Positions 1-64,000 of a stretch of 64,000 nt of DNA are shown piece after piece. The translations under genes were made by a program, and so were the position numbers. The notes beneath the pieces were generated by a model. The model was not told the origin of the DNA. It worked only from the letters and a program-made list of their open reading frames with translations, and made no database searches. This DNA is from Patescibacteria group bacterium (lineage in GTDB: Bacteria; Patescibacteriota; UBA1384; CAJBMM01). Where the stretch lies: positions 238,481 through 302,480 of the forward strand of contig JBAZWC010000001.1 of assembly GCA_041660565.1 (NCBI GenBank). The letters run 5' to 3'. How positions within the stretch are numbered: position 1 is the stretch's first letter; the number at the start of each line of letters is the position of its first letter.

Positions 1-18
1 ATCAAATCCCCCAGTATT

Positions 19-498
19 GTGGGCCATTCGTTCGGTGGCCGCGTAGCTATTGTACTTGCGACGCTTAATTCGGATATCAAAAAAGTGGTTCTATATGCTA
101 CTCCCGGCGTGCGGCAACCACTGCCCCGTTTTACTTCAATGGCTCAAGCAATGTATCGTAGCCTTGGCCGCACGACCAATATATTGAATAAAACCATGCT
201 AATGAGACGAATTAGAAAAAGTGTGCAATCTGAAGACTATCGTCAGGCACAAGAGTTAAAAGACATATTTATTTCCACCATCAATTTCGATCTTGCTCCT
301 TATATGGAGAAACTCAATCAAACTGTATTACTAGTTTGGGGCGAAGATGACCACGTTGTGCCGGTGAAAATTGCTCAGAGTATGCAGCAAATTATCCCCC
401 ATTCAGACATTAAGATTATCCCGAAGGGATCGCACACTGCTCATTTGGAAAACCCCAGGCTGTTTTGTGGCCTAATCAGAAAGTACATTAATGACTAA
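19..498 (+). CDS. alpha/beta hydrolase fold protein, C-terminal part (5' end outside window)
   Basis: GHSFGG nucleophile elbow (GxSxG); ORF open at window start; 8-nt overlap with next gene. Confidence 0.55.
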   Translation: MGHSFGGRVAIVLATLNSDIKKVVLYATPGVRQPLPRFTSMAQAMYRSLGRTTNILNKTMLMRRIRKSVQSEDYRQAQELKDIFISTINFDLAPYMEKLNQTVLLVWGEDDHVVPVKIAQSMQQIIPHSDIKIIPKGSHTAHLENPRLFCGLIRKYIND

Positions 499-1837
499 TA
501 TTGTCAGTTTAATCTGGCCATTTTTGGATTTTGTATACATTTTACAGCTGGAAGATTACGATACGGCCAGTTACTTTAAATGGGTATACACTCGGTTTTT
601 TAAACGTCAACTTCAATATGTTGGAAAAATTACGTGGACTAAAAAGGCCCAGGCTATTTTAAGCGTAGCCTTGGGTTTGTATTTAGCGCTGATCTACTTC
701 TTTTGGCCGGTTGGGGTGATATATCAATTGGCGGTAATCGTATTCTTTACTTGTCTGATACCACTGATTGTTGGCTTAGCAAATCTAATTTGCTCCCCAA
801 TTGATTTATATATAAAACAAAACACCATTAAACTGGCTAAGGCAAAGCTATCACAAATGCCGGATTGTATTGTGGTTGCCATTGCCGGAAGTTACGGTAA
901 ATCGACAGTACGGTATTTTGCAAATCAACTTTTAAATCCAGATTTCGCAGTTCATACGCCAAAAGAAAATCACAACACTATGTTTTCGCTAGCGCAGGAC
1001 ATTGTGAATGAACTACCGGTAAAAACCAAATATTATTTGGTAGAGCTGGGTGAATATAATGTTGGTGATTTTAAGCGCTATATTGGGTTGCTTGACCCGG
1101 AAATTGTGGTAGTAACGGCAATTGGCCCACAGCACCTGTCTTCATTTGGCTCACAGGCTGCGATTGATTCGGAATTTAATGATCTAATAAGCATTACTAA
1201 AAATAAAATCCACCTGTTAAATGCCGAAAACGATGGAATTAAGCGTGTTTTCGGAGACGATGTTGCCCAAATTGGCCAGTATAATCAGCAATACCTCGAA
1301 AATAACTTTAATAATGTGAACGCCGATATTATGAGTATTCCGCAACTAAAACAGTGCGCGGCGGCTGCGGTAGTTTTGGCATCCGCGCTTGGCGTTTCAA
1401 AAGAAACTATTCAACCGCATATTACTTTACTGCATCCGGTTGAGCGTCGAATGGATGTAACCGAGCAAAATGGTATTACGATTATTGATGATACGTACAA
1501 CATCAATCCAGAGAGTGCAAAGGCAGCTCTGTCGTATTTGGAAACGCTAAAAGGGCGAAAGATTATTGTTACCGGCGGGATTGTAGATCAAGGACAATCA
1601 TCTGACAACGCCAACATTGTATTCGCGGATCAAATTTCGCAAGTGTGCGAAATTGCAATTATTGCTCAAACTATTTATGCGCCGTTGATTATTGATACCA
1701 TCAAAGACCGTAACAAATTGTGTCGCGTTATCGAATCGCCTCACCCAAGCCGAACCCCGTCTATATTAAAAGAGATCTTACAAAGCGGCGACAACGTTTT
1801 GTTGCAAAACGAACTCCCAGACCTTTATTGGCACTAG
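491..1837 (+). CDS. murF: Mur ligase family protein, MurF-like (UDP-MurNAc-tripeptide--D-Ala-D-Ala ligase) with unusual N-terminal ~110 aa membrane segment
   Basis: AIAGSYGKST P-loop; DDTYNINPES (MurF DDSYNANP-like); adjacent convergent ddl; three hydrophobic helices at N-terminus. Confidence 0.55.
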   Translation: MTNIVSLIWPFLDFVYILQLEDYDTASYFKWVYTRFFKRQLQYVGKITWTKKAQAILSVALGLYLALIYFFWPVGVIYQLAVIVFFTCLIPLIVGLANLICSPIDLYIKQNTIKLAKAKLSQMPDCIVVAIAGSYGKSTVRYFANQLLNPDFAVHTPKENHNTMFSLAQDIVNELPVKTKYYLVELGEYNVGDFKRYIGLLDPEIVVVTAIGPQHLSSFGSQAAIDSEFNDLISITKNKIHLLNAENDGIKRVFGDDVAQIGQYNQQYLENNFNNVNADIMSIPQLKQCAAAAVVLASALGVSKETIQPHITLLHPVERRMDVTEQNGITIIDDTYNINPESAKAALSYLETLKGRKIIVTGGIVDQGQSSDNANIVFADQISQVCEIAIIAQTIYAPLIIDTIKDRNKLCRVIESPHPSRTPSILKEILQSGDNVLLQNELPDLYWH

Positions 1838-2940
1838 ATTTTCTGAAGTATGTCCGATTTGTATTGTCGGACTAGTTTGTGTTTGATTTGATGCTGTTCA
1901 ACCGCTATTGCGAACAATCTTTTAATTAAATCCGGATAATTTAGGCCGCTAGCTTCCCAAAGATAGAAAGATAGTGAGCCCGGAATAGTGTTTATTTCGG
2001 TAACGTAAATATTGCTGTTGCTTTGATCAATCATAAAATCTACTCTGGCTACCCCGCTACACCCGAGCACCTTAAACACGTTCTCAGCGTATGTTTTGAT
2101 TTTTTTAGACTCTGCCTCCGAAATTGGGGCTGGAATTCGACGGTCTAAACTGGCCATACCTTTTGCGCCCTTTTTACCTTTACCGTTATGCAAATATTTA
2201 TCGGCATACGATAGGATTTCGCTTGAGGAAATTGGCTGTTCGCACACAGAGGACTCACACGCCTTAGCAGTGCCGAGCACGCTGCAGTTTATTTCTATCA
2301 TATTTGTTAAATAAGGCTCAACAATTGCTTGAGTATCAAGCTGAAAAATTGTAGCAAAACTTTCGGTCAGTTGCTTCTGGTTATCTGCCTTAGCCACGCC
2401 AATGCTTGATCCCAAGTGAGAAGGCTTGGCGATAACCGGAAAACCAATGTTTACTTTATCGGACGGAGAGTTGACGGCCTGATATGGCAATACGGGAATC
2501 TTGTTTTCGTGCATAATTGCTTTGAATAAAATTTTGTCCATGCCCAAGGCCGATGCCGAGACATTGCAACCAACGTATGGCACGTCCAGTGCCTCTAGTA
2601 GCCCTTGTACCGCACCATCTTCGCCACCTGTGCCATGGAATAACGGGAAGGCAATATCAATTGTTAATGGCTTAATTGAGAATAATCCACTCTTATATAG
2701 CAAGTGATTGTTTTGAATTGAAACTTCTACTCCCTTTTTGGCTAATTTAGCCAGTAATTCGTGCGGATTAAGAGGTGGATCATAAACCGTCAAAAACTGA
2801 CCATCATTTGTCCAATAGAACGGAATAATGTTGTATGCGCTATGGTCGATATACTTTAACGCTTGCATTGCGGTAATCACCGATACGTCATGTTCCACAC
2901 TTGGACCGCCGAACATTAGCAGTAGGTTTTTCTTCATCAC
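1834..2940 (-). CDS. ddl: D-alanine--D-alanine ligase
   Basis: N-term MMKKNLLLMFGGPSVEHDVSVITA, ATP-grasp motifs, 368 aa. Confidence 0.85.
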   Translation of the reverse strand: MMKKNLLLMFGGPSVEHDVSVITAMQALKYIDHSAYNIIPFYWTNDGQFLTVYDPPLNPHELLAKLAKKGVEVSIQNNHLLYKSGLFSIKPLTIDIAFPLFHGTGGEDGAVQGLLEALDVPYVGCNVSASALGMDKILFKAIMHENKIPVLPYQAVNSPSDKVNIGFPVIAKPSHLGSSIGVAKADNQKQLTESFATIFQLDTQAIVEPYLTNMIEINCSVLGTAKACESSVCEQPISSSEILSYADKYLHNGKGKKGAKGMASLDRRIPAPISEAESKKIKTYAENVFKVLGCSGVARVDFMIDQSNSNIYVTEINTIPGSLSFYLWEASGLNYPDLIKRLFAIAVEQHQIKHKLVRQYKSDILQKI

Positions 2941-3126
2941 ATCCTTTCTTAACGACTTTAGTATACATTATTTTGTGTCTTAAAACACAAAAAAGCACTA
3001 AGCACTAAATTATAAATTCGAAACAAATTCAAAAATTGGCGCGGTGGGCTGGTTTTTATATAATTAGAATTTTGAATTTTCTTTACACTCAACAAATCTT
3101 TCATTAAGATTATATATAGAGGGCTT

Positions 3127-4026
3127 ATGACAAATAAAAAATTGATTATCTGGGGTGGCGTGATTGCCGCCATGTCTTGTATGGCGATAATATTATTTTT
3201 AGTTTCGGAGAACCTTAGTCAAGCATCGACAATAAAATTATCTGCTCCGGTAGATGGCACTCCAATTCCGGATGGTGTTTCTTCGGCTACTCCAACTGCG
3301 CTTGTTTCGTCATTACCTTCTTCAACGGCCAGTGTTGCTCCCACCGCAACTAGTTCTGCTACTACAACTGCTACACCTACAACGCGCCCGTCATCTACCG
3401 TATCGGCAAATCCCTCGGCTGGTGCCAGCGTTGCCCCTAGTCACTCCCCCTCTGCCGGCCCAAGCTCTGCCGTCAGTAGTAATCCGTCAGCTGGGGTAAC
3501 AACTTCTCCAACAGTATCAACGTCCACCTCTGCGCCCATCTCAACGCCACAACCGAAAACTACGGAACAGGTAGTGCTATCTACGCTCAAACTTCAAGCC
3601 GAACCGGTGGTGGCTACATCAGATCATCGATATAACATTGTTATACAATGCACCGTTCCAACCGGGGTTAGCTTCGTGACGTTTTTGGTAAACTCGGATA
3701 ATCCCATGACTATTCCGGCCACGCTTAACAACAATACCGCCACCGCTACTATCACCTCACCTCTAGAAAGCGGCAAACATCAAATTACGGTAGCGTTCAA
3801 AGATCCAACGAGTAATCAGGTGATGGAAATTAAGCGCGATTTCTTTGTCTCCCCTGTTCTTGCAGCCAGTACCTTGAACGGATCATCGGCTGTAACATCA
3901 CATTTTACCGATTTTATCCCACTTAAGTATATCTTTACTCTAATTGCGATGATTCTAATTACTACGGTTGCCACCTTTGTTATCTACCGAAAAGCGGCGG
4001 TAATCGAGACTAAAAAAACTAAATAG
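3127..4026 (+). CDS. membrane-anchored Ser/Thr/Pro/Ala-rich hypothetical protein
   Basis: N-terminal TM helix, long low-complexity S/T/P/A tract, C-terminal TM helix. Confidence 0.45.
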   Translation: MTNKKLIIWGGVIAAMSCMAIILFLVSENLSQASTIKLSAPVDGTPIPDGVSSATPTALVSSLPSSTASVAPTATSSATTTATPTTRPSSTVSANPSAGASVAPSHSPSAGPSSAVSSNPSAGVTTSPTVSTSTSAPISTPQPKTTEQVVLSTLKLQAEPVVATSDHRYNIVIQCTVPTGVSFVTFLVNSDNPMTIPATLNNNTATATITSPLESGKHQITVAFKDPTSNQVMEIKRDFFVSPVLAASTLNGSSAVTSHFTDFIPLKYIFTLIAMILITTVATFVIYRKAAVIETKKTK

Positions 4027-4032
4027 GACGCT

Positions 4033-5406
4033 ATGAGCTCACTGTATTGGCGACAATTTTTGTACTCAGTAGTGATTGTTATTTGTATTCCAGCAATATT
4101 AATTGCTAATTTGATTCTGCATAATAACAATTTCACCACGCTACTTAATCAGGAGCTGCAAAGCAAGGCCGAGCTAACCGCTCAAGCGCTAAGCACCACC
4201 GTAACCGATTCACTTAGCCAGCCAGATGTAATTAGCGCCAAAATTAGTGCCTTAATTAAAAACTCAGATATCAAAGAAATTACAGTATATAAATATAACA
4301 ATAACGCGTTTTCTGTGGTATCTACTACTAACCCGGAAAACGAGGTGAAGGTGCTAGACGCGCCATCATCAAACACCGCTTGGAATGAAAAACGCGCTAT
4401 AGCAACTCAGTTTGGCTCGGCAAACACCAATGATCACGTTTATACCGTAACCACCCCAATTTACGATGCCGATGGAAATGCTGCTGCGCTGTTGGTAAGC
4501 CAAATTTCGGTAGCAGACATAGACGCACTGGTAAAAAGTAACAACCAGCAAACCCTGTACTTCTTATTAGCAAGCATATTGGTAATATTTATTTTGCTTA
4601 TTAACCACTTTCATTTTGTCGGATACGCCAAGCTACTTTATGCTCTTAAAAATGTAAATCAACTAAAAGATCGGTTTCTTAACCGCACTACCATGGACCT
4701 GCAAGAGCCGTTAATGAATATCAAAAGTAGCTCCGAATCGTTTAATAAACTCTACTCGCAATCGGTTGATGCCAATGGGCTCAAAATGATCAGCGACATC
4801 AACGCCGAATCGGTCAAAATGCTAGAAGTGGTTAAAGAGCTACTAGATTTAAGTAAAATTGAACACAACCAAATAGAACTTCAGCGGCAGCCGATCAATC
4901 CAATGAAAATTTGTGCCGATGTAGTGGCAAAGCTTGCGCCGGTTACCATGGCAAAGCAAATAAATATCTCGTTAAATATCGATAAAACTCAGGGGCTTAT
5001 TTCGGTTGATCAAAGCAGACTAAGCCAAGAAATTTCAATGTTGCTTAATGTATTTATTGAGCATATGGAAAATGGAGAGATTAAGATTGCCTACGAGCAA
5101 ATCACCAAAAACCGCTGGTCGGTAACTATCTCTAGCGATACTTTTAGATATAAAGATGCAGCTAACGTATCTCAGACCGCAATTTCTAATCCTGCTGATC
5201 AGTCAGCTAACTTAACCGAATTTGGGGTAAGTTATTGGATTGTAGAGCAATTGACTCAATTAATGGGTGGGCATATTGAAACTCAGTTTAATCCCCCATC
5301 TCAATTGATCTTTAGATTGATTTATCCGGAAGTTAAAGTAGTTGAGTTCCCTAACTCAGCCGAAGCCGTCGCTCCCACTGCCACTACCTCCAATATTTAT
5401 GCATAG
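4033..5406 (+). CDS. sensor histidine kinase-like membrane protein with degenerate H-box (phospho-acceptor His apparently Met)
   Basis: 2 TM helices flanking a periplasmic-type domain; LLDLSKIEHNQIEL (HisKA-like); H-box position reads TTMDLQEPLMNI instead of sHELRTPL; degenerate G-box QLMGGHIE. Confidence 0.5.
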   Translation: MSSLYWRQFLYSVVIVICIPAILIANLILHNNNFTTLLNQELQSKAELTAQALSTTVTDSLSQPDVISAKISALIKNSDIKEITVYKYNNNAFSVVSTTNPENEVKVLDAPSSNTAWNEKRAIATQFGSANTNDHVYTVTTPIYDADGNAAALLVSQISVADIDALVKSNNQQTLYFLLASILVIFILLINHFHFVGYAKLLYALKNVNQLKDRFLNRTTMDLQEPLMNIKSSSESFNKLYSQSVDANGLKMISDINAESVKMLEVVKELLDLSKIEHNQIELQRQPINPMKICADVVAKLAPVTMAKQINISLNIDKTQGLISVDQSRLSQEISMLLNVFIEHMENGEIKIAYEQITKNRWSVTISSDTFRYKDAANVSQTAISNPADQSANLTEFGVSYWIVEQLTQLMGGHIETQFNPPSQLIFRLIYPEVKVVEFPNSAEAVAPTATTSNIYA

Positions 5407-5443
5407 GACGAGCTATACTACGAAATCCGTAGTCAAATACCTA

Positions 5444-5770
5444 TCAAAAACCATTCCACCTGAGTAATAATAAAAATAGTCCGATTCCTAATATTGTACC
5501 AAAAACTGGGAAAGTATATCGTGTCCATTTTTCTGGAAAAAAGCTGTCGAATACGTATCCTTTCGTGGCGCCATATTTTTTTGCCATACCGGTCAACGGG
5601 CACTTCATACCATTGCCAAAAAACACGATTCCTTCGATAGAAATTAAGCCGAGCGCAACATATAACGCTGGTCCGAATATTTTTGCGATACCACAATATA
5701 GAATGAAAAATACTGAGCCAGCCATGAAAATAAATATGATCGTATGTATTGTTTTGATAAGCGCAAGCAT
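5444..5770 (-). CDS. small integral membrane protein (DUF2784-like, CPLT motif)
   Basis: 108 aa, 3-4 hydrophobic helices, GMKCPLTGM motif; the overlapping 149-aa ORF in another frame runs into the tRNA and was rejected. Confidence 0.45.
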   Translation of the reverse strand: MLALIKTIHTIIFIFMAGSVFFILYCGIAKIFGPALYVALGLISIEGIVFFGNGMKCPLTGMAKKYGATKGYVFDSFFPEKWTRYTFPVFGTILGIGLFLLLLRWNGF

Positions 5771-5842
5771 TTAGCTGACCTCGTTGGCCTTTAGAATATA
5801 GTATTTTAGTACAACCGAATATTAAATTATTTAATACGTAAT

Positions 5843-5918
5843 TGGTGGACCTTAGGAGATTCGAACTCCTGACCTCTTCCATGCCATGGAAGCGCTCTAC
5901 CAGCTAAGCTAAAGGCCC
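5843..5918 (-). tRNA. tRNA-Ala (anticodon GGC)
   Basis: Reverse complement GGGCCTTTAGCTTAGCTGGTAGAGCGCTTCCATGGCATGGAAGAGGTCAGGAGTTCGAATCTCCTAAGGTCCACCA: 7-bp acceptor stem with G3:U70, anticodon loop AUGGCAU, GTTCGAATC T-loop, encoded CCA. Confidence 0.9.
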
Positions 5919-5997
5919 ACTAACATTATTATACACAAAAAAGCATGAATTACCAGATTATTTTGATATAAATCTTTGATCCAGCACGGAATGACGA

Positions 5998-8025
5998 TTA
6001 AGGCAGCCGAGTAATGCGGCGGCGGATTAGCCATCCGGCAATTGAGATTAAGATTAACGTAGCTCCACCACCAATTGAAAGATTGGTTGGGGTGAGTAGT
6101 TTTTGGGCTTGAGTTTTAGTTTCAGTTGGAACCACAACAGGAGCTTCTTTAAATGACGCTGTAACAGCCGTGGATGGGTTTGAAGTGTTATTGTGAATGT
6201 CAGTAGCTTGTAAGGTGAATTGGTAGTCTGTGGCTAATACGAGTTTAGGGTGATTTGCTAGTACAACATTGTAGCTTAATGTTGATTTGGTTAGTTTGAC
6301 TGTCTCGATGTTAGTACCGGAAGCGTTATTAATATTTAGTATGTATTCAGATAAGTCTGTATCGATATTCGCAGTCCAAGATAGTTTAATTATTGATTTA
6401 GAATAGCTAGTTACAACCAGATTAACCGGAATACCCGGAGCTAGGTTATCTACTGAAGCAAAACTAACCGTATTAGAGCTTTTTGATTCAGAGGTACCTT
6501 TGTATGCTCTAACGAAGTAATAAAATGTAGTACCAACATCTGCTTTAGTATCGATATACTGTAATACTGTTTTTTCAGTTTTAGCTACGTTTACAAAATC
6601 TTTAGTATTATTAGTAGTACTACGGTAAACCATATAACCGTTAATACTAGATGATGTAGATGCCTTCCATTTTAGAGTAGTATTTCCGCCTTGATCTCCG
6701 GGAAAATCTTCTGCAGTTAAACTAGACGGTACATTAATAGATGATACCGGAGCAGCTGGTGCAGCACCAGTACCAGCAGATACACCAACTTGAGGTGCGG
6801 GGGTATTAGCTACTACAACTTGGGGCGCAGCAGTTGTGCTTGTACCCGTGTTGCCAGTACCGGTATTACCGGTGTTGTTACCGGAACTAGGCGTTGGCGT
6901 TGGAGTAGAATCACCGCCCCCAACCGCATTAACCGTTAGTGTTGCCTCGTTGGAGGTTACGTTACCAACGGAATTAGTAACGGTACATTTATATTTGCTA
7001 CTACTGTCCCCTGTTGCCAATGTCCCGGTGGTGTAACTCGAACTAGTTGCGCCAGAGATATTGCTACCATTTTTCTTCCACTGATACGATAGCGGTGCTG
7101 TACCAGAAGCCGCAACGGTAAATGTAGCAGTTTGACCGGCACTGACGGTGATATTAGATGGTTGAGTTGTGATTGACGGGGCGGTATCGCTAGGTGGTGG
7201 TGCATTAACCGTTAAAGTTGCTTCGTTAGAAGTAGCACTACCGTAAGCGTTAGTGACGGTACATTTATATTTACTACCACTATCTGATGTAGATAAGGCT
7301 CCTGTTGTATATGACGCACTGGTTGCGCCGGAAACATTACTCCCGTTTTTCTGCCATTGATATGACAGTGGCGCGGTACCGGAAGCCGCAACGGTAAATG
7401 TTGCCGTCTGCCCGGCCGTCACAGTAGCGCTAGATGGTTGAGTCGTGATGGCTGGCGCAGAACCAGTGATTGTGGATGATATGGTGACATATGAACCACC
7501 TGTTGTGGTTGGCGGCTGTTCTGTCGATGGAATTTGATACAGAGTGCTTCCATCGCTTGCTTTGGTTATAGTAATTCGCACTTGACCGTATGTGCCATAA
7601 GCAGTGGCTTCTACTCTTACAATAGCTAGCCCATTATAATTATCTCCGGAATAATTGCCAGCATTGCTAGTAACCACACAATGATTGCGGTCAACTCCCC
7701 CAATATTAACTTTACTAACAACTACATCAGAATCTGTTACTTCAATGGCAAAGTATTTTGGAGGACTATCTGCTGGGTTTTGACTGCCAAGGGCATTAAT
7801 CTTACCGAAAGTAGTAATCGTTCCGCCAATATCATACTTCCAGCCGGTTACTTTTACGGCAGCGGTGATATTATCCGAATTTTTATATGTCCATTGAACC
7901 GCACATGAAGATGTAGAGTCTGCGCGAGCTAAACGATTTTGGGACAGCGAAAAACTAAGCATCCCAACCATTATCAATACAACTGTCAGTGCCCAAACAT
8001 AACGAGGTTTTAATCTTATTCTCAT
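5998..8025 (-). CDS. secreted/cell-surface protein with tandem Ig-like repeats and C-terminal membrane anchor
   Basis: signal peptide/TM at N-term; two ~90-aa near-identical repeats (APSITTQPSNITVSAGQTATFTVAASGTAPLSYQWKKNGSN...); FN3-like region; C-term LILISIAGWLIRRR anchor. Confidence 0.6.
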   Translation of the reverse strand: MRIRLKPRYVWALTVVLIMVGMLSFSLSQNRLARADSTSSCAVQWTYKNSDNITAAVKVTGWKYDIGGTITTFGKINALGSQNPADSPPKYFAIEVTDSDVVVSKVNIGGVDRNHCVVTSNAGNYSGDNYNGLAIVRVEATAYGTYGQVRITITKASDGSTLYQIPSTEQPPTTTGGSYVTISSTITGSAPAITTQPSSATVTAGQTATFTVAASGTAPLSYQWQKNGSNVSGATSASYTTGALSTSDSGSKYKCTVTNAYGSATSNEATLTVNAPPPSDTAPSITTQPSNITVSAGQTATFTVAASGTAPLSYQWKKNGSNISGATSSSYTTGTLATGDSSSKYKCTVTNSVGNVTSNEATLTVNAVGGGDSTPTPTPSSGNNTGNTGTGNTGTSTTAAPQVVVANTPAPQVGVSAGTGAAPAAPVSSINVPSSLTAEDFPGDQGGNTTLKWKASTSSSINGYMVYRSTTNNTKDFVNVAKTEKTVLQYIDTKADVGTTFYYFVRAYKGTSESKSSNTVSFASVDNLAPGIPVNLVVTSYSKSIIKLSWTANIDTDLSEYILNINNASGTNIETVKLTKSTLSYNVVLANHPKLVLATDYQFTLQATDIHNNTSNPSTAVTASFKEAPVVVPTETKTQAQKLLTPTNLSIGGGATLILISIAGWLIRRRITRLP
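6938..7455. repeat. tandem ~270-bp DNA repeat (2 copies) encoding the Ig-like repeats
   Basis: 6938-7180 and 7208-7455 are near-identical by eye. Confidence 0.7.
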
Positions 8026-8202
8026 ATATTAATATTGATGTATAACTGAATAGAACACAATAAAGATTCTAAGGTCGGGGTAAAAAACATTAGTGGTCAA
8101 TCAAAACTATTTCTTATCAATTATATGTAGATTTTGGTCTTTGAGAATTTACCCAGCAGCGTTTGTGGATGATAATCAAAGTTTTTGAAACTTTTGAACA
8201 CA

Positions 8203-11200
8203 TTACCTACGAACTTTTTTTCGTCGATTGGAGTAGATTATAAAACCGAGAACGAAAACTAAAGCGATAAAACCGAATGAGACGTATTGCCAAATTCTGG
8301 TTTTTTGTTTCTCTATTTCAATATTTCCATTGTCAACGCTCATATTAAAATCATAGGTTTTGCTTTCGTCACCCTCTAGCTCTAAATTACTTGCCAGTTT
8401 AATAGATGCGTGAGCAAGAACGGTATGAGATCCTTGTCCCAGAATCTCACTAGCGTTGGCCAACCTGCACGACCAATTACCTTCGTCATCGGCAAGTACT
8501 TGAGTGGTATAAGGATCGGAATGGATGGTAAGAAATACAATTGTGTTCGGATCTGAGGTGCCATCAATCAAAAGACTGTCATTTTTAGCTGTAATATCAG
8601 TAATGGATGGAGCTGAAGGTCTAATATCAATAATTTGTGTTGATTTGCTCTTGTTTCCTGCTTTATCATAAACGGTCAAAGTAACAGTGTACCTTCCGGG
8701 ATTCTTATAAACATGATTAACCTTTGATAGATTAGATGTGCTTCCATCTCCAAAATTCCATTCTAAAAGGGTAATTAATATATTGTCTGTGGAACTGCTT
8801 GCATCAAATGTAACTGATTTGCTAGTAACAAGCGTCAACGGATCTTGTAGGATACCTAGGGCGGCTATGGGAGATGTAGTGTCTGGCCTGGTTGAGCTTG
8901 TGGTTGATGTGCTAGATGAAGGTGATGGACTCGAAGTTGTTGTGGACGCTGAGCTACTAGATGATGATGAGGTTGGTGTTGATGTAGGCGTTGCGGTTGG
9001 TGTTGATGTTGCGGTGCTAGGTGTCGGAGTTGAGCTTGGCTCCGGTGTTGGGCTGTCGGATGATGGTGTAGCTTGTGTTGCAGCAGTAGCCGAAACGTAG
9101 TTGGAATTTTCTACGTTATCACCATTTACCGAATAAACATAATATGTGTAATCCGTTGAAGCCGAAAGTCCGGTATCAGAATAAGTTAAATCATTTGCAG
9201 AATGAACTAAGGTGCCAGAACCTGACAAGCCATTTCGATAAACGTTAAACTTACTTTGAGCTCCGCCAGATGTCCAATCAACTTGAATCGAACTTGCAGA
9301 TTGAGCGGTGGCGGTAGCAGAGCCGGGATTTGACGCACTAGTGTATTTGGCCGCAGTGGTAGAATATGCGGTTTCGGTGCTGTCGGCATTACGTGCTTTG
9401 ACTTCTAAAATGTATTGAGTGTTGGCAGAGAGCCCGGTATTAACAATTCCCAATGCTCCACCCCAAGTGGTGTAATCCTGCCAGACTGCGGAAGCACCCA
9501 GAGTACCATTTGCTTGGATATACTGTGTCGTTGATGTTTCGTAGATAGCGTACGTTGTGCCAGCCGGATTCGAGTTTTGATTAATAATTGCTGTTAAAGA
9601 AGTCGCGGATGTTAAGGTGACTGTTGGCGCAGACGGAACGTTAGCAAGAGTATATTTGGACGCGGTTGTGGAAAAGCTTGTTTCGGTGTCATTGCTATTT
9701 TTAGCTTTTACCTCAAATGTATATTGGACATTGGGAGATAAACCGGTATTCGTTACACCCGAAGCTCCACCCCATGTAGTATAATCCTGCCAAACCGCCG
9801 ACGCGCCGAGTGATCCATTTGCTTGAATATACTGTGTCGTTGATGTTTCGTAGATAGCGTAGGTTGTTCCGGCTGGATTAGAATTTTGATTGACGGTGAT
9901 TTTTAGTGAGGTGGCAGCCGGTGTATTCACTGTTGGCGCAGACGGTACGTTGGCTAAGGTGTAAAATGCAACACATGCCCCATATGCGGAACCAGATATG
10001 TTTGTGGCATAAGGTTTGTATGAATATTGCGTATTTACGCTTAGACTTGATTGTGAGAGCGAAAAAGCTCCAGTGCCGTAGTCACCGTTTTGTGATAAGT
10101 CGTTAATAGCTCCAGTACAATCTGATGATTGATAGTATTTAAAACCTCTAACAGTAGCATTTTGAGTGCCAACATCCTCAATTGTCCCATGCAGAGAAGC
10201 GGAGGTAGCCGTAATATTATCTGCAGCCTGAGCAGTCACAGTTGGGGGTGTTAACGCCACTTCCGCTCCAACACTTGTTGACGGCTCAGGCAAGGAGTAT
10301 TGGCGTAGTCTAAAATCGTCAAGATACCCGGATGTTTGTACAGCACTGTCAGTAGTAAATGTAATTTTATTAATTGCTCCTACAGCTCGTGAGATATCGT
10401 CCTGTCTAACAATTTCGTTATAATTTGTGTCATATACAACAAAATTATATTTATCCAAATCTGTGTTAAATTCTAGAGTTACCAGATACCAAGTGTCTGC
10501 AGTGTATGTTACCGCAGTGTTGTGGAATGAACCATCCCAGTAATGAAAATATGTAGCACCAAGACCAGCCACTGCCCCTATTGTATCTCCGCTATAAAGA
10601 TATGCGTCAAATCCTCCACCTGTGGTATTACTCCTTCGCATCCATGCTCCAATAACTCCCGTAGTCTTCGGAACAAATGAAGAAGTGTAAAACTGAGTTC
10701 CGGCGATTGCAGATGTGTCAGATTGTCTGATAGATCTACTTCCGTGTCGTATTGGCGTGTCTACTACTGTCACTGTGCCCCCAGAACCAGCGCCCGTCCA
10801 GAAAGGAGCTACTCTACTAAGAGCAGACACAAAGTCTGTCTCTATTGTTAATCCTGTATACCACGTATCAGTTCCGTTAGGTGAACCCGCAAAATAAGTC
10901 CATATTTGATTATTTGTAAGATTAAAACTGTTTCGGTAAATATCATCAGTTAGCACTACCGGCGTGTCTTGGTCTGAATCATTCCATGCAGCTGCTGCTC
11001 CAAAATTGATCGCATTTCTTATGAATTCTCTGCTGGCTGGATAAAATGTTGGGCTGGTATCTCTATAAAGTTCAATCTGTGCCTTATCTGACGATACGGT
11101 ATAGTGTGGCACAAGCATATAATAATAATCCCCATACTTAAATGGAAAAATACAAAACCGACCACCGGTAAAAATCGGATTGTTAGCATCTTTTGTCCAA

Positions 11201-12267
11201 TGAATTAGGTCAGTTGAGGTGGCAAGACCAACCGCTCTGGTTCCAGAAATTGTACTATACCACATATAATAGAGCGAACCTACTTTCATAACCCCCCAAG
11301 GGTCTAAAGCGGCATCATCCCATTGCCCTGATGTTCCTGATAAAACAGGGTTTGAAGCATATTTAGTCCAACTTACTCCATCTGATGAAGTGGCCAAACC
11401 GATTTTGTTAGGAGTTCCGCCTCGGTACAACATATACCATACCGTATCTTCTTTCCATACCATTGGCACACCTACATTAGTAGTTTCCCATGCAACTGTC
11501 GGGCTTAATATGGGGTTGTGTTCCGAGTCCACTGTCCAACTCAACCCATCCGAAGAAGTGGCATGCAAAGCTGTATCCCAACTGTAATACATGTGGTATG
11601 TGTCGCCATCTTTAAAAACTGACGAAAACCCATCTTTACTAGTAGTGTTTAAAACAGGGTTACTGGCGTATTCACCCCAGAATGCGGAGTCTACTCCGTC
11701 TAAAGACCCGGTATTACGAGATTCAAAACCATCAAAGCCGCCAGCTTCAAACGTTTCTAATCCATCGCCTGCATCGCTAGCGTTAGCGTTACCATAATAC
11801 ATGTAAATTGTTTTTGTTGTAGAGGCGGGGATACTTGGAACTTTAGACCAGATGATTGCAGTTTCTCCGACTGAATCATAATAATCAATCCAATAATCGA
11901 TTAGTGATACGGCGTCGGCATCGGAAAATCGGATATCCGAGCCATCAGAATTCGCTTTTGTGAAATCAAAGTTTGTATCATTTAGAGTAACTTTAACTTG
12001 ATAGTTCGATAAGACATTAGCATTCCCAGAATTATCAACTGTAATTTCTTTGCGATATTGCCAATCGCTATCATACCATGAAGCTGCTTGAACCTGTTTT
12101 TCCGGGATACTAAAACTGCTAAAAATGAATGAACCGGCGCAAAAAAGTATCACAGCCGTTCTGATGAAATGTGAGTGACTATATTTATAGTGGCTAATTA
12201 GTCTGCCGAATTTTTCAAAGTAAGCATTGCCCATTACTGTCCCTCGCTTAATACCAGATACAAACAA
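8203..12267 (-). CDS. giant (1354 aa) multidomain surface protein: DUF2341-like, GH32/43-type beta-propeller blades, LamG-like, 2x FN3, S/T/P linker, PKD domain, C-terminal TM anchor
   Basis: WYDSDWQYRKEITVDN (DUF2341-like start); repeated SSDGxSWT / NPVL / NPIF blade motifs; two near-identical FN3 repeats; NFGDGSTS...YTVTLTVYD PKD-like; C-term hydrophobic anchor + RRKKVRR. Confidence 0.6.
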   Translation of the reverse strand: MFVSGIKRGTVMGNAYFEKFGRLISHYKYSHSHFIRTAVILFCAGSFIFSSFSIPEKQVQAASWYDSDWQYRKEITVDNSGNANVLSNYQVKVTLNDTNFDFTKANSDGSDIRFSDADAVSLIDYWIDYYDSVGETAIIWSKVPSIPASTTKTIYMYYGNANASDAGDGLETFEAGGFDGFESRNTGSLDGVDSAFWGEYASNPVLNTTSKDGFSSVFKDGDTYHMYYSWDTALHATSSDGLSWTVDSEHNPILSPTVAWETTNVGVPMVWKEDTVWYMLYRGGTPNKIGLATSSDGVSWTKYASNPVLSGTSGQWDDAALDPWGVMKVGSLYYMWYSTISGTRAVGLATSTDLIHWTKDANNPIFTGGRFCIFPFKYGDYYYMLVPHYTVSSDKAQIELYRDTSPTFYPASREFIRNAINFGAAAAWNDSDQDTPVVLTDDIYRNSFNLTNNQIWTYFAGSPNGTDTWYTGLTIETDFVSALSRVAPFWTGAGSGGTVTVVDTPIRHGSRSIRQSDTSAIAGTQFYTSSFVPKTTGVIGAWMRRSNTTGGGFDAYLYSGDTIGAVAGLGATYFHYWDGSFHNTAVTYTADTWYLVTLEFNTDLDKYNFVVYDTNYNEIVRQDDISRAVGAINKITFTTDSAVQTSGYLDDFRLRQYSLPEPSTSVGAEVALTPPTVTAQAADNITATSASLHGTIEDVGTQNATVRGFKYYQSSDCTGAINDLSQNGDYGTGAFSLSQSSLSVNTQYSYKPYATNISGSAYGACVAFYTLANVPSAPTVNTPAATSLKITVNQNSNPAGTTYAIYETSTTQYIQANGSLGASAVWQDYTTWGGASGVTNTGLSPNVQYTFEVKAKNSNDTETSFSTTASKYTLANVPSAPTVTLTSATSLTAIINQNSNPAGTTYAIYETSTTQYIQANGTLGASAVWQDYTTWGGALGIVNTGLSANTQYILEVKARNADSTETAYSTTAAKYTSASNPGSATATAQSASSIQVDWTSGGAQSKFNVYRNGLSGSGTLVHSANDLTYSDTGLSASTDYTYYVYSVNGDNVENSNYVSATAATQATPSSDSPTPEPSSTPTPSTATSTPTATPTSTPTSSSSSSSASTTTSSPSPSSSTSTTSSTRPDTTSPIAALGILQDPLTLVTSKSVTFDASSSTDNILITLLEWNFGDGSTSNLSKVNHVYKNPGRYTVTLTVYDKAGNKSKSTQIIDIRPSAPSITDITAKNDSLLIDGTSDPNTIVFLTIHSDPYTTQVLADDEGNWSCRLANASEILGQGSHTVLAHASIKLASNLELEGDESKTYDFNMSVDNGNIEIEKQKTRIWQYVSFGFIALVFVLGFIIYSNRRKKVRR
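9395..10020. repeat. tandem ~310-bp DNA repeat (2 copies) encoding the FN3 repeats
   Basis: 9410-9575 vs 9720-9885 and following segments are near-identical. Confidence 0.7.
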
Positions 12268-12332
12268 ATCGTATCGCTCGTTAACAAGCCATTATAATTA
12301 GTTTAATGCTCTTCATTATCAATGTCAAAAAT

Positions 12333-12398
12333 TTACTTCTTGGATACCTTTTGCAGGTGTAGGTCTTTGAGTAGTTCGGGAGATATTGATATCATCAT
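12333..12398 (-). pseudogene. relic copy of aspS 3' end (micro-ORF MMISISPELLKDLHLQKVSKK*)
   Basis: 25-bp identity to aspS 3' end (aggtctttgagtagttcgggagata) then divergence that is mostly synonymous; lies just downstream of the APH gene. Confidence 0.6.
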
Positions 12399-12420
12399 CC
12401 AATTGCCTGTTCCAAAGTAA

Positions 12421-13335
12421 TTATAACCCGAGTCCTGAGCGACCTTGGTTTAACCAATATTCATTTTCTGCGCTAGCGTTTCCGTAAATATCTCGCTCTC
12501 TCACCGCTCCAATAATATGCATGGCATGTGCTAAATCCACAAAAAGCGGGAATAGTTCCTTTTCGCGGTCGGTTAAAGGATTGTGCCGTCCATATTCCTC
12601 TAAAATATAAGCATGATCGTAGTCCGCGAGTAAATTACAGGCTATCACCGCTAGTTCGAGTAATCTTGGGTAGTAATTTGCGCAAGCAAAATCGATAACA
12701 TAAATACCCCCAGTGCTGTTTCTAATCACGTTCGTTGTTATTATGTCCCCATGAACGAAACAATGAGGAAGTGTCTCTGATTTAATCTCTATAAATATTT
12801 TGACCAGTGGCTCGATTTTTGATTTTTCCGCGGTAGAAAGATAATTTTTTACAATCTGATATTGATCAGCGGCGTTAACAATCGCCCATTCATCATAAAC
12901 ATAGGTAGGCTTAAAGTTAGTTCCATTTATTTTGGCTGCTTCGCTCAGAATAACTTTTGCTTCACTTTTCGTAGGTTTTTGCTTTAGCTCGTAAAAAGTT
13001 TTTCCGTCAACAAATTCAAAAACTGATAAATTTCTGCCATCAATGATATTCAGACTAGGCGGATACATCTTTGGCGTTTTTATATCAGCTGTGCACGCCT
13101 TTTGGATAATCTCTACGTATCGACGGCATTCATTAATGTCTCGATATAATCCGAATATCTTGACGAAATAAGTGCCAATGGTCGTCTCGAGAATGTAGTT
13201 GTCATCCTCGTAGCCAATTTCGACCTTTGAGAATCTTGTTAATTTTCCAAAATGATAATCTTGTACGACATGCTCGAAAAAGCCTACCTTATCTCCGCTA
13301 AGACATTTTTTATCACGATAATTTAATTCTCTCAT
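12421..13335 (-). CDS. phosphotransferase enzyme family protein (APH/choline-kinase-like)
   Basis: HGDIITTNVI (Brenner HxDxxxxN) and VIDFACANY (DFG-like) motifs; 304 aa. Confidence 0.7.
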   Translation of the reverse strand: MRELNYRDKKCLSGDKVGFFEHVVQDYHFGKLTRFSKVEIGYEDDNYILETTIGTYFVKIFGLYRDINECRRYVEIIQKACTADIKTPKMYPPSLNIIDGRNLSVFEFVDGKTFYELKQKPTKSEAKVILSEAAKINGTNFKPTYVYDEWAIVNAADQYQIVKNYLSTAEKSKIEPLVKIFIEIKSETLPHCFVHGDIITTNVIRNSTGGIYVIDFACANYYPRLLELAVIACNLLADYDHAYILEEYGRHNPLTDREKELFPLFVDLAHAMHIIGAVRERDIYGNASAENEYWLNQGRSGLGL

Positions 13336-13367
13336 CGTCTAACTATGCCTGCCAATTTTTGAGGTAA

Positions 13368-14792
13368 TTATTTTTTCTCTATTTTTTGCAAATGGAGGTC
13401 TTTGAGTAGTTCGGGAGATAGTTCTGCGGGGGCGTTCATCATCAGATCTCGCCCATCACCGGTTTTTGGAAACGCAATTACTTCTCTAATACTTAAACCG
13501 GTAATTGCCATAATTAAACGATCAATCCCAGGCGCCATGCCGCCATGAGGCGGGCATCCATATGAAAACGCCTCTAGCATGTGACCAAAACGTTCTTTTA
13601 TTTGAGTGTCGGACAACTCTAAAGCTTTGAATATCGCCTCTTGCTGATCAGCGCGATGGATACGAATTGATCCTGACCCTAACTCTAATCCGTTGGCCAC
13701 TAAGTCGTAGGAATTCGCTTTGATTTTAAGCAACTTTTGAATATCAACTTTCTCACCCTTGCGTACTTTTTCCATTAACTCATCGTTTTCTGGGGTTGGC
13801 TGCCAGCTGGTGAATGGATGATGAGCCGAGGTAAGTTTGCCTTCTTTGGTAAGCTCAAACAACGGGAAATCTACCACAAATGCCAACGCCACCTCGTCCC
13901 AGTTAGATTTGTCTTGGCGTAGGTCTGGTTTATCGGAATGGTACTTAGTCATCGCCTCATCGTAAGACAAGCGTTTGAAGGGTTTGAACGTCAATTTTTT
14001 CTCCGGGCAAACTGATTCAAGAGTTGTAGTATAGAGTTCTTCGATCATTTGCAGAATTTCTTCTTGATCTACAAAGCTCATTTCAATATCCAATTGAGTA
14101 AATTCCGGTTGTCGGTCTTCTCGCGGATCTTCATCTCGCATGCATTTTGGAAACTGAAAATACTTTTCAAATCCAGCCACCATTAGCAGCTGCTTGAACT
14201 GTTGTGGAGATTGTGGGAGCGCGTAACCTTTACCCGGGTGCACACGTGACGGCACAATGTATTCGCGCGCGCCTTCGGGCGTGTCTTTGGTTAAGAACGG
14301 GGTTTCTACTTCAATAAATCCGCGCTCGGTTAACCAGTTTCGCATATTTAGCATCAGTTGCTGACGTAATTGCATCCGTTTTAGCATGCTGGGGCGGCGC
14401 AAATCGAGATAGCGGTAACGTAAGCGTACTTCCTCATCAATTTTAATATTGTCATCAATTTCAAACGGCGGGGTTTGTGATGAGTTTAGAACCGTAATTT
14501 CGGCGCTTTGCATTTCTACGGTTCCGGTTGGTAATTGTGGATTAGCCATTTTATCACCGCGTTTAACAATTTCTCCGGTAATTTGCAACACCCATTCGCG
14601 CCCAACGTTCTGTGATTGCAGTTTTTCGACTAATTTAGGCTCGGCTACCACCACTTGTAATAAACCGGTTCTGTCACGCATATCTAAAAAGATAATTCGC
14701 CCGTGATCGCGGCGGGTTTGCACCCATCCGGACACAGTAACGGTTTTTCCAACGTGGCTAACGGTGTCTAGGTTATAAATTCGGTCTTTCAT
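13368..14792 (-). CDS. aspS: aspartyl-tRNA synthetase, compact form without GAD insertion
   Basis: N-terminal OB fold; HSDKPDLR; FVVDFPLFE; HHPFTSWQ; GGMAPGIDRLIMAITGLSIREVIAFPKT. Confidence 0.85.
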   Translation of the reverse strand: MKDRIYNLDTVSHVGKTVTVSGWVQTRRDHGRIIFLDMRDRTGLLQVVVAEPKLVEKLQSQNVGREWVLQITGEIVKRGDKMANPQLPTGTVEMQSAEITVLNSSQTPPFEIDDNIKIDEEVRLRYRYLDLRRPSMLKRMQLRQQLMLNMRNWLTERGFIEVETPFLTKDTPEGAREYIVPSRVHPGKGYALPQSPQQFKQLLMVAGFEKYFQFPKCMRDEDPREDRQPEFTQLDIEMSFVDQEEILQMIEELYTTTLESVCPEKKLTFKPFKRLSYDEAMTKYHSDKPDLRQDKSNWDEVALAFVVDFPLFELTKEGKLTSAHHPFTSWQPTPENDELMEKVRKGEKVDIQKLLKIKANSYDLVANGLELGSGSIRIHRADQQEAIFKALELSDTQIKERFGHMLEAFSYGCPPHGGMAPGIDRLIMAITGLSIREVIAFPKTGDGRDLMMNAPAELSPELLKDLHLQKIEKK

Positions 14793-14795
14793 TTC

Positions 14796-17066
14796 TTACC
14801 TTTGTGTAATTTGATATTTTTCTATTAATTTTGATTCAATTTTGGCCATTTCGGTATTTACCTGATCCTCGATCAATGTTTTTTCCGGATCTTGGAATAA
14901 TAAGTGAAATGATAGTGACTGTTCGCCTGATTTCGATTTATCCACATAACGATCAAATAGAATAATCGGCAGGAGTAATGGTGTTTGATTTTGAATAAAG
15001 CGAGATATTTCACCGATGGCGTAGCGCGTGTTTACGGTAAACGATAAGTCTCGTTTTACCACCGGAGTTTTGGCGTATGGTTGGCAAGATATGTTATTCG
15101 GAATTAGTGAGACGATTTTTTCAAAATTCAGTTCGAATCCGTATAGCGTAACGGTAGATTGACGGGTTTTTATGTGACCAATTTTAGTGTCGCGATACAA
15201 AATCGTGGCAGAGTCTGGCGTAGCTTGCTCAAACTTGATCTCGGTGATATTCAAATGTAGCTGGTGCAGTAAAACAGCCAAGAACTGTTTAAGATCTGCC
15301 TCACTGGTTTGGAATACGGCGCTAAGATACAACGGCTGTTGTGGTAATTTTTCCGCCGTCTTGGTGGAGTGGTACACCGTGCCAAATTCAAAAATATTAA
15401 AGTTGGTGTGGCCATTCTTATATTGATAACCGGCCAAATCAAACAGTTGCGGCAGTAATGATGTACGCAGGAACTTTAGATCACCAATTGGGTTTTGAAT
15501 TTCAACCGACAATTCATCCTTCTTCGCAACCATTACCGCGGTTTCCACCTCATTAGCTATAATGATGGCGGCATTACGCATTTTATTAAGCGCGGCTTCT
15601 CTATCGTTTACTGATCTCGCTGTTTTAACCAGTGGCAGACTAATATCAATTTTGTTGTATCCGTATATTCGGGCGATGTCTTCGGTAACGTCGGCCAAAG
15701 CGTGAACATCGCTACGCCACCATGGCGGTGTAACAGATTTATTTGACATTTGATAATGAAGCAAAGATAGAATGTTGATCATTTCATTTTCAGATAAGTT
15801 GGTGCCGAGTATTTGATTTACTTGTTTAGCGTCAAACGGGATTGTGATCAACTTTGAGTCGGTATCCCCCACTATCTGACAAAATGATACTTTACCATCG
15901 GACTCTTTTAATATTAATTCTAGTACCGAGTTAAATCCGTTTATGACCGTAGATTTAGTTAGCCCGCGTTCAAACCTGGCACTGGCATCGGTGCGCAAAC
16001 CCAAACGACGTGAGGTTTGTCTAACTGATACGGGCGAAAATTGGCCGGCGGTTAAAATGACCGAACTATCATCGTTTTCCGATTTTGTTTCTGAACCGCC
16101 AATGATACCGGCGATATCTAATGCTTGTTTGTTACTAGAAATTACCAAATCGCTGCTTGATAGTTGATAAGATTTTCCATTTAATACGGTAATCTTTTCA
16201 GAATCCTTGGCAAATTCAACGCTAATTTGGTTTTTGGTAATACATTTGGCTGAAAAAACGTGTGTTGGCATACCTTCTTTGAGCATAATGTAGTTGGTAA
16301 TGTCGGTAACCAAATTGATTGGATTTACGCCGTGATCGGTCAAAAACTGGGTGAGCCACGCTGGGGAGTGGTGTTTACGCATATTATCAATTTTAGCCAC
16401 GCAGAACGTGCTACAGTGGCTTGCAGAGGCCACAGAGACGTGAATATTCTCAGCATTTACTGTTTTTGGCGTATTTGGGATGATATATGGCGTTTTGAGC
16501 CCAAAACAGGCATCTAAATCGGCTTCTAAGCCGCGATATGATAGCAGTTCGGGGCGATGCCCGGTACCTTTATCATCGGTTTCAATAATCACTTGAGTTG
16601 GTATTATAGATTCAGCCGGCACGCCTAATTTTGTATCCTCTGGAAATATATGAATTCCTTTAACCTCAACATTTTCCAAACCCAGCTCGTCTGGCCCGCA
16701 CAACATCCCATTTGATAAGACGCCGCGGATGGTTGACGATTTAATTTGCATTACAGTTTCGCTGCCGTCAGTTAGCGATAACACTTCGGCGCCAACCAGG
16801 GCAACCGGAACAATTTGGCCAACCTGAACATTCGGTGCTCCGGTGACGATATCTAGCATTTCTCCACCCAGATCGATACTACAAATAACCAATCGGTCAG
16901 CATTGGGATGTTTTTGGATATCGCAAATTTTTCCGGTAACCACGCCTTTGGCTCGAATACCGCTAGACTGAACTCCCTCAACCTCTTGAATGTGATCACT
17001 AATAATTTCGGCAAGCTTGCTTGCTGAGGTGTTGTATTTGTCTAAATATTTATTGATGAATCTCAT
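14796..17066 (-). CDS. pheT: phenylalanyl-tRNA synthetase beta subunit
   Basis: N-terminal tRNA-binding domain (KGVVTGKICDIQKHPNADRLVICSIDLG), B3/4 and B5 regions, 756 aa, directly downstream of pheS. Confidence 0.85.
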   Translation of the reverse strand: MRFINKYLDKYNTSASKLAEIISDHIQEVEGVQSSGIRAKGVVTGKICDIQKHPNADRLVICSIDLGGEMLDIVTGAPNVQVGQIVPVALVGAEVLSLTDGSETVMQIKSSTIRGVLSNGMLCGPDELGLENVEVKGIHIFPEDTKLGVPAESIIPTQVIIETDDKGTGHRPELLSYRGLEADLDACFGLKTPYIIPNTPKTVNAENIHVSVASASHCSTFCVAKIDNMRKHHSPAWLTQFLTDHGVNPINLVTDITNYIMLKEGMPTHVFSAKCITKNQISVEFAKDSEKITVLNGKSYQLSSSDLVISSNKQALDIAGIIGGSETKSENDDSSVILTAGQFSPVSVRQTSRRLGLRTDASARFERGLTKSTVINGFNSVLELILKESDGKVSFCQIVGDTDSKLITIPFDAKQVNQILGTNLSENEMINILSLLHYQMSNKSVTPPWWRSDVHALADVTEDIARIYGYNKIDISLPLVKTARSVNDREAALNKMRNAAIIIANEVETAVMVAKKDELSVEIQNPIGDLKFLRTSLLPQLFDLAGYQYKNGHTNFNIFEFGTVYHSTKTAEKLPQQPLYLSAVFQTSEADLKQFLAVLLHQLHLNITEIKFEQATPDSATILYRDTKIGHIKTRQSTVTLYGFELNFEKIVSLIPNNISCQPYAKTPVVKRDLSFTVNTRYAIGEISRFIQNQTPLLLPIILFDRYVDKSKSGEQSLSFHLLFQDPEKTLIEDQVNTEMAKIESKLIEKYQITQR

Positions 17067-17123
17067 TTTCCGCTTTCAAAATTGGATTGATTGGCACAAT
17101 TGGACTAATTGGAATCTTTTATA

Positions 17124-18113
17124 TTAATATAAACCTTGTTCTAAAAATCTGGGGTCGTTTTTGGTTAACTCACGAATGTCGGTAATGCCGTACTTTGCCA
17201 TGCAAAGTCGCTCTACACCCACCCCAAAGGCAATCCCACGGTAAATTTTCGGATCTAAACCACCATTGGCAATAATTTCGGGATGAGACATGCCACAGCC
17301 TAGAAGCTCCAACCAACCTTTGTTGCCGCAAGACTTACAACCCTTGCCCGCACAATGTTTGCAGGCGATGTCTATTTCGGCGCCCGGTTCAACAAATGGA
17401 AAATAGCCGGGTCGAAAACGAGTTTTAGTGTCTTCACCAAATAGTTTTTTAGTGGTGTGGAGAAGTACGCCACGTAAATCGGCAAAAGATAACTTATCCG
17501 TAACCGCAAAAATATCAAATTGGTGAAATGCGGACAGATGAGTAGAATCGTCTGCCTCGGCTCTAAACACCCTTCCGGCTTGCATCACCGCAAATGGCGG
17601 TTTTAGCTGAGCCAATACGCGTTTTTGAAAAGCGGTGGTTTGGGTACGCAAAACGTCTTTATCAACTGTCCAAAATGTGTCTTGCATATCACGTGCTGGA
17701 TGATCTTTGGGTACACGGAGAAAATCAAAGTTATCAAATTCTAGCTCAATATCGGGCGTTTTGAACTCGCTAAATCCTAGTTCACCAAAAATATCATACA
17801 AAGTATGAATCATCGCTTGCACCGGGTGCTGATGACCATGCGCATTAAGTTGCAGCGGAGATGTTAGATCAATCGAATTGGATTGTTTGTTTGAGTTAGT
17901 CAACAATGATTCAAGCTTAATTTTGGTTGCATTAGCAACGCTACCAATCTCTTTACGCAAATCACCCTGCAAAGACGGGATTTCTTTAACCAAAGCATTG
18001 TACAGCCCTTTTCGGCCAAGATACTTGGTGCTTAAAACATCAAATTCAGTACCAGATTTAATATCTGATTCACAGGTAATGATTAATTTTTCGAAGTCTT
18101 TAGTTGATATCAT
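17124..18113 (-). CDS. pheS: phenylalanyl-tRNA synthetase alpha subunit
   Basis: FRPGYFPFVEPGAEIDIAC class II signature; 329 aa. Confidence 0.9.
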   Translation of the reverse strand: MISTKDFEKLIITCESDIKSGTEFDVLSTKYLGRKGLYNALVKEIPSLQGDLRKEIGSVANATKIKLESLLTNSNKQSNSIDLTSPLQLNAHGHQHPVQAMIHTLYDIFGELGFSEFKTPDIELEFDNFDFLRVPKDHPARDMQDTFWTVDKDVLRTQTTAFQKRVLAQLKPPFAVMQAGRVFRAEADDSTHLSAFHQFDIFAVTDKLSFADLRGVLLHTTKKLFGEDTKTRFRPGYFPFVEPGAEIDIACKHCAGKGCKSCGNKGWLELLGCGMSHPEIIANGGLDPKIYRGIAFGVGVERLCMAKYGITDIRELTKNDPRFLEQGLY

Positions 18114-18114
18114 T

Positions 18115-18495
18115 TTACGCTCGTAATTTTAACGGAACTCTAACCCAGAAGAATAGCTCAAACAGAAACGCGGATGAAAAAATCATTAAACAATCAAGCA
18201 GCGAGAGTACTCGCAGAGATTGCATCACCAGAATAATACATGCTACTGCGGCAATAATTGCGCCTTGTCGCATGACCAAGAATATATGATTTGTGACTGT
18301 TTCAAGGCCAATGCTTTTAATTGAAAGCAGTCTGAAAAACGATGTGCTACTGAATATCAAACAAAAAATGGCTAAATAAAACAACCATTTTAGCTTTGTG
18401 CTAGCGGTATACGGATCAGAATTGGTGATGATAAGATAAACCACAAATGCCGAAAAAGCCAGCACAAGCAAAAGTAAGAATTTGATTCGTTTCAT
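18115..18495 (-). CDS. small membrane protein, hypothetical
   Basis: 126 aa, 4 hydrophobic helices, starts right after the pheS stop. Confidence 0.4.
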   Translation of the reverse strand: MKRIKFLLLLVLAFSAFVVYLIITNSDPYTASTKLKWLFYLAIFCLIFSSTSFFRLLSIKSIGLETVTNHIFLVMRQGAIIAAVACIILVMQSLRVLSLLDCLMIFSSAFLFELFFWVRVPLKLRA

Positions 18496-18542
18496 ATCAT
18501 TACTATAGCACTATTGAGCAGATGAGGATAGGGCAATCCTGT

Positions 18543-18895
18543 TCTTGTTCGAGGATCTAGGCGTCCGAGAACTATATTTCGGTGTTATAATATATGTATG
18601 TATAAACAATGGCACTGGTATGTCTATATAATTAAATGTAGTGATGGACTATATTATACTGGTCTAACGTGGGATTTGCACAATCGATTTGAGCAACATA
18701 AATCAGGCAATGGCTGTCGATTTACTGCAAAACACGGCGCGGGAGAGCTGGTCTATGCCGAAATCATTGATGATTTAACTGCCGCGAGATTTCGAGAAAA
18801 ACAAATAAAAGATTACAGTAGGGCAAAAAAAGAAATTCTGATCAAGAATTTCAAAGGACTTTAACTAGGTAGTTCTCGCTACGCTCGAACAAGAA
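18543..18895. mobile_element. imperfect palindromic element (arms ttcttgttcgag...cgagaacta) with a GIY-YIG ORF in its loop
   Basis: left arm 18543-18574, right arm 18870-18895 are inverted copies; the same palindrome without cargo is at 43277-43352. Confidence 0.6.
18598..18864 (+). CDS. GIY-YIG nuclease superfamily protein (UPF0213/YhbQ-like)
   Basis: WYVYIIKCSDGLYYTGLTWDLHNRFEQHKSG GIY-YIG motif; 88 aa; only plus-strand gene between two minus-strand genes. Confidence 0.75.
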   Translation: MYKQWHWYVYIIKCSDGLYYTGLTWDLHNRFEQHKSGNGCRFTAKHGAGELVYAEIIDDLTAARFREKQIKDYSRAKKEILIKNFKGL

Positions 18896-18903
18896 AAGTT
18901 GAA

Positions 18904-19227
18904 TTATCTCTTGTTCTCGTCGAGTAGCTCGGTTATATGAGAGGCATATTCGATGCCGGTATCAAGCAGTAGTTCAATTCTGGGAATATAGCGTAGTTTT
19001 AATCTTTTAGATAACTCATGGCGTAGTTCCGGTACCCGTTTTTGCATCGATTCCAAATTAGAGCCACGTTTATTGATAAAACTAACCCATACCTTAGCGT
19101 TGTTTAGCTCTGGGCTTATGTCTACTTTGGTAATAGAAAAAAAGTTATCCGCAAGATCGTCCATATAGAACTGACTGATCTCTTGCATGAACAATGAGTT
19201 AAGTTTGTCGATACGATTTGTTGACAT
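18904..19227 (-). CDS. rbfA: ribosome-binding factor A
   Basis: 107 aa; pattern similar to RbfA (…ITKVDISPELNNAKVWVSF…). Confidence 0.65.
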   Translation of the reverse strand: MSTNRIDKLNSLFMQEISQFYMDDLADNFFSITKVDISPELNNAKVWVSFINKRGSNLESMQKRVPELRHELSKRLKLRYIPRIELLLDTGIEYASHITELLDENKR

Positions 19228-19236
19228 AATTCCTTT

Positions 19237-19312
19237 GTCATTCCGGGCTTGACCCGGAATCTATATACAAAGTCTTTTATAGACTGGATTCCCGCCTTCG
19301 CGGGAATGACAG
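19237..19312. repeat. two adjacent intergenic palindromic elements (type A GTCATTCCGGGCTTGACCCGGAATCTATATA; type B ATTCCCGCcttcGCGGGAATGACA)
   Basis: perfect 8-bp stems; copies of both types recur across the window (see findings). Confidence 0.75.
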
Positions 19313-19330
19313 TGCTGATATTCGATATAT

Positions 19331-19738
19331 TTAACGTTTGGAGAACTGAGGACCACGACGGGCACCGTGTAAGCCGAATTTCTGACGCTCTTTTTCACGA
19401 GGATCACGAGTTAACAGGCCGAGTTTTTTCAATGTTGGTCTAAAAGTAATATCAAAATCAATTAATGATCGGGCTAAGCCATGGCGAATAGCGATGATCT
19501 GACCAATTTTTCCGCCACCAGATACGTGCGCAGAGATATCAACCTTATTAGTTAATCCTACTTGATCTAAAACATTAGATAATTCCGGATATAACTCAAC
19601 TGGTTTGTCGTTTACTAAGAAACGGCCGTTCCCGGTCATTAAACGTACTTGAGCAACCGCGGTTTTGCGTCTGCCGGTGCCGTAATTGTATTTTTCGTCA
19701 GTTGATTTTGTATCAACTTTTTCAATATTTTCGCTCAT
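19331..19738 (-). CDS. rpsI: 30S ribosomal protein S9
   Basis: GTGRRKTAVAQVRL ... RRGPQFSKR. Confidence 0.9.
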   Translation of the reverse strand: MSENIEKVDTKSTDEKYNYGTGRRKTAVAQVRLMTGNGRFLVNDKPVELYPELSNVLDQVGLTNKVDISAHVSGGGKIGQIIAIRHGLARSLIDFDITFRPTLKKLGLLTRDPREKERQKFGLHGARRGPQFSKR

Positions 19739-20160
19739 TTATTATCCTTAGCCTTTTCAACTTTTCCGAAGTTAGCGGCGTGTGGGTGATTACTATCTGC
19801 ATAGATGTGTAATCTTTTTAACCAAACATCTCGTTGCAGAGTTTTTGGTAACATGCCGTTCACGGCGTTGTAAATAATTTTACTTGGGTCTGTGTCTTTA
19901 AGTACTGAATAAGGCATGGTGCGCAAGCCGGTTGGCCAGCCGGTGTGATGGATATATGATTTAGTATTAGCTTTATTGCCGGTTACCACAATTTTAGCGG
20001 CATTTATGACCACTACCATATCACCAACATCGTTGTGGCGTCTAAAATCGACTTTATTTTTACCACGTAAATGACCAGCAATTTCGGTGGCTAATCTGCC
20101 TAAAACTTTACCTTCGGCATCAATTAAATACCATTTTCGTTCAATATCGGCGTTATTCAT
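19735..20160 (-). CDS. rplM: 50S ribosomal protein L13
   Basis: WYLIDAEGKVLGRLATEIA. Confidence 0.9.
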   Translation of the reverse strand: MNNADIERKWYLIDAEGKVLGRLATEIAGHLRGKNKVDFRRHNDVGDMVVVINAAKIVVTGNKANTKSYIHHTGWPTGLRTMPYSVLKDTDPSKIIYNAVNGMLPKTLQRDVWLKRLHIYADSNHPHAANFGKVEKAKDNK

Positions 20161-20573
20161 TTTTTACTCGACTTTTTGGTTTTAGGTTTTTCTTCAACAA
20201 CTTCTTCTTTTACAGTTTCAGTTTTTGCTACAACCGGCTTTGCTAGCTCTAATTTAGCAATCGGAGCAGCATCACCCAAGCGGCTACCGAGTTTGGTCAT
20301 TTTGACCATTCCACCGGTAACATTTTTAAACTGCGCATTGTAAACTTCAAAAATTTTACTGACAGCCATGTCGTCGAACAAGAATTGTTTGGCGCGGCGA
20401 CGTGCGGCCAATGTTCCAGATTTACAATCAGATAAAATTGAATCAACTTCTGCTTTAACTAATTTACCTTTAGGCACAGTCGTAACTATCGCTTCGTGTA
20501 AGATTAACGAGGTGCACAAGTTGCGAATTAAATGATCGCGATTAGCTTTTTTACGACTGAGTTTTCCTGGCAT
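20157..20573 (-). CDS. rplQ: 50S ribosomal protein L17
   Basis: RDHLIRNLCTSLILHEAIVTT; basic C-terminal extension. Confidence 0.9.
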   Translation of the reverse strand: MPGKLSRKKANRDHLIRNLCTSLILHEAIVTTVPKGKLVKAEVDSILSDCKSGTLAARRRAKQFLFDDMAVSKIFEVYNAQFKNVTGGMVKMTKLGSRLGDAAPIAKLELAKPVVAKTETVKEEVVEEKPKTKKSSKK

Positions 20574-21466
20574 TATTGCTCCCTAACTGCCACGATTTCG
20601 GTGATGGCTTTGGCGCCTAATCCACCAATTTGTGACAGAACATCTAAATCAGCATTTTTAATTGATTCAAGTGTGTTATAACCATTTTCGATCAATACTT
20701 TGATGGTGCGAGCTGACAAACCGGAGTCGGCCAAATCAGATTCTTCTGCATTGGCTTCGGCTACAGCTGGAGCTGCTTTTGCATCACCAAATGTGGCTAG
20801 CAAGTTGAACTGATCAACTAATATCGCAGATGATTCTTTGAACGCGTCTTTAGGCGAAACCGAACCGTCGGTGGTGATAGTTAAGGTTAACAAATCGTAG
20901 TTAGTCATTTTACCAACACGAGTGTTTTCAACTTCAATGCTGACTGCTTCAACTGGATTAAACAAACTATCAATTGCAATTCTACCAAGTTCTTTGGTGG
21001 ATGCTTCGCGTTTTTCCACTACATCGTAACCGCGTCCAAATTCAACAGTGGCTTCAAGATGTAAGCTAGATTTGGCGCTTAATGTGGCAATAAACTGGTC
21101 TGGGTTAACCACAGTGACGGAGCTAGAGGCCTTAAAGTCTTTAGCGGTCACTTTTCCCGGGCCTTTGGCATCAAGTGTGATAACCACTGGTTGGTCGGTT
21201 TGGTGTAGAGTAACACGCACTAATTTTAGATTTAAAATTAGCTCAACCACATCTTCTTTTACACCTTCTACGGTGGTAAATTCATGCGAAACGCCATCAA
21301 TTTTAACTGATGTAATAGCAGCGCCAGGCAAAGATGACAATAAAACGCGTCGTAAGCTATTTCCTAGTGTTTGGCCGAATCCTGGAAATAGCGGATTAAT
21401 CTTAAAGACGCTCTTTTTAGCGTTAATAACTTCTTCTGTGACTTCGGGTAAGATAATTTGATCCAT
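20573..21466 (-). CDS. rpoA: DNA-directed RNA polymerase alpha subunit
   Basis: GNSLRRVLLSSLPGAAITSVKIDGVSHEF; helix-hairpin-helix C-terminal domain; 297 aa. Confidence 0.9.
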   Translation of the reverse strand: MDQIILPEVTEEVINAKKSVFKINPLFPGFGQTLGNSLRRVLLSSLPGAAITSVKIDGVSHEFTTVEGVKEDVVELILNLKLVRVTLHQTDQPVVITLDAKGPGKVTAKDFKASSSVTVVNPDQFIATLSAKSSLHLEATVEFGRGYDVVEKREASTKELGRIAIDSLFNPVEAVSIEVENTRVGKMTNYDLLTLTITTDGSVSPKDAFKESSAILVDQFNLLATFGDAKAAPAVAEANAEESDLADSGLSARTIKVLIENGYNTLESIKNADLDVLSQIGGLGAKAITEIVAVREQ

Positions 21467-21487
21467 AATGTCCTTTCCTTCTCCTTA

Positions 21488-22081
21488 TTATCGAGAATAA
21501 TACTCGACAATCAACTGTTCGTTGATATCTTGATCGCTATGAGCACGCTCTGGTTCGCTCACCACTGATCCATTTTTCGTCTTTTTGTTGTAGCTTAACC
21601 ATGATGGGATTGTATCGACAGACTCTTCATTTACCGGTTCAAACTTTTTGTTAAGGGTAATTTTATCACCCGCAGATACTTGATAAGACGGGATGTTTAC
21701 GGTCTGATCGTTTACCTTAAAGAATTTATGCGATACCAGCTGTCTGGCGTGAGCGCGAGTGGAAGCGTATCCCAATCGATAAACAACGTTATCCAATCTT
21801 TTTTCCAGCAAACGAAGCATCAATTCCGCGGTGTTGGCAGATGATTTGGCGGCTTTTGCATAGTAAAGTTTAAACTGTCCTTCATTAATACCATACAAAC
21901 GTCTAACTTTTTGCTTTTCTTGCAACTGACGTGAGTATTCTGAGCCATATTTTGAAGCAGCAGAAATGGCAGCAGAAACTGATACTAATGACGGGTTTTT
22001 AGACTTAATACTTTTTTCACGCAAAAATAATCTTTGTGCAGATTTACGGTAACGTGGACTGGTTGGTTGTTTACTTGGCAT
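21488..22081 (-). CDS. rpsD: 30S ribosomal protein S4
   Basis: RLDNVVYRLGYASTRAHARQLVSH. Confidence 0.9.
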   Translation of the reverse strand: MPSKQPTSPRYRKSAQRLFLREKSIKSKNPSLVSVSAAISAASKYGSEYSRQLQEKQKVRRLYGINEGQFKLYYAKAAKSSANTAELMLRLLEKRLDNVVYRLGYASTRAHARQLVSHKFFKVNDQTVNIPSYQVSAGDKITLNKKFEPVNEESVDTIPSWLSYNKKTKNGSVVSEPERAHSDQDINEQLIVEYYSR

Positions 22082-22104
22082 TATGTACTCTCATTAATCT
22101 TAAT

Positions 22105-22503
22105 TTATACTCGTCGTGGCTTTTTGGCCCGAACGCCGTTATGAGCAATTGGAGTAAGGTCTTTAATAGCTACGATGTCAATTCCAGAGTTACCAAGGGC
22201 GCGAATAGCTGACTCTCTGCCGGTACCAACGCCGGAAATGTGAACAGATGCCTCAACCATACTCATCGCTTTAACCCGATCTAACACGGCAAGCATAGCG
22301 GTTTGGGCGGCGTATGGAGTAGATTTTCGTGCTCCCTTAAACCCAGCAGATCCGGCAGTAGCCCAAGCTAAAACGTTACCAGATGTATCTGAAACCGAAA
22401 TAATAGTGTTATTAAAAGTAGATTGGATCGAAATAATTCCTTTAGGAACGACTTTTCGAACTTTACTTTTCTTGACAACTTTTTTGGTGGAATTTGTGGC
22501 CAT
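22105..22503 (-). CDS. rpsK: 30S ribosomal protein S11
   Basis: IISIQSTFNNTIISVSD...GSAGFKGARKSTPYAAQ. Confidence 0.9.
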   Translation of the reverse strand: MATNSTKKVVKKSKVRKVVPKGIISIQSTFNNTIISVSDTSGNVLAWATAGSAGFKGARKSTPYAAQTAMLAVLDRVKAMSMVEASVHISGVGTGRESAIRALGNSGIDIVAIKDLTPIAHNGVRAKKPRRV

Positions 22504-22524
22504 AATTTTCTCTGTTTCTTAATT

Positions 22525-22911
22525 TTAGGTTTTTTGAGCGGTAGGTTTGCGACCAGATCCAACAGTCACCTTTTTACCACGTTTGCTTCTGGCGTTGGTT
22601 TTGGTGCGCTGACCCCGAACTGGTAGTGATTTGGCATGTCTGGTGCCACGATACGCCCCAATTTCTTTTAAGCGCTTAATATTCTGCTGAATTTCTTGAC
22701 GTAAATCACCTTCAACTTTGATGGTTTTATCAATAATTTGGCGAATACGTTCAATATCTGCTTCAGAAAGCTCGCTCATTTTTGGATTGTCAGTAATTTT
22801 AGCTTGAGTCAGTACCTTTTTAACATTTGAAGGACCAACACCAAAAATATAACTTAAACCAATTTCAGCGCGCTTGTTATCTGGGATATTAATTCCAGCA
22901 ATTCTAGCCAT
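22525..22911 (-). CDS. rpsM: 30S ribosomal protein S13 (start at internal Met MARIAGINIP; the ORF-track N-terminal extension is rejected)
   Basis: MARIAGINIPDNKRAEIGLSYIFGVG; aggag RBS upstream of the ATG at 22911. Confidence 0.88.
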   Translation of the reverse strand: MARIAGINIPDNKRAEIGLSYIFGVGPSNVKKVLTQAKITDNPKMSELSEADIERIRQIIDKTIKVEGDLRQEIQQNIKRLKEIGAYRGTRHAKSLPVRGQRTKTNARSKRGKKVTVGSGRKPTAQKT

Positions 22912-22918
22912 AATTCTC

Positions 22919-23032
22919 CTAGCCCTGTCTCTGTTTATGTTTTGGATTTGTGCACAGAACACGAACAACACCGCAACGTCTAATAATACGGCAATTTTGG
23001 CACATAACTTTTACTGATGATCTAACTTTCAC
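22919..23032 (-). CDS. rpmJ: 50S ribosomal protein L36 (37 aa, GTG start); below the ORF-track length cutoff
   Basis: Translation [37 protein letters not shown] with C-x2-C...C zinc ribbon; aggaag RBS; canonical position between infA and rpsM. Confidence 0.75.
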
Positions 23033-23349
23033 TTTACTTCCTCGTTGTCTTTAACACTTTCATCTATGGTTTCGATAGGTTTAGCGACCACCGGTTCTTC
23101 TACTACGGGTTCAGGAACGTTTTTGTTTATCGGTAAACGGCGGATAATCCGACCTTTAGATAAATCGTACACGCTCATTTCAATTAAAACGCGGTCACCG
23201 GGCAAAATTTTGATAAAATTAACCCGCATTTTGCCAGATAAATGACAAAAAATAACCTGTCCACCATCTAGAATCACTCTAAAAGTGGCGTTTGGTAAAG
23301 ACTCTTCTACCAAACCTTCAACTTCAATTACGTTTTCCTTTGAACTCAA
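23029..23349 (-). CDS. infA: translation initiation factor IF-1 with ~35-aa acidic C-terminal extension
   Basis: S1-like core [36 protein letters not shown]; tail [10 protein letters not shown]...DNEEVK. Confidence 0.85.
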
Positions 23350-23503
23350 GTGTGGTTGTCCTTAATACTAACTAATAAAATATTAACATATTCATTGCGA
23401 TTATGCAAGACTTTTGTCAGTGTAAACGTCACGAGCATTGTAGGGGCGGACTCGAATGTCCGTCCGCCCGACACTTTGTGAAGAAATGATGTGGAATATA
23501 TTT

Positions 23504-23537
23504 CTATATAGATTCCGGATCAAGCCCGGAATGACAG
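23504..23537. repeat. palindromic element type A (CTATATAGATTCCGGatcaagCCCGGAATGACA)
   Basis: inverted-orientation copy of the 19237 element, directly downstream of the map stop. Confidence 0.7.
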
Positions 23538-23541
23538 ATCG

Positions 23542-24324
23542 TCATATTAATGTTAAGATCTCGCAGCCGTTCTCGGTCACGACAACGGTGTGTTCAAAGT
23601 GTGCTGCCCACGATTGATCACGAGTACGCACTGTCCAGCCATCATTATCCTGTTTTACATGCCAATCTCTCATTGTCAGCATCGGCTCAATAGCAATAGT
23701 ATCGCCGGTATGCAATACATCACCGCTACCAGCATTACCGAAATTAGGTACGTTCGGCTTTTGGTGAATTGCCTCCCCTACCCCGTGTCCAACCAAATCA
23801 CGCACCACCCCAAAATGGTTTTCTTCTGCGTAATTTTGAATAAAGTGACCGATATCACCGGTAGTAACGCCGTTTTTGATCGTGTTTATCGCTTTTGATA
23901 AAGAATAATAGGTTACATACAAAAGCCGTTCACTTTCGTATAATTTTAAATTCTTATCAATTTTATCGTCATAGATGTCTCTTAACGTTTTACAGCCAGT
24001 TTCGGTTGCAATGACCGTTACAGCGGCATCGGTAAAATAGCCTTGATATTCCACTCCCAAATCCAAACTGACTAGATCGCCGGTTTTAATTGGAACGTTG
24101 TCTGGTATGCCGTGCACCACTTCGTCGTTTACCGAAACGCACAAACTAGCCGGATATCCTTCATATCCTTTAAACGCCGGCTTGCCTCCCGCTTTAACGA
24201 TTTCTGACTCCGCATATTTATCCAGTTCGATTCCGGTTATGCCGGCTCGTACTTGATGAGCGGTTTCATCCAAAACTCGGGCGAGGATTTTTCCGCCCAA
24301 ACGCATCGCTTCAATTTTGGTCAT
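23542..24324 (-). CDS. map: methionine aminopeptidase type I
   Basis: 260 aa; metal-ligand pattern (D..D..H..E..E), pita-bread fold motifs. Confidence 0.9.
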   Translation of the reverse strand: MTKIEAMRLGGKILARVLDETAHQVRAGITGIELDKYAESEIVKAGGKPAFKGYEGYPASLCVSVNDEVVHGIPDNVPIKTGDLVSLDLGVEYQGYFTDAAVTVIATETGCKTLRDIYDDKIDKNLKLYESERLLYVTYYSLSKAINTIKNGVTTGDIGHFIQNYAEENHFGVVRDLVGHGVGEAIHQKPNVPNFGNAGSGDVLHTGDTIAIEPMLTMRDWHVKQDNDGWTVRTRDQSWAAHFEHTVVVTENGCEILTLI

Positions 24325-25001
24325 TTTAGCTTCTCAATTAATGCGGTTTTAACAGAATCAGCAACGATTTCGATTTCTGGTTTGGCGTCTACATTTATCA
24401 AGCAGTCAATCTCATCAAAGTATCTGATAACCGGGTCGGTTTCGTGATGAAATTGGGCCAACCGTTGCTTAATGGCGGATTCATTGTCATCAGATCGTTT
24501 TACCAATTTTCCACCACAATGTGTGCATCTGTTTAGCAGTTTGTAAAAATATTCTTGTGCATTTCTGACCACGTGTTTAGGATAAACAATGTCACCACAT
24601 TTTGAACAAATTAATCTCATTTCTAATCGTTTAATACTCTCAGTATCTTTTAGTTGTAAGTTTATTACAACTAATGGGTGATTATATTTTTTGAGCTGAG
24701 CAAACAAATGCTTAGCTTGTGGCAGCGTTCGGGGATATCCATCAAATAGCATGCCACGACCAAAGTGCTTGGAAATTTGATGATTCACTTCGTCGTTTAA
24801 TATCTCGTCAGGTAGTAAAATACCTTTGTTAATTAGATCTCGCGCCAAAATACCGGCGTGATTATTGTGTTTGGCGATTGCGCGGGAGATATCACCACCG
24901 GATATGACCGACAAATGATAACGTTTCTTTAATATGGCCGCTTGCGTGCCTTTGCCGCTTCCCTGCGGACCGATTAGTATAATATTAAATGATTTTGCGA
25001 T
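24321..25001 (-). CDS. adk: adenylate kinase with zinc-ribbon lid; 5' end extended beyond the first canonical start because the P-loop lies upstream (putative AUC start at 25001)
   Basis: upstream in-frame IAKSFNIILIGPQGSGKGTQA P-loop; ISGGDISRAIAK; lid C-x2-C...C-x2-C; gagcgagagg RBS 5 nt before the ATC; no ATG/GTG/TTG in frame between the upstream TGA and codon 24914. Confidence 0.7.
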   Translation of the reverse strand: MAKSFNIILIGPQGSGKGTQAAILKKRYHLSVISGGDISRAIAKHNNHAGILARDLINKGILLPDEILNDEVNHQISKHFGRGMLFDGYPRTLPQAKHLFAQLKKYNHPLVVINLQLKDTESIKRLEMRLICSKCGDIVYPKHVVRNAQEYFYKLLNRCTHCGGKLVKRSDDNESAIKQRLAQFHHETDPVIRYFDEIDCLINVDAKPEIEIVADSVKTALIEKLK

Positions 25002-25102
25002 GTTAACCTCTCGCTCTCATTCTAGCACAAACTAGCTGATCTGGATATAAATAAAAATTTCCATCATTTCAAATTGTAAATTTCAAATTTCAAATTTTGT
25101 GT

Positions 25103-25777
25103 CTAATAAGCTACTGTCACTGGCGTCCACACTGTCTTCTCGCCCTTATTTGGCTGATACGCGTGTAGTGTAACGGTATGAAGCTTGCCTAGGTGCGTTA
25201 CCTCTACCACCGCCACACCGGTAGAGATATCTTTACTCTTAAGAACGTACAAATCATTTGATGAAAAACTGTACTTTGCCAGTAGCGGAGACTGTTCTAC
25301 TACCATCACCGGGTTTAGGCGATACGCCAACTGTCCGGTGCCCGCATCGGCATATTGCTGCGCAGAGGCCAAACCGTCTGTTTCTTCCTGGGTAGATCTA
25401 ACAGTGTCAGTTGTAGCCTGAACGGTGGCGTTTTCGTTTGCGGTCGGAATTTTTAATTTATCCCCTACTTTTAATACCGAAGTTTCTTCCAACCCGTTAA
25501 TTTTAGCTAACACCGTCCATTGAATGTTGTATTGTTTGCCAATAGTGTAAAGAGAATCACCTTGTTTTACGGTGTAGATCTCGTTCACGTCTGTGGGCGT
25601 GGGGGTGGCACTTGGTACAGGAGTCGAAGTTGCGTTTGTTGATATGGCCGACGCCGATGACGTGCGGTGGGTCAAATTTTTGTATATCAAAAACGCACTA
25701 CCGATAATTAATATCAAATAGACCAAAATCAATCGTTTTGATAATCGATGGACCATATAGTTAGTATGAGAGAACAT
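25103..25777 (-). CDS. LysM domain membrane-anchored protein
   Basis: N-terminal TM, T/S/P linker, LysM YTVKQGDSLYTIGKQYNIQWTVLAKINGL...VGDKLKIP. Confidence 0.7.
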   Translation of the reverse strand: MFSHTNYMVHRLSKRLILVYLILIIGSAFLIYKNLTHRTSSASAISTNATSTPVPSATPTPTDVNEIYTVKQGDSLYTIGKQYNIQWTVLAKINGLEETSVLKVGDKLKIPTANENATVQATTDTVRSTQEETDGLASAQQYADAGTGQLAYRLNPVMVVEQSPLLAKYSFSSNDLYVLKSKDISTGVAVVEVTHLGKLHTVTLHAYQPNKGEKTVWTPVTVAY

Positions 25778-25905
25778 TGCTAAAAACTCAAGATCGCATC
25801 GTCAACTCTAACGAATACGAGAGATCCTGTATCGTTCAGTAACTTGGGGATCTCTCGCCGTTCGACGCCGCTCATGGTGTCGGGTGGAGCGCCCACGTCA
25901 GTTAT

Positions 25906-25938
25906 CTAAATAGATTCCGGGTCAAGCCCGGAATGACA
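25906..25938. repeat. palindromic element type A followed by AT-rich AAATTTCAAATTGTAAATT-type motif (to ~25977)
   Basis: TAGATTCCGGGtcaagCCCGGAATGACAG between secY and the LysM gene. Confidence 0.7.
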
Positions 25939-26031
25939 GCTTCTAAAAAATCATTTCAAATTTCAAATTGTAAATTAGATGCTTCGCATCGAAATCACTC
26001 ACACAGTGCTCGTGATTATCAAATTGGTACT

Positions 26032-27327
26032 TTAGTACTTATCGTAACTAGTCATTACCAATTGCGCATCAATTTGGCGCATGGTTTCAATTACAACCGA
26101 AACGACGATTAAAATGCCGGTGCCACCCAGAATCAAAGTCTGGTCACCAGTCATCAGCGGTACAATTACCGGCAAAACAGCCACTAGCCCTAAGAATATT
26201 GAGCCAACAAATGTTACTCTGGAGACAATTTTACCAATATAGGCGGCCGTTTCTCCGCCCGGGCGAATTCCGGGAATAAACCCAGACTGTTTTTGCAGAT
26301 TTTCGGCAATTTGTTTTGGGTTAAAGATAATAGACGTATAGAAAAATGTAAAGACAATCACCAGCACAAAGTACAAAATCCCATAAAGCGTGGGGTTACC
26401 GGTTGATGATATGTTGGCAGTGATCCAGCCTGCCGCTTCTCTCACCCATTCGGTTTTAGCGTTACCAAAAAATTGCCCAATAATTTGAGGAAACATAAGC
26501 ATAGAGATAGCAAAGATGATTGGAATAACTCCAGCGGTGTTAACCTTGATCGGTAGAAACGAATTTACCGAATCATTGCTTGTGCCCTGCAATCGCCTAG
26601 CATATGTTACCGGAATTTTGCGCAATGCATCATTCATTAATACAATCACCGCAATTAGTATCAGCGACGCCAAAATAAATGCGGCAAAACTAAATAATTC
26701 TTTCATATCAATAGAACCACCCGCCACTACCAAGCTGTATTTTTGATAAAAAGTGTTTGGGATGGACGATAAAATACCGATCGTGATGATTAAAGAAATT
26801 CCGTTTCCAACGCCGTTTTCCGAGATTATCTCGCCTAGCCACATTAATAAAATGGTCCCGGCGGTAGAAACGATTAGCATTTCCAATAGCTGCGGCGTGT
26901 TCCAGCCGGAAATAATTCCTTCGCTACGCAACAGTATAAGCGTGGCGTATCCTTGGATAACTGCCAGCGGAATTGTCAGGTATCGAGTGTATTGATTGAT
27001 GCGCTGTCGTCCATAGTCGCCTTCTTTTTGCAGCGCTTCAAGTGAAGGTACAATAATGGTCATTAATTGGATAATGATCGATGCGGTAATGTATGGTCCA
27101 ACTCCCATCAAAATAATGGAGAATTTAGATAATGAACCACCGGAAAAAATATCCAGCAAGCCAAATGCCGAATTAGAATTGTTGCTAAAAAAGTTACGTA
27201 AGCTATCAGTAGAGACCGCAGATAGCGGGACATGAACCAATAATCGGGTAAGAAATAGCAAACCAAGCGTAATTAAGATGCGGCGTCGCAGTTCTGAGTT
27301 CTTAAATAGTCTGGTAAAATAATTCAT
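26032..27327 (-). CDS. secY: preprotein translocase subunit SecY
   Basis: 431 aa, 10 TM segments, conserved SecY motifs. Confidence 0.9.
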   Translation of the reverse strand: MNYFTRLFKNSELRRRILITLGLLFLTRLLVHVPLSAVSTDSLRNFFSNNSNSAFGLLDIFSGGSLSKFSIILMGVGPYITASIIIQLMTIIVPSLEALQKEGDYGRQRINQYTRYLTIPLAVIQGYATLILLRSEGIISGWNTPQLLEMLIVSTAGTILLMWLGEIISENGVGNGISLIITIGILSSIPNTFYQKYSLVVAGGSIDMKELFSFAAFILASLILIAVIVLMNDALRKIPVTYARRLQGTSNDSVNSFLPIKVNTAGVIPIIFAISMLMFPQIIGQFFGNAKTEWVREAAGWITANISSTGNPTLYGILYFVLVIVFTFFYTSIIFNPKQIAENLQKQSGFIPGIRPGGETAAYIGKIVSRVTFVGSIFLGLVAVLPVIVPLMTGDQTLILGGTGILIVVSVVIETMRQIDAQLVMTSYDKY

Positions 27328-27373
27328 TCGATCCTTATGCTATAAGATATAACATGACCCACCCCAACGGATG

Positions 27374-27796
27374 CTATGAAGTTTTGTTTAGATCCAATCC
27401 GAGTTTTTTTGTAAGTATAATGCCATCATCAAATTTAAATTTCTTTGTGAAACTACTTACACCAATAATTTTAGCACGTTTGTTAGCAGCTTTTATCAAT
27501 TTGCTTTCGAAAAGCATGGTAGGAGTAATTTCGGCACCATCTTTAAACATCCGCTCAAGCGCAATATAAGATACAACTTGTGGCTTTTGAATATGACTTT
27601 TGGTTCCGTGGATTTTTGGCAAGCGCTGCATTAACGATGATTGTCCACCTTCAAATCTACGTGGAATGTTATATCCCGAGCGAGATTTTTGACCTTTTGT
27701 ACCACGTCCGGCGGTTTTACCTTGCCCGGCGGAAATACCGCGGCCAACTCGAGATTTTTTAGTTGCGGTTTTAGATAGTTGATGCAGTTCAGTCAT
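27374..27796 (-). CDS. rplO: 50S ribosomal protein L15
   Basis: [27 protein letters not shown]. Confidence 0.9.
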
Positions 27797-28271
27797 TGGA
27801 AACCTCTTTCTTAACCGAAGTGGTCTTTAACTGTTTCAAAGCTTCAAAAGTAGCGGCCACAACATTGATGGCGTTACTTGAGCCAAGAGATTTACTTAAA
27901 ATGTTGCTAATTCCGGCCATTTCAATAACTGATCGAACCGCGCCACCGGCAATAACCGACGTTCCTTTTCCGGCTGGTTTTAACATTACAATAGCACCGG
28001 TGTGTTTGGCGGTTACTTCGTGCGGAATGGTGTCATTTTTAATTGGCACAGTGATCATATTTTTCTTGGCAGCATGAACCGCTTTTGCCGTAGCTAATGA
28101 CACATCGTCGGATTTACCGATACCAAAGCCAACTCGTCCTTTTTTATCACCAATCACTATCAAGATACGAGAGCGCATGCGTCGGCCACCTTTAACCACA
28201 CGTGAAACGCGGTCGCGGCTTACGACTTTCTCTTCAAACTCTTTGGTTCTGATTTCGGTGTTATTACTCAT
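27789..28271 (-). CDS. rpsE: 30S ribosomal protein S5 (followed directly by L15; no L30 gene)
   Basis: [37 protein letters not shown]. Confidence 0.9.
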
Positions 28272-28278
28272 CTTTCTC

Positions 28279-28614
28279 CTAAAACTCTAATCCGTGGGCT
28301 TTTGCAGATTCTGCAAGCTGTTTGATTCTGCCATGATATTGAAATCCGGAACGATCAAAACGTACTTTTTTGATTTTATTCTTTAATGCCACTTCGGCAA
28401 TCATCTGACCAACCAAATCTGCTCGCTGCGATTTTGATTTCTTTTCGATTTTAACATCACTTGCAGATACACTAGTCTTGCCAATAGAATCATCAATTAC
28501 TTGAGCATAAATGTGCTTGCTAGATTTATATACCGCAAGTCTAGGCTGAGCTTTATCGCCCTTAACCTTTGGGGTAATTCGACGTTTAATTGTGTTTAAT
28601 TTTTGTTTGTCCAT
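28279..28614 (-). CDS. rplR: 50S ribosomal protein L18
   Basis: PRLAVYKSSKHIYAQVIDD. Confidence 0.9.
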   Translation of the reverse strand: MDKQKLNTIKRRITPKVKGDKAQPRLAVYKSSKHIYAQVIDDSIGKTSVSASDVKIEKKSKSQRADLVGQMIAEVALKNKIKKVRFDRSGFQYHGRIKQLAESAKAHGLEF

Positions 28615-28623
28615 ATTATATCC

Positions 28624-29160
28624 TTATGCTTTCGCCGTTTTGCCGGATTTACGTCTAACTTGTTCACCAACGTAACGGACACCTTTACCCTTGTAAGGCT
28701 CTGGCTTGCGTTTGTCGCGGATTTCAGCGGCCGCTTGGCCTACTTTAACGTTGTCAATTCCGGAAATAGTAATGATGTTTTTGTTTACGGCAAAGCTGAT
28801 ACCATCAACCGGGGTAATGATGATCGGATGTGAATAGCCAAGGCTAAGCGTTAGATCGGCCCCGTTTAAGATAGCTCTGTAGCCTACGCCTTGAATTTCA
28901 AGCTGTTTGGTGAAGCCTTCGCTTACCCCGATAACCATATTGTCAATTAACGTTCTGGTTAACCCATGCAGCGCTCTGGCTGACAACGAATCATCTTTTC
29001 GCGTGACAATGACTTCATTATCTTTAATATCTACAATTGCACCGTCTTTGATCTCTCTAGTGAGCGTCCCTTTGGGTCCGGTTACAGTTAAAATGCTATC
29101 AGCTAATTTAACACTGACGCCTGCAGGAACTTGAATTGATTTTTTACCGATTCTTGACAT
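28624..29160 (-). CDS. rplF: 50S ribosomal protein L6
   Basis: MSRIGKKSIQVPAGVSVKL; two-domain L6 pattern. Confidence 0.9.
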   Translation of the reverse strand: MSRIGKKSIQVPAGVSVKLADSILTVTGPKGTLTREIKDGAIVDIKDNEVIVTRKDDSLSARALHGLTRTLIDNMVIGVSEGFTKQLEIQGVGYRAILNGADLTLSLGYSHPIIITPVDGISFAVNKNIITISGIDNVKVGQAAAEIRDKRKPEPYKGKGVRYVGEQVRRKSGKTAKA

Positions 29161-29174
29161 AATTTCTTCCTATC

Positions 29175-29573
29175 TTACCATAGCTCACAAATAACTTCGC
29201 CACCAAGCCCGCGTTTGAACGCTTCTTTGCCGGTTACCACTCCGGATGAGGTGGATAATATGACGCATCCCAATCCGCGTTGTGGGCGTGGAATAGCGGT
29301 TTTATCTACATAAACACGCTGACCAGGCTTGCTAATGCGTCTGATATGCGAAATCTTAGGCAAATTGGCACCATCATAGCTAAGTGATACTGAAAGCTGC
29401 TTATGATTGGTAGGCAATGTATCAACTGAAACTGTTGATAAATAACCTTCTTTTTTCAAGATTTCTGCGATTTCAAAACGCATATTTGAATGCGGACTAT
29501 TAACTACTCGCAATCTGGCGATTGACGCGTTACGGATTCGAGTTAAAAAGTCTGCAATTGGATCTGTTAACAT
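29175..29573 (-). CDS. rpsH: 30S ribosomal protein S8
   Basis: MLTDPIADFLTRIRNA. Confidence 0.9.
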   Translation of the reverse strand: MLTDPIADFLTRIRNASIARLRVVNSPHSNMRFEIAEILKKEGYLSTVSVDTLPTNHKQLSVSLSYDGANLPKISHIRRISKPGQRVYVDKTAIPRPQRGLGCVILSTSSGVVTGKEAFKRGLGGEVICELW

Positions 29574-29582
29574 ATTATTCTC

Positions 29583-29768
29583 CTACCAGCTGGATTTCGT
29601 AATACCAGGAAGCTGTCCTTTATTGGCCAATTCGCGAAAACAAATTCGACAAATTTGAAAATCGCGCATATATGCTCGTGGACGTCCGCATAACTTACAT
29701 CGATGAATGGTTCGACTAGAAAATTTGGGCTTACGGTTGGCTTTAACAATCATTGAACGCTTGGCCAT
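29583..29768 (-). CDS. rpsN: 30S ribosomal protein S14 type Z (zinc-binding)
   Basis: 61 aa, [20 protein letters not shown]. Confidence 0.85.
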
Positions 29769-30325
29769 TATTGCTCCTTATGTTCTAGTTTTGTAAACGG
29801 AAATCCGAGCATTTCTAACAATTTGATGCAATCTGCGTCGGTTTTGGCGGTAGTGGTAACGCAGACCTGAACGCCATGGACGCGAGTATTGGTATCGTAT
29901 GGGATTTCAACAAAGACTGTGTTTTCTTTAAAACCAAAGTTGTAGTTGCCATGACCATCAACCGCTTTGCGTGATAATCCTCTAAAGTCACGTAGGCGTG
30001 GAATAGTAATGCTGATTACTTTGTCGATAAAATCGTACATTCGCTCGCCTCTAAGGGTAACTTTCAAACCAACAGCGTTGCCTTCGCGGATCTTAAAAGC
30101 CGAAATAGCTTTTTTGGCGTTGTTGACCACCGGTGATTGACCGGTAATTAGCTTTAAGCTTTTAGAAATTGACTCAACGATAGATTTGTTAGTATGAGCA
30201 TCACCGGCACCAACATTAATGGTTACTTTGGTGATTCTAGGAATTAACTCTACGTTACTTAAACCTAACTCTTTTTTAAGAGCCGGTGCAATTTCGTTGA
30301 TGTATTGTTGTTGTAATCGGTTCAT
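29768..30325 (-). CDS. rplE: 50S ribosomal protein L5
   Basis: [21 protein letters not shown]... Confidence 0.9.
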
Positions 30326-30639
30326 ATTTGATCCACTGTTTCTTTACATAATTTACATATTCTGACATTTTTATTTTCGCCGGTAATTTTGTGCCCAATT
30401 CTGGTTGGTTTGGAGCAATGAGGGCAGACTACCATGATCTTGCTAATACCAATGGGCATTTCAATCTCTTTAATACCACCGTGAGGCGCTGAATTGGTTG
30501 GTTTAAGATGTTTTTTGCTGACATTGATCTTTTCTACCACTACCTTTAATTCCGCCGGATAAGCTTTTAGTACCTTGCCTTGCTTTCCTTTGTCCTTACC
30601 GGTAATCACGATTATATTGTCATTTTTATGAATTTTCAT
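30322..30639 (-). CDS. rplX: 50S ribosomal protein L24 (KOW) with C-terminal C4 zinc-ribbon extension
   Basis: MKIHKNDNIIVITGKDKGKQGKV; CPHCSKPTR...CKLCKE. Confidence 0.85.
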   Translation of the reverse strand: MKIHKNDNIIVITGKDKGKQGKVLKAYPAELKVVVEKINVSKKHLKPTNSAPHGGIKEIEMPIGISKIMVVCPHCSKPTRIGHKITGENKNVRICKLCKETVDQI

Positions 30640-30647
30640 ATTCTTCC

Positions 30648-30683
30648 TTACAGCACTTCTGGCGCGAGAGAGATAATTTTCAT
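30648..30683 (-). pseudogene. synonymously recoded duplicate of the last 11 codons of rplN (micro-[14 protein letters not shown]) in the rplN-rplX spacer
   Basis: atgaaaattatctctctcgcgccagaagtgctgtaa vs rplN 3' end atgaaaattatttcgctagcaccggaggttttataa: 9 nt differences, all synonymous. Confidence 0.6.
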
Positions 30684-30739
30684 AATGCCTAGGCTGTAAG
30701 CCGTAGCATTTCGTAAATTATTTCGCAAATTTGATTTCA

Positions 30740-31114
30740 TTATAAAACCTCCGGTGCTAGCGAAATAATTTTCATGTATCCATCTCGAAGCTCACGTGGG
30801 ATGGGGCCAAAAATACGGGTACCCTTTGGCAACCAACCGGTTTTTTCTTTTGTAATGATTACCGCAGCGTTCTGATCAAATCGAATATATGACCCGTCTT
30901 TGCGGCGATAAGGTTTAACCTGTCTAACGATGACCGCTTTTACCACTTGTTTCTTTTTTACCACGCCATTAGGTGTAGCGGTTTTAACTGACGCGGTAAC
31001 GATATCACCAATTTGAGCGGCGGTTCGGGGTACATTGCCCATAACCGTAATAACCTGAAGCTCTTTAGCTCCGGTGTTATCGGCTACTTTTAATCTTGTC
31101 TGAGGCTGAATCAT
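30740..31114 (-). CDS. rplN: 50S ribosomal protein L14
   Basis: [19 protein letters not shown] ... [11 protein letters not shown]. Confidence 0.9.
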
Positions 31115-31407
31115 TCTTGTACTTCCTTGGTGTCATCATCTAATTTGGTTAAAACTTTGGCTGGAGTGATTACTTTACTAACTTTCCATGATTTGTTTTT
31201 GGAAATTGGTCGGGTTTGAACCATCTCAACCACATCACCCACATTTACCGCGTGACCAGTGGTATCTACCATGCGCGTTGAAGTTTTGGAATAACGCTTT
31301 TTGTATTTGGTATTCAAGGCGTCGCGCTTAAGCTCAACGGTGGCGGTGTGCACATCGGCAATTCTAATGACTCTGGCGGCGTTTGATGCGAGTTGATTAT
31401 TGTTCAT
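31111..31407 (-). CDS. rpsQ: 30S ribosomal protein S17 (start trimmed to MNNNQLAS...)
   Basis: OB-fold S17 pattern; agga RBS before the ATG at 31407; the upstream ORF extension overlaps rpmC. Confidence 0.85.
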
Positions 31408-31606
31408 AGTATTTTTCCTGTAATATCGTATTAATTCGGGCGATATTCTTTTTAATTTTATTAACTTGGCTGGTATTCTTTTCTTTTTGCAAGCTAATGC
31501 CCATTCCAACCTTGTGTAAATCTGCGGATAGATTAGCTAAATCTGCCCGAAGTTGTTTGTCGGTTTTGGCTCGTAATTCAGTTAATTTGGTTTGAATTTT
31601 TTTCAT
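31397..31606 (-). CDS. rpmC: 50S ribosomal protein L29 (start trimmed to MKKIQTKLTELR...)
   Basis: ATG at 31606 sits immediately after the rplP stop (31608-31610); coiled-coil L29 pattern. Confidence 0.8.
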   Translation of the reverse strand: MKKIQTKLTELRAKTDKQLRADLANLSADLHKVGMGISLQKEKNTSQVNKIKKNIARINTILQEKYYEQ

Positions 31607-31607
31607 C

Positions 31608-32015
31608 TTAATCTTTGGTAATAAATTTTGTATCAACCGGTAATTTGTAGCTGGCTAGGCGCATTGCCTCTTTGGCCACAGATTCGATCACCCCATCCAT
31701 TTCGAACATTACTGTGCCTGGTTTGACCACGACTGCAAAGTGGTCTAGCGTGCCTTTTCCACCACCCATTGGGGTTTCAGCAGCAGATTTGGTGATTGGT
31801 TTGTCTGGGAAAACTCGAATAAATACTTTTCCGCCTCGTTTGATATATCGGGTCATGGCACGACGCGCTGATTCAATCTGACGCGATGTTAACAACCCAC
31901 GCGAGGTGGCTTTTAAGCCAAAGTAACCAAAAATTACTTCACTGCCACGAGTGGCGTTACCCGGCATTTTGCCGCGCTGTTGCTTTCGATGTTTAATTTT
32001 CGCTGGTATTAGCAT
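31608..32015 (-). CDS. rplP: 50S ribosomal protein L16
   Basis: [19 protein letters not shown]... Confidence 0.9.
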
Positions 32016-32634
32016 CGCTTACTCCTAAATAAATCCATACCTTAACGCCAATTACACCAAAAGTGGTATTTGCGGGAACACAAGCATAATCAATATCACT
32101 GCGTAGCGTAGCCAGGGTAACCGGGCCTTGGACCAATTTTTCGCTACGGGCAATTTCGGCGCCGTTTAATCTTCCACTAACCATAATTTTAATGCCTTTG
32201 GCACCAGCCACAATTGATTTTTCCACCGCTTGTTTCATGGCGCGGCGATACGATACGCGGCGTTCAATCTGGTTTACAATACTTTGGGCAATTAAATTGG
32301 CTTTCAAATCTGGTTTTTTAATTTCTTCGATGTTCAAGCGCATTTTTCCGCTAACAATCTTCTCTAACGAAGCTTTCAAATCATTCACTCCGCTACCGGA
32401 ACGTCCAATGATTAAACCGGGTTTGGCGGTAGAAATGGTGATGATGATTTCGTTAGTGCCACGGGCAATATTAACTGAATCAACGCCGGAATTACGATAT
32501 TTTTTGGTAATTAAGTTACGAATTTTAATATCCGCATGCAAAAGCTCGGCATAATTTTTGTCGGAAAACCATATTGATTGCCATTTATGGTTTAGGGGTA
32601 ATCTGAAGCTTAGTGGATTAACTTTATGACCCAT
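31993..32634 (-). CDS. rpsC: 30S ribosomal protein S3
   Basis: [12 protein letters not shown]; KH domain. Confidence 0.9.
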
Positions 32635-32984
32635 TATGACTCCTTAACCGTTTTTGCGGTGGGTGTTGAAAGTGATAAGTGAATGTGTGACATCTGTTTG
32701 TTGATTCCGCGGGCGCGACCGTGTGATATCATAATCCGACGTTTGATACGTGGGCCTTCATTACAAAATGCCCGAATCACGATTAAGTTATCTGTGGTCA
32801 AACCATTTTCCTTGGCTGTGGCAACCGCTGAATGTAAGGTGTTGTAAATGTCTCTGGCGGCGGTATTTGGCATAAACTGTAATTTAGATAAAGCAACCTC
32901 TGCATTCGTACCTCGAATAGCGTCTAAAATTAGACGAATTTTTCGCGGGGCTGTTTTAACAAATTTGTTTGTTACATTAACCAT
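32634..32984 (-). CDS. rplV: 50S ribosomal protein L22
   Basis: ribosomal operon position; L22 pattern. Confidence 0.9.
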   Translation of the reverse strand: MVNVTNKFVKTAPRKIRLILDAIRGTNAEVALSKLQFMPNTAARDIYNTLHSAVATAKENGLTTDNLIVIRAFCNEGPRIKRRIMISHGRARGINKQMSHIHLSLSTPTAKTVKES

Positions 32985-32986
32985 GG

Positions 32987-33268
32987 TTACTCTTTTCTAC
33001 CAGCTTCTGCTTTTTTACCGCTATGGCGTCGGAATTTACGGGTAGGTGAAAATTCACCCAATTTGTGTCCAACCATATCTTCTACCACGTAAACCGGAAT
33101 ATGTTCTTTGCCATTATGGACGCTAAAGGTCATTCCCACCATTTCCGGAAAGATGGTGCTTGAACGGCTCCAGGTGCGAATATTAACTTTTTCGCCCGGT
33201 TTTACGGCTTGAACTTTTTTCAATAATTTCGGATCAATAAATGGTCCCTTTTTTAATGATCGGCTCAT
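32987..33268 (-). CDS. rpsS: 30S ribosomal protein S19
   Basis: [12 protein letters not shown]... Confidence 0.9.
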
Positions 33269-33269
33269 C

Positions 33270-34106
33270 TTATTTATCCCTTCGTCTTACAATCATTACG
33301 CTTGAACGATTGTTTTTATCTCTGGTGCGTTTGCCCAATGCCGGTGCGCCCCAAGGAGTTTTTGGATATTTCATACCAATCGATGTGTTTCCCTCACCAC
33401 CACCATGTGGGTGAGTATTCGGGTTCATTGCTTTACCACGGACGGTTGGTCTAATACCCAACCAGCGTTTGCGGCCGGCTTTAGCGTAAACAATGTTGGC
33501 ATGTTGTGAATTTGATACCTCACCAATAGTGGCATAACAGGTGGAATCAAAGCGTCTTAGCTCGCCACTAGGTAGTTTTACAATTGATTTATTGTTTTCG
33601 TGCGCCAAAACAGTAGCAGATAAACCGGCGCTACGAACCATGGTGCCACCCTGATTTGGCAATAGCTCGATATTATGAACCTGCAAGCCGGTTGGAATGT
33701 TCTTAAGCATCATTGCATTGCCGCTAACTGCTTTAACTTTATCACCAGCTTCGAGTTTTTCACCCACGGTCAATCCTTTTGGTGCCAAAATGTAGCTTAA
33801 GGTGCCGTCATTGTGCTCAAGTAAGGCAATGTTAGCAGATCGGTTTGGATCGTATTCAATTGATTTTACTTCTGCTGGAGCATGATTAGCGCGCTTAAAA
33901 TCAATCATTCGGTATCGACGTTTGTGTCCACCGCCAATGTGTCTAACCGTGATTCTTCCACTATGATTACGACCACCGGTTTTAGTTAAAACAGATAGTA
34001 ACGATTTTGTTGGGGTGGTGGTGGTAATTTCCGAATAATCACGCTTGGTGGAGCCACGCTGTCCCGGTGAGGTTGGTTTAATTAAATTACTTTTCATTGG
34101 TCTCAC
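33270..34106 (-). CDS. rplB: 50S ribosomal protein L2
   Basis: GGGHKRRYR...; PHGGGEG. Confidence 0.9.
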
Positions 34107-34374
34107 CTACGTTAAATTCCGCAATTTTTTGCTTGGCGTTAAGTCTAACAATCGCCTTTGAAATGTTGGCGCGTTGACCAGACTTTTGACCTTGACCCTT
34201 AACTTTACCCTTAATATTAACAATATTGACTGAAATTGGATCTACTTTGTACATTTTTTTCACAAAGCTTTTAACCTGACCTTTAGTGGCATCTTTAGAT
34301 ACGCTAAAAGTGTACTGGTTTTCTTCAACCAATTTCAGACTCTTTTCGCTAATATGAGCGGTGATATTATTCAT
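34087..34374 (-). CDS. rplW: 50S ribosomal protein L23
   Basis: ribosomal operon position; L23 pattern. Confidence 0.85.
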
Positions 34375-35062
34375 GTTTAGCCTTGCTCTTTGACTTTACT
34401 TCGTCAGATGGAGTAACAGCGGTGGTATCTTCTACGATTTTTTTGGATTTTGCTTCTTCTAGGGGTAAGATTGACTTAATTATTTCGCTGTCAATTACAA
34501 TTTTACGGGCAGACATTACGTCAATGATGTTAAAATGCTGGCCAAAGACGATTTTGACAAACGGAATATTGCTTAAACTAAGGGCAATCTCGGCTTTTTC
34601 CGGCAATACTACCAGAGTTTTAACTCCATCAATTCCGATTGATTTTAACCAACTAACTGCTTCTTTGGTTTTAGTAAAAGTTGGATAATTTTCTATCGCA
34701 ATTACGTTACTGTGATCAATTTGTTGATACCACGCCTTTAAACTGGCTAGCTGGCGCACTTTTTTAGGCAAACGAGTGGCAAATGAGTTAATAGATAGCG
34801 GACCAAAGGTTACACCACCACCGCGCCACAATGGCGAACGGCTTGAGCCGGCTCTAGCACGGCCAGTACCTTTTTGTTTCCAAGGTTTAATTCCACCACC
34901 ACTAACCGCACCGCGATCTTTGGTGTGCGCTACCGGTTGTCTAAGTGAATTCTGAATAAATCTAACCGTATCGGTTACCACCGCATCAGATACTTCTGAC
35001 ACGTCGGCCATAACCAACTCTTTAACCGATTTACCCTGATTATTTATAACTGCTAACTTCAT
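34367..35062 (-). CDS. rplD: 50S ribosomal protein L4
   Basis: ribosomal operon position; L4 pattern. Confidence 0.9.
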
Positions 35063-35676
35063 TGCATAATTCCTGTAATTTCAACGGTGCCGCCCTTTGG
35101 CCCTGGCACTGAACCGCGAATTGAAAATAAATTATTTTTGGTATCAACTGCCACTAATTCTAATTTTTTAACCGTGGTACGCACATGACCCATATGTCCG
35201 GGCAGTTTTTGACCTTTCAAAACACGCTGTGGGAACATTCCACCAATGGAACCAGGGGCGCGGTGATGATCTGAGCCGTGAGTTTCCGGACCGCGACTAA
35301 AGTGATGACGTTTGATAACGCCGGCAAATCCTTTACCTTTACTAACCGCAGAGATTTCAACTTGTTTGATCTCGGTAAAAGAGGTTGAATCAACTTTAGC
35401 ACCAACTTTTACTTTTTGGTCTTCTTCATCAATTCGAATTTCAGACACGATTTTTGGTTTGGTCTCGGTGGCCTTGAAATGACCGGTTTGAGCTTTGTTT
35501 AACTTTGCACCATCACCAAACCCAATTTGTGCAGCCATATACCCATCTTTAGCCATGGTTTTAACTTGGGTAACCACGCCTTTATAGGTTTCAATTACCG
35601 TAACCGGAACTACCGTTCCATCAGTTAAGAACAGTTGGGTCATTCCGATTTTTTTTCCGATAATATATGGCTTCAT
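35059..35676 (-). CDS. rplC: 50S ribosomal protein L3 (start trimmed to [16 protein letters not shown])
   Basis: aggtg RBS before the ATG at 35676; L3 motifs. Confidence 0.9.
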
Positions 35677-35761
35677 TTTTGCACCTATGATCCTAGCCCT
35701 TAGACTTTGTCCCACTTGGGGACTAGTTTCCGAAGGGCGAGGTAACTACTGTTAAACTTAC

Positions 35762-36088
35762 TTACATTTTAATTTCTACGTCGACGCCAGCGGGTAAATC
35801 CAAACTCATTAACGCGTCGATAGTTTTACTGGTGGGTTCAATAACATCAATTAATCTCTTGTGAATCCGCATTTCGAACTGTTCTCGGGAATCTTTGTGC
35901 ACATGAGGTGATCGAATAACGGTGATTGATTTTTTATCAGTTGGCAATGGTACTGGCCCGATAATACTGGCTCCGGTACGCTCGGCTGTCTGAATAATCT
36001 GACTTGACGATTTATCGATGATTCGATAGTCGTACGCCTTCAGTCGTATTCGGATGCGCTGTTTTGTAATGTCGGGTGTCTTTGTCAT
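35762..36088 (-). CDS. rpsJ: 30S ribosomal protein S10
   Basis: [16 protein letters not shown]. Confidence 0.9.
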
Positions 36089-36108
36089 GTCTCAATCAAT
36101 AGTTTAAT

Positions 36109-37293
36109 TTATTTGTTAATTTTGGTAACCATTCCGGCGCCAACAGTGTGTCCACCTTCACGAATGGCGAATCTCATGCCCTCTTCCATGGCAATAGGAA
36201 CAATCAATTTAACTTCAATCTTTACGGTATCACCAGGCATAACCATTTCGGTGTCGGCAGGTAAAATAACTTCGCCGGTTACGTCTGTGGTACGAATGTA
36301 AAACTGTGGTTTGTAACCCTTGAAGAATGGAGTATGACGTCCGCCTTCCTCTTTGGTTAAGATATACACTTCAGCGTTAAATTCGGTGTGAGGAGTGATG
36401 GAACCAGGCTTGGCCAAAACTTGCCCGCGTTCGATGTCGTCTCGCTCAATACCGCGTAGCAATACACCAACGTTGTCTCCGGCACGACCTTCATCTAGTA
36501 ATTTCTTGAACATTTCTACACCGGTAACCGTGGTTTTCTTGGTTGGACGAATACCGACAATTTCAATTTCTTCGTTTACTTTAACTTGTCCGCGTTCGAT
36601 ACGACCGGTGGCAACGGTGCCACGACCTTTGATTGAGAAAACGTCTTCTACCGGCAATAGGAATGGTTTGTCTAATTCGCGCACTGGCTCTGGGATGTAT
36701 TCGTCAAGCGACTTCATTAGGGCCATAATATTGTCTTCTTCTTTGGCATCACCTTCTAAGGCTTTTAAGGCTGAACCGCGGATAATAGGCGCGTTATCGC
36801 CATCATATTCGTATTTGGACAATAGTTCGCGAACTTCCATCTCTACTAAATCAAGTAGTTCTGGGTCGTTAACCATGTCGCACTTGTTCATAAACACTAC
36901 AATACGAGGCACACCAACTTGGTGAGCTAACAAAATGTGCTCACGAGTTTGTGGCATTGGGCCGTCGGTGGCAGCAACCACTAGGATAGCGCCATCCATT
37001 TGAGCAGCACCAGTAATCATGTTTTTAACGTAGTCAGCGTGACCCGGACAGTCAACGTGGGCGTAGTGACGCTTTTCGGTCTCATACTCTTGGTGAGAGG
37101 TGGCAATGGTAATACCACGTGCCTTCTCTTCAGGAGCGTTATCGATCTCGTCAAACTTACGGGCGGTGGCTAAACCTTTTTTAGCTAACACATGGGTGAT
37201 AGCAGCGGTTAAGGTTGTTTTGCCGTGGTCAACGTGTCCAATGGTACCCACATTTACGTGTGGTTTGGATCGTTCAAATTTCTCTTGAGCCAT
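36109..37293 (-). CDS. tuf: elongation factor Tu
   Basis: [22 protein letters not shown]; 394 aa. Confidence 0.95.
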
Positions 37294-37364
37294 TTTGCTC
37301 TCCTTATTAACTTTACTATTTAACTATAACTTATATTGATTAAAACGTCAACACTTTTAGACTT

Positions 37365-39437
37365 TTACTTAACTTTACCGGAAATAATGTCTAGTTGGAT
37401 GTTAGCTGGGACTGATTCGTAATGGTCAAATTCCATCGAATATGACGCTCGGCCCTGAGACATCGATCGCAATGTGGTGGCATATCCAAACATGCTTGAA
37501 AGCGGCACGGTTGCATCGACAATTTTGGCGGTGCCACGCTCGGTCATCTGCTGAATTTGACCACGCTTGGCGTTCAAATCACCAATCACATCGCCCATAA
37601 AATCTTCCGGAGTAGTCACTTCAACCTTCATAATTGGCTCCAAAATGGTTGGATTTGCCTTTTTAACCGCATCTTGCAATGCCATTGAACCGGCAATTTT
37701 GAATGCCATTTCAGACGAGTCAACTTCGTGAAAAGTACCGTCAAATAAGGTAACGTGTAGGCCTTCAACCGGATATCCGGCAATAACGCCTTTTTCCATC
37801 GCTTCTTTAACGCCTTGCTCAACCGCCGGAATGTATTCTTTAGGAATAGCACCACCGACAATTTTATTCTCAAACTCCAGACCTTGGCCGGATTCGTTAG
37901 GTTTGACGCGCAAATAAACATGCCCGTACTGGCCACGACCACCCGACTGACGGATAAACTTGCCTTCTTGCTCTACTTCGCTGCGTACGGTCTCTTTGTA
38001 GGCCACCTGAGGCTTACCAGAGGTTACCTCTACCTTAAACTCGCGGCGCATTCTATCTACAATAATTTCCAAATGCAGCTCGCCCATTCCGGACAAAATT
38101 GTCTGGCCGGTTTCTTGGTTAGATTTAACTCTTAATGTTGGATCTTCCTCGACTAATCGAGCAATAGCCACACCCATTTTTTCTTGGTCGGCTTTGGTTT
38201 TTGGCTCAACTGCCATATCGATAACCGGCTCTGGGAAGGTTATGGATTCCAATCTAACTTGATTATCGCTGTCGCACAACGTATCACCGGTTCGAGTGGC
38301 TTTTAAGCCAACCGCAGCGGCAATATCACCGGAATAAACTTCGTTTACATCTTCGCGATGATTGGCGTGCAAACGCACAATGCGACCAATACGTTCTTTT
38401 TCACCGTTAGTAGTGTTAACCACGTATGATCCTGATTTCAAGATGCCACGATATACGCGGAAGAAAATTAATTTACCCACAAACGGATCTGCAGCAACTT
38501 TAAAAGCCAAGCCCACAAATGAACCGTTATCATCGGTTTTAACTTCAATGTCGGCATCGGTTTTAAGATCTACACCCTTAACCTGCGCAACATCATGAGG
38601 AGATGGCAAATAGGCCACCACAGCGTCTAGCAACGTTTCTACGATCACACCGCGGCCATCTCCACCCATCACCGGGTAGAAATCACCTTTAATGACGCTT
38701 TTGCGAATGGCTGTTTTTAATTCGTCGTCGGTTAGCTCTTCGCCATTTAAATATTTTTCCATCGCCGTGTCATCGGCTTCAACCGCTTTTTCTAGTAGTT
38801 CGGTACGATATTTCTCTACTTCATCTACCATACTAGACGGAATTTCGGTCTCAACCAACTCGTGATCGGTATAATCTTTATAGGTATAAGCTTTTCGCGC
38901 CACTACATCTACCACACCGTTAATGCTTTGTTCAAAGCCAATTGGCAGCTGAATTGGAAAAGTGTTTTTAGATAAGCGTTCGCGAATAGAGGCCAGTGAT
39001 TTATAGAAATCGCCGCCGGTTTGGTTAATTTTATTGATAAAGCAAATACGCGGAACGGTATATTTGTCTGCTTGACGCCAAACAGTCTCGGATTGTGGCT
39101 CTACCCCCATTTTGCCATCAAAAATGACCACTGCGCCATCTAGTACGCGCAATGATCGTTCTACCTCAACGGTAAAGTCAACGTGTCCCGGGGTGTCAAT
39201 AATGTTAATACGATGATTTTTCCAATAACAGGTGGTGGCAGCAGAGGTGATGGTAATACCGCGCTCGCGCTCTTGCTCCATCCAGTCCATGGTTGCTTCG
39301 CCTTCATGCACTTCGCCGATTTTATGCACTTTACCGGTACGATACAAAATACCTTCGGTAACAGTAGTTTTACCGGCATCAATATGGGCGATGGTGCCAA
39401 TGTTACGAGTTAATTCAATTGAAACTTCGCGTGCCAT
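37365..39437 (-). CDS. fusA: elongation factor G
   Basis: [17 protein letters not shown]; 690 aa. Confidence 0.95.
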
Positions 39438-39520
39438 TATCTCTCCTCAGGTGTTATTTACACAAAATCCCCTCTTAAGAGTAAATAATAACACACCCGT
39501 GTTCAAAAGTCAAAATGTTA

Positions 39521-39549
39521 TTGACAATTTTATAAATAGTTCTATACTT
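39521..39549 (+). promoter_or_regulatory. consensus sigma70-type promoter TTGACA-N17-TATACT
   Basis: ttgacaattttataaatagttctatact, followed by GGAGGTG RBS and the start at 39585. Confidence 0.6.
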
Positions 39550-39584
39550 ATCATCAGTACGCTACCTGACCGGAGGTGGATGAG

Positions 39585-40007
39585 ATGAGCATTATGGAGG
39601 GCAAGATCGTATGGCACCTCGATTCGAATCTGCAGACTCGTCGGATCATCTGCAGTAACCTAGAGCGATTGGGATGCATCGTAGTCGGGTTTAATAACAC
39701 CGACGAGATAATCGATCGCCTTGGCGCAATTGAAGCCAATCAGTTGCCGTCAGCGGTTATCACCGAGGTTGCCGGTACCACCGGCAAAGCCGATTTCGCA
39801 ATTCTCTCGATGTTGCGTCGAAACCAGCTTACTCAGAATGTCCCAATCCTGGTGCTGACCGAATGCACTAATGACCAAGACGTGTCCGACGGCTGGCAAC
39901 TTGGCGCTGACTGTATCTTGTCGAAGCCGTTCAACCCGATGGAGGTGTCGGCTGTCCTCAGACGGTTCTTCAAATCGCTCGAGGAGTACCCGCCCGAGCC
40001 TGTATGA
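39585..40007 (+). CDS. stand-alone receiver (REC/CheY-like) domain protein with Glu at the phospho-Asp position; GC-rich
   Basis: KIVWHLDSN (beta1 acidic pair), SAVITEVAG (beta3, D to E), PILVLTE (conserved T), GADCILSKPF (conserved K); ~57% GC vs ~40% host. Confidence 0.55.
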   Translation: MSIMEGKIVWHLDSNLQTRRIICSNLERLGCIVVGFNNTDEIIDRLGAIEANQLPSAVITEVAGTTGKADFAILSMLRRNQLTQNVPILVLTECTNDQDVSDGWQLGADCILSKPFNPMEVSAVLRRFFKSLEEYPPEPV

Positions 40008-40017
40008 CCAGCCCCAG

Positions 40018-40050
40018 CTCCGCAGACGCGCGCCGTTTGCGGAGATGTTT
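40018..40050 (+). terminator. rho-independent terminator (ctccgca...tgcggag + T tract)
   Basis: 7-bp GC stem followed by atgtttt; overlaps the -35 of the next promoter. Confidence 0.6.
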
Positions 40051-40054
40051 TATA

Positions 40055-40082
40055 TTGACAAATTACATAATAATCCTATACT
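40055..40082 (+). promoter_or_regulatory. consensus promoter TTGACA-N16-TATACT
   Basis: ttgacaaattacataataatcctatact; RBS aggggaggtaagg before ATG 40128. Confidence 0.6.
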
Positions 40083-40127
40083 GGTGTCATCTGGCTGTAG
40101 CGCACCACACAGGGGAGGTAAGGCAAA

Positions 40128-40538
40128 ATGGCCGTGAACCTTAAGGGCAAGCAAGTGCTGTATGTCGTCAACGGCGTTGATATACAATACGCCTGGATTC
40201 TCAACTACGTGACGTCTGAACTCGGCGCGGCCACGTTGCTGTCGTTTCAGGACGCGGTGAGTATGATCAATCACTCACCTGACCCCGAAAGAGTGGGGGT
40301 GGTATTCTACCTAACCGGACCGTCAGACTTCCCCGGCATGAACACGGTGCGTTACCTGGCGCAACTGGGCTACCGGGTCATTGTTATCGGGCAGTCTTCC
40401 GAGGTGATATATGGCGTGTGGGCTGGCCTTGCTGGCGCTGTCGCTTTCATCCCAACTGGACACTTGGACTGCGCCTGCGTTAAAGAAGCGATTAGGGTCG
40501 CTTTCATGACCGAGATCGCAACGCCTGTTCCGGCCTGA
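40128..40538 (+). CDS. degenerate receiver-like (CheY-fold) protein; GC-rich
   Basis: alternating beta/alpha pattern QVLYVVNG / VGVVFYLTGPSDFPGMN / RVIVIGQSSE / AVAFIPTGHL matching REC topology but with D/T/K positions substituted. Confidence 0.4.
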   Translation: MAVNLKGKQVLYVVNGVDIQYAWILNYVTSELGAATLLSFQDAVSMINHSPDPERVGVVFYLTGPSDFPGMNTVRYLAQLGYRVIVIGQSSEVIYGVWAGLAGAVAFIPTGHLDCACVKEAIRVAFMTEIATPVPA

Positions 40539-40563
40539 CCCACGCACACCCATCTCCACCTCG

Positions 40564-40600
40564 TCTCCGCACGCGCCAGTCGCCTGCGGAGATGTTTTTT
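40564..40600 (+). terminator. rho-independent terminator (tctccgca...tgcggaga + TTTTTT)
   Basis: 8-bp stem, 13-nt loop, T6 tract. Confidence 0.65.
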
Positions 40601-40601
40601 A

Positions 40602-40629
40602 TTGACAAAACGCAACATTACTCTATAAT
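40602..40629 (+). promoter_or_regulatory. perfect-consensus promoter TTGACA-N16-TATAAT
   Basis: ttgacaaaacgcaacattactctataat. Confidence 0.65.
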
Positions 40630-40694
40630 TAATGCCATCAACCGTACCTGCACAACCTAGGTCTTCCGTTCTGGACCAGAGAGGATATCGCGCG

Positions 40695-41240
40695 ATGGGG
40701 TCATTTCGGATCAGTCAAGCAGACGCCGAGGAAATGCATCACCTTCTCGAATCGCTAATCCGGCTACATGATAACAGACCGCTTCCGAATGGCGTGTCAC
40801 TGGACACTATTGTCAGACGAGCCAGATCGGTTCACGGTCGCATCGGCTGCCTGCGCAACAGGAAAAAGGCGCTGCTAAACGCGCCGATATTCTCGAACTT
40901 GATGGTGGTCGAACACCCGTTTAGCGGCCGAACGGTGGTATTGGCGGAGCGCTCCAATATGGTCTCACGCGAAACGTCGCTTGAGTCCACGTTGGACCTT
41001 GCCAATGAGATCTGCATGATCTACCGAATCCCCCTCGATCAGCTAGACTGGTACGAGCGGGATCAGCCGGTAACATCGGGTCAGACCCCCAAGCAAGCGG
41101 ACGTCCGCTGCTTCTCGGTCATCTTCCAGATTGTGGACGGGCGGCTGGATAGTTTCTCCCGTGTTGCGCTATCCAGCGACGAGCTCGCAACTCGCACCCT
41201 GGGCCTGGAGTTTGCCAAGCGGCTCTCGCCAGTGTTCTAG
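40695..41240 (+). CDS. GC-rich hypothetical protein (181 aa from internal Met; the ORF-track start at 40632 lies inside the promoter and was rejected)
   Basis: gagagga RBS then ATG at 40695; no recognisable domain. Confidence 0.4.
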   Translation: MGSFRISQADAEEMHHLLESLIRLHDNRPLPNGVSLDTIVRRARSVHGRIGCLRNRKKALLNAPIFSNLMVVEHPFSGRTVVLAERSNMVSRETSLESTLDLANEICMIYRIPLDQLDWYERDQPVTSGQTPKQADVRCFSVIFQIVDGRLDSFSRVALSSDELATRTLGLEFAKRLSPVF

Positions 41241-41287
41241 GACACATCAACCATATCGTGCCGAGACGATCACCACCAACCAACAAC

Positions 41288-41330
41288 CCTCCGCGACGGG
41301 CAACCGTTTCGGAGGGTATTTTATTTATAT
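41288..41330 (+). terminator. rho-independent terminator (ccctccg...cggaggg + tattttattt)
   Basis: third member of the same terminator family at the end of the GC-rich island. Confidence 0.6.
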
Positions 41331-41357
41331 AGATTCCGGATCTAGTCCGGAATGACA
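41324..41357. repeat. palindromic element type A (ATAGATTCCGGAtctagTCCGGAATGACAC)
   Basis: marks the right border of the GC-rich island. Confidence 0.7.
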
Positions 41358-41424
41358 CAAAAAAAGTCCGTGTTACGCTCGAACAAAAAATCCGTCACCC
41401 GTCATCTGTTTTCCATTATCCGCT

Positions 41425-42069
41425 TCACTGTTTTTCGGGGCAGATTGGGGTTAGCCCGGCGGCAACTCGAGTAGCTTGCGTGGCCGCATCATACTGACAG
41501 CCAATTGTATAATAATGTGTATTCACGTAGCTATCAGCACTTAAAACATACGTTTCGCGTGCGAGATCATGGCAGCCACCATTGGAATATGTTGTAGCGC
41601 AGCTAACCGAACTATTATTTATCTCTAGTACTGACAAAATTCCATAGGCCATACTGTTGTTGGCGTTCGTTTTTTGAGTATAAACCCAATAATCATAGAC
41701 ATCGTTGGGATTTTTAGTGGCATCATTGGCTTTTGATACCAACAAACCGCCATTACATTTTCCGATTGGGTCAGATGGCAGAGTTGACGCAAATGCGGCT
41801 AGTGCCGGTAGCAATGTGGAAGTCCAGTTACTTGGTGCGCCACCCTGTGATGCACAGGAATAAACATTAGACGCGCCAGCCCCCGGATAAATCGAGTTAG
41901 CCTGTTTATAATTAACCATATTTAGACGAAGCGTCTGCATATCGTTTTTACGAGTAGCATCACGCGCTCTTAAGCGTGCAGATTTAGCGTAATTTAAAGT
42001 CATCGCGGCCAAAATGCCAATAACCGATACGACAATTAATATCTCAATTAGATTGAATGACTTACGCAT
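41425..42069 (-). CDS. type IV pilin-like protein (prepilin N-terminal domain)
   Basis: MRKSFNLIEILIVVSVIGILAAMTL class III signal/N-methylation motif; Cys pairs in the C-terminal globular part. Confidence 0.7.
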   Translation of the reverse strand: MRKSFNLIEILIVVSVIGILAAMTLNYAKSARLRARDATRKNDMQTLRLNMVNYKQANSIYPGAGASNVYSCASQGGAPSNWTSTLLPALAAFASTLPSDPIGKCNGGLLVSKANDATKNPNDVYDYWVYTQKTNANNSMAYGILSVLEINNSSVSCATTYSNGGCHDLARETYVLSADSYVNTHYYTIGCQYDAATQATRVAAGLTPICPEKQ

Positions 42070-42160
42070 ACAATTATTATAATCTGTCTCGGACAGATTA
42101 CAATAAAAATTCGAAATTCAAAGCACCAAGCACTAAATAAATTTGAAAAAAGTTCTTCTT

Positions 42161-42192
42161 GTCATTCCGGGCTTGACCCGGAATCTATATAG
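42161..42192. repeat. palindromic element type A (GTCATTCCGGGCTTGACCCGGAATCTATATAG)
   Basis: identical to the 19237 copy. Confidence 0.75.
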
Positions 42193-42211
42193 AAGAACTC
42201 TTTCATATACT

Positions 42212-42287
42212 GGATCCCGGATACTCCTTACAACCTTGCGATTGAAGTCGTTAGTTTCTATCGAAACAATCAAGTCCGGGATGACAG
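42212..42287. repeat. ~76-nt structured element type C (GGATCCCGGATACTCC ... GTTTCtatcGAAAC ... CAAGTCCGGGATGACA)
   Basis: long-range inverted ends plus internal 5-bp hairpins; second copy at 63905-63986 with compensatory changes. Confidence 0.6.
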
Positions 42288-42306
42288 CAGAATGTGTTTA
42301 TTTCGT

Positions 42307-42789
42307 TTACCCGGTAAACTTGGCAAAGTGAGCAAAGGCCTTGTTGGCGTCTGCCATGCGGTGCATATCGTCTTTTTTCTTCATCGCTGCGCCGGTGTTG
42401 TGATAAGCATCGGTAATTTCTTCGGCCAGAAACTCTGACATTGGTTTGCCTTGTTTGCCGCGAGCAGATGCAATCATCCACTTCATCGCTAAAGTTTGAC
42501 GACGAGCGCGAGGCACTTCAAACGGGATTTGATAGTTTGCGCCACCAATACGTTTACCTTTAACCTCTAACACCGGTGAGGCATTTTTGATAGCGGTATC
42601 AAACACTTCCATTGGGTCTAGGTTGGTTTTTTTGCCAATTTGCTCAAGCGCAGTATAGACAATTTTTTGGGCGACTGATTTTTTGCCATCTAGCAAAATA
42701 TAGTTGATAAACTTACCCAATGCGACGCTTTGATAAACTGGATCAGGTTGGACAATATTAATTTTAGGATGATTTCGGCCTCTTGACAT
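42307..42789 (-). CDS. rpsG: 30S ribosomal protein S7
   Basis: str-operon position; S7 pattern. Confidence 0.9.
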   Translation of the reverse strand: MSRGRNHPKINIVQPDPVYQSVALGKFINYILLDGKKSVAQKIVYTALEQIGKKTNLDPMEVFDTAIKNASPVLEVKGKRIGGANYQIPFEVPRARRQTLAMKWMIASARGKQGKPMSEFLAEEITDAYHNTGAAMKKKDDMHRMADANKAFAHFAKFTG

Positions 42790-42790
42790 A

Positions 42791-43210
42791 TTACTCTTTC
42801 GGTTTCTTGCTGCCGTATAAGCTACGACCTTGTTTGCGTTTCTGTACGCCTTGAGTGTCTAATTTACCACGAATGATGTGGTAGCGCATACCAGGCAAAT
42901 CTTTAACTCGGCCGCCTCTAATTAAAACAACAGAGTGCTCTTGCAAGTTATGACCTTCACCAGGGATGTAAGCGTTTACTTCCATGCCGTTGGTTAATCT
43001 AACACGTGCAAATTTACGCAAAGCGGAGTTTGGCTTTTTTGGGGTCATTGTAGCCACTTTAATACAAACACCACGTTTTTGCGGGCAGCCGTCAATAATA
43101 TTAACCGGTTTGTTTTTCTTAAAGTTAAAGCTACGCTTCAAAGCCAGCACTTTTGATCGGCTGGATTTGATTTTGCGCGGGGTTTTTAATAACTGTGAAA
43201 TTGTTGGCAT
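42791..43210 (-). CDS. rpsL: 30S ribosomal protein S12
   Basis: [13 protein letters not shown]...; [10 protein letters not shown]. Confidence 0.9.
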
Positions 43211-43276
43211 TCAGGTCCTTATGAATTAGATATTGTTTACATTTTAACAGGTTGAAGGTCCAAAGTCAAACACCAA

Positions 43277-43352
43277 TTCTTGTTCGAGCGATAGCGAGAA
43301 CTACGCTATAGATAGTTCTCGTCAACGCTTGCAGCGGTTCCTCGAACAAGAA
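43277..43352. repeat. empty copy of the palindromic element that carries GIY-YIG at 18543-18895
   Basis: ttcttgttcgagcgatagcgagaactacgctatag | atagttctcgtcaacgcttgcagcggttcctcgaacaagaa; 12-bp and 9-bp arms perfectly inverted. Confidence 0.7.
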
Positions 43353-43360
43353 CAATGGAA

Positions 43361-46300
43361 CTAGGCGGACTTAACCACCTCATCGCGTACCGGTTTTACC
43401 ACTGGCATATCTGTCGGTTCCAACTCGGCTTTATCTATTAAAGTATTCTCTTCGGTAACCGCTAATTCAACCACTGTGTCCAAACCGGTTCCGGCCGGGA
43501 TTAGCTTACCAATAATCACATTTTCTTTTAATCCACGTAGGTGATCAATTTTACCGGTGGTGGCAGCGCCAATTAACACCGATGTGGTTTCTTGGAAACT
43601 GGCTGCGGACAAGAAGCTATCGGTCAAAATGGCTACGCGGGTAATACCTAGAATCATATCTTCGGCAGTGGCCAACGCGCCTTTTTTGGCTTTGGCTTCT
43701 TTGTTTTCGTTGTTTAGGCGAATGCGGTCGGTAATTTGGCCCGGCAATAGCGAAGTTGAGCCGGAATCTAACACGCGCACTTTAGATGACATTCGTTTAA
43801 CAATCACTTCAACGTGCTTGTTGTTAATGCTTTGTCCTTGAGATGCGTAGATAGACTGTACTTCTTCAATGATATATTTCTGTACCGCACTGAAACCAAT
43901 AATGTCAACCGCGGATAACAGATCCAAGTGGCCTTCGGTAATGCGATCACCCATTTTAACTTTATCACCATGTTTAACTAACACGTTAATGACCGATGGA
44001 ACACGATATTCTTTGGTAACTTTGTCACCGGATTCAACAAAGACCGCGGTCTTGGTGAATCGTACATTTCCGGCAATTCCGGATCTAATAGCCACACCGT
44101 TTGGATTGGTAGCTAAAATGCGTTTTGGTTTTACCGCTTCGCCATTTTCAACCACCACGGTGTATTCCGGAGTTAGTTTGTGTTCTTCTTGTTTCTCGTG
44201 ATCTGAGGTAATTTTAATTAATTTGTCTTCTTTGTCTTCGGTAATTGATACTTTACCATCTACCTCTGCCAATACGGCGGCGTTTCTAGGCAAGCGACAT
44301 TCTAACAGCTCTTCAACTCGTGGCAAACCAGAGGTAATGTCTGCAGCCGAAGCTACACCACCCATGTGGAAGTTTCTCATGGTTAGCTGAGTTCCCGGCT
44401 CACCAATGGCTTGGGCGGCCATAATACCAATTACTTGGCCTTTTTCTACCATTTTTCCGGTAGCTAGGTTTTCACCGTAGCACAGCTGACAAACCCCAAA
44501 ATCGGCTTGGCAATGCAACAGCGTTCTAATAGTAACCGATTCTACTCCGGCCTCTACCAGCTGATCGTAAACTGATTCGGTAATTAAGGTGTTACGTTTA
44601 ATTTTACCGGCATTTTTAGCCAAAACACGCCCAATAATCGCTTCCTTGGCACCAACGCCAAAGTCGGTTGAGTAGCTGAGCGAGATCTCCATGCCTTCTT
44701 CGGTTTGGCAATCTTCGGCGGTAATAATAATATCTTGAGATACATCTACCAATCTTCGGGTTAGATATCCCGCTTCAGAAGTTCTAAGTGCGGTGTCAGC
44801 ACGTCCTTTTCTGGATCCGTGAGACGAGTTAAAGTATTCAAACACCGACAAACCTTCTTTAAAGTTGCTAATCATTGGCAATTCGATAATATCTCCGGAT
44901 GGGTTCACCACCAATCCTTTCATACCAGCCATCTGAGTCAACTGAGTATTTGAACCACGAGCACCACTGGTAATCATGGCGTAAATTGGGCTGTTTTTGT
45001 CAAATTGTGATAACATTTCTTTCTGAATTTCGGCCACCACGTCTAACCATAACTGAACTACGCTCTGATAACGCTCTTGTTCGGTGATCAAACCGCGATT
45101 AAACTGTTTTTCGATCAATTCAACGTTATTTTCGGCAGTTTTGATAATTTCACCCTTATTGGCCGGCACTTGAACATCGCTCATAGAGAATGTCATACCG
45201 GAAAGGGTGCTGTGTTTAAAGCCTAATGATTTAACGCGGTCCACAAAACCGGCGGTCTCGTCGGTGCCGCATTTTTCAAACACTTCTTTAACCACTTTGC
45301 GCAAAGCGCGTTTGTCCATCACTTCGTTTTTGAACGCCAAGTTGGTGGGCAAAATATCGTTAAAGATAATGCGTCCAATACAAGTTTCAATGATTTCATC
45401 ATCAATTTTGACTTTAATTTTAGAGTTAATGTCTATTACTTGATGATAAAATGCCATGCGCGCTTCATCGCGGCTGGAGAAGATTTTACCTTCGCCACGT
45501 TTGCCTTCTTTAATGGTGGTGATGTAGAAACAACCAAGCACCATATCTAGCGATGGGGTCACAATTGGCTCACCAGAGGATGGTTTTAGCAAGTTGTGGC
45601 TGGATACCATAATGCTGCCGGCCTCGGCTTGCGCTTGAGCGGATAGCGGAATGTGCACAGCCATTTGGTCACCATCAAAGTCTGCGTTAAAGGCGGAACA
45701 AACTAAAGGATGAATCTGAATAGCCTTACCCTCAATCAAAATTGGTTTGAAGGCTTGAATACCCAATCGGTGCAAGGTGGGGGCGCGGTTTAGCAATACG
45801 TAGTGCTGAGACGTAATTTCTTCCAAAATATCCCACACAAACGAATCACCTTGCTCAATTAACCGGGTGGCGTTTTTAACGTTATGAACGTAACCATCAG
45901 AAATCAGCCGGCCAATAATAAATGGCTTAAATAGCTCTAGCGCCATCATTTTTGGCAAACCACATTCGTTTAGTTTCAAGTTAGGTCCAACCACAATCAC
46001 GGATCGTCCAGAGTAGTCAACCCGTTTTCCAAGCAAGTTCTGGCGGAAACGGCCTTGTTTGCCTCGTAACAAATCGGACAGTGAACGCAATTTACGTTTT
46101 GATCCAACAGAAGCGACAGCTTTCCCGCGGCGGGCGTTGTTGTCAATTAAAGCATCAACCGCTTCTTGCAACATGCGTTTTTCGTTGCGAGCGATAACTT
46201 CTGGCGCACCTTGCGATAGCAATTTCTTTAAGCGATTGTTGCGGTTTAACACGCGACGATACAAATCATTAAGGTCTGAGGCGGCAAAACGGCCACCATC

Positions 46301-47176
46301 TAGCTGCACCATTGGGCGCAAATCTGGTGGAATAACCGGAATGCGAGTTTGCACCAACCAAGTTGGGCTAATACCGGCTTCTCTAAGATCGATGAGCAAT
46401 TTTAAGCGTTTCACCATCTTGCGTTTGGCGGTACCGGTAGCGGTGCGAGCATCGTCGGTAATTTGGGTGATAATAGCGTTAACATCAATCCGTTTTAGTA
46501 ACTCCAAAATGGCTTCGGCACCAATGCCCACGCGCACAATGTGCCCGTATTTCAATGAAATATCGTGATATCGGCTTTCCGAGATAATCTGGTTAGAACC
46601 TAAATTATTTAATTCGGTTTTAGCAGATTTGTATGCCGCTTCTACTTCGGCTGCCGAGGCGTCGTTTTTACCTAAACTGGAGTCTTTATACTCTTTAAAT
46701 TCCAATTCAAGTTGTTCTAATGTTTGCTGGCGAATAGTTTCGTTCACTTCAATAATGACAAAACCGGCAAAGTAAATTACCTTTTCCAGCTCGGAAACTG
46801 TCATATTTAATAACGTGCCCAAAATGCTTGGAATACCGTGAATGTACCAAACGTGAGCTACCGGCACTGCTAAATCAATATGCCCTAAGCGCTCTCGTCT
46901 AACGGCACTACGCGTTACTTCTACGCCACATTTATCACAAACCACACCTTTATAGCGGATTTTACGATATTTGCCACAGTAACATTCCCAGTCTTTGGTT
47001 GGTCCAAAAATGCGCTCGTCAAATAAACCGTCGCGCTCTGGTTTTTGGGTGCGATAGTTAATAGTTTCCGGTTTGGTAACTTCACCGTGTGACCAAGCTA
47101 AAATTTCGTCCGGGCTAGCAATAGCAATACGAACAGCGGCGAATAAATCTTGACTTTGAGTGTCTTCGTACTTCAT
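43361..47176 (-). CDS. rpoC: DNA-directed RNA polymerase beta' subunit (start trimmed to MKYEDTQSQDLFAAVRIAIASPDEI)
   Basis: aaggag RBS before ATG 47176; the longer ORF would overlap rpoB by 53 nt; NADFDGD motif. Confidence 0.95.
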   Translation of the reverse strand: MKYEDTQSQDLFAAVRIAIASPDEILAWSHGEVTKPETINYRTQKPERDGLFDERIFGPTKDWECYCGKYRKIRYKGVVCDKCGVEVTRSAVRRERLGHIDLAVPVAHVWYIHGIPSILGTLLNMTVSELEKVIYFAGFVIIEVNETIRQQTLEQLELEFKEYKDSSLGKNDASAAEVEAAYKSAKTELNNLGSNQIISESRYHDISLKYGHIVRVGIGAEAILELLKRIDVNAIITQITDDARTATGTAKRKMVKRLKLLIDLREAGISPTWLVQTRIPVIPPDLRPMVQLDGGRFAASDLNDLYRRVLNRNNRLKKLLSQGAPEVIARNEKRMLQEAVDALIDNNARRGKAVASVGSKRKLRSLSDLLRGKQGRFRQNLLGKRVDYSGRSVIVVGPNLKLNECGLPKMMALELFKPFIIGRLISDGYVHNVKNATRLIEQGDSFVWDILEEITSQHYVLLNRAPTLHRLGIQAFKPILIEGKAIQIHPLVCSAFNADFDGDQMAVHIPLSAQAQAEAGSIMVSSHNLLKPSSGEPIVTPSLDMVLGCFYITTIKEGKRGEGKIFSSRDEARMAFYHQVIDINSKIKVKIDDEIIETCIGRIIFNDILPTNLAFKNEVMDKRALRKVVKEVFEKCGTDETAGFVDRVKSLGFKHSTLSGMTFSMSDVQVPANKGEIIKTAENNVELIEKQFNRGLITEQERYQSVVQLWLDVVAEIQKEMLSQFDKNSPIYAMITSGARGSNTQLTQMAGMKGLVVNPSGDIIELPMISNFKEGLSVFEYFNSSHGSRKGRADTALRTSEAGYLTRRLVDVSQDIIITAEDCQTEEGMEISLSYSTDFGVGAKEAIIGRVLAKNAGKIKRNTLITESVYDQLVEAGVESVTIRTLLHCQADFGVCQLCYGENLATGKMVEKGQVIGIMAAQAIGEPGTQLTMRNFHMGGVASAADITSGLPRVEELLECRLPRNAAVLAEVDGKVSITEDKEDKLIKITSDHEKQEEHKLTPEYTVVVENGEAVKPKRILATNPNGVAIRSGIAGNVRFTKTAVFVESGDKVTKEYRVPSVINVLVKHGDKVKMGDRITEGHLDLLSAVDIIGFSAVQKYIIEEVQSIYASQGQSINNKHVEVIVKRMSSKVRVLDSGSTSLLPGQITDRIRLNNENKEAKAKKGALATAEDMILGITRVAILTDSFLSAASFQETTSVLIGAATTGKIDHLRGLKENVIIGKLIPAGTGLDTVVELAVTEENTLIDKAELEPTDMPVVKPVRDEVVKSA

Positions 47177-47186
47177 TTCTTCTCCT

Positions 47187-50100
47187 TTATGCTTCTTCAG
47201 CAGCTGCGACAGGCTCTGACAACTCGTCATCACTGCCAATTTCGGTTACTAATTTATCCACTGCTTCTTCGTCTTCAATCATGCCGCCAACCGGCTCGTT
47301 TAAGATTTCTTCTAAGGTTTCACCAGTGTCAGAGACCGGCGCCATCGCCTTTTTGGCCTCTTCCAAATGAATTTCAAAGTTTTTGGCGTCTTCATCGCTT
47401 AACAACTGAACCGACAAGCCTAAGCTTTGCAACTCTTTAACCAACACGTTAAACGATTCCGGAATAGATGGTTTTTGAATTGGATCGCCCTTAATAATGG
47501 CTTCGTAAACTTTGCTTCTACCCACGGTGTCATCGGATTTAACCGTCAACATTTCTTGCAAAGTATGAGCGGCACCATAAGCCTCTAATGCCCAAACTTC
47601 CATTTCTCCGAATCGCTGGCCACCAAACTGGGCTTTTCCACCCAATGGCTGCTGGGTGATCATGGAGTATGGTCCAACTGAACGAGCGTGCATCTTGTCA
47701 TCAACCAAGTGAGACAATTTCATGATGTAGTTAATACCGGTGGTAGTAGTGTGATCAAAACCGGCGCCGCTGCGGCCATCAAACAACTGAATTTTGCCGG
47801 TCTTAGGCAATTTGGCTTTCTCTAAGTAAGTTTGAATCTGCTCCCAACTTAAACCTTCAAATACCGGGCTGGCTACTTTGATGTTTAAGGTGTTGGCGGC
47901 CCAGCCTAGGTGAGTCTCTAAAATCTGACCCAAGTTCATACGGGAAACCACACCCAGCGGGTTAAGAATGATGTCTACCGGCGTGCCATCTGGCATATAC
48001 GGCATATCTTCTACCGGCAAAATGGTAGAAATAACACCTTTGTTACCGTGACGTCCGGCTAATTTATCACCAACCGCAATTTTACGTAACTGAGCCACCG
48101 AGATTTCTACTTGCTGATAAACACCGGCTGGCAACTCATCACCCTGATCTTTATTAAATAATTTAATCTCAACCACTTTACCGCGTTCGCCGTGAGGCAA
48201 GCGCAAAGAGGCGTCTCGGACGTCTTTGGCTTTTTCACCAAAGATGGCGCGTAACAATTTTTCTTCGGCAGACAACTCGGTCTCACCTTTAGGCGTAATT
48301 TTACCCACCAAAATGTCGCCGGTCTCTACCTCTGCACCAATGCGCACAATACCGCTTTCGTCTAAGTTAGACAGCGCTTCTTCGGACACGTTTGGGATAT
48401 CTTGAGTGATTACTTCTGGCCCCAATTTAGTGTCTCGTACTTCACAAACGTATTTTTCGATGTGAATAGAGGTGAAACGATCTCGATGTAACATGCGCTC
48501 GGAAATAATGATAGCATCTTCAAAGTTACCACCACCCCAGCTCATAAACGCCACCAAAACGTTCTGACCCAAGGCCAGCTCGCCTTTATCGGTGGCAGAG
48601 CTATCGGCAATCACCTGACCCTTAACCACGTGTTGCTCAACATCTACAATTGGACGTTGGTTAATACAAGTGGCCTGGTTTGATCGCACAAATTTCTGTA
48701 ATTTATAAACTTTTTTCTCTTTAGTATCGTCTTCCAACACGGTAATGTGATGGGCGGTTGATTCCAAAACCGTACCAGACTCATCGGCAATAATAATCTG
48801 ACCGGAGTCGTAAGCGGCCTCGTACTCCATACCAGTACCCACCACCGGAGATTGCGGCACAATAACCGGCACAGCTTGACGTTGCATGTTTGCACCCATC
48901 AACGCGCGCGCGGCTTCATCGTGTTCAATGAACGGGATCAAGGAAGCCGAAATACCCAAAATCTGTTTCGGCGAAACATCAATATATTGAATTTTCTTAG
49001 TATCTTCAACCGCCGGCTCACCAAATCTACGCACCAAAGTACGAACTTCTGTAAAGTAGCCGTCTTTGTCAATTGGAGCTGAGGCTGGAGCAATGATGTG
49101 ACGCTCTTCGGTGGCGGCATCTAAATAATCAATTTTATCACTAACCTTGGTCTTGCCATCAATCTGCTCAACTTTGCGGTAAGGTGATTCGATAAAACCG
49201 TAATCATTCACCCGTCCGTAAGAAGCCAAATAGCCCACCAACCCAATGTTCGGGCCTTCTGGGGTTTCAATTGGGCAAATGCGGCCGTAATGAGTAGGAT
49301 GAACGTCTCGAACTTCGAAACCGGCGCGCTCACGAGAAAGTCCACCCGGACCGGTAGCGGAAAGCGTGCGCTTGTTACCAAGCTCGGCTAGCGGGTTAGT
49401 CTGGCTCATAAACTGTGATAACTGAGATGAGGCAAAGAACTCTTGCAACACCGCCATAATTGGGCGCGAGTTAACCAACTGCGCCGGCGTAACGGTGGCA
49501 ATGTCTGAGACGCTCATGCGATCTTTAACAATACGTTCCATACGCAACAAACCAACGCGAATTTTAGCCTGCACCAATTCACCCACGGCGCGAACGCGGC
49601 GGTTGGCTAAGTGATCGATATCATCTTTCTTAGCAGTTGGATCGTTATTTAATCTAATTACTTCTTTAACGATGGCGATAAAATCATCCATCCGCAAAAT
49701 TCGATTCTCAACTACGTCTTTAACCTGCAAATTCAAACGAATGTTCATGCGATAACGGCCAACGCGCCCAAGATCGTAGCGTTTGTTATTAAAGAACAAC
49801 ATATTCAAGAACGAACGTGCGCCTTCTGGGTTAGCCAAGTCTCCCGGGCGAATCTTTTTATAAACTTCTACCACGGCCTGATCTTCGCTTTTAGTCACGT
49901 CTTTTTCAAGTGTGGCGTTAATGTACTGGTGATCTGGATTAGTATCTACATCTTTAAACAAATCACGAATAGCATCGTCGTTAGCGTAACCAAAAGCACG
50001 CAAGAACGTAGTGACATTAATGCGGCGTTTGCGATCAATTTTAACCGTAATCACGTCTTTAGCGTTAGTTTCAACTTCTAACCATGCGCCGCGGTTAGGA

Positions 50101-50579
50101 ATAATTTTAGCGCCAAATAAGTTGCGGCCGGGCACTTCATCGTTAGCAAAAAGTACGCCATATGAGCGTACAATCTGGGTAACAACCACACGCTCAATAC
50201 CGTTAATAATAAAGGTGCCGCGTTTGGTCATCAACGGGAAATCACCCAAAAAGACATCGCTCTCTTTAATTTCACCGGTTTCTTTGTTCAACAAGCTAGC
50301 GCGAGCCTTAAATGGGGCTTTGTAAGTTAAGTTTTTGTCGCGCGCCATTTCTTCGGTAATGCGCGATTTGTCTAGGGTTGGAGAGCTAAAAGTAAGCGAC
50401 AAGCTTTTGCCGGTAAAATCTTCTATTGGATTAATCTCGTCTAAAAGCTCTTGAACACCTTGCTCAAACAACCATTTATATGAGTTCGTCTGAATTTCGA
50501 TAAGGTTTGGTAACTTGGTGGGGTTTGGATTACCGGATAAATAGATTCTTTCTGGCTTAGTGCTTGCACTTTTACTCAT
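47187..50579 (-). CDS. rpoB: DNA-directed RNA polymerase beta subunit
   Basis: 1130 aa; conserved beta-subunit blocks; agggag RBS before ATG 50579. Confidence 0.95.
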   Translation of the reverse strand: MSKSASTKPERIYLSGNPNPTKLPNLIEIQTNSYKWLFEQGVQELLDEINPIEDFTGKSLSLTFSSPTLDKSRITEEMARDKNLTYKAPFKARASLLNKETGEIKESDVFLGDFPLMTKRGTFIINGIERVVVTQIVRSYGVLFANDEVPGRNLFGAKIIPNRGAWLEVETNAKDVITVKIDRKRRINVTTFLRAFGYANDDAIRDLFKDVDTNPDHQYINATLEKDVTKSEDQAVVEVYKKIRPGDLANPEGARSFLNMLFFNNKRYDLGRVGRYRMNIRLNLQVKDVVENRILRMDDFIAIVKEVIRLNNDPTAKKDDIDHLANRRVRAVGELVQAKIRVGLLRMERIVKDRMSVSDIATVTPAQLVNSRPIMAVLQEFFASSQLSQFMSQTNPLAELGNKRTLSATGPGGLSRERAGFEVRDVHPTHYGRICPIETPEGPNIGLVGYLASYGRVNDYGFIESPYRKVEQIDGKTKVSDKIDYLDAATEERHIIAPASAPIDKDGYFTEVRTLVRRFGEPAVEDTKKIQYIDVSPKQILGISASLIPFIEHDEAARALMGANMQRQAVPVIVPQSPVVGTGMEYEAAYDSGQIIIADESGTVLESTAHHITVLEDDTKEKKVYKLQKFVRSNQATCINQRPIVDVEQHVVKGQVIADSSATDKGELALGQNVLVAFMSWGGGNFEDAIIISERMLHRDRFTSIHIEKYVCEVRDTKLGPEVITQDIPNVSEEALSNLDESGIVRIGAEVETGDILVGKITPKGETELSAEEKLLRAIFGEKAKDVRDASLRLPHGERGKVVEIKLFNKDQGDELPAGVYQQVEISVAQLRKIAVGDKLAGRHGNKGVISTILPVEDMPYMPDGTPVDIILNPLGVVSRMNLGQILETHLGWAANTLNIKVASPVFEGLSWEQIQTYLEKAKLPKTGKIQLFDGRSGAGFDHTTTTGINYIMKLSHLVDDKMHARSVGPYSMITQQPLGGKAQFGGQRFGEMEVWALEAYGAAHTLQEMLTVKSDDTVGRSKVYEAIIKGDPIQKPSIPESFNVLVKELQSLGLSVQLLSDEDAKNFEIHLEEAKKAMAPVSDTGETLEEILNEPVGGMIEDEEAVDKLVTEIGSDDELSEPVAAAEEA

Positions 50580-51035
50580 CACATTTCTCCCTTTGTTATC
50601 GAAACTATATTATTTATATATATTAGATTTGGGTGATAATACGCATCACAGTTTGTCATTTCGACTCCCTCCGGGCGTAGTCTACGGGCAGAGCCTCGAG
50701 CGTTGTCTCGAGGGTGGAGAAATCTTCATAAAGAGTTCTCCTCGGTTCCGTTCTCTGTCCTCTGTCATCTGTTTTCCGAATTTACACAAAACGGCCGGTT
50801 CTGCTTGGATAGCAGAAACAGCCTGCTTAATGTCAGGACTTAAGCCGAAATTATTACCATGAGGCTCCGACGTTTGGCTAATCTATATTTAGGCTATCAA
50901 AAGTTTGATAGCTTGTCAACCCCCTGGCAACGAGGGGTTGCCAAAATTTTAAATTTTAAATTTTAAATTTGAAATTGGTCGAATTTTTGTTTTTAGATAG
51001 TCTTTCACCCGGATTGTCATTCCGGGCTCGACCCG

Positions 51036-51120
51036 GAATCTATATAAATAGAACATCCATACGCAGTTCAAATTATAAATTTCAAAATGTAAATTCACCC
51101 ACCCGCCTTGCTCTTTACTC
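51036..51120. repeat. composite element: type A palindrome + AACATCCATACGCAGT + AT-rich AAATTTCAAAATGTAAATT
   Basis: near-identical composite at 52266-52348. Confidence 0.7.
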
Positions 51121-51190
51121 TTATATATGTTATTATATTGGCATACTGAGCGCCATTGCTCAGAATTCGGTTCACAATAAGGAGTCCGTG

Positions 51191-51481
51191 ATGCGACACG
51201 CTCAAGGCGGGAAAATCCGAGGCAAGCACACGAGCATCATCGACGAGGCCGAGTCGCTGATTAAGGCGGTGGACGGCCTGGCGTGCGTTACTGGAGTGAG
51301 TCTTGGATTCATCCAGCACACCAAAGGGCGCCCAGTCCCGAAGAACCTCAAGTTCCTTGACGTGGATGCCGGGCTGCAACTCACCGTTCGCGCCCCAAAG
51401 ACGGTTCAGACGCTGATTGTCTATACCAGCGACCGAACCGGCACGGCAAAAGCGCTTTGCGAGGCCTTCTACAAGAAGTGA
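51191..51481 (+). CDS. GC-rich small hypothetical protein (96 aa)
   Basis: taaggag RBS + ATG 51191; ~58% GC; ends in a terminator shared with the next cassette. Confidence 0.4.
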   Translation: MRHAQGGKIRGKHTSIIDEAESLIKAVDGLACVTGVSLGFIQHTKGRPVPKNLKFLDVDAGLQLTVRAPKTVQTLIVYTSDRTGTAKALCEAFYKK

Positions 51482-51505
51482 CCTCGCGCCCATCACCATC
51501 CACCA

Positions 51506-51548
51506 GGCCGGCAGTCCACCACGGACTCCCGGCCTAATTCTTTGCTTA
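51506..51548 (+). terminator. rho-independent terminator ggccggcagtccaccacggactcccggcc + taattctttgc
   Basis: nested GC hairpin + T-rich tail; duplicated verbatim at 52046-52090. Confidence 0.6.
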
Positions 51549-51556
51549 TTTATCTT

Positions 51557-51598
51557 GTCATTCCGGTCCGCCGGCTGGCGGATAATCCGGAATCTACA
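51557..51598. repeat. palindromic element type A variant with extended loop (GTCATTCCGGtccgccggctggcggataaTCCGGAATCTACATA)
   Basis: same stem as type A; loop forms its own hairpin. Confidence 0.65.
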
Positions 51599-51696
51599 TA
51601 AAAAGAATCATTCCAAATGTTTTAAAATTAAAAATTAAAAATTTAAAATTTTGCTTATGTCTATCCCCCATCACAATATCGAGTCCAACATTCGTC

Positions 51697-51725
51697 TTGA
51701 CATGATTATATTATTGTAGTATATC
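51697..51725 (+). promoter_or_regulatory. promoter TTGACA-N17-TATATC
   Basis: cttgacatgattatattattgtagtatatc upstream of RBS aaaggg and ATG 51759. Confidence 0.5.
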
Positions 51726-51758
51726 TAAATTATCCTGCAAGTCGAAAGGGTTAGTCCG

Positions 51759-51947
51759 ATGCCAGAGAGAGACACGCAGTCCCGCAGTGGCAGTATCGAA
51801 GTGACAGTGGGCTCCGGCCGCGATGGCGGCACCGGCCAGTCGACGACCGACATGCTGATCATCGATCACGACAGCCGCGACGGTAGCCACGACCACGTGG
51901 TCATCAGCGAGTCCGGCGAGACGCTGCACGACACCACCCGCAAGTAG
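51759..51947 (+). CDS. GC-rich small acidic low-complexity protein (62 aa), hypothetical
   Basis: ~63% GC ORF with its own promoter, RBS and the duplicated terminator. Confidence 0.3.
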   Translation: MPERDTQSRSGSIEVTVGSGRDGGTGQSTTDMLIIDHDSRDGSHDHVVISESGETLHDTTRK

Positions 51948-52045
51948 GAAGTGCACGGAGGGCTAACGCTCACACCGACACTTCCTGGGCAGATACCTCT
52001 ATCGGAGGCGTCTGCCTGTAATCATAGAACAGGGCCTCACCAAAG

Positions 52046-52090
52046 GCCGGCAGTCCACCACGGACTCCCGGCCTAATTCTTTGCCAATTT
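52046..52090 (+). terminator. second copy of the ggccggcagtccaccacggactcccggcc terminator
   Basis: identical 29-nt hairpin + taattctttgcc. Confidence 0.6.
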
Positions 52091-52102
52091 TTGTTTTCCC
52101 CT

Positions 52103-52348
52103 GTCATTCCGGATTTAATCCGGAATCTATTCCTATGGTGTCATTCCCGCGAAGGTGGGAATCCAGCCTATAAAAAACCGTCTTTCTTCTGGATCCCCGA
52201 ATAAAATGTCGGGGATGACAATTTAGTCAAAACCGTGCTCAAAAGAGAACCGTCCCCTATCCTTTGTCATTCCGGGCTCGACCTGGAATCTATATAGATA
52301 AAACTTCCATACACAGTAAAAATTAAAAAATTTAAAATTTAAAATTCC
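52103..52348. repeat. cluster of palindromic elements: type A (52103-52132), type B (52139-52175), type D ATCCCCGaataaaatgtCGGGGATGACA (52192-52224), composite type A + AT-rich (52266-52348)
   Basis: each has a perfect 7-8 bp inverted repeat; type B is near-identical to 19276-19312. Confidence 0.7.
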
Positions 52349-53094
52349 ACGGTCTTAACCGCCTCGGTGTAACCACAATAATCACAACTTGGATTGGCTT
52401 CTGGAATACTATCACTATTCAAACACTCATGTGCTTTAAGCAACGTGCCATCTATCCAACTGTCACTGCCCTTATACGCAATTAGCGTAATATCAAACTC
52501 TAACTTGGCGTCAAACGCGCTTTTGTCTGTGCGCCCGTTGCAATACACAAAATAGCCGGTATCAGAAACCTTGTAACCATTTTGCCTCAAGAGCCACTGA
52601 TACACCTCCATCTGCCGCTTATACCCGTCTTGCCACTCTTTATTAAGCTCGGTTATTTCCTCGGCTTTAGAGGTAGATTTATAATCCACCACAATATATT
52701 CACCTTGTGAGTTCTGCCACAAATCGTCAATTGCACCAAAGACTAAAAAGTTGGTTTTGGGATGCAAAAACTGCACGCCGGTAAAGTTATGCCGCCATTT
52801 TTCTAAATCTTCATGCGCCACCGGCACCGCATCTACTCCGTATTTCTGAATCAGCGGATGTTTGCTACCTTTAGCACGGTAGATATCGAATTCGAGTTTT
52901 AACAGGTGGTCAACGGCGGAGTTTAGGGCAAATGGGAATCCGGGTGGTCTGCCAACCCCTAGCCGGCGGTCTAGGTAGAAACACCGCGGGCATTCGGTAA
53001 ATAGGTCAATTTTGCTGCGGGATAACTTAAACGGCTCTGACGAATTAGGATCGTACAAGCCTTTTACTCGTTGTGGGGTGTAATATTCGTACAT
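52339..53094 (-). CDS. PD-(D/E)xK nuclease, Cas4/RecB-like with FeS-type cysteines
   Basis: GAIDDLW ... IVVDYKST (D...D-x-K); Cys at C35-x2-C38 and C225...C238-x2-C241; 4 nt after the upstream gene. Confidence 0.6.
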   Translation of the reverse strand: MYEYYTPQRVKGLYDPNSSEPFKLSRSKIDLFTECPRCFYLDRRLGVGRPPGFPFALNSAVDHLLKLEFDIYRAKGSKHPLIQKYGVDAVPVAHEDLEKWRHNFTGVQFLHPKTNFLVFGAIDDLWQNSQGEYIVVDYKSTSKAEEITELNKEWQDGYKRQMEVYQWLLRQNGYKVSDTGYFVYCNGRTDKSAFDAKLEFDITLIAYKGSDSWIDGTLLKAHECLNSDSIPEANPSCDYCGYTEAVKTVEF

Positions 53095-53097
53095 GAT

Positions 53098-55914
53098 TTA
53101 TAATTCTTTCTTAAAATCTAATTTCCTGGCTCTCTGCCGCAACGCCTCTTTACCACCCTCGAGCACATCAATTATCCTGTCTCTGATTTCTATATTTTCA
53201 ATAGAACCGGTTAGGTAATCAAAGTTATATTTTCCCGCGCTATGTCTTGAATTACTTGATACCAACACCTCTTCTGAATCAGCACAAACAACCAAACTTC
53301 CGTTATGAGAAACAATAATAATTTGCCTATCCTCCTTTTCGGACTTTATAAAGTTGACAAGGTCAGTCGCTACGCCACCAACGTCTAAGTCATCTTCAGG
53401 CTGATCTATTAATATAGGATACTTTTCGTCATCAAATCTAAATACCAACTCGAGCAAGGCAATTGCTTTTTGCCCTCCTGTCATATCCTTAAAAGCCGTG
53501 TCATTCTCCTTGGTTTTTACCGAGTTAAGATAATCAATCTCGTATCGGTTCTTTATTAATTGGGAAATTACCTGTGAAACATCAGATGCGTCAACCTTGA
53601 TTTTAATCTTGTTATTCACGAGATTAACTATTACTTTCCTAAGAGTATCATTACTTAACTGAGCAGTACTCTCACCAAAGAATTGAGTAATATCTGGTTC
53701 CTGCTTTAAGCTTGCGTCTGTGTCACGGGTGTTAATGTTTCGCTCCACGAACCTCTTTAGATCTTCGCTATTATATTCTGTGACAATATCAATATTCAGG
53801 AATGTAAATAGGTCATCAAACCGCACGGTTTCAAATACTGTTTTACGCTGATAATCATACTCTTTGTATATGTTGATTAAGGAATCGATTGCCTCTTTTT
53901 GCTGTACGTCTGATTGTTGAAGAATCTTTGTAAGTTCATCAATTTTTTTAATCGTATCCTGAAGTCCTGCTAGCTCCTTAGTCAATGTCTCGAGGGCCGT
54001 ATTTAGTTTGATTTTCTCATTGAGTGTACTAACGATCGCGCTATTCTCCTTGATAACTGTTTCGCAACTGTTAATTTCAGTTTTAATACTATCAATCTCT
54101 GCTTTTATTAGAACACTCAAACTTTCTTTTCCTTTTCTGACCAATTCATCGCGAATTAATTTCTGTCTCTCGAGTGAGAGTCTGCTAAATTCCTGGTTTG
54201 ATACATAGACTCCTGCGCCCGTCTTATCAAGAGTCTCAAGGATTGTTTTGTCCTGAGACAGCAGCAGAAGGAATTTCTGATTATCAGCAATGAGGCTCTT
54301 AGCATCCGAGTATTCTTTAATTTCCTCATCAGATATAGATGTGCTACCTGAGACCTTATATTTTTTAATTTCAACATTTTTATTTGCAATTTCTTTTTCA
54401 ATCTCAATTTTCGATCCTTGTTTTCTTATAAGAAGTGCGGTTTCGTTATTAGTAGATTTGGCTGATAGCAAGCTTTCAATTAATGCCTCTGCTTTAACTT
54501 TGTTATTTGAAGTTAACTCTTCGTAAACTTGAATCGCATTCGCAAACAATGAATGCTTTTTAAGTAATCGGGTTAAGAACTGATCCCTTTCTGCCGCTTT
54601 ATCCCCATCGTCATACGCTAAGGAACTCAAATAATTTTGGGGTATATAAAAAACGCTTTTTGGGCTGTCATTGCTACCATGATCTTCCTGCCCATCAACC
54701 CATATAACTTTCACCGAATCTAATGGATACAGATTGGCGGGCTTATCTTTTTCAGTAAATTGTGCTGGATCGACATTATGCGCGATATTTCTTAGCAACG
54801 TAGACTTCCCGCTACCGCGAACACCGATGATTGAGTTAAGATCCTGGTTAAACACAACAGTTTTGTCCTGTTGATCAGCGTTCTTGTATGTAGCTCTATC
54901 AATTATTATCCGCCCTGACTTACTATCGCCAGGATTTCTTTCCTGGATTCGTACTCTATCCTTTGGTTCCCATAAAACCTGTTTTAAACCTTCAAAACTT
55001 GTATCCGCTTTTATCCAGCAAAATAGATTATTATCTGGATTAAATAATTTTGCTTCCGTATGGGCATCGCATCCGTGAACGCAAGGTTTTAATGATCCGC
55101 ATTTACTAATAACTGTTTCCCTGTCATCGGTTTTTTCTCCCAGAAAGTATCGTCTATCTTCAGGATTGCCGGAAAAGATTGCATTAGAAATAGTATAAAT
55201 AGATTTTCTTACAGCATCGAGTTGGCTTGCAGCATCATTTTCAAATAGATCGTAATGTTTTTGTAAACCCGAAGCACCATCTACACAGGAATTACTAACT
55301 ACAATAATTACCTTCTCGCGGAAGTTGGCGTTAGCTTCATAAAGGGCATGTAATTGGCTGTGATCGACGACAAACGAATCTATCCCTTTTTTGTAAGCGG
55401 CTACATCACTTAAGTTTGAATCGATAAATTTTCCCAACCCTATAAACCCAGCTTGATTCATTTTGAACTTTCGGCCAGGCTCAGCAGCATACTCTATAGA
55501 ATTAAATAGATCGTTGTCTATATTTGCAACAAAATCAGGATTAAGTATACAGTGTATATTCACGAGCCGCCCATGATCTGTAGAGGGCATCATTCGCAAC
55601 TCGATGTTTGGTATAATAAATATTTCTTTGATCTTCACTTTTTCCTCTGGTAAGAATACAGGCTCGCCAGATTCGTTTGTTTCATGGAAACTGTCAATAT
55701 TATCGACGAACTCTTTAACCTTTTTGTAGTTATCAATATTAAAATAGTCAGTAATTCCAATTACGACGATTTCTTTTGATAACGCTTCCCTTAATAGAGT
55801 CGTGCAAAACTGGCCGAAGGATTGACTTGTAAACCTATCATTTTTAGCAGTATCTTTTGTATGAACATGTAGATCCCACCTTGCCCATATTGAACCGCGA
55901 GGATTGTTACGCAT
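53098..55914 (-). CDS. PHP-domain phosphoesterase fused to SMC/Rad50/SbcC-like ABC ATPase with long coiled coil (Ppl-like)
   Basis: N-term WDLHVHT (PHP motif); GVRGSGKSTLL Walker A; ~450-aa coiled-coil; MTGGQKA signature; PILIDQPEDDLD Walker B/D-loop; IIIVSHN H-loop. Confidence 0.7.
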   Translation of the reverse strand: MRNNPRGSIWARWDLHVHTKDTAKNDRFTSQSFGQFCTTLLREALSKEIVVIGITDYFNIDNYKKVKEFVDNIDSFHETNESGEPVFLPEEKVKIKEIFIIPNIELRMMPSTDHGRLVNIHCILNPDFVANIDNDLFNSIEYAAEPGRKFKMNQAGFIGLGKFIDSNLSDVAAYKKGIDSFVVDHSQLHALYEANANFREKVIIVVSNSCVDGASGLQKHYDLFENDAASQLDAVRKSIYTISNAIFSGNPEDRRYFLGEKTDDRETVISKCGSLKPCVHGCDAHTEAKLFNPDNNLFCWIKADTSFEGLKQVLWEPKDRVRIQERNPGDSKSGRIIIDRATYKNADQQDKTVVFNQDLNSIIGVRGSGKSTLLRNIAHNVDPAQFTEKDKPANLYPLDSVKVIWVDGQEDHGSNDSPKSVFYIPQNYLSSLAYDDGDKAAERDQFLTRLLKKHSLFANAIQVYEELTSNNKVKAEALIESLLSAKSTNNETALLIRKQGSKIEIEKEIANKNVEIKKYKVSGSTSISDEEIKEYSDAKSLIADNQKFLLLLSQDKTILETLDKTGAGVYVSNQEFSRLSLERQKLIRDELVRKGKESLSVLIKAEIDSIKTEINSCETVIKENSAIVSTLNEKIKLNTALETLTKELAGLQDTIKKIDELTKILQQSDVQQKEAIDSLINIYKEYDYQRKTVFETVRFDDLFTFLNIDIVTEYNSEDLKRFVERNINTRDTDASLKQEPDITQFFGESTAQLSNDTLRKVIVNLVNNKIKIKVDASDVSQVISQLIKNRYEIDYLNSVKTKENDTAFKDMTGGQKAIALLELVFRFDDEKYPILIDQPEDDLDVGGVATDLVNFIKSEKEDRQIIIVSHNGSLVVCADSEEVLVSSNSRHSAGKYNFDYLTGSIENIEIRDRIIDVLEGGKEALRQRARKLDFKKEL

Positions 55915-58750
55915 TAGTAATCCTTAATAGTCCGGGCACTGTTGAGTGAACCGTTATCCTATCAGTCGGGACAATAATGTATCTCCATGGTTTTATAATG
56001 CCATTAGATCCAATATTTCTCGAAACCAGATCACAATACTTCTCAGCTGTCTTCTTTTTCTCTTGAACATTATGGGCCAGTATTTCACTTTCTGGTTTCA
56101 CTTCAACCATTACAATTTCATGCTCCAATTCGACTACAAAATCTGGTTCATATCTATGTTGCGATTCACCGTTTTCGTCACGCCAGTATAAGCCTTCAAA
56201 CTGATTGGGTGCCGGTCGAAGCCAATCTATGACAGATCCATCCCTTTCTAGAAGATACGCTAAGCGAACTTCGTCCGAGGAATCAAATCGATATTTAGAA
56301 TGACAGGCTTTTTGAAACTTGCCATAAAGCAGTTTGGCGTTAAATGTATCCACCTGCGAATCAAGAAAAACAACCTTTTCATCAAAAGATTCGGAAATAT
56401 TGTACTGTTCCAGATATGGTTTTGGTTCTCGTATATCCGATTCAAGATATCCTTCAGACTTTAGCTCCTTATGTTCTAAAATCTGCTTATAGATATCCTC
56501 GGCGATTGAACGTGCGTTACTTTCAATTATTAAGGCCAAATTATCCTCGTCGATTGCCTTTTTACGGTAATATACCACTGCTTGTTCCGCCAACTTGAGA
56601 AGTAATGGTTTTTGAGCTGGGTCATCATAATCAACCAACGGAAAGTCCAATAGTGCAGCGATTATCGTGCTTTGTGGGGATTGCCTATAATGCGCTCCAA
56701 AACTACTGATTCTCGTCACCTCGCTCACCCTGCGACCAGGGACTTCTTCTCCGAATAGGTTTTCCTCATGCTCATTCTGTAGTTGCTCTTCAAGAATAGC
56801 CCGTTCGTTGGTATAGGTACGCAACATTCCAAAACTTGTATCTAAGTCAAAATGTTCAATGGATAGCTCTCCAAAATGTGGAGTGAGAATTAGGCGCGGA
56901 ATGGGTATATTTCTTTTTTCCATTGTTGCGGCAGATTCTTTTGCAATCTTAGAAAGTTCATCTTTTACCTCATCGCTGAAAGAACCAAACAGAGTATCGG
57001 GGCCAAATGAGATCTCTGTGGGCGCACCAGATTCCTGACCGTAATAATTAGAAAATGTGAGGCTCTTGATCGTCTCTCTAGTCAACCCGCCAACAATTTC
57101 ATCTTTCTTAGCCTCGGCGAATCTTTCTCTGACAGATTCATCCATACTTTCACTTTGAGGGAAGCTAGCAACAATCGCTTCAACCTTCTCGTCTACTGCC
57201 CGCATCACCAAATTATTTTGGGTTATCTCCCTCATTAGAACATCAAGAATCACCGGTTGGACTTCGGCTAATACTTTAACCTCTTTTGCCTCGCGTTCAG
57301 ATATCTGCTCTACCTGTCCTTGAATAAGTGGTGAATCTTTAGCAAGCGCAACTACTTTAGAATACTGTTCATGGGCAACAAGCACTAATCTATCCACCAA
57401 AGGAACGCCGGTTCGTTCTCCGTAAGGCAATCGCAAACCGCGCCCAATGGTTTGCTCAGTTAGAATTGCAGCGGCTGATTCACGTAGGGGCGCGATGGTA
57501 TAGACGTTTGTAACATCCCAGCCCTCTTTAAGCATGTTGACATGAATCACAATCTCAATCGGATTGTCGGGATGCTCAAGAGAGATTAGTTTCTCAATAT
57601 TTTCATCAGCCTCATCCCCGCGAAGTCTTGTATGTATTTCAATTACTTTTCCGGCAAACTCTCCGGCACGGAAGTTCTCACTTTCAATCAGGTTTCTTAG
57701 CTCTCCTGCATGCGTTGTGTCTTTAGCCACAACCAGCATAACTGGCTTTACAACCGATCTATTGTTTTCTAGCGCATATTCTTTTAAGGCATTCTTAGCT
57801 CGTTCGTGAAAAAAGGCGGCTAGTTGTAATTTACGGGCATCAGTATCAATCGAATCCGGATCAAATTGGCTGAAATCCACATCAGCTTCAGTACCGATCC
57901 ACGGATCCTTAACTAGTTTACCTCGAATGGCATCACCAAGATTATATGAATACAAAACATTTTTCATTCTGGTCTGAGTTGCATTTCTGCCTGTGCCTTG
58001 AGTGCCCAAATAAGGCGTTGCAGTCATCTCCAAGCCAAATAGAGGATCGAGTATATCAAGTGCCCCAAGCGCGGCATCAGCGTGGTAATGATGGGCTTCA
58101 TCAAGCATGACCACTAAATCGTCGTGTTCCTTAAGGTAATCAAAATACGACTCGCCAGCTGTTTCCCAAGCTTTCGTTATACCTCGTTCATTGGTCATGT
58201 CTCTCTGGGCAAACTGCTGAACATTAAAGATATTTATCTCAATCTGGTTGCCAAAAAGAGTGTACCCGCGCTGTTTTGTATAGTTATCAACTGTAATTAC
58301 CTTGGCTGTGTTGATATTTATCTCTTGGATACCTTTGAAAACATACTTTGGGTTATTTGCTTTACTAAAATCATCAAATAGCTTTCGGTAGATAGTTAGG
58401 TTGGGGGCAACTATCAAAAAGTGCTGGATGTTATAAACCAAGTATAAATACGCTACAAAAGCACCCATTAATCTGGTTTTACCCACTCCAGTGGCCAGAG
58501 CGAAAGTGTAAGCGGGGAATTTTCGCTCAAATTCCTCAAACCCGCGCGCTTCAGGGACAGTGCTAAAATATTCTCTGCTTGTTTCCAATATTTCAGCAGT
58601 ATCGCCTCGATTCGTTTTCTTCATGCGGGCTAACACCCTTTGCCCAGCTTCTGATTGTAAGTAATTAGCAAATATCTCTAAACTTTTGAGCTGCGGATCG
58701 CGCAGGCTCATTGCATTGTTGATATATACAAGTGCTTCTTGTGGAGTCAT
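55907..58750 (-). CDS. Type III restriction Res-like protein: DEAH helicase + C-terminal PD-(D/E)xK endonuclease
   Basis: FALATGVGKTRLMGAF (motif I), VVMLDEAHHY (DEAH), TIGRGLRLPYG (motif VI), C-term YEPDFVVELEHEIVMVEVKPE. Confidence 0.75.
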   Translation of the reverse strand: MTPQEALVYINNAMSLRDPQLKSLEIFANYLQSEAGQRVLARMKKTNRGDTAEILETSREYFSTVPEARGFEEFERKFPAYTFALATGVGKTRLMGAFVAYLYLVYNIQHFLIVAPNLTIYRKLFDDFSKANNPKYVFKGIQEININTAKVITVDNYTKQRGYTLFGNQIEINIFNVQQFAQRDMTNERGITKAWETAGESYFDYLKEHDDLVVMLDEAHHYHADAALGALDILDPLFGLEMTATPYLGTQGTGRNATQTRMKNVLYSYNLGDAIRGKLVKDPWIGTEADVDFSQFDPDSIDTDARKLQLAAFFHERAKNALKEYALENNRSVVKPVMLVVAKDTTHAGELRNLIESENFRAGEFAGKVIEIHTRLRGDEADENIEKLISLEHPDNPIEIVIHVNMLKEGWDVTNVYTIAPLRESAAAILTEQTIGRGLRLPYGERTGVPLVDRLVLVAHEQYSKVVALAKDSPLIQGQVEQISEREAKEVKVLAEVQPVILDVLMREITQNNLVMRAVDEKVEAIVASFPQSESMDESVRERFAEAKKDEIVGGLTRETIKSLTFSNYYGQESGAPTEISFGPDTLFGSFSDEVKDELSKIAKESAATMEKRNIPIPRLILTPHFGELSIEHFDLDTSFGMLRTYTNERAILEEQLQNEHEENLFGEEVPGRRVSEVTRISSFGAHYRQSPQSTIIAALLDFPLVDYDDPAQKPLLLKLAEQAVVYYRKKAIDEDNLALIIESNARSIAEDIYKQILEHKELKSEGYLESDIREPKPYLEQYNISESFDEKVVFLDSQVDTFNAKLLYGKFQKACHSKYRFDSSDEVRLAYLLERDGSVIDWLRPAPNQFEGLYWRDENGESQHRYEPDFVVELEHEIVMVEVKPESEILAHNVQEKKKTAEKYCDLVSRNIGSNGIIKPWRYIIVPTDRITVHSTVPGLLRITNA

Positions 58751-58753
58751 GGC

Positions 58754-60526
58754 CTAGTCGCTTTCCTCATCATTTTCTAATTCTTCCATAGCTGTTTCCT
58801 TAATTGGCAGTAAGTATTCTTTCTTGCCAAAATGACAGGCTTTCAGCACTGATTGTGGAATCTTCTTGATCGTAATTCGACTATCAATTTTTTCCGCGCC
58901 GGGCTCAAACTTCTTGGGACAAATAATCAATGATTCGCCATCGGAAAGATGGCCCACAATCTGTTGAACCATTCCGCATGTTAAGAGTTGGGTTGTGACA
59001 TAAAGGTAGTTCTTACCTTGGCCCATACCGTGTTTCCAATATTCAGTTTGGCTTGGCTGATAAGTGAAATTCATCAGCTTGCACATGGCTTTAATAAGCT
59101 TTGTATCGTTGTAATAATCGTCAATTATTGGGTTACCAAACTCATCTTTGATGATAAAACTTGGGGCTAACTCATAGAATTTGTATGCACCTCCACCTTG
59201 CCATTCTAAGGTTTTACTGATACCACCTTGATCTAGACCGCTAATGACCTTATCTAATCTTACCTTGCAGTGTGTGAATGCATGATCGCCCATTTCAATT
59301 CCAAGATATCTACGTCTCATTTTATGTGCGACAGCGCATGTTGTACCAGAGCCCAGGAAAGAATCTAGTACGATATCATCCTCATTTGTAGACATTCGTA
59401 TTATTCTCTGTAGCAGTGATTCCGGCTTTTTACCGTTTGGGAAAAGTACCCCGCCTTCTTTTGTAACATTAATCCAGCTAAAACCATCCCAGTAGGTACC
59501 AATTTTTTCCTTTTTGTATATCTTTCCTTTTAAAAGTGTTGCGGTATCTTTGAGCCAAATCACAAGAACTTTTTGTTTTCCCATAAAAATAATATCTATT
59601 TTATTATCTTTATTTCTTCCGGACTTGGGGCTATAAGAAGCAATGAACATATTATTTTCACTATCCGTAGCATCCCAAACTCTGGTTCTGATCGATGTTT
59701 GAGCATTTGTTGTGGTAATTATTTTGTCAAAATATTTTATATACACTTCATTCTCAGAAATGCCTTCAAGCTGAGCTATTTGTTTTACGCTTTTTATGTC
59801 GTAACTTTTAACTTCGGATATTACTATATCATCGCCGCTTCCGTCCTTAATGATTTTATACGGAACGACATTATCAATCTTATAAAGTACGGAGGTGTAT
59901 TTAAAACTTTTTTCGTCATCTTTCATTCGAGCAATATAACTCATCAGCTCTGTTTCCTTATAAACAGGTTCAAACGGCAAAAAAGAATTTGTTTCTTTGC
60001 AATATACTAATATATATTCAATGTTCTTCTTTAGCCTTATATCTTCACCGCCCCCACTGGCACCGGCACTAACTTTTGAATTCACCGAGATAGTATTGAT
60101 AAAGTTATTTCTTCCAAAAACTTCATCCATTAATACCCTAAGATACGGTTGCTCAACATCATCAATTTGAATAAAAATAATTCCATCTTCTTTAAGAAGC
60201 ATCCTCAATAATTCTAGCCTTGGTTTCATCAAGGATAGCCAAGTACTATGCTCTACGCTGTCATCGTAGTACTCAAATGCGTTACCGGTGTTATATGGCG
60301 GATCAATATATATACATTTTATTTTACCCTCATATTCAGGGAGTAGAGCTTTTAGTGCGAGAAGATTATCCCCGTGAATAATCATATTCTCGGTATTTGG
60401 ATCATTGGCACAATTTGAAAGCTCAGGGTTTTCTTCTAAGATTCTTGGCTCGATGTTAGCAATATCGTACTCGGGATTATTTTTCCCAATCCAGGTTAGT
60501 TCTAGTTTTTGTTTGTTGTTTGTCAT
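58754..60526 (-). CDS. beta-class N6-adenine/N4-cytosine DNA methyltransferase (Type III Mod-like)
   Basis: CIYIDPPYNTG (motif IV) N-terminal to DSFLGSGTTCAVA (motif I); IIHGDNLLALKAL. Confidence 0.8.
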   Translation of the reverse strand: MTNNKQKLELTWIGKNNPEYDIANIEPRILEENPELSNCANDPNTENMIIHGDNLLALKALLPEYEGKIKCIYIDPPYNTGNAFEYYDDSVEHSTWLSLMKPRLELLRMLLKEDGIIFIQIDDVEQPYLRVLMDEVFGRNNFINTISVNSKVSAGASGGGEDIRLKKNIEYILVYCKETNSFLPFEPVYKETELMSYIARMKDDEKSFKYTSVLYKIDNVVPYKIIKDGSGDDIVISEVKSYDIKSVKQIAQLEGISENEVYIKYFDKIITTTNAQTSIRTRVWDATDSENNMFIASYSPKSGRNKDNKIDIIFMGKQKVLVIWLKDTATLLKGKIYKKEKIGTYWDGFSWINVTKEGGVLFPNGKKPESLLQRIIRMSTNEDDIVLDSFLGSGTTCAVAHKMRRRYLGIEMGDHAFTHCKVRLDKVISGLDQGGISKTLEWQGGGAYKFYELAPSFIIKDEFGNPIIDDYYNDTKLIKAMCKLMNFTYQPSQTEYWKHGMGQGKNYLYVTTQLLTCGMVQQIVGHLSDGESLIICPKKFEPGAEKIDSRITIKKIPQSVLKACHFGKKEYLLPIKETAMEELENDEESD

Positions 60527-60530
60527 AGCT

Positions 60531-63470
60531 TTATATTACCTTAAACCGGATGGAAAATAAGGGCGTGAGCGTTGTTTTCTGCTTAAGTTGAGCTTCTACT
60601 CTTTCAAGAAGCCCCTCTTTTTTGGTTTCAACCTCATCCTGTGATTGATAAAGTTTCATGCGCATATTGTTCCGTTTCTTTTCAGTGTCTTTAATCTCGC
60701 GTTGAAGTTTAACTTTTTCTGCTAGATTTAAGACCTTTTTCGCATTTGTCTTCATTGTTTTTATATCAATATCGAGTCGCTTCAGCTCTATTTCTAAACT
60801 TTTTTTCATATCCTCTGCCCATTTATCGAGCTTGTCTACTTCATCTTCAAAGAACTCACCATTACGTTCGGCAATATCAATAGTGAGACCATTTACCTTT
60901 TCCTGTTCCAATTGTTGTACTTCTGCATTTACTGTTACTACATTATTCTGGGCAACCTCTGCCTTCAAGGAAAATAGCTTTTTCGCCACATCTTCATCAA
61001 TTTGAGTCCCATCATCCGTTAGAGCAGTTAATATGAGATTATCTTCGGTTTCAAATGAGCCAATGGTGAGCTCTGATACTTGCAGATAACCAGAAGTGCC
61101 TACCAGCTCACTTACTGGGGTAATAATCTGTCCGTGGTTTGAATAATCGAATACGAGTTCGGCGCTGGGTAGATTAATTGCTTTGACTTCACGCAAAATA
61201 TGCTCGGCCAGTGGATGGCCTGGGCGATAGATATGCGCGTCATCAATATTTTTGCCAATTTTATATGGGCCTTCTTCAATGTCTTCACCGGGGAATGGAT
61301 TATTTTTTAGTGTAAAAGAGTATTCGCCATCAGCATATATTGCTCTGTTTCCTAAATAGTGCTGTGAAACATCCCAGAGCCACTTTTCATATGTTTCTAG
61401 AAAAGCCTTGCTCTCTCGTAAATTGATTTTTAGTTTTTCATGAACATCAGCATCGAAGTTCTCCAGAAGCTTTTCTTTAGCGCCACGCATACCTTCTTGA
61501 ATCGACTCGTCCATTTCTGTCTGCAGGGCATCAAAAGCAGTGTTTATCTCTACCTCTGTACGGCAAGACTGATATATTGCAGCGATTCGTTTTTCAAAAT
61601 CTACACCAGATTCAATACTTCCAAGTACTTCATCACTTGCCCCAAATACCCCTTTAAAAAGTTTGAATTTTTGATCAAGAAGTTCGTAAACGCGCTGATC
61701 GGCAGCGTTCTTGCGGTTTACAAAATTTACCACAACCACATCGTGCTTTTGGCCATAACGATGACAGCGACCGATTCTTTGCTCAATTCTTTGCGGGTTC
61801 CACGGGAGATCATAATTAATAACTAGTGAACAGAATTGTAGGTTAATGCCTTCAGCTGCAGCTTCCGTCGCAATCATTATTTCCGCATCAGATTTGAAAT
61901 AGTCTACCAGAGCTGCACGTAGGTCTGCGGTCTTTGACCCTGTAATTTTGTCACTATCAGCGTTTTTCTTAAGCCATTCAGCGTAAATATCTTTGGATTT
62001 CTGATCATTATTAGAGCCGTTAAATAGCAGTATTTTATCTTTGTAGCCGATATCTGATAGTAAATCCCATAGATATTTTTGAGTGATAGTAGATTCAGTA
62101 AAGATTACCGCTTTTTTCTGGGCTCCAAGCGTTGCGGTCATTTCAAAACCTTTTTCTAATGCAATAAGCAGGGATTCTCCTTTGGAATTTTTGAAAATTG
62201 CTTTGGCCAAATCTCTAAACTTTTCCAAATCCTTTTTTTCTGTTTTGATATGAGGAATATCTTCAAGCGTGTATTTCTTCTTAGCTTTTCCTTTACCCTC
62301 AGGCTCATCTTCCTCATCATCAATCCACTCGTCTGCTGTATCCGCAAGCGCCTCATAATTTTCAGCAAGATCGAACGGGAGTTCATCATTTATAGTCTTG
62401 GACTCTTCTCGGATCTCTTCCTCCAATTTTTCAAGTTTATAAACCAGGCCATTCAAGGTGCTGGCAATTGCAAAAGAAGATGAGGCGAGAAGCTTACGCA
62501 AAATTAGCGTCATAAGTTGACGTTGGCTGTATGGGAGCGCGTATAGCTTTGGCCGCTGTAAATATTCTGACATACCATCATATAGCTCAATCTCTTGATC
62601 GGTAGGCACGTAATCTTGGGTGATTGGCTTGCGATCACGAAAATTTATGTATTCCAAAACCTGACGTCGTAAGGTGCGGATACAGATTGGTCTCAATCTG
62701 GCGCGCAAATCAGCGAACATTTCCTGCTTTGGCTCTACTAAACCTAACTCCCCATCGTAAATATCTTGTTCACGGGATACTTTAGCGTAGTTTGCTTTGA
62801 AGCTTTCTAGATCACCGAAGATATGGTCATCAATAATACTGGTAAGGCCGTATAGCTCTAATAATGAGTTTTGGAGTGGAGTCGCCGTAAGTAATAATTT
62901 GGGATATTCCTGAATTGCGTCCTTAATTTCTCTTGCAATTTTGTTGCTTGTTTTATAGACATTGCGCAGTCGGTGTGCCTCATCGATTACTACCAAGTCG
63001 AAAGTTGTCTGGCGGATATACGCTGATTTACCTTTGGCAAAATGGTATGAGCAAATAACAATCGCGTCTTCTTGGCTGAAGGGATTAAGATTGCCGGCTT
63101 TTATGATTTGATTAAATGATTTAGTCTCCAGAATTAGTGAGGGTAGAAAGAATTTTTCTTGGAGCTCACTGTTCCACTGCTTTCTAAGGCTTGATGGAAC
63201 TATTAAAAGTATTTTTCTTTTTCGTTCAGCCCACTTTTGAGATAAAACCAAACCAGCTTCAATGGTTTTCCCCAAACCAACCTCGTCTGCAAGAATTGCT
63301 CCTTTTGATAAGGGTGATTTAAAGGCGAACAGAGCGGCCTCTATCTGGTGAGGGTTTAGATCAACCTGTGCGTTTGAAAGCGTAGAAGATAGTTTTTCAA
63401 GACTATTTGACGGGCTGCGCTTGGTCAGCTCGTAAGCAAAGTATTTTGCATGATAATCGGTTAATTTCAT
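60531..63470 (-). CDS. SNF2-family helicase (DrmD-like)
   Basis: ILADEVGLGKTIEA, VVIDEAHRLRN, LLLTATPLQNS, NPQRIEQRIGRCHRYGQKHDVVVVNFV. Confidence 0.85.
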   Translation of the reverse strand: MKLTDYHAKYFAYELTKRSPSNSLEKLSSTLSNAQVDLNPHQIEAALFAFKSPLSKGAILADEVGLGKTIEAGLVLSQKWAERKRKILLIVPSSLRKQWNSELQEKFFLPSLILETKSFNQIIKAGNLNPFSQEDAIVICSYHFAKGKSAYIRQTTFDLVVIDEAHRLRNVYKTSNKIAREIKDAIQEYPKLLLTATPLQNSLLELYGLTSIIDDHIFGDLESFKANYAKVSREQDIYDGELGLVEPKQEMFADLRARLRPICIRTLRRQVLEYINFRDRKPITQDYVPTDQEIELYDGMSEYLQRPKLYALPYSQRQLMTLILRKLLASSSFAIASTLNGLVYKLEKLEEEIREESKTINDELPFDLAENYEALADTADEWIDDEEDEPEGKGKAKKKYTLEDIPHIKTEKKDLEKFRDLAKAIFKNSKGESLLIALEKGFEMTATLGAQKKAVIFTESTITQKYLWDLLSDIGYKDKILLFNGSNNDQKSKDIYAEWLKKNADSDKITGSKTADLRAALVDYFKSDAEIMIATEAAAEGINLQFCSLVINYDLPWNPQRIEQRIGRCHRYGQKHDVVVVNFVNRKNAADQRVYELLDQKFKLFKGVFGASDEVLGSIESGVDFEKRIAAIYQSCRTEVEINTAFDALQTEMDESIQEGMRGAKEKLLENFDADVHEKLKINLRESKAFLETYEKWLWDVSQHYLGNRAIYADGEYSFTLKNNPFPGEDIEEGPYKIGKNIDDAHIYRPGHPLAEHILREVKAINLPSAELVFDYSNHGQIITPVSELVGTSGYLQVSELTIGSFETEDNLILTALTDDGTQIDEDVAKKLFSLKAEVAQNNVVTVNAEVQQLEQEKVNGLTIDIAERNGEFFEDEVDKLDKWAEDMKKSLEIELKRLDIDIKTMKTNAKKVLNLAEKVKLQREIKDTEKKRNNMRMKLYQSQDEVETKKEGLLERVEAQLKQKTTLTPLFSIRFKVI

Positions 63471-63523
63471 TTCAAGCTTAATATACTCTTTTTGTTCGTG
63501 AATGTTAAATCAGCTTATTCTGG

Positions 63524-63781
63524 TTAACTACGTCGGTTGTCATAAAATCCAGACGGAGATGGCGACGCCGAGATCTGTATTCCTGATGTAGAAGCGATGC
63601 GAGCACCACCATAGTGATGCGTTGAGTATTGCGCAATCTCAACATGTTCAAAATACCCAATTATTTTGCAATTTGAGCTATAGCACCATTTACATATTAA
63701 CTCCCCAGCTGATGTGCCAGCACTGAATATTATGATGGCCGCGCCGCATGTAAAACACCAAACAATTGGATTAATTTTCAT
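63524..63781 (-). CDS. small Cys-rich putative membrane protein upstream of the SNF2 gene; may be spurious
   Basis: 85 aa, one TM helix, 53-nt gap to the SNF2 start on the same strand. Confidence 0.25.
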   Translation of the reverse strand: MKINPIVWCFTCGAAIIIFSAGTSAGELICKWCYSSNCKIIGYFEHVEIAQYSTHHYGGARIASTSGIQISASPSPSGFYDNRRS

Positions 63782-63904
63782 TTTTTTCCTTTCCTTTTAA
63801 TCTGTCTGACATTTCATTATAAGTGAGTCCGCGGACTATATCCACTTTTTTGCGCTATGTCAATATGCTCTGGCTCGTGGAAGAAAAGTCAAATCAAAAA
63901 TCTT

Positions 63905-63986
63905 TTATATAGGTTCCGGATACTCCTCGCGGCCTTGCGGCCGGAGTCGTTAGTTCCTAACGGAACAATCAAGTCCGGAATGACAC
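63905..63986. repeat. second copy of the ~76-nt structured element type C
   Basis: GGTTCCGGATACTCC ... GTTCCtaacGGAAC ... CAAGTCCGGAATGACAC; hairpin stem differs from the 42212 copy by a compensatory pair. Confidence 0.6.
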
Positions 63987-64000
63987 GAGTAGCGTCTGGA

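Follow-up and report, generated by a model that had tools for sequence, protein, structure and literature searches.

In the 64-kb window, the whole stretch of DNA that was analysed, two small open reading frames on the (+) strand occupy the space between rpoB and a defence island. ORF1 (WC773_01455; 51191–51481) encodes 96 amino acids with a pI of 9.7, and ORF2 (WC773_01460; 51759–51947) encodes 62 amino acids with a pI of 4.85. Both are annotated by NCBI as hypothetical proteins, and coordinates and annotation agree with the two small GC-rich ORFs that a sequence-only reading had described here. G+C content peaks at 0.61 in one island (51151–51600) and at 0.66 in a second (51726–52100), compared with 0.42 for the window overall. 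The third codon positions were compared across the 53 long ORFs of the window. A GC3 of 0.66–0.86 was reached only by five (+)-strand cassette ORFs, namely ORF1 (0.72), ORF2 (0.86) and three ORFs of a sister island described below, while all 48 host ORFs fell within 0.28–0.49.

Antisense ORFs of 134 and 81 amino acids are also open at the locus. The order GC1 > GC2 < GC3 agreed with the annotated frames of ORF1 and ORF2 and disagreed with the antisense frames, and three-base (GC3) periodicity was strong in both annotated frames. ORF1 and ORF2 therefore look truly coding, with foreign codon usage. GC-rich segments lying between a promoter-like site and a terminator-like hairpin, with further hairpins in the 5' and 3' UTRs, could also represent structured non-coding RNA genes instead of protein genes. 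However, a search of the region against Rfam gave no match even at E ≤ 1, the periodicity is strong, and ORF1 belongs to a protein family of 187 homologues with a confidently predicted fold; we regard RNA genes as a very improbable explanation.

Candidate signals for transcription and translation precede both ORFs on the same strand. Upstream of ORF1 are two candidate promoters, TTGCTC-17-TATTAT (51108–51136) and TTGGCA-17-CAGAAT (51138–51166), together with a 5'-UTR hairpin (CTGAGC-N6-GCTCAG, 51146–51163). The candidate promoter of ORF2 (51697–51725) has a perfect TTGACA, a 17-nucleotide spacer and TATATC. Among these candidates the promoter scan flagged only TTGGCA-17-CAGAAT, having missed the ORF2 site because the last base of its −10 hexamer is not T. 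The matches are weaker than those of the sister island but, judged as motifs, plausible. Ribosome-binding sites, previously ascribed to each ORF, can be read as AAGGAG for ORF1 (51179–51184, 6 nucleotides before the ATG) and as a weak AAAGGG for ORF2 (51745–51750, 8 nucleotides before the ATG).

Downstream of each ORF lies the same hairpin. The terminator-like module T1 (51505–51545, + strand) consists of a stem-loop (51505–51535) followed by TAATTCTTTGC, and an identical module, T2, lies at 52044–52084 on the same strand. The 40-mer GGCCGGCAGTCCACCACGGACTCCCGGCCTAATTCTTTGC occurs exactly twice, at 51506–51545 and 52045–52084, against an expectation of 0; exact identity extends over 41 nucleotides (51505–51545 = 52044–52084), and the two copies are 91% identical over 55 nucleotides. 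The duplication had been noted before, although as 45 nucleotides, which is slightly long, and with the second coordinate off by one. Folding gave −22.7 kcal/mol for T1 and −22.9 kcal/mol for T2 (z = −6.1 and −4.9). The U-tract that follows, UAAUUCUUUGC, is weak, and a simple terminator scan left the hairpin unflagged. Complete identity of the copies over 41 nucleotides points to a recent event or to selection, and argues against decay. A widespread mobile motif was considered and rejected: the hairpin pattern had no match in viral contigs, and its four matches in metagenome contigs were all unrelated sequences from high-GC genomes. Separately, a 13-nucleotide complementarity between the ribosome-binding site and start of ORF1 and the hairpin was observed; at about chance level in 2 kb, it was not used as evidence.

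Palindromes of the REP or dRS3 type separate and flank the two units. On the 5' side, module M1 (51014–51093, + strand) carries the palindrome ATTCCGGGCTCGACCCGGAAT (51019–51039, folding at −12.2 kcal/mol), a CTATATAAATAGAACATCCATACGCAG tail and a phased A/T tract. Module M2 (51555–51653, + strand; −20.9 kcal/mol) contains a REP with the nested palindrome ATTCCGG-TCCGCCGGCTGGCGGATA-ATCCGGAAT (51560–51593) and a phased A/T tract at 51621–51653. A cluster at 52101–52219 holds three palindromes: the REP ATTCCGGATTTAATCCGGAAT (52106–52126), an exact dRS3-type element, ATTCCCGCGAAGGTGGGAAT (52143–52162), and an inverted variant, ATCCCCG-N10-CGGGGAT (52193–52216). Module M3 (52264–52343, + strand), again a REP with tail and A/T tract, is the right copy of an 80-nucleotide direct repeat that brackets both units; M1 is the left copy, 86% identical to M3, and its extended tail is common only to these two. 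No cargo follows M3, which abuts and overlaps the stop codon of a convergent Cas4-like gene. Six dRS3/REP-like palindromes fall within 1.3 kb (51014–52346). The ORF1 and ORF2 units have only their ends in common, a 5' REP with A/T tract and the 3' 41-nucleotide hairpin module; their interiors do not align, and diverged tandem duplication was rejected. The earlier description of an accessory stretch made of two independent small-gene units with a common 3' hairpin is borne out.

The palindromes are not confined to this locus. Twelve copies of GTCATTCCNG were found in the window, compared with 0.31 expected, five of them inside the region under study, and a broader palindrome pattern gave 12 matches compared with 0.09 expected. 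All REP copies are intergenic, with hairpins folding at −11 to −21 kcal/mol. The exact form ATTCCC-N8-GGGAAT is present in two copies (19288 and 52143; 0.01 expected), and the other palindromes, about ten, are of the variant ATTCCGG-N7-CCGGAAT. Inverted pairs occur at 19237/19301, 42164/42214–42282 and 52143/52193. Copies are found at the borders of accessory segments, including the defence island (52266, 63975), a pilin gene (41347, 42161) and the sister island, and also at ordinary operon junctions without cargo. The same REP was found in a Mu-like viral contig with a GC3 of 0.5–0.7. The palindromes, of which 64 kb contains at least 12 copies, form a repeat family spread genome-wide through intergenic DNA; they do separate and flank the units, as first described, but are not brackets specific to these cassettes.

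Word-index protein searches with ORF1 returned only self-hits, and its family emerged only in an exhaustive HMMER search, which yielded 187 remote homologues at E ≤ 1e-3. These are small basic alpha/beta proteins of about 95 amino acids that align over their full length at 35–47% identity, and ORF1 retains every invariant and near-invariant residue (G6, K8, H13, V33, I41, G61 and Q73). The Pfam domain DUF2103 (PF09876) was matched by 47 of 58 ORF1 homologues, with E-values down to 1.2e-11. ORF1 itself spans nearly the whole profile (residues 7–81 on positions 4–83 of 98), and transitive full-length homology links it to members of DUF2103, but it scores 15.5 bits (E = 0.017), below the gathering threshold of 22.4, and has no cysteine or histidine cluster fitting the 'metal-binding' label; we describe it as a divergent, DUF2103-related protein. 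An AlphaFold2 model of ORF1 reached a pLDDT of 93. The fold was also found in one viral protein (TM-score 0.76); tblastn with ORF1 gave no match in phage and plasmid collections, and a scan of viral contigs revealed no relative.

Homologues of ORF1 in other low-GC genomes show a similar composition in part. In contigs L002 and L088 the homologue is a GC3 outlier (0.69 vs 0.41, and 0.72 vs 0.26–0.44, respectively) and has its own predicted promoter, while the homologues in L001 and L091 are host-like in composition, a distribution that fits a mobile gene gradually adopting the composition of its host. No neighbour was conserved across five contexts, in which mostly housekeeping genes surround the homologue, and a conserved partner gene beside DUF2103-like genes was accordingly rejected. 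Alignments of the family were too variable for a locus search. ORF1 is most likely a putative small nucleic-acid-directed or defence-associated factor.

ORF2 is an orphan. Protein searches gave only a self-hit, which leaves the homology search proposed earlier productive for ORF1 and empty for ORF2. The protein had been called highly acidic; it is acidic, with 12 Asp/Glu among 62 residues, but not extremely so. Its model, a four-strand beta meander with no match in the PDB, is that of a predicted small acidic beta protein. At such a GC content an ORF of this length is expected by chance about 20% of the time and, there being no homologue, its coding status comes down to GC3 bias. Its 3' UTR (51948–52043, + strand; 96 nucleotides) is GC-rich and has its own hairpin (GGCAGA...TCTGCC). 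The frame remains open past the TAG stop to 52076 (same-frame ORF 51951–52076), a stretch that is probably not coding because its GC3 is only 0.44.

The orphan status of ORF2, the long GC-rich 3' UTR with its frame open beyond the TAG, the long antisense ORFs and the 'empty' module M3 are what would be expected if the units were non-functional remnants, foreign fragments decaying in a repeat-rich intergenic region and open since GC-rich DNA has few stops. Against such decay, ORF1 is complete in length, with all residues conserved in its family still in place and a model at a pLDDT of 93; both ORFs have GC3 periodicity in frame, a Shine–Dalgarno sequence and an intact hairpin; and the hairpin copies are completely identical over 41 nucleotides. 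Decaying junk, which the sequence-only reading had kept as an alternative, is refuted for ORF1, whose reading frame is intact and whose protein family is conserved, and for the locus as a whole we hold remnants to be decidedly unlikely.

A second array of the same kind, the sister island (39521–41356, + strand), lies outside the region under study. It comprises three GC3-rich single-gene units, encoding a 143-amino-acid receiver-domain protein, a 136-amino-acid protein and a 202-amino-acid protein, each with a predicted TTGACA-N16-TATAMT promoter and its own hairpin terminator. One common terminator-plus-promoter module recurs at the junctions between these unrelated cargo genes; there is no REP in the junctions, and the island terminates in an inverted REP at 41333–41353. 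All five cassettes of the two islands are in one orientation, opposite to the host genes, and the genes flanking the islands are rpoB, the Cas4-like gene, fusA and the pilin gene. A word-index protein search with cassette C returned only a self-hit, and no cassette ORF had a match in PHROG. The contig was assembled from a metagenome, its composition switches sharply and the islands are flanked by repeats, features that might also arise from an assembly chimera, or from contaminating DNA fused to the host contig through short repeats. Yet AT-rich promoter regions, REPs and A/T tracts alternate with the GC-rich ORFs over distances of less than a kilobase, a REP measures only about 30 nucleotides, five units in two islands share a regular structure on one strand, and homologues in independent assemblies (L002 and L088) show the same pattern. 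An artefactual join is, to our minds, scarcely credible.

The units had been said to occupy the position normally held by rplJ–rplL upstream of rpoB, an expectation that does not apply to this clade. By tblastn with RplL, rplL was found upstream of rpoB in loci from Firmicutes, Actinomycetota and Dormiibacterota, and in no Patescibacteria, Peregrinibacteria or Chloroflexi locus, nor in the window. In the closest relative, contig L007 (79% identical in the N-terminal part of rpoB), a membrane protein is encoded upstream of rpoB; this contig is the only close relative, and its genes are entirely different throughout this region, indicating that the site is variable. A crude screen of 80 rpoB loci for GC3 outliers picked up mostly spurious antisense ORFs and revealed no general GC3-outlier pattern upstream of rpoB in CPR genomes.

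On the other side of the units, the neighbouring defence genes noted earlier form a real cluster: a DrmD-like SNF2 helicase, a type III methyltransferase and restriction enzyme, a Ppl-like ATPase and the Cas4-like nuclease. The cassettes do not lead into this operon, as had been supposed; they are read from the other strand, convergently with its last gene (52339–53094, minus strand). The pair could nevertheless be a functional accessory of the defence island, with basic ORF1 as an effector or nucleic-acid-binding protein and acidic ORF2 as an inhibitor, antitoxin, DNA-mimic regulator or anti-restriction protein. It adjoins the Cas4-like, Ppl-like, type III restriction–modification and DrmD-like genes. 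DUF2103 has been linked to type III CRISPR–Cas loci, and one proposal makes a 'DUF2103-like' domain an effector domain of Menshen NsnC (PMC12065111). The two proteins are opposite in charge (pI 9.7 vs 4.85), and in L088 a small acidic protein is encoded 30 nucleotides after the ORF1 homologue. However, ORF2 has no similarity to that acidic neighbour, neither ORF had a match in PADLOC, the five homologue contexts are mostly housekeeping and without a conserved neighbour, and the cassettes are on the strand opposite to the defence genes. A terminator, a REP and a promoter intervene between ORF1 and ORF2, which indicates that the two are not co-transcribed. A defence accessory is in our estimate unlikely. 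A type II toxin–antitoxin pair was rejected on the same intervening elements, with no toxin–antitoxin match in Pfam, NCBIfam or PADLOC.

In our view the locus probably holds two moron-like single-gene units that were gained horizontally and lie inside a NIME/BIME-like array of repeats, where rpoB gives way to a defence island at a variable point of this Patescibacteria chromosome. Phage morons, a concept of Hendrix and Juhala, are single ORFs with a sigma-70 promoter and a stem-loop terminator and with a composition unlike that of their neighbours (PMC4378225). The units described here are likewise single ORFs between unrelated genes, with a promoter-like site and a stem-loop; their GC3 (0.72 and 0.86) stands apart from that of the host (0.28–0.49), and the route of acquisition is obscure in both cases. 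They differ from morons in residing in a cellular chromosome, beside rpoB (and fusA for the sister island), with no phage or prophage genes nearby, and in forming short arrays with repeated junction modules. Morons are inserted between genes that are neighbours in related genomes; here no relative has such an arrangement, the only close one, L007, differing throughout upstream of rpoB and providing no empty site for comparison. Neither near the ORF1 and ORF2 units was a recombinase, transposase or phage gene found, nor did blastn of the region match anything in phage and plasmid collections, which provided no DNA or protein donor.

For the repeat array, the nearest parallels are neisserial NIME arrays, whose dRS3 repeats have been hypothesised to help in capturing exogenous DNA (PMC1797815). 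As in those arrays, inverted repeats of about 20 nucleotides alternate with AT-richer spacers, high and low GC alternate, variable or accessory genes lie alongside, and a phage carries the same repeat; two copies here fit the dRS3 consensus ATTCCC-N8-GGGAAT exactly, and the others have the form ATTCCGG-N7-CCGGAAT. NIME spacers are 50–150 bp and non-coding, whereas two of those described here span about 500 bp and contain complete genes. Moreover, the host is a Patescibacteria MAG rather than Neisseria, neither a dRS3-specific recombinase nor a filamentous phage is apparent, and the palindromes have conserved flanks of their own (TTGTC... and ...CTATATA). As short, imperfect intergenic palindromes in many copies and in clusters, often in pairs of opposite orientation and just after terminators or 3' ends, they also qualify as REP/BIME elements of the kind found in enterobacteria and pseudomonads. 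They belong to another sequence family, however, the cluster encloses foreign genes, and no RAYT transposase was noticed in the 64-kb window, which covers part of a contig of at least 516 kb.

It is also possible that the cassettes reflect a dedicated gene-capture system, in which a site-specific recombinase inserts promoter–ORF–terminator cassettes at dRS3/REP-like palindromes, by analogy with integron cassettes at attC or with the recombination hypothesised for dRS3 in NIME arrays. Repeated junction modules separate unrelated cargo genes in both islands, the five cassettes are in one orientation opposite to host genes, REPs border both islands, the 80-nucleotide direct repeat brackets the ORF1/ORF2 pair, six palindromes are packed into 1.3 kb, and neisserial phages integrate into dRS3 elements (PMC1797815). 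Nevertheless, no recombinase gene was seen near either island, identical REPs occur at ordinary cargo-free operon junctions, the T1/T2 module was absent elsewhere in metagenome and viral scans, and the sister-island junctions have no REP. Integron cassettes too are tandem, single-ORF units in the same orientation with unrelated cargo and a repeated palindromic junction. In contrast to these, the cassettes described here carry their own promoter-like sites and terminators, neither of the attC core sites, RYYYAAC and GTTRRRY, is present in the junction palindromes TTGTCATTCCGG...CCGGAATCTATATA, the genes flanking the islands revealed neither intI nor attI, and the junctions of the sister island are terminator-plus-promoter modules without a palindrome. 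A dedicated recombinase system is, on balance, quite unlikely. We are just as doubtful of its broadest form, that both islands are products of an undescribed Patescibacteria mechanism by which cassettes of UP element/promoter, ORF and hairpin, drawn from a GC-richer, phage-linked pool, are recombined into dRS3-like arrays. Such a mechanism would make this a NIME-like array bearing expressed cargo, situated inside ribosomal-protein and RNA-polymerase gene clusters that are conserved in other respects.

If the units are moron-like and were acquired one gene at a time, a sigma-70-type promoter of its own would drive each of them, and the phased A/T tract might serve like an UP element. The common hairpin and the REP hairpin just after it may stop or stabilise the transcript, and could thereby prevent antisense transcription into the convergent Cas4-like and defence genes. 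Recombination at or close to the repeat array may have brought the genes in, a route already suggested for the NIME arrays of Neisseria; on that view, the matching hairpins and the M1/M3 repeat would be traces of local duplication or gene conversion as the array grew. The genes may come from a mobile pool richer in GC, phages of this lineage being one possibility. On present evidence, we see ordinary horizontal gene acquisition on a small scale, set apart by the unusual tidiness of its modular layout.

On a small scale, the locus illustrates cleanly how a symbiotic, streamlined member of the Patescibacteria/CPR gains single foreign genes. These appear to arrive as self-contained transcription units, predicted from their motifs and running against the host operons, at intergenic hot spots rich in repeats; such spots lie at the edges of defence islands and even interrupt the str and rpoBC clusters. 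Should the repeat array itself prove to be a capture device, CPR bacteria would have a new way of gaining genes. dRS3/NIME-like palindrome clusters exist outside Neisseria, and in several low-GC genomes small proteins related to DUF2103 act as mobile cargo. The Mu-like viral contig that carries the same palindrome is a candidate vector.

The two small GC-rich genes come from a metagenome-assembled genome of Patescibacteria (CPR), in which the window forms part of a ~516-kb contig. The window has an overall GC content of 42%, and its minus strand carries nearly all host genes, including the S10/spc/alpha ribosomal clusters, tuf, fusA, rpsG, rpsL, rpoC (43361-47239) and rpoB (47187-50582). ORF1 (51191-51481, 96 aa) and ORF2 (51759-51947, 62 aa), both on the plus strand and annotated by NCBI as hypothetical proteins (WC773_01455 and WC773_01460), belong to two units at 51014-52346 that occupy the 1.75-kb gap between the start of rpoB and the 3' end of a Cas4-like gene. 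That gene, which encodes a PD-(D/E)XK nuclease (52339-53094), is the last of a minus-strand defence cluster; the other members are a Ppl-like PHP/ATPase protein (53098-55914), a restriction enzyme (55907-58750) and a methyltransferase (58754-60526), both of type III, and a DrmD-like SNF2 helicase (60531-63470). The features picked out in the sequence-only reading are real and its description was largely right. We consider the two units to be, probably, moron-like (in the sense of PMC4378225), horizontally acquired single-gene units within a cluster of REP/dRS3-like repeats at a variable junction.

Both GC-rich patches were confirmed, with GC peaks of 0.61 and 0.66, and both small ORFs are present as described. 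GC content at codon positions 1, 2 and 3 is 0.60, 0.43 and 0.72 in ORF1 and 0.59, 0.49 and 0.86 in ORF2, while in the antisense ORFs the pattern is mirrored and position 1 is the richest. Among 53 long ORFs in the window, third-position GC (GC3) of host genes spans 0.28-0.49, and only five ORFs, all on the plus strand, lie outside this range, at 0.66-0.86: ORF1, ORF2 and three ORFs between fusA and the pilin gene/rpsG (39576-41240; island 1). The codon-position pattern together with the outlier status therefore identifies ORF1 and ORF2 as coding sequences with foreign codon usage, and the island 1 ORFs are likewise such sequences. Each ORF had been credited with its own promoter and RBS. Shine-Dalgarno sequences were found for both, and plausible promoter candidates exist for both, but these are weaker than had been implied: for ORF1, TTGCTC-17-TATTAT or TTGGCA-17-CAGAAT, the latter being the only one to pass the promoter scan, and for ORF2 a perfect TTGACA followed by a 17-nt spacer and TATATC. 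The hexamer AGTCCG stands directly ahead of the ORF2 ATG.

A homology search of both small proteins had been proposed, and for ORF1 it revealed a family. A word-index protein search returned only the self-match, and exhaustive HMMER searching recovered 187 homologues at E <= 1e-3, ~95 aa long, aligning end to end with 35-47% identity. ORF1 keeps all invariant or near-invariant family residues (G6, K8, H13, V33, I41, G61 and Q73), and an AlphaFold2 model with the family alignment as input (pLDDT 93) has a helix / four strands / helix fold. Readings of ORF1, and of the architecture as a whole, as junk, an assembly chimera or non-coding RNA are unlikely. A PDB search with the model gave no convincing neighbour, and one structural match, the viral protein A0A5P8D682, was obtained at a TM-score of 0.76. 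Pfam DUF2103 matches 47 of 58 aligned family members, and ORF1 itself scores 15.5 bits, below the 22.4-bit threshold. DUF2103 has been tied to type III CRISPR loci, and a 'DUF2103-like' domain has been proposed as a Menshen effector domain (PMC12065111, the sole literature found on this link); we treat this as a lead for ORF1, not as its function. Two long proteins from the HMMER search match part of ORF1 repeatedly, P0028 (682 aa, annotated VCBS domain-containing, Colwellia) in six separate stretches and P0033 (1913 aa) in 11, explained either by repeats of a related beta-rich module or by an artefact of composition.

For ORF2 no homologue was found in the corresponding search, and its single-sequence model, a four-strand beta meander (pLDDT 72), had no PDB match. 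Previously described as highly acidic, the protein is acidic, with a pI of 4.85. In DNA of 65% GC such an ORF length is not significant, and the main support for coding is the GC3 bias (54 of 63 codons). Beyond its TAG stop the same frame stays open for 42 more codons through the terminator hairpin (51945-52076); since GC3 there is only 0.44, this extension is probably not coding, and it may represent read-through or a recent nonsense mutation. Pairing of ORF2 with ORF1, which is basic (pI 9.7), as an accessory of the adjoining defence cluster is a doubtful alternative: the charges are opposite and the location is suggestive, and no conserved neighbour gene was found across the ORF1 homologue contexts examined. 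A toxin-antitoxin pair was rejected on co-transcription and domain content.

Homologues of ORF1 occur in CPR-like neighbourhoods (RNase J, tRNA synthetases, RecQ, DUF4012), one annotated Candidatus Moranbacteria. In two metagenome contigs the homologue has its own TTGACA-N17 promoter and a GC3 far from its surroundings (L002, 0.69 vs 0.41 for host genes; L088, 0.72 vs 0.26-0.44 for neighbours), in two others (L001 and L091) its composition is host-like, and in a fifth (L087) two paralogues stand in a small-gene array whose members all have their own terminators. Judged from composition, this pattern would be expected of a small mobile gene gradually adopting host composition. Two composition classes are visible in the low-GC contigs L002 (1531-3300 and 5919-6963) and L088 (6001-6294), where GC3-rich genes (0.69-0.80), including the DUF2103-like homologue, lie among host genes at 0.26-0.45; in L002 they are on the strand opposite to host genes.

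The interiors of the ORF1 and ORF2 units do not align, and the only parts in common are a 5' module and a 3' hairpin. The terminator had been described as a 45-nt duplication; the hairpin is indeed an exact duplicate, but exact identity covers 41 nt (51505-51545 and 52044-52084), with 91% identity over 55 nt. The 40-mer GGCCGGCAGTCCACCACGGACTCCCGGCCTAATTCTTTGC occurs exactly twice in the window (51506-51545 and 52045-52084), with none expected, and the two hairpins have folding energies of -22.7 and -22.9 kcal/mol, much lower than those of shuffled sequence. Their U-tract is poor, and a simple terminator scan missed them. The ORF1 RBS and start, GGAGTCCGTGATG (51181-51193), is complementary at 12 of 13 positions to the hairpin loop and 3' arm (51517-51529 and 52056-52068); by estimate such complementarity is near chance level for 2 kb, and the hairpin could sequester the ORF1 RBS. 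In the 5' module a palindrome, TTGTCATTCCGG...CCGGAATCTA, is followed by a short tail and then by a phased A/T tract. An 80-nt version of the module at 51014-51093 recurs with 86% identity at 52264-52343 and thus forms a direct repeat bracketing the ORF1/ORF2 pair; the extended tail is specific to these two copies and absent from other palindrome copies. The copy at 52264-52343, the third of the module, is without cargo and adjoins the Cas4-like stop codon; between it and the ORF2 hairpin lie three further palindromes, one an exact dRS3 consensus, ATTCCC-N8-GGGAAT. A promoter-like site beside the empty module (TTAACC-16-AATAAT, 52355-52382, plus) is aimed antisense into the Cas4-like 3' end. 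The A/T tract is best read as a UP-element-like promoter feature of the lineage, because in the other orientation it also precedes the rpoB promoter (TTGACA-17-TAGCCT, ~50917-50889, minus), where a hairpin and an (AAATTT)n tract lie ahead (rpoB upstream region, 50583-50990), and because the region upstream of the corresponding promoter in the closest relative (TTGACA-17-TAGACT, a conserved type) is also A/T-rich.

The palindromes had been taken to separate and flank the cassettes. They are present, and dense, at the two units (six in 1.3 kb), but they are not cassette ends; the family is genome-wide and sits at ordinary operon junctions. The window has 12 copies of GTCATTCCNG, where 0.31 would be expected, and five of the 12 lie in the two-unit region; the dRS3/REP-like family TTGTCATTCCGG-N5-7-CCGGAATCTATATA has at least 12 copies in 64 kb against ~0.1-0.3 expected (19240-19307, 23512-23532, 25914-25934, 41333-41353, 42164-42184, 51019-52289 and 63975-63984), two of which are exact neisserial dRS3 consensus sequences. 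Other copies are usually just 3' of a hairpin terminator (rbfA/rpsI, map/infA, secY/LysM-protein). Nested insertions are seen at 51560-51593, in the copy at 63975 and in a degenerate variant (~50653-50720) within the ~300-nt rpoB leader. Because they lie at operon junctions, form hairpins on folding and in some cases carry nested insertions, the palindromes are REP/BIME-like elements. They also border accessory segments: copies flank the pilin gene and the defence island (52339-63470; copies at 52266 and 63975), and one lies where island 1 ends.

Island 1 (39521-41356) comprises three plus-strand single-gene units of GC3 0.66-0.67, encoding a receiver-domain protein (143 aa; a Pfam hit narrowly below threshold, E = 6e-7) and two orphans (136 aa and 202 aa), each with a predicted near-consensus TTGACA-N16-TATAMT promoter and a strong hairpin terminator. 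It splits the str operon, separating rpsG (with the pilin gene) from fusA, which has its own divergent promoter, and is terminated by an inverted REP. One terminator-plus-promoter module is common to its A-to-B and B-to-C junctions, so in both islands unrelated cargo genes are separated by repeated junction modules. A dedicated system capturing genes at the repeats would account for such modules, but is improbable given repeats at ordinary operon junctions. Integron cassettes were rejected: the junctions lack attC core sites, and each cassette has a predicted promoter of its own. Structurally, the setting most resembles the neisserial NIME array, which its authors proposed to promote recombination with exogenous DNA and described as unknown outside Neisseria (PMC1797815). 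Spacer size, spacer content and taxon all differ, so the region may work like a NIME array without being one. We favour an ordinary gain of small genes, neatly modular in layout and set in a NIME-like repeat context.

This stretch had been said to replace rplJ-rplL in their normal position upstream of rpoB. With E. coli RplL as query, and within the limited sensitivity of tblastn, rplL was found upstream of rpoB in Firmicutes, Actinomycetota, Dormiibacterota and Eisenbacteria loci and in no Patescibacteria, Peregrinibacteria or Chloroflexi locus or the window, so that expectation does not apply to this clade. A single scan of the genome collection with the N-terminal part of rpoB gave one close relative, the Saccharibacteria-labelled MAG L007 (79% identity; all else <=56%). 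Upstream of its rpoB are a membrane protein, a methyltransferase-like ORF, a symporter and obg, and no cassettes, defence island or rplJL. Between obg and the symporter it has an antisense 145-aa orphan (2537-2974, minus), a single-gene unit with its own terminator and cassette-like layout, moderately GC-richer with a GC3 of only 0.49.

Phage and plasmid collections gave no DNA or protein match to the region, and the duplicated hairpin was not found elsewhere in metagenome and viral contig scans. The REP (22 specified bases) occurs once in one viral contig, L092 (IMGVR_UViG_3300044800_000429), where ~0.01 chance matches are expected by estimate; the copy (9770-9798; 97% identity over 32 nt) lies directly 3' of a small gene with its own promoter. 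Genes of the contig (GC3 0.5-0.7) include those for a Mu-type transposase and a MuB-like ATPase, so a GC-richer transposable phage whose host carries REPs is a candidate vector, on the strength of one copy in one viral contig.

Three other genes in the window deserve mention. A type IV pilin-like gene of host-like composition (41425-42069, minus), between rpsG and fusA, is flanked by REPs in inverted orientation (41333-41353 and 42164-42184, with a long variant at 42214-42282) and may itself be an inserted unit. At 18598-18864 (plus), a membrane-protein gene and rbfA enclose a stand-alone gene for an 88-aa GIY-YIG nuclease (Pfam E = 8e-14) that runs against all its neighbours; the L088 context has a small GIY-YIG gene of similar kind. 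In the spc cluster, secY and adk are separated by an inserted 224-aa LysM-domain membrane protein (25103-25777), which adjoins a REP and a GC-rich hairpin.

Follow-up and report, generated by a model that had tools for sequence, protein, structure and literature searches.

A run of five closely packed minus-strand genes near rpoB in a Patescibacteria contig (JBAZWC010000001.1) raises the question of whether it encodes one defence system or several that have been joined. The window, i.e. the whole stretch of DNA analysed, comprises 64,000 nucleotides. An earlier note, made from its sequence alone, had described the five genes as a hybrid DISARM-like/Type III-like system. Our analysis makes it likely that the locus is instead a composite anti-phage or anti-plasmid operon of three separately mobile modules, i.e. 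a mosaic in which a TrlF-family protein (module B) and a Cas4/RecB-like nuclease (module C) are bolted onto a cassette of an SNF2 ATPase and a Type III restriction-modification (R-M) system (module A).

Operon structure and genomic surroundings

The genes and the candidate signals at both ends are as follows:

60531-63470, minus strand: SNF2-family ATPase gene, 979 aa (ORF calls)
58754-60526, minus strand: Type III Mod-type methyltransferase gene, 590 aa (ORF calls and domain profiles)
55907-58750, minus strand: Type III Res-type helicase-nuclease gene, 947 aa (ORF calls and domain profiles)
53098-55914, minus strand: TrlF-family PHP-SMC ATPase gene, 938 aa (ORF calls and NCBIfam)
52339-53094, minus strand: Cas4/RecB-like PD-(D/E)xK nuclease gene, 251 aa (ORF calls and Pfam)
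63480-63508, minus strand: sigma-70-like promoter candidate, TTAACA-17-TATATT (consensus match only, 10/12)
52033-52048, minus strand: terminator-like hairpin, inside the 55-nt repeat 52044-52098 (pattern match only)

ORF calls confirm the five minus-strand frames of the earlier note at these positions, and all five of its domain assignments hold (Pfam, PADLOC, NCBIfam, Foldseek). Successive genes are separated by 4 nt (SNF2-Mod), 3 nt (Mod-Res), an 8-nt overlap of the TrlF start with the end of res, and 3 nt (TrlF-nuclease), and no further ORFs of at least 200 aa occur within the operon interval. The reading of the set as a co-directional, closely packed defence operon holds, and the five genes are probably transcribed together. 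The promoter candidate lies 10 nt upstream of the SNF2 start codon, such sites being no commoner than in shuffled sequence, and the hairpin, ~290 nt downstream of the nuclease gene, may mark the 3' end of the transcript. Motif inspection found the catalytic motifs intact in all five proteins, none of which matches a Cas family above cut-off.

The five genes have a GC content of 0.37-0.45, compared with 0.42 for the window. rpoB (47187-50582) lies 1.76 kb downstream of the operon, the gap being filled with a dispersed repeat, and this side of the window further contains rpoC, rpsL, rpsG, fusA and tuf. The description of the region as a defence island holds in comparative terms, the locus type being a variable defence slot in relatives, but not for the neighbours inside the window: no other defence genes were identified in the examined parts, where the upstream flank measures just 530 nt. 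The small HTH gene that abuts SNF2 in relatives is absent from the window.

The SNF2-Mod-Res cassette

The SNF2 protein combines SNF2-rel_dom and Helicase_C domains (1e-32 and 2e-21) with a Walker A motif GLGKT at residue 65, DEAH at 163 and QRIGR at 564; its C-terminal ~300 residues match no Pfam domain. Among proteins of solved structure, RapA is nearest in sequence (1e-33). The protein is matched by the PADLOC models DrmD (1e-206) and HmaA (3e-48), and aligns over its full length with NCBIfam DrmD_b at a score of 691, under the cut-off of 950. More than 120 SNF2 clusters (90% identity) are 71-86% identical to it, the source-named ones being mostly Patescibacteria.

The earlier note had taken SNF2 and methyltransferase for the signature pair of class 1 DISARM. 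The SNF2 half of this claim stands, in that the protein is DrmD-like; the methyltransferase is a Type III Mod, with matches to Pfam N6_N4_Mtase (7e-45) and, over its full length, to PADLOC MTase_III (7e-144), without a match to Pfam N6_Mtase and with no DrmMI model among the best 25 PADLOC matches listed. Its motifs occur in the order DPPY (residue 75) and FLGSG (FxGxG, residue 390), and they enclose a hypervariable central target-recognition region (TRD, approximately residues 151-350): towards relatives, identity is 52-98% in the N- and C-terminal parts but only 4-26% in the centre, and in the Patescibacteria relatives of module A this central region is swapped. Res matches Pfam ResIII (6e-20), Tn7_TnsA-like_N (5e-6) and PADLOC REase_III (2e-120), and contains GVGKT (residue 88), DEAH (217) and QTIGR (433) as well as a C-terminal TnsA-like PD-(D/E)xK domain with PDF at 869 and EVK at 883. 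EcoP15I Res is its sole sequence match in the PDB (9e-6).

A synteny census covered a few dozen loci chosen by sequence search, many of them on short contigs. SNF2-Mod-Res recurs as a cassette of its own in many Patescibacteria, usually behind a small HTH gene, and also in Ignavibacteria. Loci L171/L172, L173 (Moranbacteria) and L174 (Ignavibacteria) possess SNF2, N6_N4_Mtase and ResIII genes and no TrlF, with the HTH gene at the head of L173 and L174; their SNF2 proteins (L171, L173, L174) are 81-86% and their Res proteins (L172, L173, L174) 79-80% identical to those of the window. The same trio is found on three IMG/VR contigs (L180, L182, L184). Plasmid versions, with SNF2 proteins of 45-52% identity, occur in Salmonella (HTH-SNF2-IS256-Abi-hypothetical-MTase-helicase) and Rhizobium (HTH-SNF2-MTase-DUF262-helicase), extra defence genes being often embedded between the genes of such related cassettes. 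SNF2 is always the first gene, is conserved as well as Res and co-varies with it. The SNF2 plus Type III R-M cassette is widespread but unstudied; a literature search found no paper on it.

The analysis shows gene order, domain content, intact active sites, modular distribution and the variability of the TRD, while each biochemical step and any cooperation between modules are inferred. Module A would be a Type III R-M system supplemented by an SNF2 ATPase. By the known mechanism of Type III systems, Mod is expected to methylate one strand of a short asymmetric host site via its swappable TRD; on incoming DNA, the Mod-Res complex would bind unmodified sites, the Res ATPase would start long-range sliding, and the C-terminal PD-(D/E)xK domain would cut. 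SNF2 most likely translocates along DNA or remodels it and in this way loads Mod-Res at its targets, licenses it or boosts its action there, in parallel to the roles that DISARM DrmD and ARMADA ArmA have been proposed to play.

The TrlF protein

The 938-aa protein consists of a PHP phosphoesterase domain (residues 1-330) and an SMC/Rad50-like ABC ATPase head (340-450 and 700-930), which is interrupted by a coiled coil of ~240 residues. It passes the NCBIfam TrlF family NF045780 (468 bits, cut-off 350); Ppl models match its C-terminal half (1e-26 to 1e-30), with 107 bits for the Ppl model against a cut-off of 1000. Across 26 homologues, H18, E105, D283, H285, K370, Q426, D837, E840 and H870 are invariant, and at least 90% retain H16 and H121. 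The AF2 model (pLDDT 83) resembles the heads of Smc, MukB, JetC, Rad50, RecN and AriA, and the PHP phosphoesterase 3e0f, in Foldseek searches. The literature search found no published function for the family.

The closest relatives of TrlF (62-66% identity) follow a PLD-SNF2 gene and an MmeI/Eco57I-like (Type IIG-like) methyltransferase, while distant relatives adjoin Type I, II or III R-M genes or stand alone, e.g. as copies on Klebsiella plasmids with no R-M neighbours. Among 84 genes directly upstream of TrlF-like genes, matches were found to N6_Mtase (8), Eco57I (8), HsdS (7), ResIII (5), N6_N4_Mtase (4) and HpaII (2), where one protein can match more than one family; Type I R-M clusters also occur near TrlF-family genes. 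SNF2-Mod-Res is joined to TrlF-like ATPases in the window, L030, L049 and L035, the combination recurring in a gammaproteobacterial MAG, Corynebacterium macginleyi and Rheinheimera. The TrlF proteins of L030 and L049 are just 25-33% identical to that of the window, which points to independent recruitment.

Module B would constitute a second layer of defence, as a Ppl-like PHP nuclease or phosphoesterase fused to an SMC/Rad50-like ATPase. Its substrates might be the ends or unusual structures that restriction leaves in DNA, which it would bind and degrade; alternatively, it might come into action as a reserve once restriction is blocked, as PrrC does within Type I systems.

The Cas4/RecB-like nuclease

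The 251-aa protein matches Pfam PDDEXK_1 (2e-14), Cas4 models of Pfam and TIGRFAM remaining under their cut-offs. It carries the motifs D123/D124, D137-Y-K139 and Q161...Y165 and, in the homologue alignment, four invariant cysteines (C35, C38, C237, C240). Its model (pLDDT 68.7) resembles the nuclease domains of AdnAB, Cas4 SSO0001, Exo5, MGME1 and AddB in Foldseek searches, and by analogy with this family the protein would act on DNA ends. Most of its copies in the loci sampled come from CPR bacteria, where it closes many R-M/ABC-ATPase cassettes of varying content: HsdMSR-GajAB (L179), SNF2-RhuM-Mod-Res-RT (L186), AbiE-RadC-Mod-Res-AAA_13 (L187) and MTase-MTase-x-x-SMC-like ATPase (L189).

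Its conservation across changing partners could reflect a host function unrelated to defence. The nuclease may then be a resident gene of CPR genomes or elements, serving repair, recombination or nucleotide salvage, beside which cassettes pile up, and the operon proper would have four genes; we regard this as possible, though only tentatively so. The gene is very abundant, with at least 8000 matches whose best 120 clusters are 76-84% identical across many CPR lineages, it remains constant while the upstream cargo changes, it stands alone among rpsP, rplJ, rplL and dnaX in L185, its GC content (0.451) matches rpoB and rpoC and not the four upstream genes (0.37-0.42), and just five loci with it were found in IMG/VR. 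However, it accompanied SNF2-Mod-Res on its transfer to an Ignavibacteria genome (L174, without TrlF; 59% identical, frameshifted), is located between a methyltransferase and TrlF in L006 and on a T4SS/relaxase element in L005, and keeps a gap of 2-6 nt to any co-directional abutting upstream gene, whatever that gene is. Moreover, an identity of 76-84% over deeply divergent CPR classes would fit horizontal spread better than vertical descent.

Alternative readings of the whole operon

A second alternative, about as probable in our view as the resident-gene reading of the nuclease, sees TrlF and the nuclease as an autonomous defence at the end of an R-M operon, with the ABC ATPase as sensor and the nuclease as effector (cf. 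PARIS, Gabija, Septu, PrrC); anti-restriction proteins or DNA ends would set it off, and it may act by abortive infection. An ABC-type ATPase directly precedes the nuclease in the window, L001, L005, L044, L187 and L189, and a single gene (GmrSD or GajB) intervenes in L008 and L179; TrlF also occurs apart from R-M genes, on the Klebsiella plasmids. ABC-ATPase defences are embedded in Hma, BREX, DISARM and Type I systems (bioRxiv 10.1101/2024.01.29.577857), and Ppl, listed as a defence system, is reported to be embedded in Hma (SNF2-methylase) systems (PMC11232893). Yet the nuclease remains 74-79% identical while the ATPase switches family (TrlF, a 27%-identical TrlF, AAA_13), which is not as expected of a co-evolving sensor-effector pair; it also follows RT, or Res directly, and is present at only 6 of ~165 TrlF-family loci.

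The earlier note had assigned the DrmA, DrmB and DrmC positions of a hybrid DISARM-like system to Res, the TrlF protein and the nuclease. As a single system in which SNF2 and Mod mark self, the other three replace the DISARM effector and all five genes are needed, this appears quite unlikely. It draws on the tight packing of the operon, on the DrmD-like SNF2, on the recurrence of SNF2-Mod-Res with TrlF-like ATPases and on the report that all four ARMADA II genes, SNF2 and methyltransferase included, are essential (PMC13463889). Genuine integration of function would also be compatible with the tight coupling and with SNF2-Mod-Res having acquired TrlF-like ATPases independently more than once. 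Against it, comparative synteny resolves the operon into three modules, each occurring apart: SNF2-Mod-Res is self-contained and commonly lacks the other two genes, including where the SNF2 proteins are 81-86% identical, TrlF serves a different cassette at 62-66% identity, and unrelated cassettes end with the same nuclease. The DISARM assignment further fails on the Type III Mod, on the DrmD_b score and on the absence of DrmA (YprA-type helicase), DUF1998 and PLD components from the operon. Very improbable is that TrlF and the nuclease are housekeeping repair proteins (an SbcCD/Mre11-Rad50-like end processor and a RecB-like exonuclease) with chance R-M neighbours: TrlF is similar to Rad50, RecN and SMC in its head and coiled coil, and the nuclease resembles AddB, AdnAB and Exo5 domains, but the TrlF family is patchily distributed over plasmids, integrative elements and prophage-like regions, beside R-M, Gabija-like, Abi, GmrSD, TIR and RT genes, and divergent (closest homologue 66% identical, 1139 50%-identity clusters at E<=1e-30), a pattern unlike that of a core repair gene.

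Comparison with known systems

The mosaic operon could be assigned to none of DISARM, ARMADA, MANTIS and Hma and, as the earlier note had surmised, no catalogued system was found that matches the five-gene set. With class 1 DISARM (DrmD-DrmMI-DrmA-DrmB-DrmC) and ARMADA (ArmA-ArmB-ArmC-ArmD) it shares an SNF2/RapA-like ATPase followed by a methyltransferase at the head, but the methyltransferase is N6_N4_Mtase Mod-like and not PglX/DrmMI-like, the effector is a Type III Res, and neither YprA/DrmA-type helicase, DUF1998, PLD nor Vsr nuclease is present. MANTIS/Gao_RL and Hma share the methylation-based design of helicase-type ATPase, methyltransferase and second ATPase. There is a loose likeness between MtsD/MtsC/MtsA and the cassette of PLD-SNF2, large N6 methyltransferase and ATPase in which the nearest TrlF homologues occur; MANTIS, however, needs a DUF499 AAA+ protein (MtsA) and DUF3870 (MtsB), neither of which was detected in the window operon. 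As to Hma, the SNF2 protein matches HmaA far more weakly than DrmD, and models of the Hma methylase and ATPase are absent from the matches listed.

Module A is closest in design to Type III R-M (EcoP15I/EcoP1I), with which it shares the order mod-res, a Mod of the N6_N4_Mtase type with DPPY, FxGxG and a swappable central TRD, and a Res with an SF2 DEAH ATPase and a C-terminal PD-(D/E)xK nuclease. Classical Type III systems have two genes only, whereas here a conserved 979-aa SNF2 ATPase precedes mod, Res is very weakly similar to its EcoP15I counterpart, and relatives, unlike classical systems, are headed by a small HTH gene and often carry embedded defence genes. The nuclease shares the PD-(D/E)xK core, the D...D-x-K...Q-x3-Y motifs and the nearest fold with the Fe-S nucleases Cas4, AddB, AdnAB and Exo5. 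Its four cysteines are divided between the N and C termini as 2+2 (CxxC...CxxC), while those of Cas4 are arranged 1+3.

Ppl, reportedly a single-gene PHP-ATPase defence (Gao et al. 2020), and TrlF NF045780 share with the 938-aa protein an N-terminal PHP domain and an ABC-type ATPase; this protein remains far under the Ppl cut-off, and its gene is translationally coupled to res. Embedded ABC ATPases (PrrC in EcoprrI; PARIS, Septu and HEC-01 to HEC-04 in Hma, BREX and DISARM) likewise present an ATPase and nuclease module attached to ATP-dependent R-M. Their effectors are anticodon nuclease, TOPRIM, NERD or PIN, whereas that of TrlF is a PHP domain, and TrlF possesses a long SMC-like coiled coil, with both SMC/Rad50 and AriA among its structural neighbours. 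In the framing of the literature, genes embedded in R-M and other defence systems are second-line or guard defences, and the attachment of an ABC-type ATPase/nuclease module to R-M recurs across R-M types.

Operon layout and genomic surroundings

The operon at 52339-63470 is best read as a Type III restriction-modification (R-M) system that has an SNF2 ATPase as partner and carries two additional genes on its 3' side, for a PHP-SMC ATPase of the TrlF type and a Cas4-like nuclease. An ORF listing of this interval returns exactly five minus-strand ORFs, in operon order:

60531-63470, minus strand, SNF2 ATPase, 979 aa
58754-60526, minus strand, Type III methyltransferase (Mod), 590 aa
55907-58750, minus strand, Type III restriction subunit (Res), 947 aa
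53098-55914, minus strand, TrlF-family PHP-SMC ATPase, 938 aa
52339-53094, minus strand, Cas4/RecB-like nuclease, 251 aa

The successive genes are separated by 4 nt, 3 nt, an 8-nt overlap and 3 nt, with res starting 3 nt past the end of mod. The earlier note had proposed the same ORFs, sizes and tight spacings, all of which were recovered, and its domain calls are borne out for all five proteins by HMM searches, fold searches and a check of motifs. The helicase, methyltransferase and nuclease motifs are all intact. GC content of the genes is 0.37-0.45, compared with 0.42 for the whole window.

On the minus strand, the operon is followed 3' by a repeat-rich spacer of 1.76 kb and then by rpoB, rpoC, rpsL, rpsG, fusA and tuf; rplJ and rplL were not found upstream of rpoB in the window. 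No HTH regulator is present upstream of the SNF2 gene, where the ORFs at 63505-63781 lack Pfam matches and are unlike real genes. The search for mobile-element boundaries found neither direct repeats bracketing the operon nor an integrase. The only tRNA gene found is located at 5843-5918, and the 38-64 kb portion of the window has zero matches to structured RNAs in Rfam. The sole motif common to both operon flanks is TGTCATTCCGG, which is itself a dispersed repeat (14 copies in the window). For DNA past the window, the SNF2 protein retrieved no more than a duplicate contig of 6.4 kb.

The 14 sites of this short repeat (0.8 expected by chance) range from 19236 to 63985, e.g. 51015, 51556, 52102, 52265 and 63975. 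They are concentrated in intergenic gaps and often lie within a palindrome of the form ...CCGGAATGACA. The repeat looks like a REP/MITE-type element of the host genome. Between the nuclease gene and rpoB, the spacer (50583-52338) contains two repeat-bounded units, each combining an 80-nt repeat or short-repeat copy, a 55-nt hairpin repeat and a GC-rich stretch (0.55-0.59) that holds an ORF without any Pfam match. The 80-nt repeats (51014-51093 and 52264-52343) are 86% identical, the 55-nt hairpin repeats (51505-51559 and 52044-52098) 91%. On the plus strand at about 51.2-51.5 kb, inside the ORF 50969-51481, inspection by eye reveals MRHAQGGKIRGKHTS... The otherwise standard rpsL-rpsG-fusA-tuf operon carries a 2.9-kb insert between rpsG and fusA (39437-42307), with GC up to 0.515 and three short-repeat copies at its edges; the sole Pfam match among its ORFs is a weak one to a response-regulator receiver (39576-40007).

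The SNF2-Mod-Res cassette

The first gene encodes an SNF2 ATPase (Pfam SNF2-rel_dom 1e-32, Helicase_C 2e-21). It matches the PADLOC model for DrmD (PDLC02619) at 1e-206 and scores 691.6 bits against NCBIfam DISARM_DrmD_b, for which the cut-off is 950; its nearest solved relative in a PDB sequence search is RapA. The second gene encodes a Type III Mod (Pfam N6_N4_Mtase 7e-45; PADLOC MTase_III 7e-144, full length) with DPPY at residue 75 and FLGSG at residue 390. Residues 151-350 of Mod are 4-26% identical to relatives, compared with 52-98% in the flanks. At the level of the alignment, such conserved ends around a divergent centre are typical of a functional R-M system that swaps its target-recognition domain. 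The third gene encodes a Type III Res (ResIII 6e-20; PADLOC REase_III 2e-120) with a C-terminal TnsA-like PD-(D/E)xK domain (5e-6) and the motifs GVGKT at 88, DEAH at 217, PDF at 869 and EVK at 883. Its sole match in the PDB by sequence is EcoP15I Res.

These three genes form a unit of their own. Searches with the SNF2 protein return more than 120 clusters (90% identity level) at 71-86% identity, and those with a source name are mostly from Patescibacteria (CPR), with one from Ignavibacteria. The order SNF2 - N6_N4_Mtase - ResIII/TnsA-like is found on a 929-kb metagenome contig, in a Moranbacteria MAG and in an Ignavibacteria MAG, with 81-86% (SNF2) and 79-80% (Res) identity to the window; in the latter two, SNF2 is directly preceded by a small HTH gene. 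The TrlF gene is absent from all three of these long contigs. IMG/VR contigs carry the same trio. More distant cassettes (SNF2 45-52% identical) occur on plasmids, mostly conjugative, of Salmonella, Klebsiella, Rhizobium, Cupriavidus, Deinococcus and a planctomycete, where they are annotated only as [quoted passage not shown]. Foreign genes lie between the plasmid cassette genes, namely IS256 and Abi in Salmonella and DUF262 in Rhizobium, and other copies of the cassette have GmrSD, RhuM or a Septu-like ATPase embedded.

The cassette of the Ignavibacteria MAG (GCA_019187405.1, contig L174/L175, 10001-18513) is arranged as HTH-SNF2-Mod-Res, and its identity to the window (81% for SNF2, 79% for Res) suggests a recent transfer between phyla. 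A fusion of ParB_N with N6_N4_Mtase, accompanied by a terminase or a serine recombinase, recurs near cassettes (comparison loci L004, L173 and L179). These fusions suggest that many of the cassettes sit within prophage-like CPR elements.

The TrlF-family ATPase

The fourth protein belongs to the TrlF family AAA-like ATPases (NCBIfam NF045780), scoring 468 bits against a cut-off of 350 in a match that spans residues 6-932 and profile positions 1-943 of 944. It falls far short of the model for Ppl, the single-gene PHP-ATPase defence protein (NF042955), with 106.6 bits where 1000 are required and an alignment limited to the C-terminal residues 555-930. The AlphaFold model (26 homologues, pLDDT 83) has a PHP barrel at its N terminus and an ABC head that is interrupted by a coiled coil of about 240 residues; Foldseek matches it to the heads of Smc, MukB, JetC, Rad50, RecN and AriA and to the PHP phosphoesterase BAD_1165. 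A sequence search of the PDB gave nothing useful. Among the 26 homologues, the PHP residues H18, E105, D283 and H285 are invariant, with H16 and H121 kept in at least 90%, and so are the ATPase residues K370, Q426, D837, E840 and H870.

The closest TrlF homologue is 66% identical. All relatives in the range of 62-66% follow a PLD-SNF2 helicase (1060-1100 aa) and an MmeI/Eco57I-like methyltransferase (1045-1190 aa), in elements carrying portal/terminase, T4SS/relaxase or primase/recombinase genes. The TrlF proteins that accompany other SNF2-Mod-Res cassettes (gammaproteobacterial MAG, Corynebacterium macginleyi, Rheinheimera) are only 25-33% identical to that of the window, and the association of TrlF with SNF2-Mod-Res therefore arose more than once.

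The family comprises 1139 clusters (50% identity level) at E<=1e-30, and the neighbourhoods of about 165 loci were surveyed by clustering and Pfam scans. The 84 immediately upstream co-directional genes include matches to HsdS (7), N6_Mtase (8), Eco57I (8), ResIII (5), N6_N4_Mtase (4) and HpaII (2), besides HNH and GmrSD; these counts overlap, as a single protein may match several families. Whole Type I systems, C5 methyltransferases and integrases are also recurrent neighbours, and many other TrlF copies have no R-M gene beside them. Copies on Klebsiella plasmids adjoin an Abi gene and a pair of ATP-binding protein and UvrD helicase, Gabija-like in look. TrlF moves independently, to judge from these gene orders. 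Matches to the family occur in 216 plasmid records (143 of Klebsiella), most of them conjugative, at 29% identity to the window protein; the one plasmid on which the Abi gene and the UvrD pair were seen by inspection is Klebsiella pneumoniae NZ_CP091063.1 (record 8820-11624, locus L176). The family is accessible in cultivable hosts through these Klebsiella plasmids.

No paper characterising TrlF was found in the accessible literature, and PHP-ABC proteins are not mentioned in the BREX and phosphorothioate papers of Aravind. Its characterised cousin Ppl counts among the listed defence systems, and copies of it have been observed within SNF2-methylase (Hma) loci (PMC11232893).

The Cas4-like nuclease

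The fifth protein is a PD-(D/E)xK nuclease of the Cas4/RecB kind (PDDEXK_1 2e-14), with D123/D124, D137-x-K139, Q161...Y165 and four cysteines as invariant residues. In fold searches its model, of moderate confidence (pLDDT 68.7), most resembles the nuclease domains of AdnAB, Cas4, Exo5, MGME1 and AddB; a PDB search by sequence gave nothing useful. A CRISPR-associated Cas4 was rejected (TIGR00372 27.5 against a cut-off of 65, Pfam Cas_Cas4 19.9 against 22.7), and none of 12 loci has cas genes beside the nuclease, the neighbours being R-M and other defence genes. At least 8000 proteins were retrieved in the nuclease search, and the best 120 clusters (76-84% identical) are from Paceibacterota, Magasanikbacteria, Taylorbacteria, Azambacteria and Parcubacteria. 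In IMG/VR the nuclease is rare (5 loci).

Gene order around the nuclease in five comparison loci
L179: HsdM-HsdS-HsdR-GajA-GajB-nuclease
L186: SNF2-RhuM-Mod-Res-RT-nuclease-TIR
L187: AbiEi-AbiEii-RadC-Mod-Res-AAA_13 ATPase-nuclease
L189: MTase-MTase-x-x-SMC-like ATPase-nuclease
L185: nuclease alone among housekeeping genes

Where a co-directional upstream gene adjoins the nuclease, only 2-6 nt separate it from the nuclease ATG, whatever its identity. The GC content of the nuclease gene in the window (0.451) is like that of rpoB and rpoC and unlike that of the four upstream genes. The nuclease may be a shared accessory of defence cassettes, or a conserved gene beside which cargo accumulates. 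We lean towards the shared accessory, because the nuclease apparently entered Ignavibacteria with the cassette and sits inside the cassette in another comparison locus (L006). The Ignavibacteria contig holds a frameshifted nuclease copy 350 bp past Res, without TrlF (pieces at 17798-17917 and 17926-18492 of L174/L175). Locus L044 keeps a nuclease 74% identical to that of the window and the trypsin-like protease that follows it, with Mod-Res and a TrlF of 27% identity upstream.

L044, from a MAG labelled "uncultured Pseudomonadales", differs from L001/L190 in the upstream cassette alone; L044 and L001 have in common the nuclease, the trypsin-like protease (90% identical) and several downstream backbone genes. 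The pattern suggests either that cassettes are swapped at one fixed position or that the contig was mis-binned. The trypsin-like serine protease (428-431 aa; Trypsin_2, with weak PADLOC matches to the RT-protease and LmuA models) is located directly 3' of the nuclease in L001 (13572-14858), L008 (15881-17176) and L044 (8233-9519). Elsewhere this slot holds TIR (L186) or an S49 peptidase (L187); the window has no gene of this kind.

Proposed roles and significance

Going by its family, the Type III core would hemimethylate DNA through Mod, slide along it in an ATP-triggered manner and cut it through Res. The SNF2 protein would play a part analogous to those of DrmD and ArmA, the latter reported as essential for ARMADA II defence (PMC13463889). 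Confidence is lowest for TrlF and the nuclease, which may either take part in end processing once restriction has occurred or serve as a guard triggered by its inhibition. We consider it rather improbable that all five proteins constitute a restriction-plus-disposal machine. In such a machine, SNF2-assisted Type III cleavage would create ends on foreign DNA, TrlF would capture them as a Rad50/SbcC-like ATPase with a PHP nuclease in the place of Mre11, and the Cas4-like exonuclease would resect the captured ends. The nuclease would then be a common "finisher" of the many R-M/ABC-ATPase cassettes that it terminates in CPR genomes, and might feed nucleotide salvage in auxotrophic CPR cells. That the pair of TrlF and nuclease substitutes for RecBCD/AddAB in the host lineage is speculation.

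The cassette is judged widespread and experimentally tractable. SNF2-Mod-Res is a Type III variant spread over many CPR lineages, Ignavibacteria and plasmids of Salmonella, Klebsiella, Rhizobium and Cupriavidus; to judge from the HMM matches, existing annotation tools would probably split it into an ordinary Type III R-M system and an orphan DrmD-like helicase. The cassette raises the mechanistic question of what an additional motor of the SNF2 type contributes to an enzyme with ATP-triggered sliding, a question that the homologues on enterobacterial plasmids make testable. TrlF is repeatedly attached to R-M systems of every ATP-dependent type and is therefore a candidate R-M guard or finisher. 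The CPR genome is very small, yet devotes 11 kb to this operon, and the conserved Cas4-like nuclease that closes varied cassettes may mark a CPR-specific organisation or exchange of defence cargo.

Comparison with known defence systems

No paper naming an SNF2-Type III cassette was found in the accessible literature. The earlier note had regarded the operon as a single hybrid system, DISARM-like and Type III-like; the Type III core and the DrmD-like SNF2 protein stand, and the five genes are modular instead of integrated. Class 1 DISARM itself was rejected, as DrmA, DrmB and DrmC are lacking and the methyltransferase is of the Type III Mod type, not DrmMI-like. The five proteins contain neither DUF1998 or PLD domains nor matches to the DrmB or DrmC models, the sole DrmA match (4e-35) covers the generic helicase core of the SNF2 protein, and the DrmMI model (N6_Mtase/Eco57I type) does not appear for Mod among the best 25 of 60 PADLOC matches. 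Hma was rejected with HmaA at 3e-48 versus DrmD at 1e-206, and with HmaB and HmaC absent from the matches listed. ARMADA and other YprA-centred systems do not apply, since none of the five proteins is a YprA-like DExH helicase with DUF1998. MANTIS (Gao_RL), defined by the DUF499 AAA+ ATPase MtsA, the DUF3870 protein MtsB and the PLD-helicase MtsD, is dismissed because no DUF499 or DUF3870 domain and no PLD-helicase were detected.

Type III R-M systems hemimethylate an asymmetric site, and their ATP-dependent cleavage needs two inversely oriented unmodified sites. The second gene of the operon has the features that define Mod, an N6-A/N4-C methyltransferase with DPPY and FxGxG around a variable target-recognition domain, and the gene directly after mod those of Res, an SF2 DEAH ATPase with a C-terminal PD-(D/E)xK domain. 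The operon departs from the two-gene definition (mod and res only) because, in the clade of the window, mod always has a conserved SNF2 gene ahead of it. With the exception of this two-gene rule, it fits the definition of a Type III R-M system as far as sequence defines one.

What the first reader, a model, noticed from the sequence alone, without database searches (positions are those of the whole stretch)
53098..55914. PHP phosphoesterase fused to a Rad50/SbcC-like coiled-coil ABC ATPase
The N-terminus has the PHP HxH motif (WDLHVHT). This is followed by Walker A (GSGKST), a very long predicted coiled coil, then the ABC signature (TGGQK), Walker B/D-loop (ILIDQPEDDLD) and H-loop (VSHN). This mirrors the SbcC/SbcD (Rad50/Mre11) logic, but the nuclease is a PHP domain fused in cis rather than a separate calcineurin-like SbcD. 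It resembles the Ppl (PHP-ATPase) single-gene defense family, here embedded in a larger operon and translationally coupled to the Res-like gene.
Basis: partly seen in the sequence, partly recalled or inferred. Interest (0 to 1): 0.7.

Follow-up and report, generated by a model that had tools for sequence, protein, structure and literature searches.

The report
Ppl-like nuclease-ATPase inside restriction operon
This gene encodes a member of the already named TrlF/Ppl family of anti-phage proteins (a PHP nuclease fused to a nucleotide-binding clamp), and here it sits as swappable cargo inside a type III restriction-modification operon of a tiny Patescibacteria genome.

Summary

The protein is not a new kind. 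It passes NCBIfam's curated 'TrlF family AAA-like ATPase' model (468 bits, cut-off 350). E. coli Ppl itself passes the same model (476 bits). The window protein fails the narrow Ppl model (107 bits against 1000).

The catalytic glutamate after Walker B is an invariant glutamine (DQPED) in 72/72 TrlFs and in Ppl. This points to a nucleotide-binding switch rather than a Rad50-type motor.

The gene overlaps the type III Res gene by 8 nt, in an operon of DrmD-like SNF2, Mod, Res and TrlF, followed by a Cas4-like gene. A related operon with a 65%-identical SNF2 carries a reverse transcriptase in the same slot, and a more distant Mod-Res operon carries an AAA_13 ATPase there. Close TrlF homologues also stand alone.

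TrlF is therefore best read as an embedded Ppl-like second-line defence module. The kind is known; the context is moderately interesting.

The parts
53098..55914 (-). TrlF/Ppl-family protein, 938 aa: PHP nuclease domain, ABC ATPase N-lobe, helical insert, ABC ATPase C-lobe
   Evidence: ORF. NF045780 TrlF_fam_ATP 468 bits against a cut-off of 350, aa 6-932 on model positions 1-943 of 944. AlphaFold model with pLDDT 85.5.
54925..55899 (-). PHP (polymerase/histidinol-phosphatase) phosphoesterase domain, about aa 6-330. Motifs HxH (H16, H18), E105, H121 and D283-x-H285.
54604..54912 (-). ABC ATPase N-lobe, about aa 335-437, with Walker A GVRGSGKST (nt 54799-54825) and Q-loop Q426
   Evidence: Profile match to the Rad50 and AriA N-lobes.
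53830..54603 (-). Helical (coiled-coil-like) insert, aa 438-695. No CxxC hook.
   Evidence: DSSP on the model: helices 438-451, 455-499, 502-518, 529-565, 581-636, 639-695. No CxxC, and a single Cys at aa 617.
53101..53829 (-). ABC ATPase C-lobe, aa 696-938: signature TGGQK, Walker B ILIDQ (nt 53383-53415; Q838 stands where the catalytic Glu should be), D-loop, H-loop VSHN
   Evidence: 34% identity to the E. coli Ppl C-lobe, E=6e-18.
55907..58750 (-). Type III restriction subunit Res, 947 aa: SF2 helicase motifs GVGKT and DEAH, plus a C-terminal TnsA-like PD-(D/E)XK nuclease. Its stop codon overlaps the TrlF start by 8 nt.
   Evidence: Pfam ResIII 5.6e-20 and Tn7_TnsA-like_N. PADLOC REase_III 401 bits..
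58754..60526 (-). Type III Mod N6-adenine methyltransferase, 590 aa (DPPY at aa 75, FLGSG at aa 390)
   Evidence: Pfam N6_N4_Mtase 6.8e-45. PADLOC MTase_III 478.7 bits, full length..
60531..63470 (-). DrmD-like SNF2 helicase, 979 aa, first gene of the operon
   Evidence: SNF2-rel_dom and Helicase_C. NF038318 DrmD_b 691.6 bits, below its cut-off of 950. PADLOC DrmD 686 bits.
52339..53094 (-). Cas4/RecB-like PD-(D/E)XK nuclease, 251 aa, with four invariant Cys, 3 nt downstream of TrlF. Probably a conserved Patescibacteria anchor gene, not a partner specific to TrlF.
   Evidence: PDDEXK_1 2e-14. Conserved D123/D124, D137-Y-K139, Q161..Y165, C35, C38, C237, C240. Homologues at 60-84% identity have housekeeping or varied defence genes upstream.

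Best explanation
The gene encodes a TrlF/Ppl-family anti-phage effector in one polypeptide. A PHP metal-dependent nuclease domain is fused to an ABC nucleotide-binding head that is split by a helical dimerisation arm.

Shown here: the fold, the motifs, family membership, the operon position and the variable occupancy of that position.

Inferred step 1. The residue that normally catalyses ATP hydrolysis is an invariant Gln. So the head most likely acts as a nucleotide-occupancy switch (heads engaged when ATP/NTP is bound), not as a motor.

Inferred step 2, by homology to E. coli Ppl. Ppl is reported to be a 3'-5' ssDNA exonuclease that bound NTPs hold off and that needs free 3'-OH ends. By analogy, the PHP domain would degrade DNA from free 3' ends once nucleotide levels fall during infection.

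Inferred step 3, from context. The gene sits in a variable cargo slot at the 3' end of a DrmD-like SNF2 / type III Mod / Res operon and is co-translated with Res. It would act as a second line of defence. Cuts made by Res in unmethylated phage DNA (or phage-made nicks and ends) would supply the DNA ends it attacks, and it would still work if the phage blocks or evades restriction.
For: Family and architecture:
- NF045780 scores 468 bits against a cut-off of 350, full length. E. coli Ppl scores 476.5 bits on the same model.
- BLASTP to Ppl gives 34% identity over 128 aa (6e-18) and 33% over 106 aa (6e-10). The shared motifs are GS.W..D.H.HT, GSDAH, CW.K, GSRGSGKST and LDQPEDDLD.

Folds:
- SMC/Rad50-like head.

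Switch idea: Gln after the Walker B Asp is found in 72/72 TrlFs. This includes 16 retrieved without that motif in the search pattern. Ppl has it too.

Ppl mechanism: taken from the review PMC12904381.

Defence role of the family: TrlF sits beside Gabija-like genes, an Abi gene and CcdAB on a Klebsiella plasmid. 963 plasmid records hold a match. Serine recombinases, conjugation genes and a phage terminase-like gene are frequent neighbours.

Embedding:
- 8-nt overlap with Res.
- TrlF lies on the same strand within RM or SNF2 arrays in 21 of 73 full-length loci, in at least 10 separate tree lineages, with type I, IIG and III systems.
- The slot is variable. L096 has an SNF2 65% identical to the window's, then Mod, Res, a reverse transcriptase and the Cas4-like gene. 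L100 has Mod, Res, an AAA_13 ATPase and the Cas4-like gene.
- The same scaffolds embed GmrSD, AAA_15+PIN and DUF4391.
- Stand-alone TrlFs exist at 59%, 46%, 41% and 38% identity.
- Embedding of autonomous defences in modification-based systems is a documented pattern (bioRxiv 10.1101/2024.01.29.577857).
Against: No experiment exists for this protein or for any TrlF outside Ppl.

In Photorhabdus, no temperature-tolerance mutation mapped to trlF, and its function was left open (PMC7554251).

The Ppl mechanism comes from one review sentence. The primary paper was not in the library.

The PHP site differs from Ppl at one presumed ligand. The window protein and 61/73 TrlFs have Tyr57 where Ppl and 12/73 TrlFs have His. 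Substrate, polarity and metal number could therefore differ.

E840, two residues after Q838, is conserved (69/73) and could serve as an alternative catalytic base. Hydrolysis is therefore not excluded.

Gene order is conserved, and the genes overlap, among TrlFs 46-66% identical to the window's, while P0016 at 62% identity has the Cas4-like gene ahead of TrlF. This also fits TrlF being an integral subunit rather than independent cargo.
Confidence: 0.6

Rival explanations
1. TrlF is an integral subunit of a distinct multi-gene restriction-like system (SNF2 helicase + methyltransferase +/- Res + TrlF). It would play the role that the DUF499 ATPase plays in Hma/BREX-related systems. SNF2 and Res would find unmethylated DNA and cut it. 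The TrlF clamp would load on the ends and its PHP nuclease would carry out processive degradation. The system would fail without TrlF.
For: SNF2 + MTase + TrlF arrays recur on one strand in Patescibacteria, Gammaproteobacteria, Corynebacterium, Treponema, Deferribacteraceae and Leptospiria.

Start/stop overlaps with the preceding Res or MTase gene occur in the window, L001, L071 and L045.

The order HTH / PLD-SNF2 / IIG-MTase / TrlF is kept across TrlFs 46-66% identical to the window's.

There is a formal parallel with the helicase-methylase-ATPase tripartite Hma/BR systems (PMC12839542).
Against: The closest scaffold relative (SNF2 65% identical, with Mod, Res and the Cas4-like gene) has a reverse transcriptase in place of TrlF, and another has an AAA_13 ATPase.

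TrlFs 59% and 46% identical are solitary genes. So are the plasmid TrlFs and Ppl.

RM-linked TrlFs are scattered over the family tree rather than forming a clade.

Type III Mod+Res is a complete restriction system on its own (established knowledge).
Confidence: 0.2
2. TrlF is a guard of the restriction system, by the logic of PrrC, RloC or PARIS. It would be kept latent by contact with Mod/Res, or by the absence of a trigger. A phage anti-restriction protein (for example a DNA mimic) would switch it on, and it would then destroy DNA or RNA indiscriminately and abort the infection.
For: ABC-ATPase effectors embedded in RM loci are the classic guards (PrrC in EcoprrI; discussion in 10.1101/2024.01.29.577857).

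AriA of PARIS is among the closest solved sequence and structure matches.

An AAA_13 ATPase occupies the same slot in L100.

TrlF is found with type I, IIG and III systems alike.

RNase AM, an RNA exonuclease, is a top PHP match.
Against: Solitary TrlFs and Ppl work, or at least exist, without any RM partner.

The reported Ppl triggers are nucleotide depletion and 3'-OH ends, not anti-restriction proteins (PMC12904381).

No sensor domain for a phage protein is evident beyond the helical insert.
Confidence: 0.12
3. TrlF is a housekeeping DNA-repair enzyme, a PHP-based analogue of SbcCD/Mre11-Rad50 that processes hairpins and double-strand ends. It would lie next to the restriction genes only by accident.
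For: SMC/Rad50 heads are the best structural matches. The nuclease + ABC + helical arm layout resembles SbcCD. Patescibacteria have reduced repair gene sets (general knowledge).
Against: The distribution is patchy and linked to mobile elements: plasmids, recombinases and conjugation genes.

There is no zinc hook, the arm is short and Gln replaces the catalytic Glu.

The gene has lower GC than flanking rpoBC (37% against 43-47%).

Ppl, a family member by the same HMM, is an anti-phage gene.
Confidence: 0.05

Closest known systems
TrlF family AAA-like ATPase (NCBIfam NF045780), named after trlF of the Photorhabdus laumondii temperature-restriction locus
   Same: The full-length match is above the curated cut-off (468 against 350). 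Length is the same (about 940 aa). The PHP / ABC / helical insert / ABC order is the same, as is the DQPED Walker B. PGAP gives this name to homologues 28-29% identical on Klebsiella, Enterobacter and E. coli plasmids.
   Different: The archetype lies in a trlR-trlF-trlG operon (small regulator, AlbA_2/HATPase_c_4 protein), not in an RM operon. Its own function is unknown, because the temperature phenotype mapped only to trlG (PMC7554251). The window protein is a distant (<30% identity) Patescibacteria member embedded in a type III RM/SNF2 array.
Ppl (anti-phage protein Ppl, NF042955; E. coli WP_052921425.1)
   Same: The domain order and motifs are the same, including Gln after Walker B. Ppl also passes the TrlF model (476.5 bits). 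Ppl is a validated single-gene defence, reported as an NTP-inhibited 3'-5' ssDNA exonuclease that senses 3'-OH ends (PMC12904381).
   Different: The window protein scores only 106.6 bits on the Ppl model (cut-off 1000). The PHP core and the helical insert are not alignable by BLAST. Tyr57 replaces the Ppl His. Ppl is a solitary gene on IncF plasmids, whereas this gene overlaps a Res gene.
Rad50/SbcC-Mre11/SbcD and SMC heads
[quoted passage not shown]
   Same: It is an ABC-ATPase effector on the same strand, inside or at the end of an RM-like operon, at a slot that holds other defence genes in related operons.
   Different: [quoted passage not shown] Here the host is a type III RM with a DrmD-like SNF2. 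The text of that paper mentions Ppl only as one ABC-ATPase defence in a list, not as an embedded gene.
Hma / DUF499-centred BREX-related systems and class 1 DISARM
   Same: They share the theme of helicase (SNF2) + methyltransferase + large ATPase. The window's SNF2 is DrmD-like (692 bits on NF038318). The closest TrlF relatives sit with HKD/PLD-SNF2 + N6-MTase, as in type-2 BR systems.
   Different: There is no DUF499/BrxC ATPase, no DUF3780, and no DrmA, DrmB or DrmC. DrmD_b scores below its cut-off. A full type III Res is present instead.

Membership tests
TrlF family AAA-like ATPase (NF045780) | Full-length match to the curated HMM at or above its cut-off (350 bits) | tested here: met
   468 bits, E=1e-139, aa 6-932 on model positions 1-943 of 944
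TrlF family AAA-like ATPase (NF045780) | N-terminal PHP phosphoesterase fold with conserved HxH, E, H and DxH | tested here: met
TrlF family AAA-like ATPase (NF045780) | ABC ATPase split by a helical insert, with Walker B hhhhDQPE(D/E) | tested here: met
   K370 73/73, Q426 73/73, D837-Q838 72/72. Helices 438-695.
Ppl (NF042955 equivalog) | Match to the curated Ppl HMM at or above 1000 bits | tested here: not met
   106.6 bits, C-terminal part only. PADLOC Ppl 90.8 bits, aa 575-930. The positive control, E. coli Ppl, scores 1330.9 bits.
Ppl (NF042955 equivalog) | PHP + NTPase single-polypeptide architecture | tested here: met
Ppl (NF042955 equivalog) | Solitary single-gene system | tested here: not met
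   The gene overlaps Res and lies in an operon of four defence genes followed by a Cas4-like gene. Homologues at 59% and 46% identity are solitary.
Ppl (NF042955 equivalog) | NTP-inhibited 3'-5' ssDNA exonuclease activity; anti-phage phenotype | not testable with these tools
   Needs biochemistry and phage assays. The property is taken from PMC12904381.
Rad50/SbcC (SMC-like DSB-repair ATPases) | ABC head motifs and an SMC/Rad50-like head fold | tested here: met
Rad50/SbcC (SMC-like DSB-repair ATPases) | Long antiparallel coiled coil ending in a CxxC zinc hook | tested here: not met
   The insert is about 260 aa. There is no CxxC anywhere in the protein, and a single Cys (617) in the insert. 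No conserved Cys in this region.
Rad50/SbcC (SMC-like DSB-repair ATPases) | Catalytic Glu immediately after the Walker B Asp | tested here: not met
   D837-Q838, with Gln in 72/72 family members
Rad50/SbcC (SMC-like DSB-repair ATPases) | Separate Mre11/SbcD calcineurin-like nuclease partner | tested here: not met
   No Metallophos-type gene among the five operon genes
Type III restriction-modification system (host operon) | Mod methyltransferase (DPPY, FxGxG) plus Res with SF2 helicase motifs and a C-terminal PD-(D/E)XK nuclease | tested here: met
   PADLOC MTase_III 478.7 bits and REase_III 401.5 bits. Pfam N6_N4_Mtase, ResIII and TnsA-like_N. Motifs.
DISARM (class 1) | DrmD above cut-off, together with DrmA, DrmB (DUF1998) and DrmC | tested here: not met
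   DrmD_b scores 691.6 bits against a cut-off of 950. There are no DrmA, DrmB or DrmC matches among the operon proteins.
Hma / DUF499-centred BREX-related systems | DUF499 (BrxC-like) ATPase + N6-MTase + SNF2 helicase | tested here: not met
   No DUF499/BrxC hit. HmaA-type similarity is limited to the SNF2 gene, at 162.6 bits. Definition from PMC12839542.

The most novel reading that the evidence does not exclude
SNF2 helicase + DNA methyltransferase (+/- Res) + TrlF could be a distinct, phylum-spanning type of restriction-like immunity, not a case of mere embedding. A non-hydrolysing, nucleotide-gated SMC-like clamp with a cis PHP nuclease would be the dedicated executioner. It would be loaded onto the DNA ends or stalled complexes that the methylation-sensing SNF2/Res machinery produces. 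This would link restriction to the nucleotide state of the infected cell.
Probability: 0.2. Interest if true: 0.65.

Novelty: new member of a known kind. Interest (0 to 1): 0.4.

Why it matters
At the protein level this is a distant Patescibacteria member of a family that NCBI already names. One branch of that family, Ppl, is a validated anti-phage nuclease. The fusion itself is therefore not a discovery.

Three points add value.

1. The whole TrlF/Ppl family carries a natural Gln at the ABC catalytic-base position. This is a clear, testable clue that these proteins sense nucleotides rather than burn ATP.

2. TrlF-family genes recur inside type I, IIG and III RM/SNF2 operons in many phyla. In Patescibacteria they occupy a slot that holds reverse transcriptases, AAA_13 ATPases or GmrSD in sister loci. 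This extends 'guilt by embedding' to type III systems and to ultra-small bacteria whose genomes are dense in defence genes.

3. A Cas4-like gene conserved across Patescibacteria marks the downstream edge of these variable arrays. It could serve as a handle for mining new defence cargo.

Tried and rejected
1. Pfam detection of PHP. There was no hit even at E<=10 on the isolated N-terminal 331 aa. Structure resolved the question instead.

2. Sequence search of the PDB for a solved Ppl or TrlF. None was found. The best hits were AriA and Rad50 fragments.

3. TrlF and the Cas4-like nuclease as a dedicated two-nuclease end-resection pair. This looked attractive at first, because the Cas4-like gene is adjacent in six loci, even where the TrlF lineage is swapped (L040). 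I rejected it as a specific partnership.
- The Cas4-like gene has thousands of homologues, and at least the best 120 hits (76-84% identical) plus 80 metagenome loci (60-79%) are 60-84% identical to it.
- Its upstream neighbour is often housekeeping (cyclophilin three times, an EPSP-synthase/MurA-like gene, DUF5671) or a different defence gene (HsdR, GmrSD, RT, AAA_13).
- It is absent from all non-Patescibacteria TrlF loci.

4. DISARM and Hma/BR membership of the operon: defining components are missing.

5. A monophyletic clade of RM-linked TrlFs: the neighbour-joining tree shows them scattered. The tree is crude (BLOSUM distances, no support values).

6. A literature search for a primary Ppl mechanism paper, and for any description of TrlF in RM operons: only a review sentence and the Photorhabdus TRL paper turned up.

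7. An RNA gene or tRNA in the 1.75-kb gap next to the operon: none found.

8. An exact-sequence look-up of the window's Cas4-like protein: not on record.
Full report
**Observation**

The window has a 938-aa ORF at exactly 53098..55914, on the minus strand. The plus-strand reading is full of stops.
- WDLHVHT, aa 13-19
- GVRGSGKST, aa 364-372
- TGGQK, aa 812-816
- ILIDQPEDDLD, aa 834-844
- VSHN, aa 868-871

The gene starts 8 nt before the stop codon of the upstream Res-like gene (ATGCGTAA), with an AAGGA just upstream. The other junctions of the gene row are 4, 3 and 3 nt. So this is one tightly packed minus-strand operon.

**Family**

NCBIfam places the protein in NF045780, 'TrlF family AAA-like ATPase'. 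It scores 468 bits against a curated cut-off of 350, aligned end to end. The narrower models fail: Spaf_1101 gives 125 bits against 475, and Ppl gives 107 against 1000. PADLOC's Ppl model hits only the C-terminal third.

I fetched a PGAP-annotated E. coli Ppl (WP_052921425.1) as a control. It scores 1331 bits on the Ppl model and also 476.5 bits on the TrlF model. Ppl is therefore a sub-branch of the broad TrlF family, and the window protein belongs to that family as firmly as Ppl does.

Pairwise, the two proteins align only at the end of the PHP domain plus Walker A (33% over 106 aa, 6e-10) and in the C-lobe (34% over 128 aa, 6e-18). Their domain order and signature motifs are the same.

The name TrlF comes from the Photorhabdus temperature-restriction locus trlR-trlF-trlG. 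There, all tolerance mutations mapped to trlG, and TrlF's role was left open (PMC7554251).

The family is large:
- 1139 representatives of 50%-identity clusters at E<=1e-30
- at least 582 species-level genomes across many phyla, including one archaeon
- 963 plasmid records with a match, 175 of them near full length

**Folds**

Pfam does not see a PHP domain, even in the isolated N-terminus. The full-length AlphaFold model is good (pLDDT 85.5, pTM 0.70).

Foldseek against the PDB returns two groups:
- SMC, MukB, JetC, Rad50, LmuB and AriA heads (5e-10 to 1e-4)
- PHP phosphoesterases (3e0f and 3o0f at 1.4e-4; RNase AM 9etk at 2.8e-4)

The presumed metal ligands H16, H18, E105, H121, D283 and H285 are conserved in 61-73 of 73 homologues. 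One position differs: Tyr57 in the window protein and in 61/73 TrlFs, against His in 12/73 and in Ppl.

In ABC ATPases the residue after the Walker B aspartate is the catalytic glutamate. Changing it to glutamine is the standard way to trap ATP-bound, engaged heads without hydrolysis; that is established knowledge. An AriA variant reading LIDQPE instead of LIDEPE is among the PDB hits and looks like such an engineered mutant.

In this protein the position is Gln838. It is Gln in all 72 aligned TrlFs from many phyla. This includes 16 sequences that lack the exact Walker B search pattern, so presumably came in through the N-terminal one. E. coli Ppl also reads LLLDQPEDDLD.

The helical insert is about 260 aa, has no CxxC hook and contains a single Cys. 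No Mre11/SbcD-type gene lies in the operon.

So the protein looks like Rad50 in fold, but three Rad50/SbcC hallmarks are not met. The head is better read as a nucleotide-occupancy switch. This agrees with what a 2026 review reports for Ppl: a 3'-5' ssDNA exonuclease that NTPs inhibit by binding both the PHP and the NTPase domains, and that is activated by nucleotide depletion plus 3'-OH ends (PMC12904381). I could not reach the primary paper. A conserved E840 two residues downstream could still act as a base, so hydrolysis is not excluded.

**Context in the window**

The operon reads as follows, on the minus strand:

| Coordinates | Gene | Key evidence |
|---|---|---|
| 63470-60531 | DrmD-like SNF2 helicase | 692 bits on NF038318, below its cut-off of 950 |
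| 60526-58754 | Type III Mod | DPPY; PADLOC MTase_III 479 bits |
| 58750-55907 | Type III Res | GVGKT, DEAH, C-terminal TnsA-like PD-(D/E)XK; REase_III 401 bits |
| 55914-53098 | TrlF | see above |
| 53094-52339 | Cas4/RecB-like nuclease | four invariant Cys |

The operon is not DISARM, because DrmA, DrmB and DrmC are absent. It is not an Hma/BREX-related system either, because there is no DUF499 ATPase (definition in PMC12839542).

The organism is a Patescibacteria MAG (100% match to an NCBI MAG protein). The operon lies 1.75 kb from rpoB-rpoC. Its GC is 36-44%, and 37-38% over trlF, against 43-47% for rpoBC. That fits horizontal acquisition.

**Context elsewhere**

The closest TrlFs sit in a different scaffold. 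The homologues at 66%, 64% and 46% identity have HTH regulator, PLD/HKD-SNF2 helicase, MmeI/Eco57I-like methyltransferase, TrlF, the Cas4-like gene, and sometimes a trypsin-like protease. One of them has a GmrSD gene inserted. The 62% homologue has the same genes, except that the Cas4-like gene precedes TrlF and no HTH gene precedes the helicase. Other homologues, at 59%, 46%, 41% and 38% identity, are solitary genes next to recombinases or Mrr-like genes.

I took 80 species-level genome loci and called ORFs in them. Same-strand SNF2, type III Mod/Res, type IIG or type I genes accompany TrlF in 21 of 73 full-length loci. Examples are SNF2-Mod-Res-TrlF in Halioxenophilus, a gammaproteobacterial MAG and Corynebacterium macginleyi. 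On a neighbour-joining tree these RM-linked loci are scattered over at least 10 lineages. The tree is crude and partner detection is BLAST-based, so these counts are lower bounds.

On a Klebsiella plasmid, TrlF is a single gene between a Gabija-like pair and an Abi gene, near CcdAB.

**The slot**

I searched for the Cas4-like protein. Thousands of homologues turned up (8000 scored at E<=1e-10). The best 120 are 76-84% identical and, where a source names them, from Patescibacteria. They are much better conserved than anything else in the operon. Their contexts decide the question.

| Locus | Arrangement | Identity to the window's genes |
|---|---|---|
| L096 | SNF2, RhuM, Mod, Res, reverse transcriptase, Cas4-like, TIR | SNF2 65%, Mod 41%, Res 38%, Cas4-like 79% |
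| L100 | Mod, Res, 863-aa AAA_13 ABC ATPase, Cas4-like | Cas4-like 77% |
| L098 | Cas4-like gene alone among housekeeping genes | Cas4-like 79% |

In 80 further metagenome loci, the gene just upstream of the Cas4-like gene falls into two groups:
- housekeeping: cyclophilin (three loci), an EPSP-synthase/MurA-like gene, DUF5671
- defence: HsdR, GmrSD (two loci), RT, TrlF (L106), and an unknown 1059-aa protein after Mod-Res

Other SNF2/MTase scaffolds that hold TrlF also embed GmrSD, an AAA_15 + PIN pair, DUF4391 or an AAA_15 ATPase.

So the position between Res and the Cas4-like gene is a variable cargo slot. TrlF is one of several alternative occupants. The Cas4-like gene is a conserved edge marker, not a partner specific to TrlF. 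[quoted passage not shown]

**Mechanism and confidence**

Shown: the folds, the motifs, family membership, operon coupling and the variable slot.

Inferred: TrlF is a Ppl-like, nucleotide-gated, DNA-end-directed PHP nuclease that acts as an embedded second line of defence. It could use the ends made by type III cleavage or by phage enzymes. I give this about 0.6.

| Rival | Confidence |
|---|---|
| Integral executioner subunit of a distinct SNF2-MTase-TrlF system | 0.2 |
| PrrC/PARIS-type guard triggered by anti-restriction | 0.12 |
| Housekeeping SbcCD analogue | 0.05 |

**Novelty**

The protein is a new, distant member of a known and named family. One branch of that family is experimentally characterised. 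The Rad50/SbcCD analogy and the implied novelty of the fusion are overstated.

In the literature available to me I found no prior description of three things:
- the family-wide Walker B Gln
- the recurrent embedding of TrlF-family genes in type I, IIG and III RM/SNF2 operons across phyla
- the variable slot, marked by a Cas4-like gene, in Patescibacteria

These raise the interest somewhat above 'ordinary annotation'.

Noticed in passing
window 52339-53094 (minus strand); loci L096, L098, L100, L101-L180: The Cas4/RecB-like gene downstream of TrlF is 60-84% identical in the best 120 protein hits and in 80 metagenome loci sampled, with thousands of homologues in all. Its upstream neighbour alternates between housekeeping genes (cyclophilin, an EPSP-synthase/MurA-like gene, DUF5671) and many different defence genes (HsdR, GmrSD, RT, AAA_13 ATPase, TrlF). 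It looks like a conserved anchor beside a defence hot spot.
   Followed up: partly
window 50583-52338: About 1.75 kb lies between the Cas4-like gene and rpoB. No ORF there hits Pfam. GC is 51% against 41-45% around it. There is no tRNA and no Rfam match. It could be a decayed gene, an unknown small protein (the C-terminal half of ORF 50969-51481, plus strand, looks protein-like) or an uncharacterised RNA.
   Followed up: partly
window 53401-53403 (codon Q838); alignment of 73 TrlFs; L095:2694-5369 (E. coli Ppl): Every TrlF-family member examined, and Ppl, has Gln in place of the ABC catalytic Glu after Walker B (DQPED). This is a natural equivalent of the laboratory 'EQ' hydrolysis-dead mutation.
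   Followed up: yes
window 55744-55746 (codon Y57): Tyr replaces a His that is present at this PHP position in E. coli Ppl (ISDHNS) and in 12 of 73 TrlFs. The metal-site composition may therefore differ within the family.
   Followed up: no
L096:7571-8995 and L096:9756-11054; L100:6406-8997: Sister operons carry other genes at or next to the TrlF position. L096 has a reverse transcriptase (RVT_1) followed, after the Cas4-like gene, by a TIR-domain protein. L100 has an 863-aa AAA_13 ABC ATPase. These are possible uncharacterised defence cargo in Patescibacteria.
   Followed up: no
L130:6820-9999: A 1059-aa protein with no Pfam match occupies the slot between type III Res and the Cas4-like gene in another metagenome contig. 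It is a candidate novel embedded defence gene.
   Followed up: no
L024:9574-9954 and L028:9579-9953: A conserved ORF of about 125 aa with no Pfam match lies between Res and TrlF in two gammaproteobacterial SNF2-Mod-Res-TrlF operons. It is absent from the window.
   Followed up: no
L040 (contig CAYGCQ010000023.1, labelled uncultured Pseudomonadales): This contig shares several gene families beyond the defence genes with the Patescibacteria-like contig L001, and it carries the Patescibacteria-type Cas4-like gene at 75% identity. It is probably mis-binned.
   Followed up: no
window 43361-50582: rpoB (47187-50582) and rpoC (43361-47239) lie immediately downstream of the defence operon on the same strand. 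No L10/L12 domains were found in the ORFs tested between the operon and rpoB, whereas in L098 the Cas4-like gene lies about 6 kb from rplJ-rplL.
   Followed up: no
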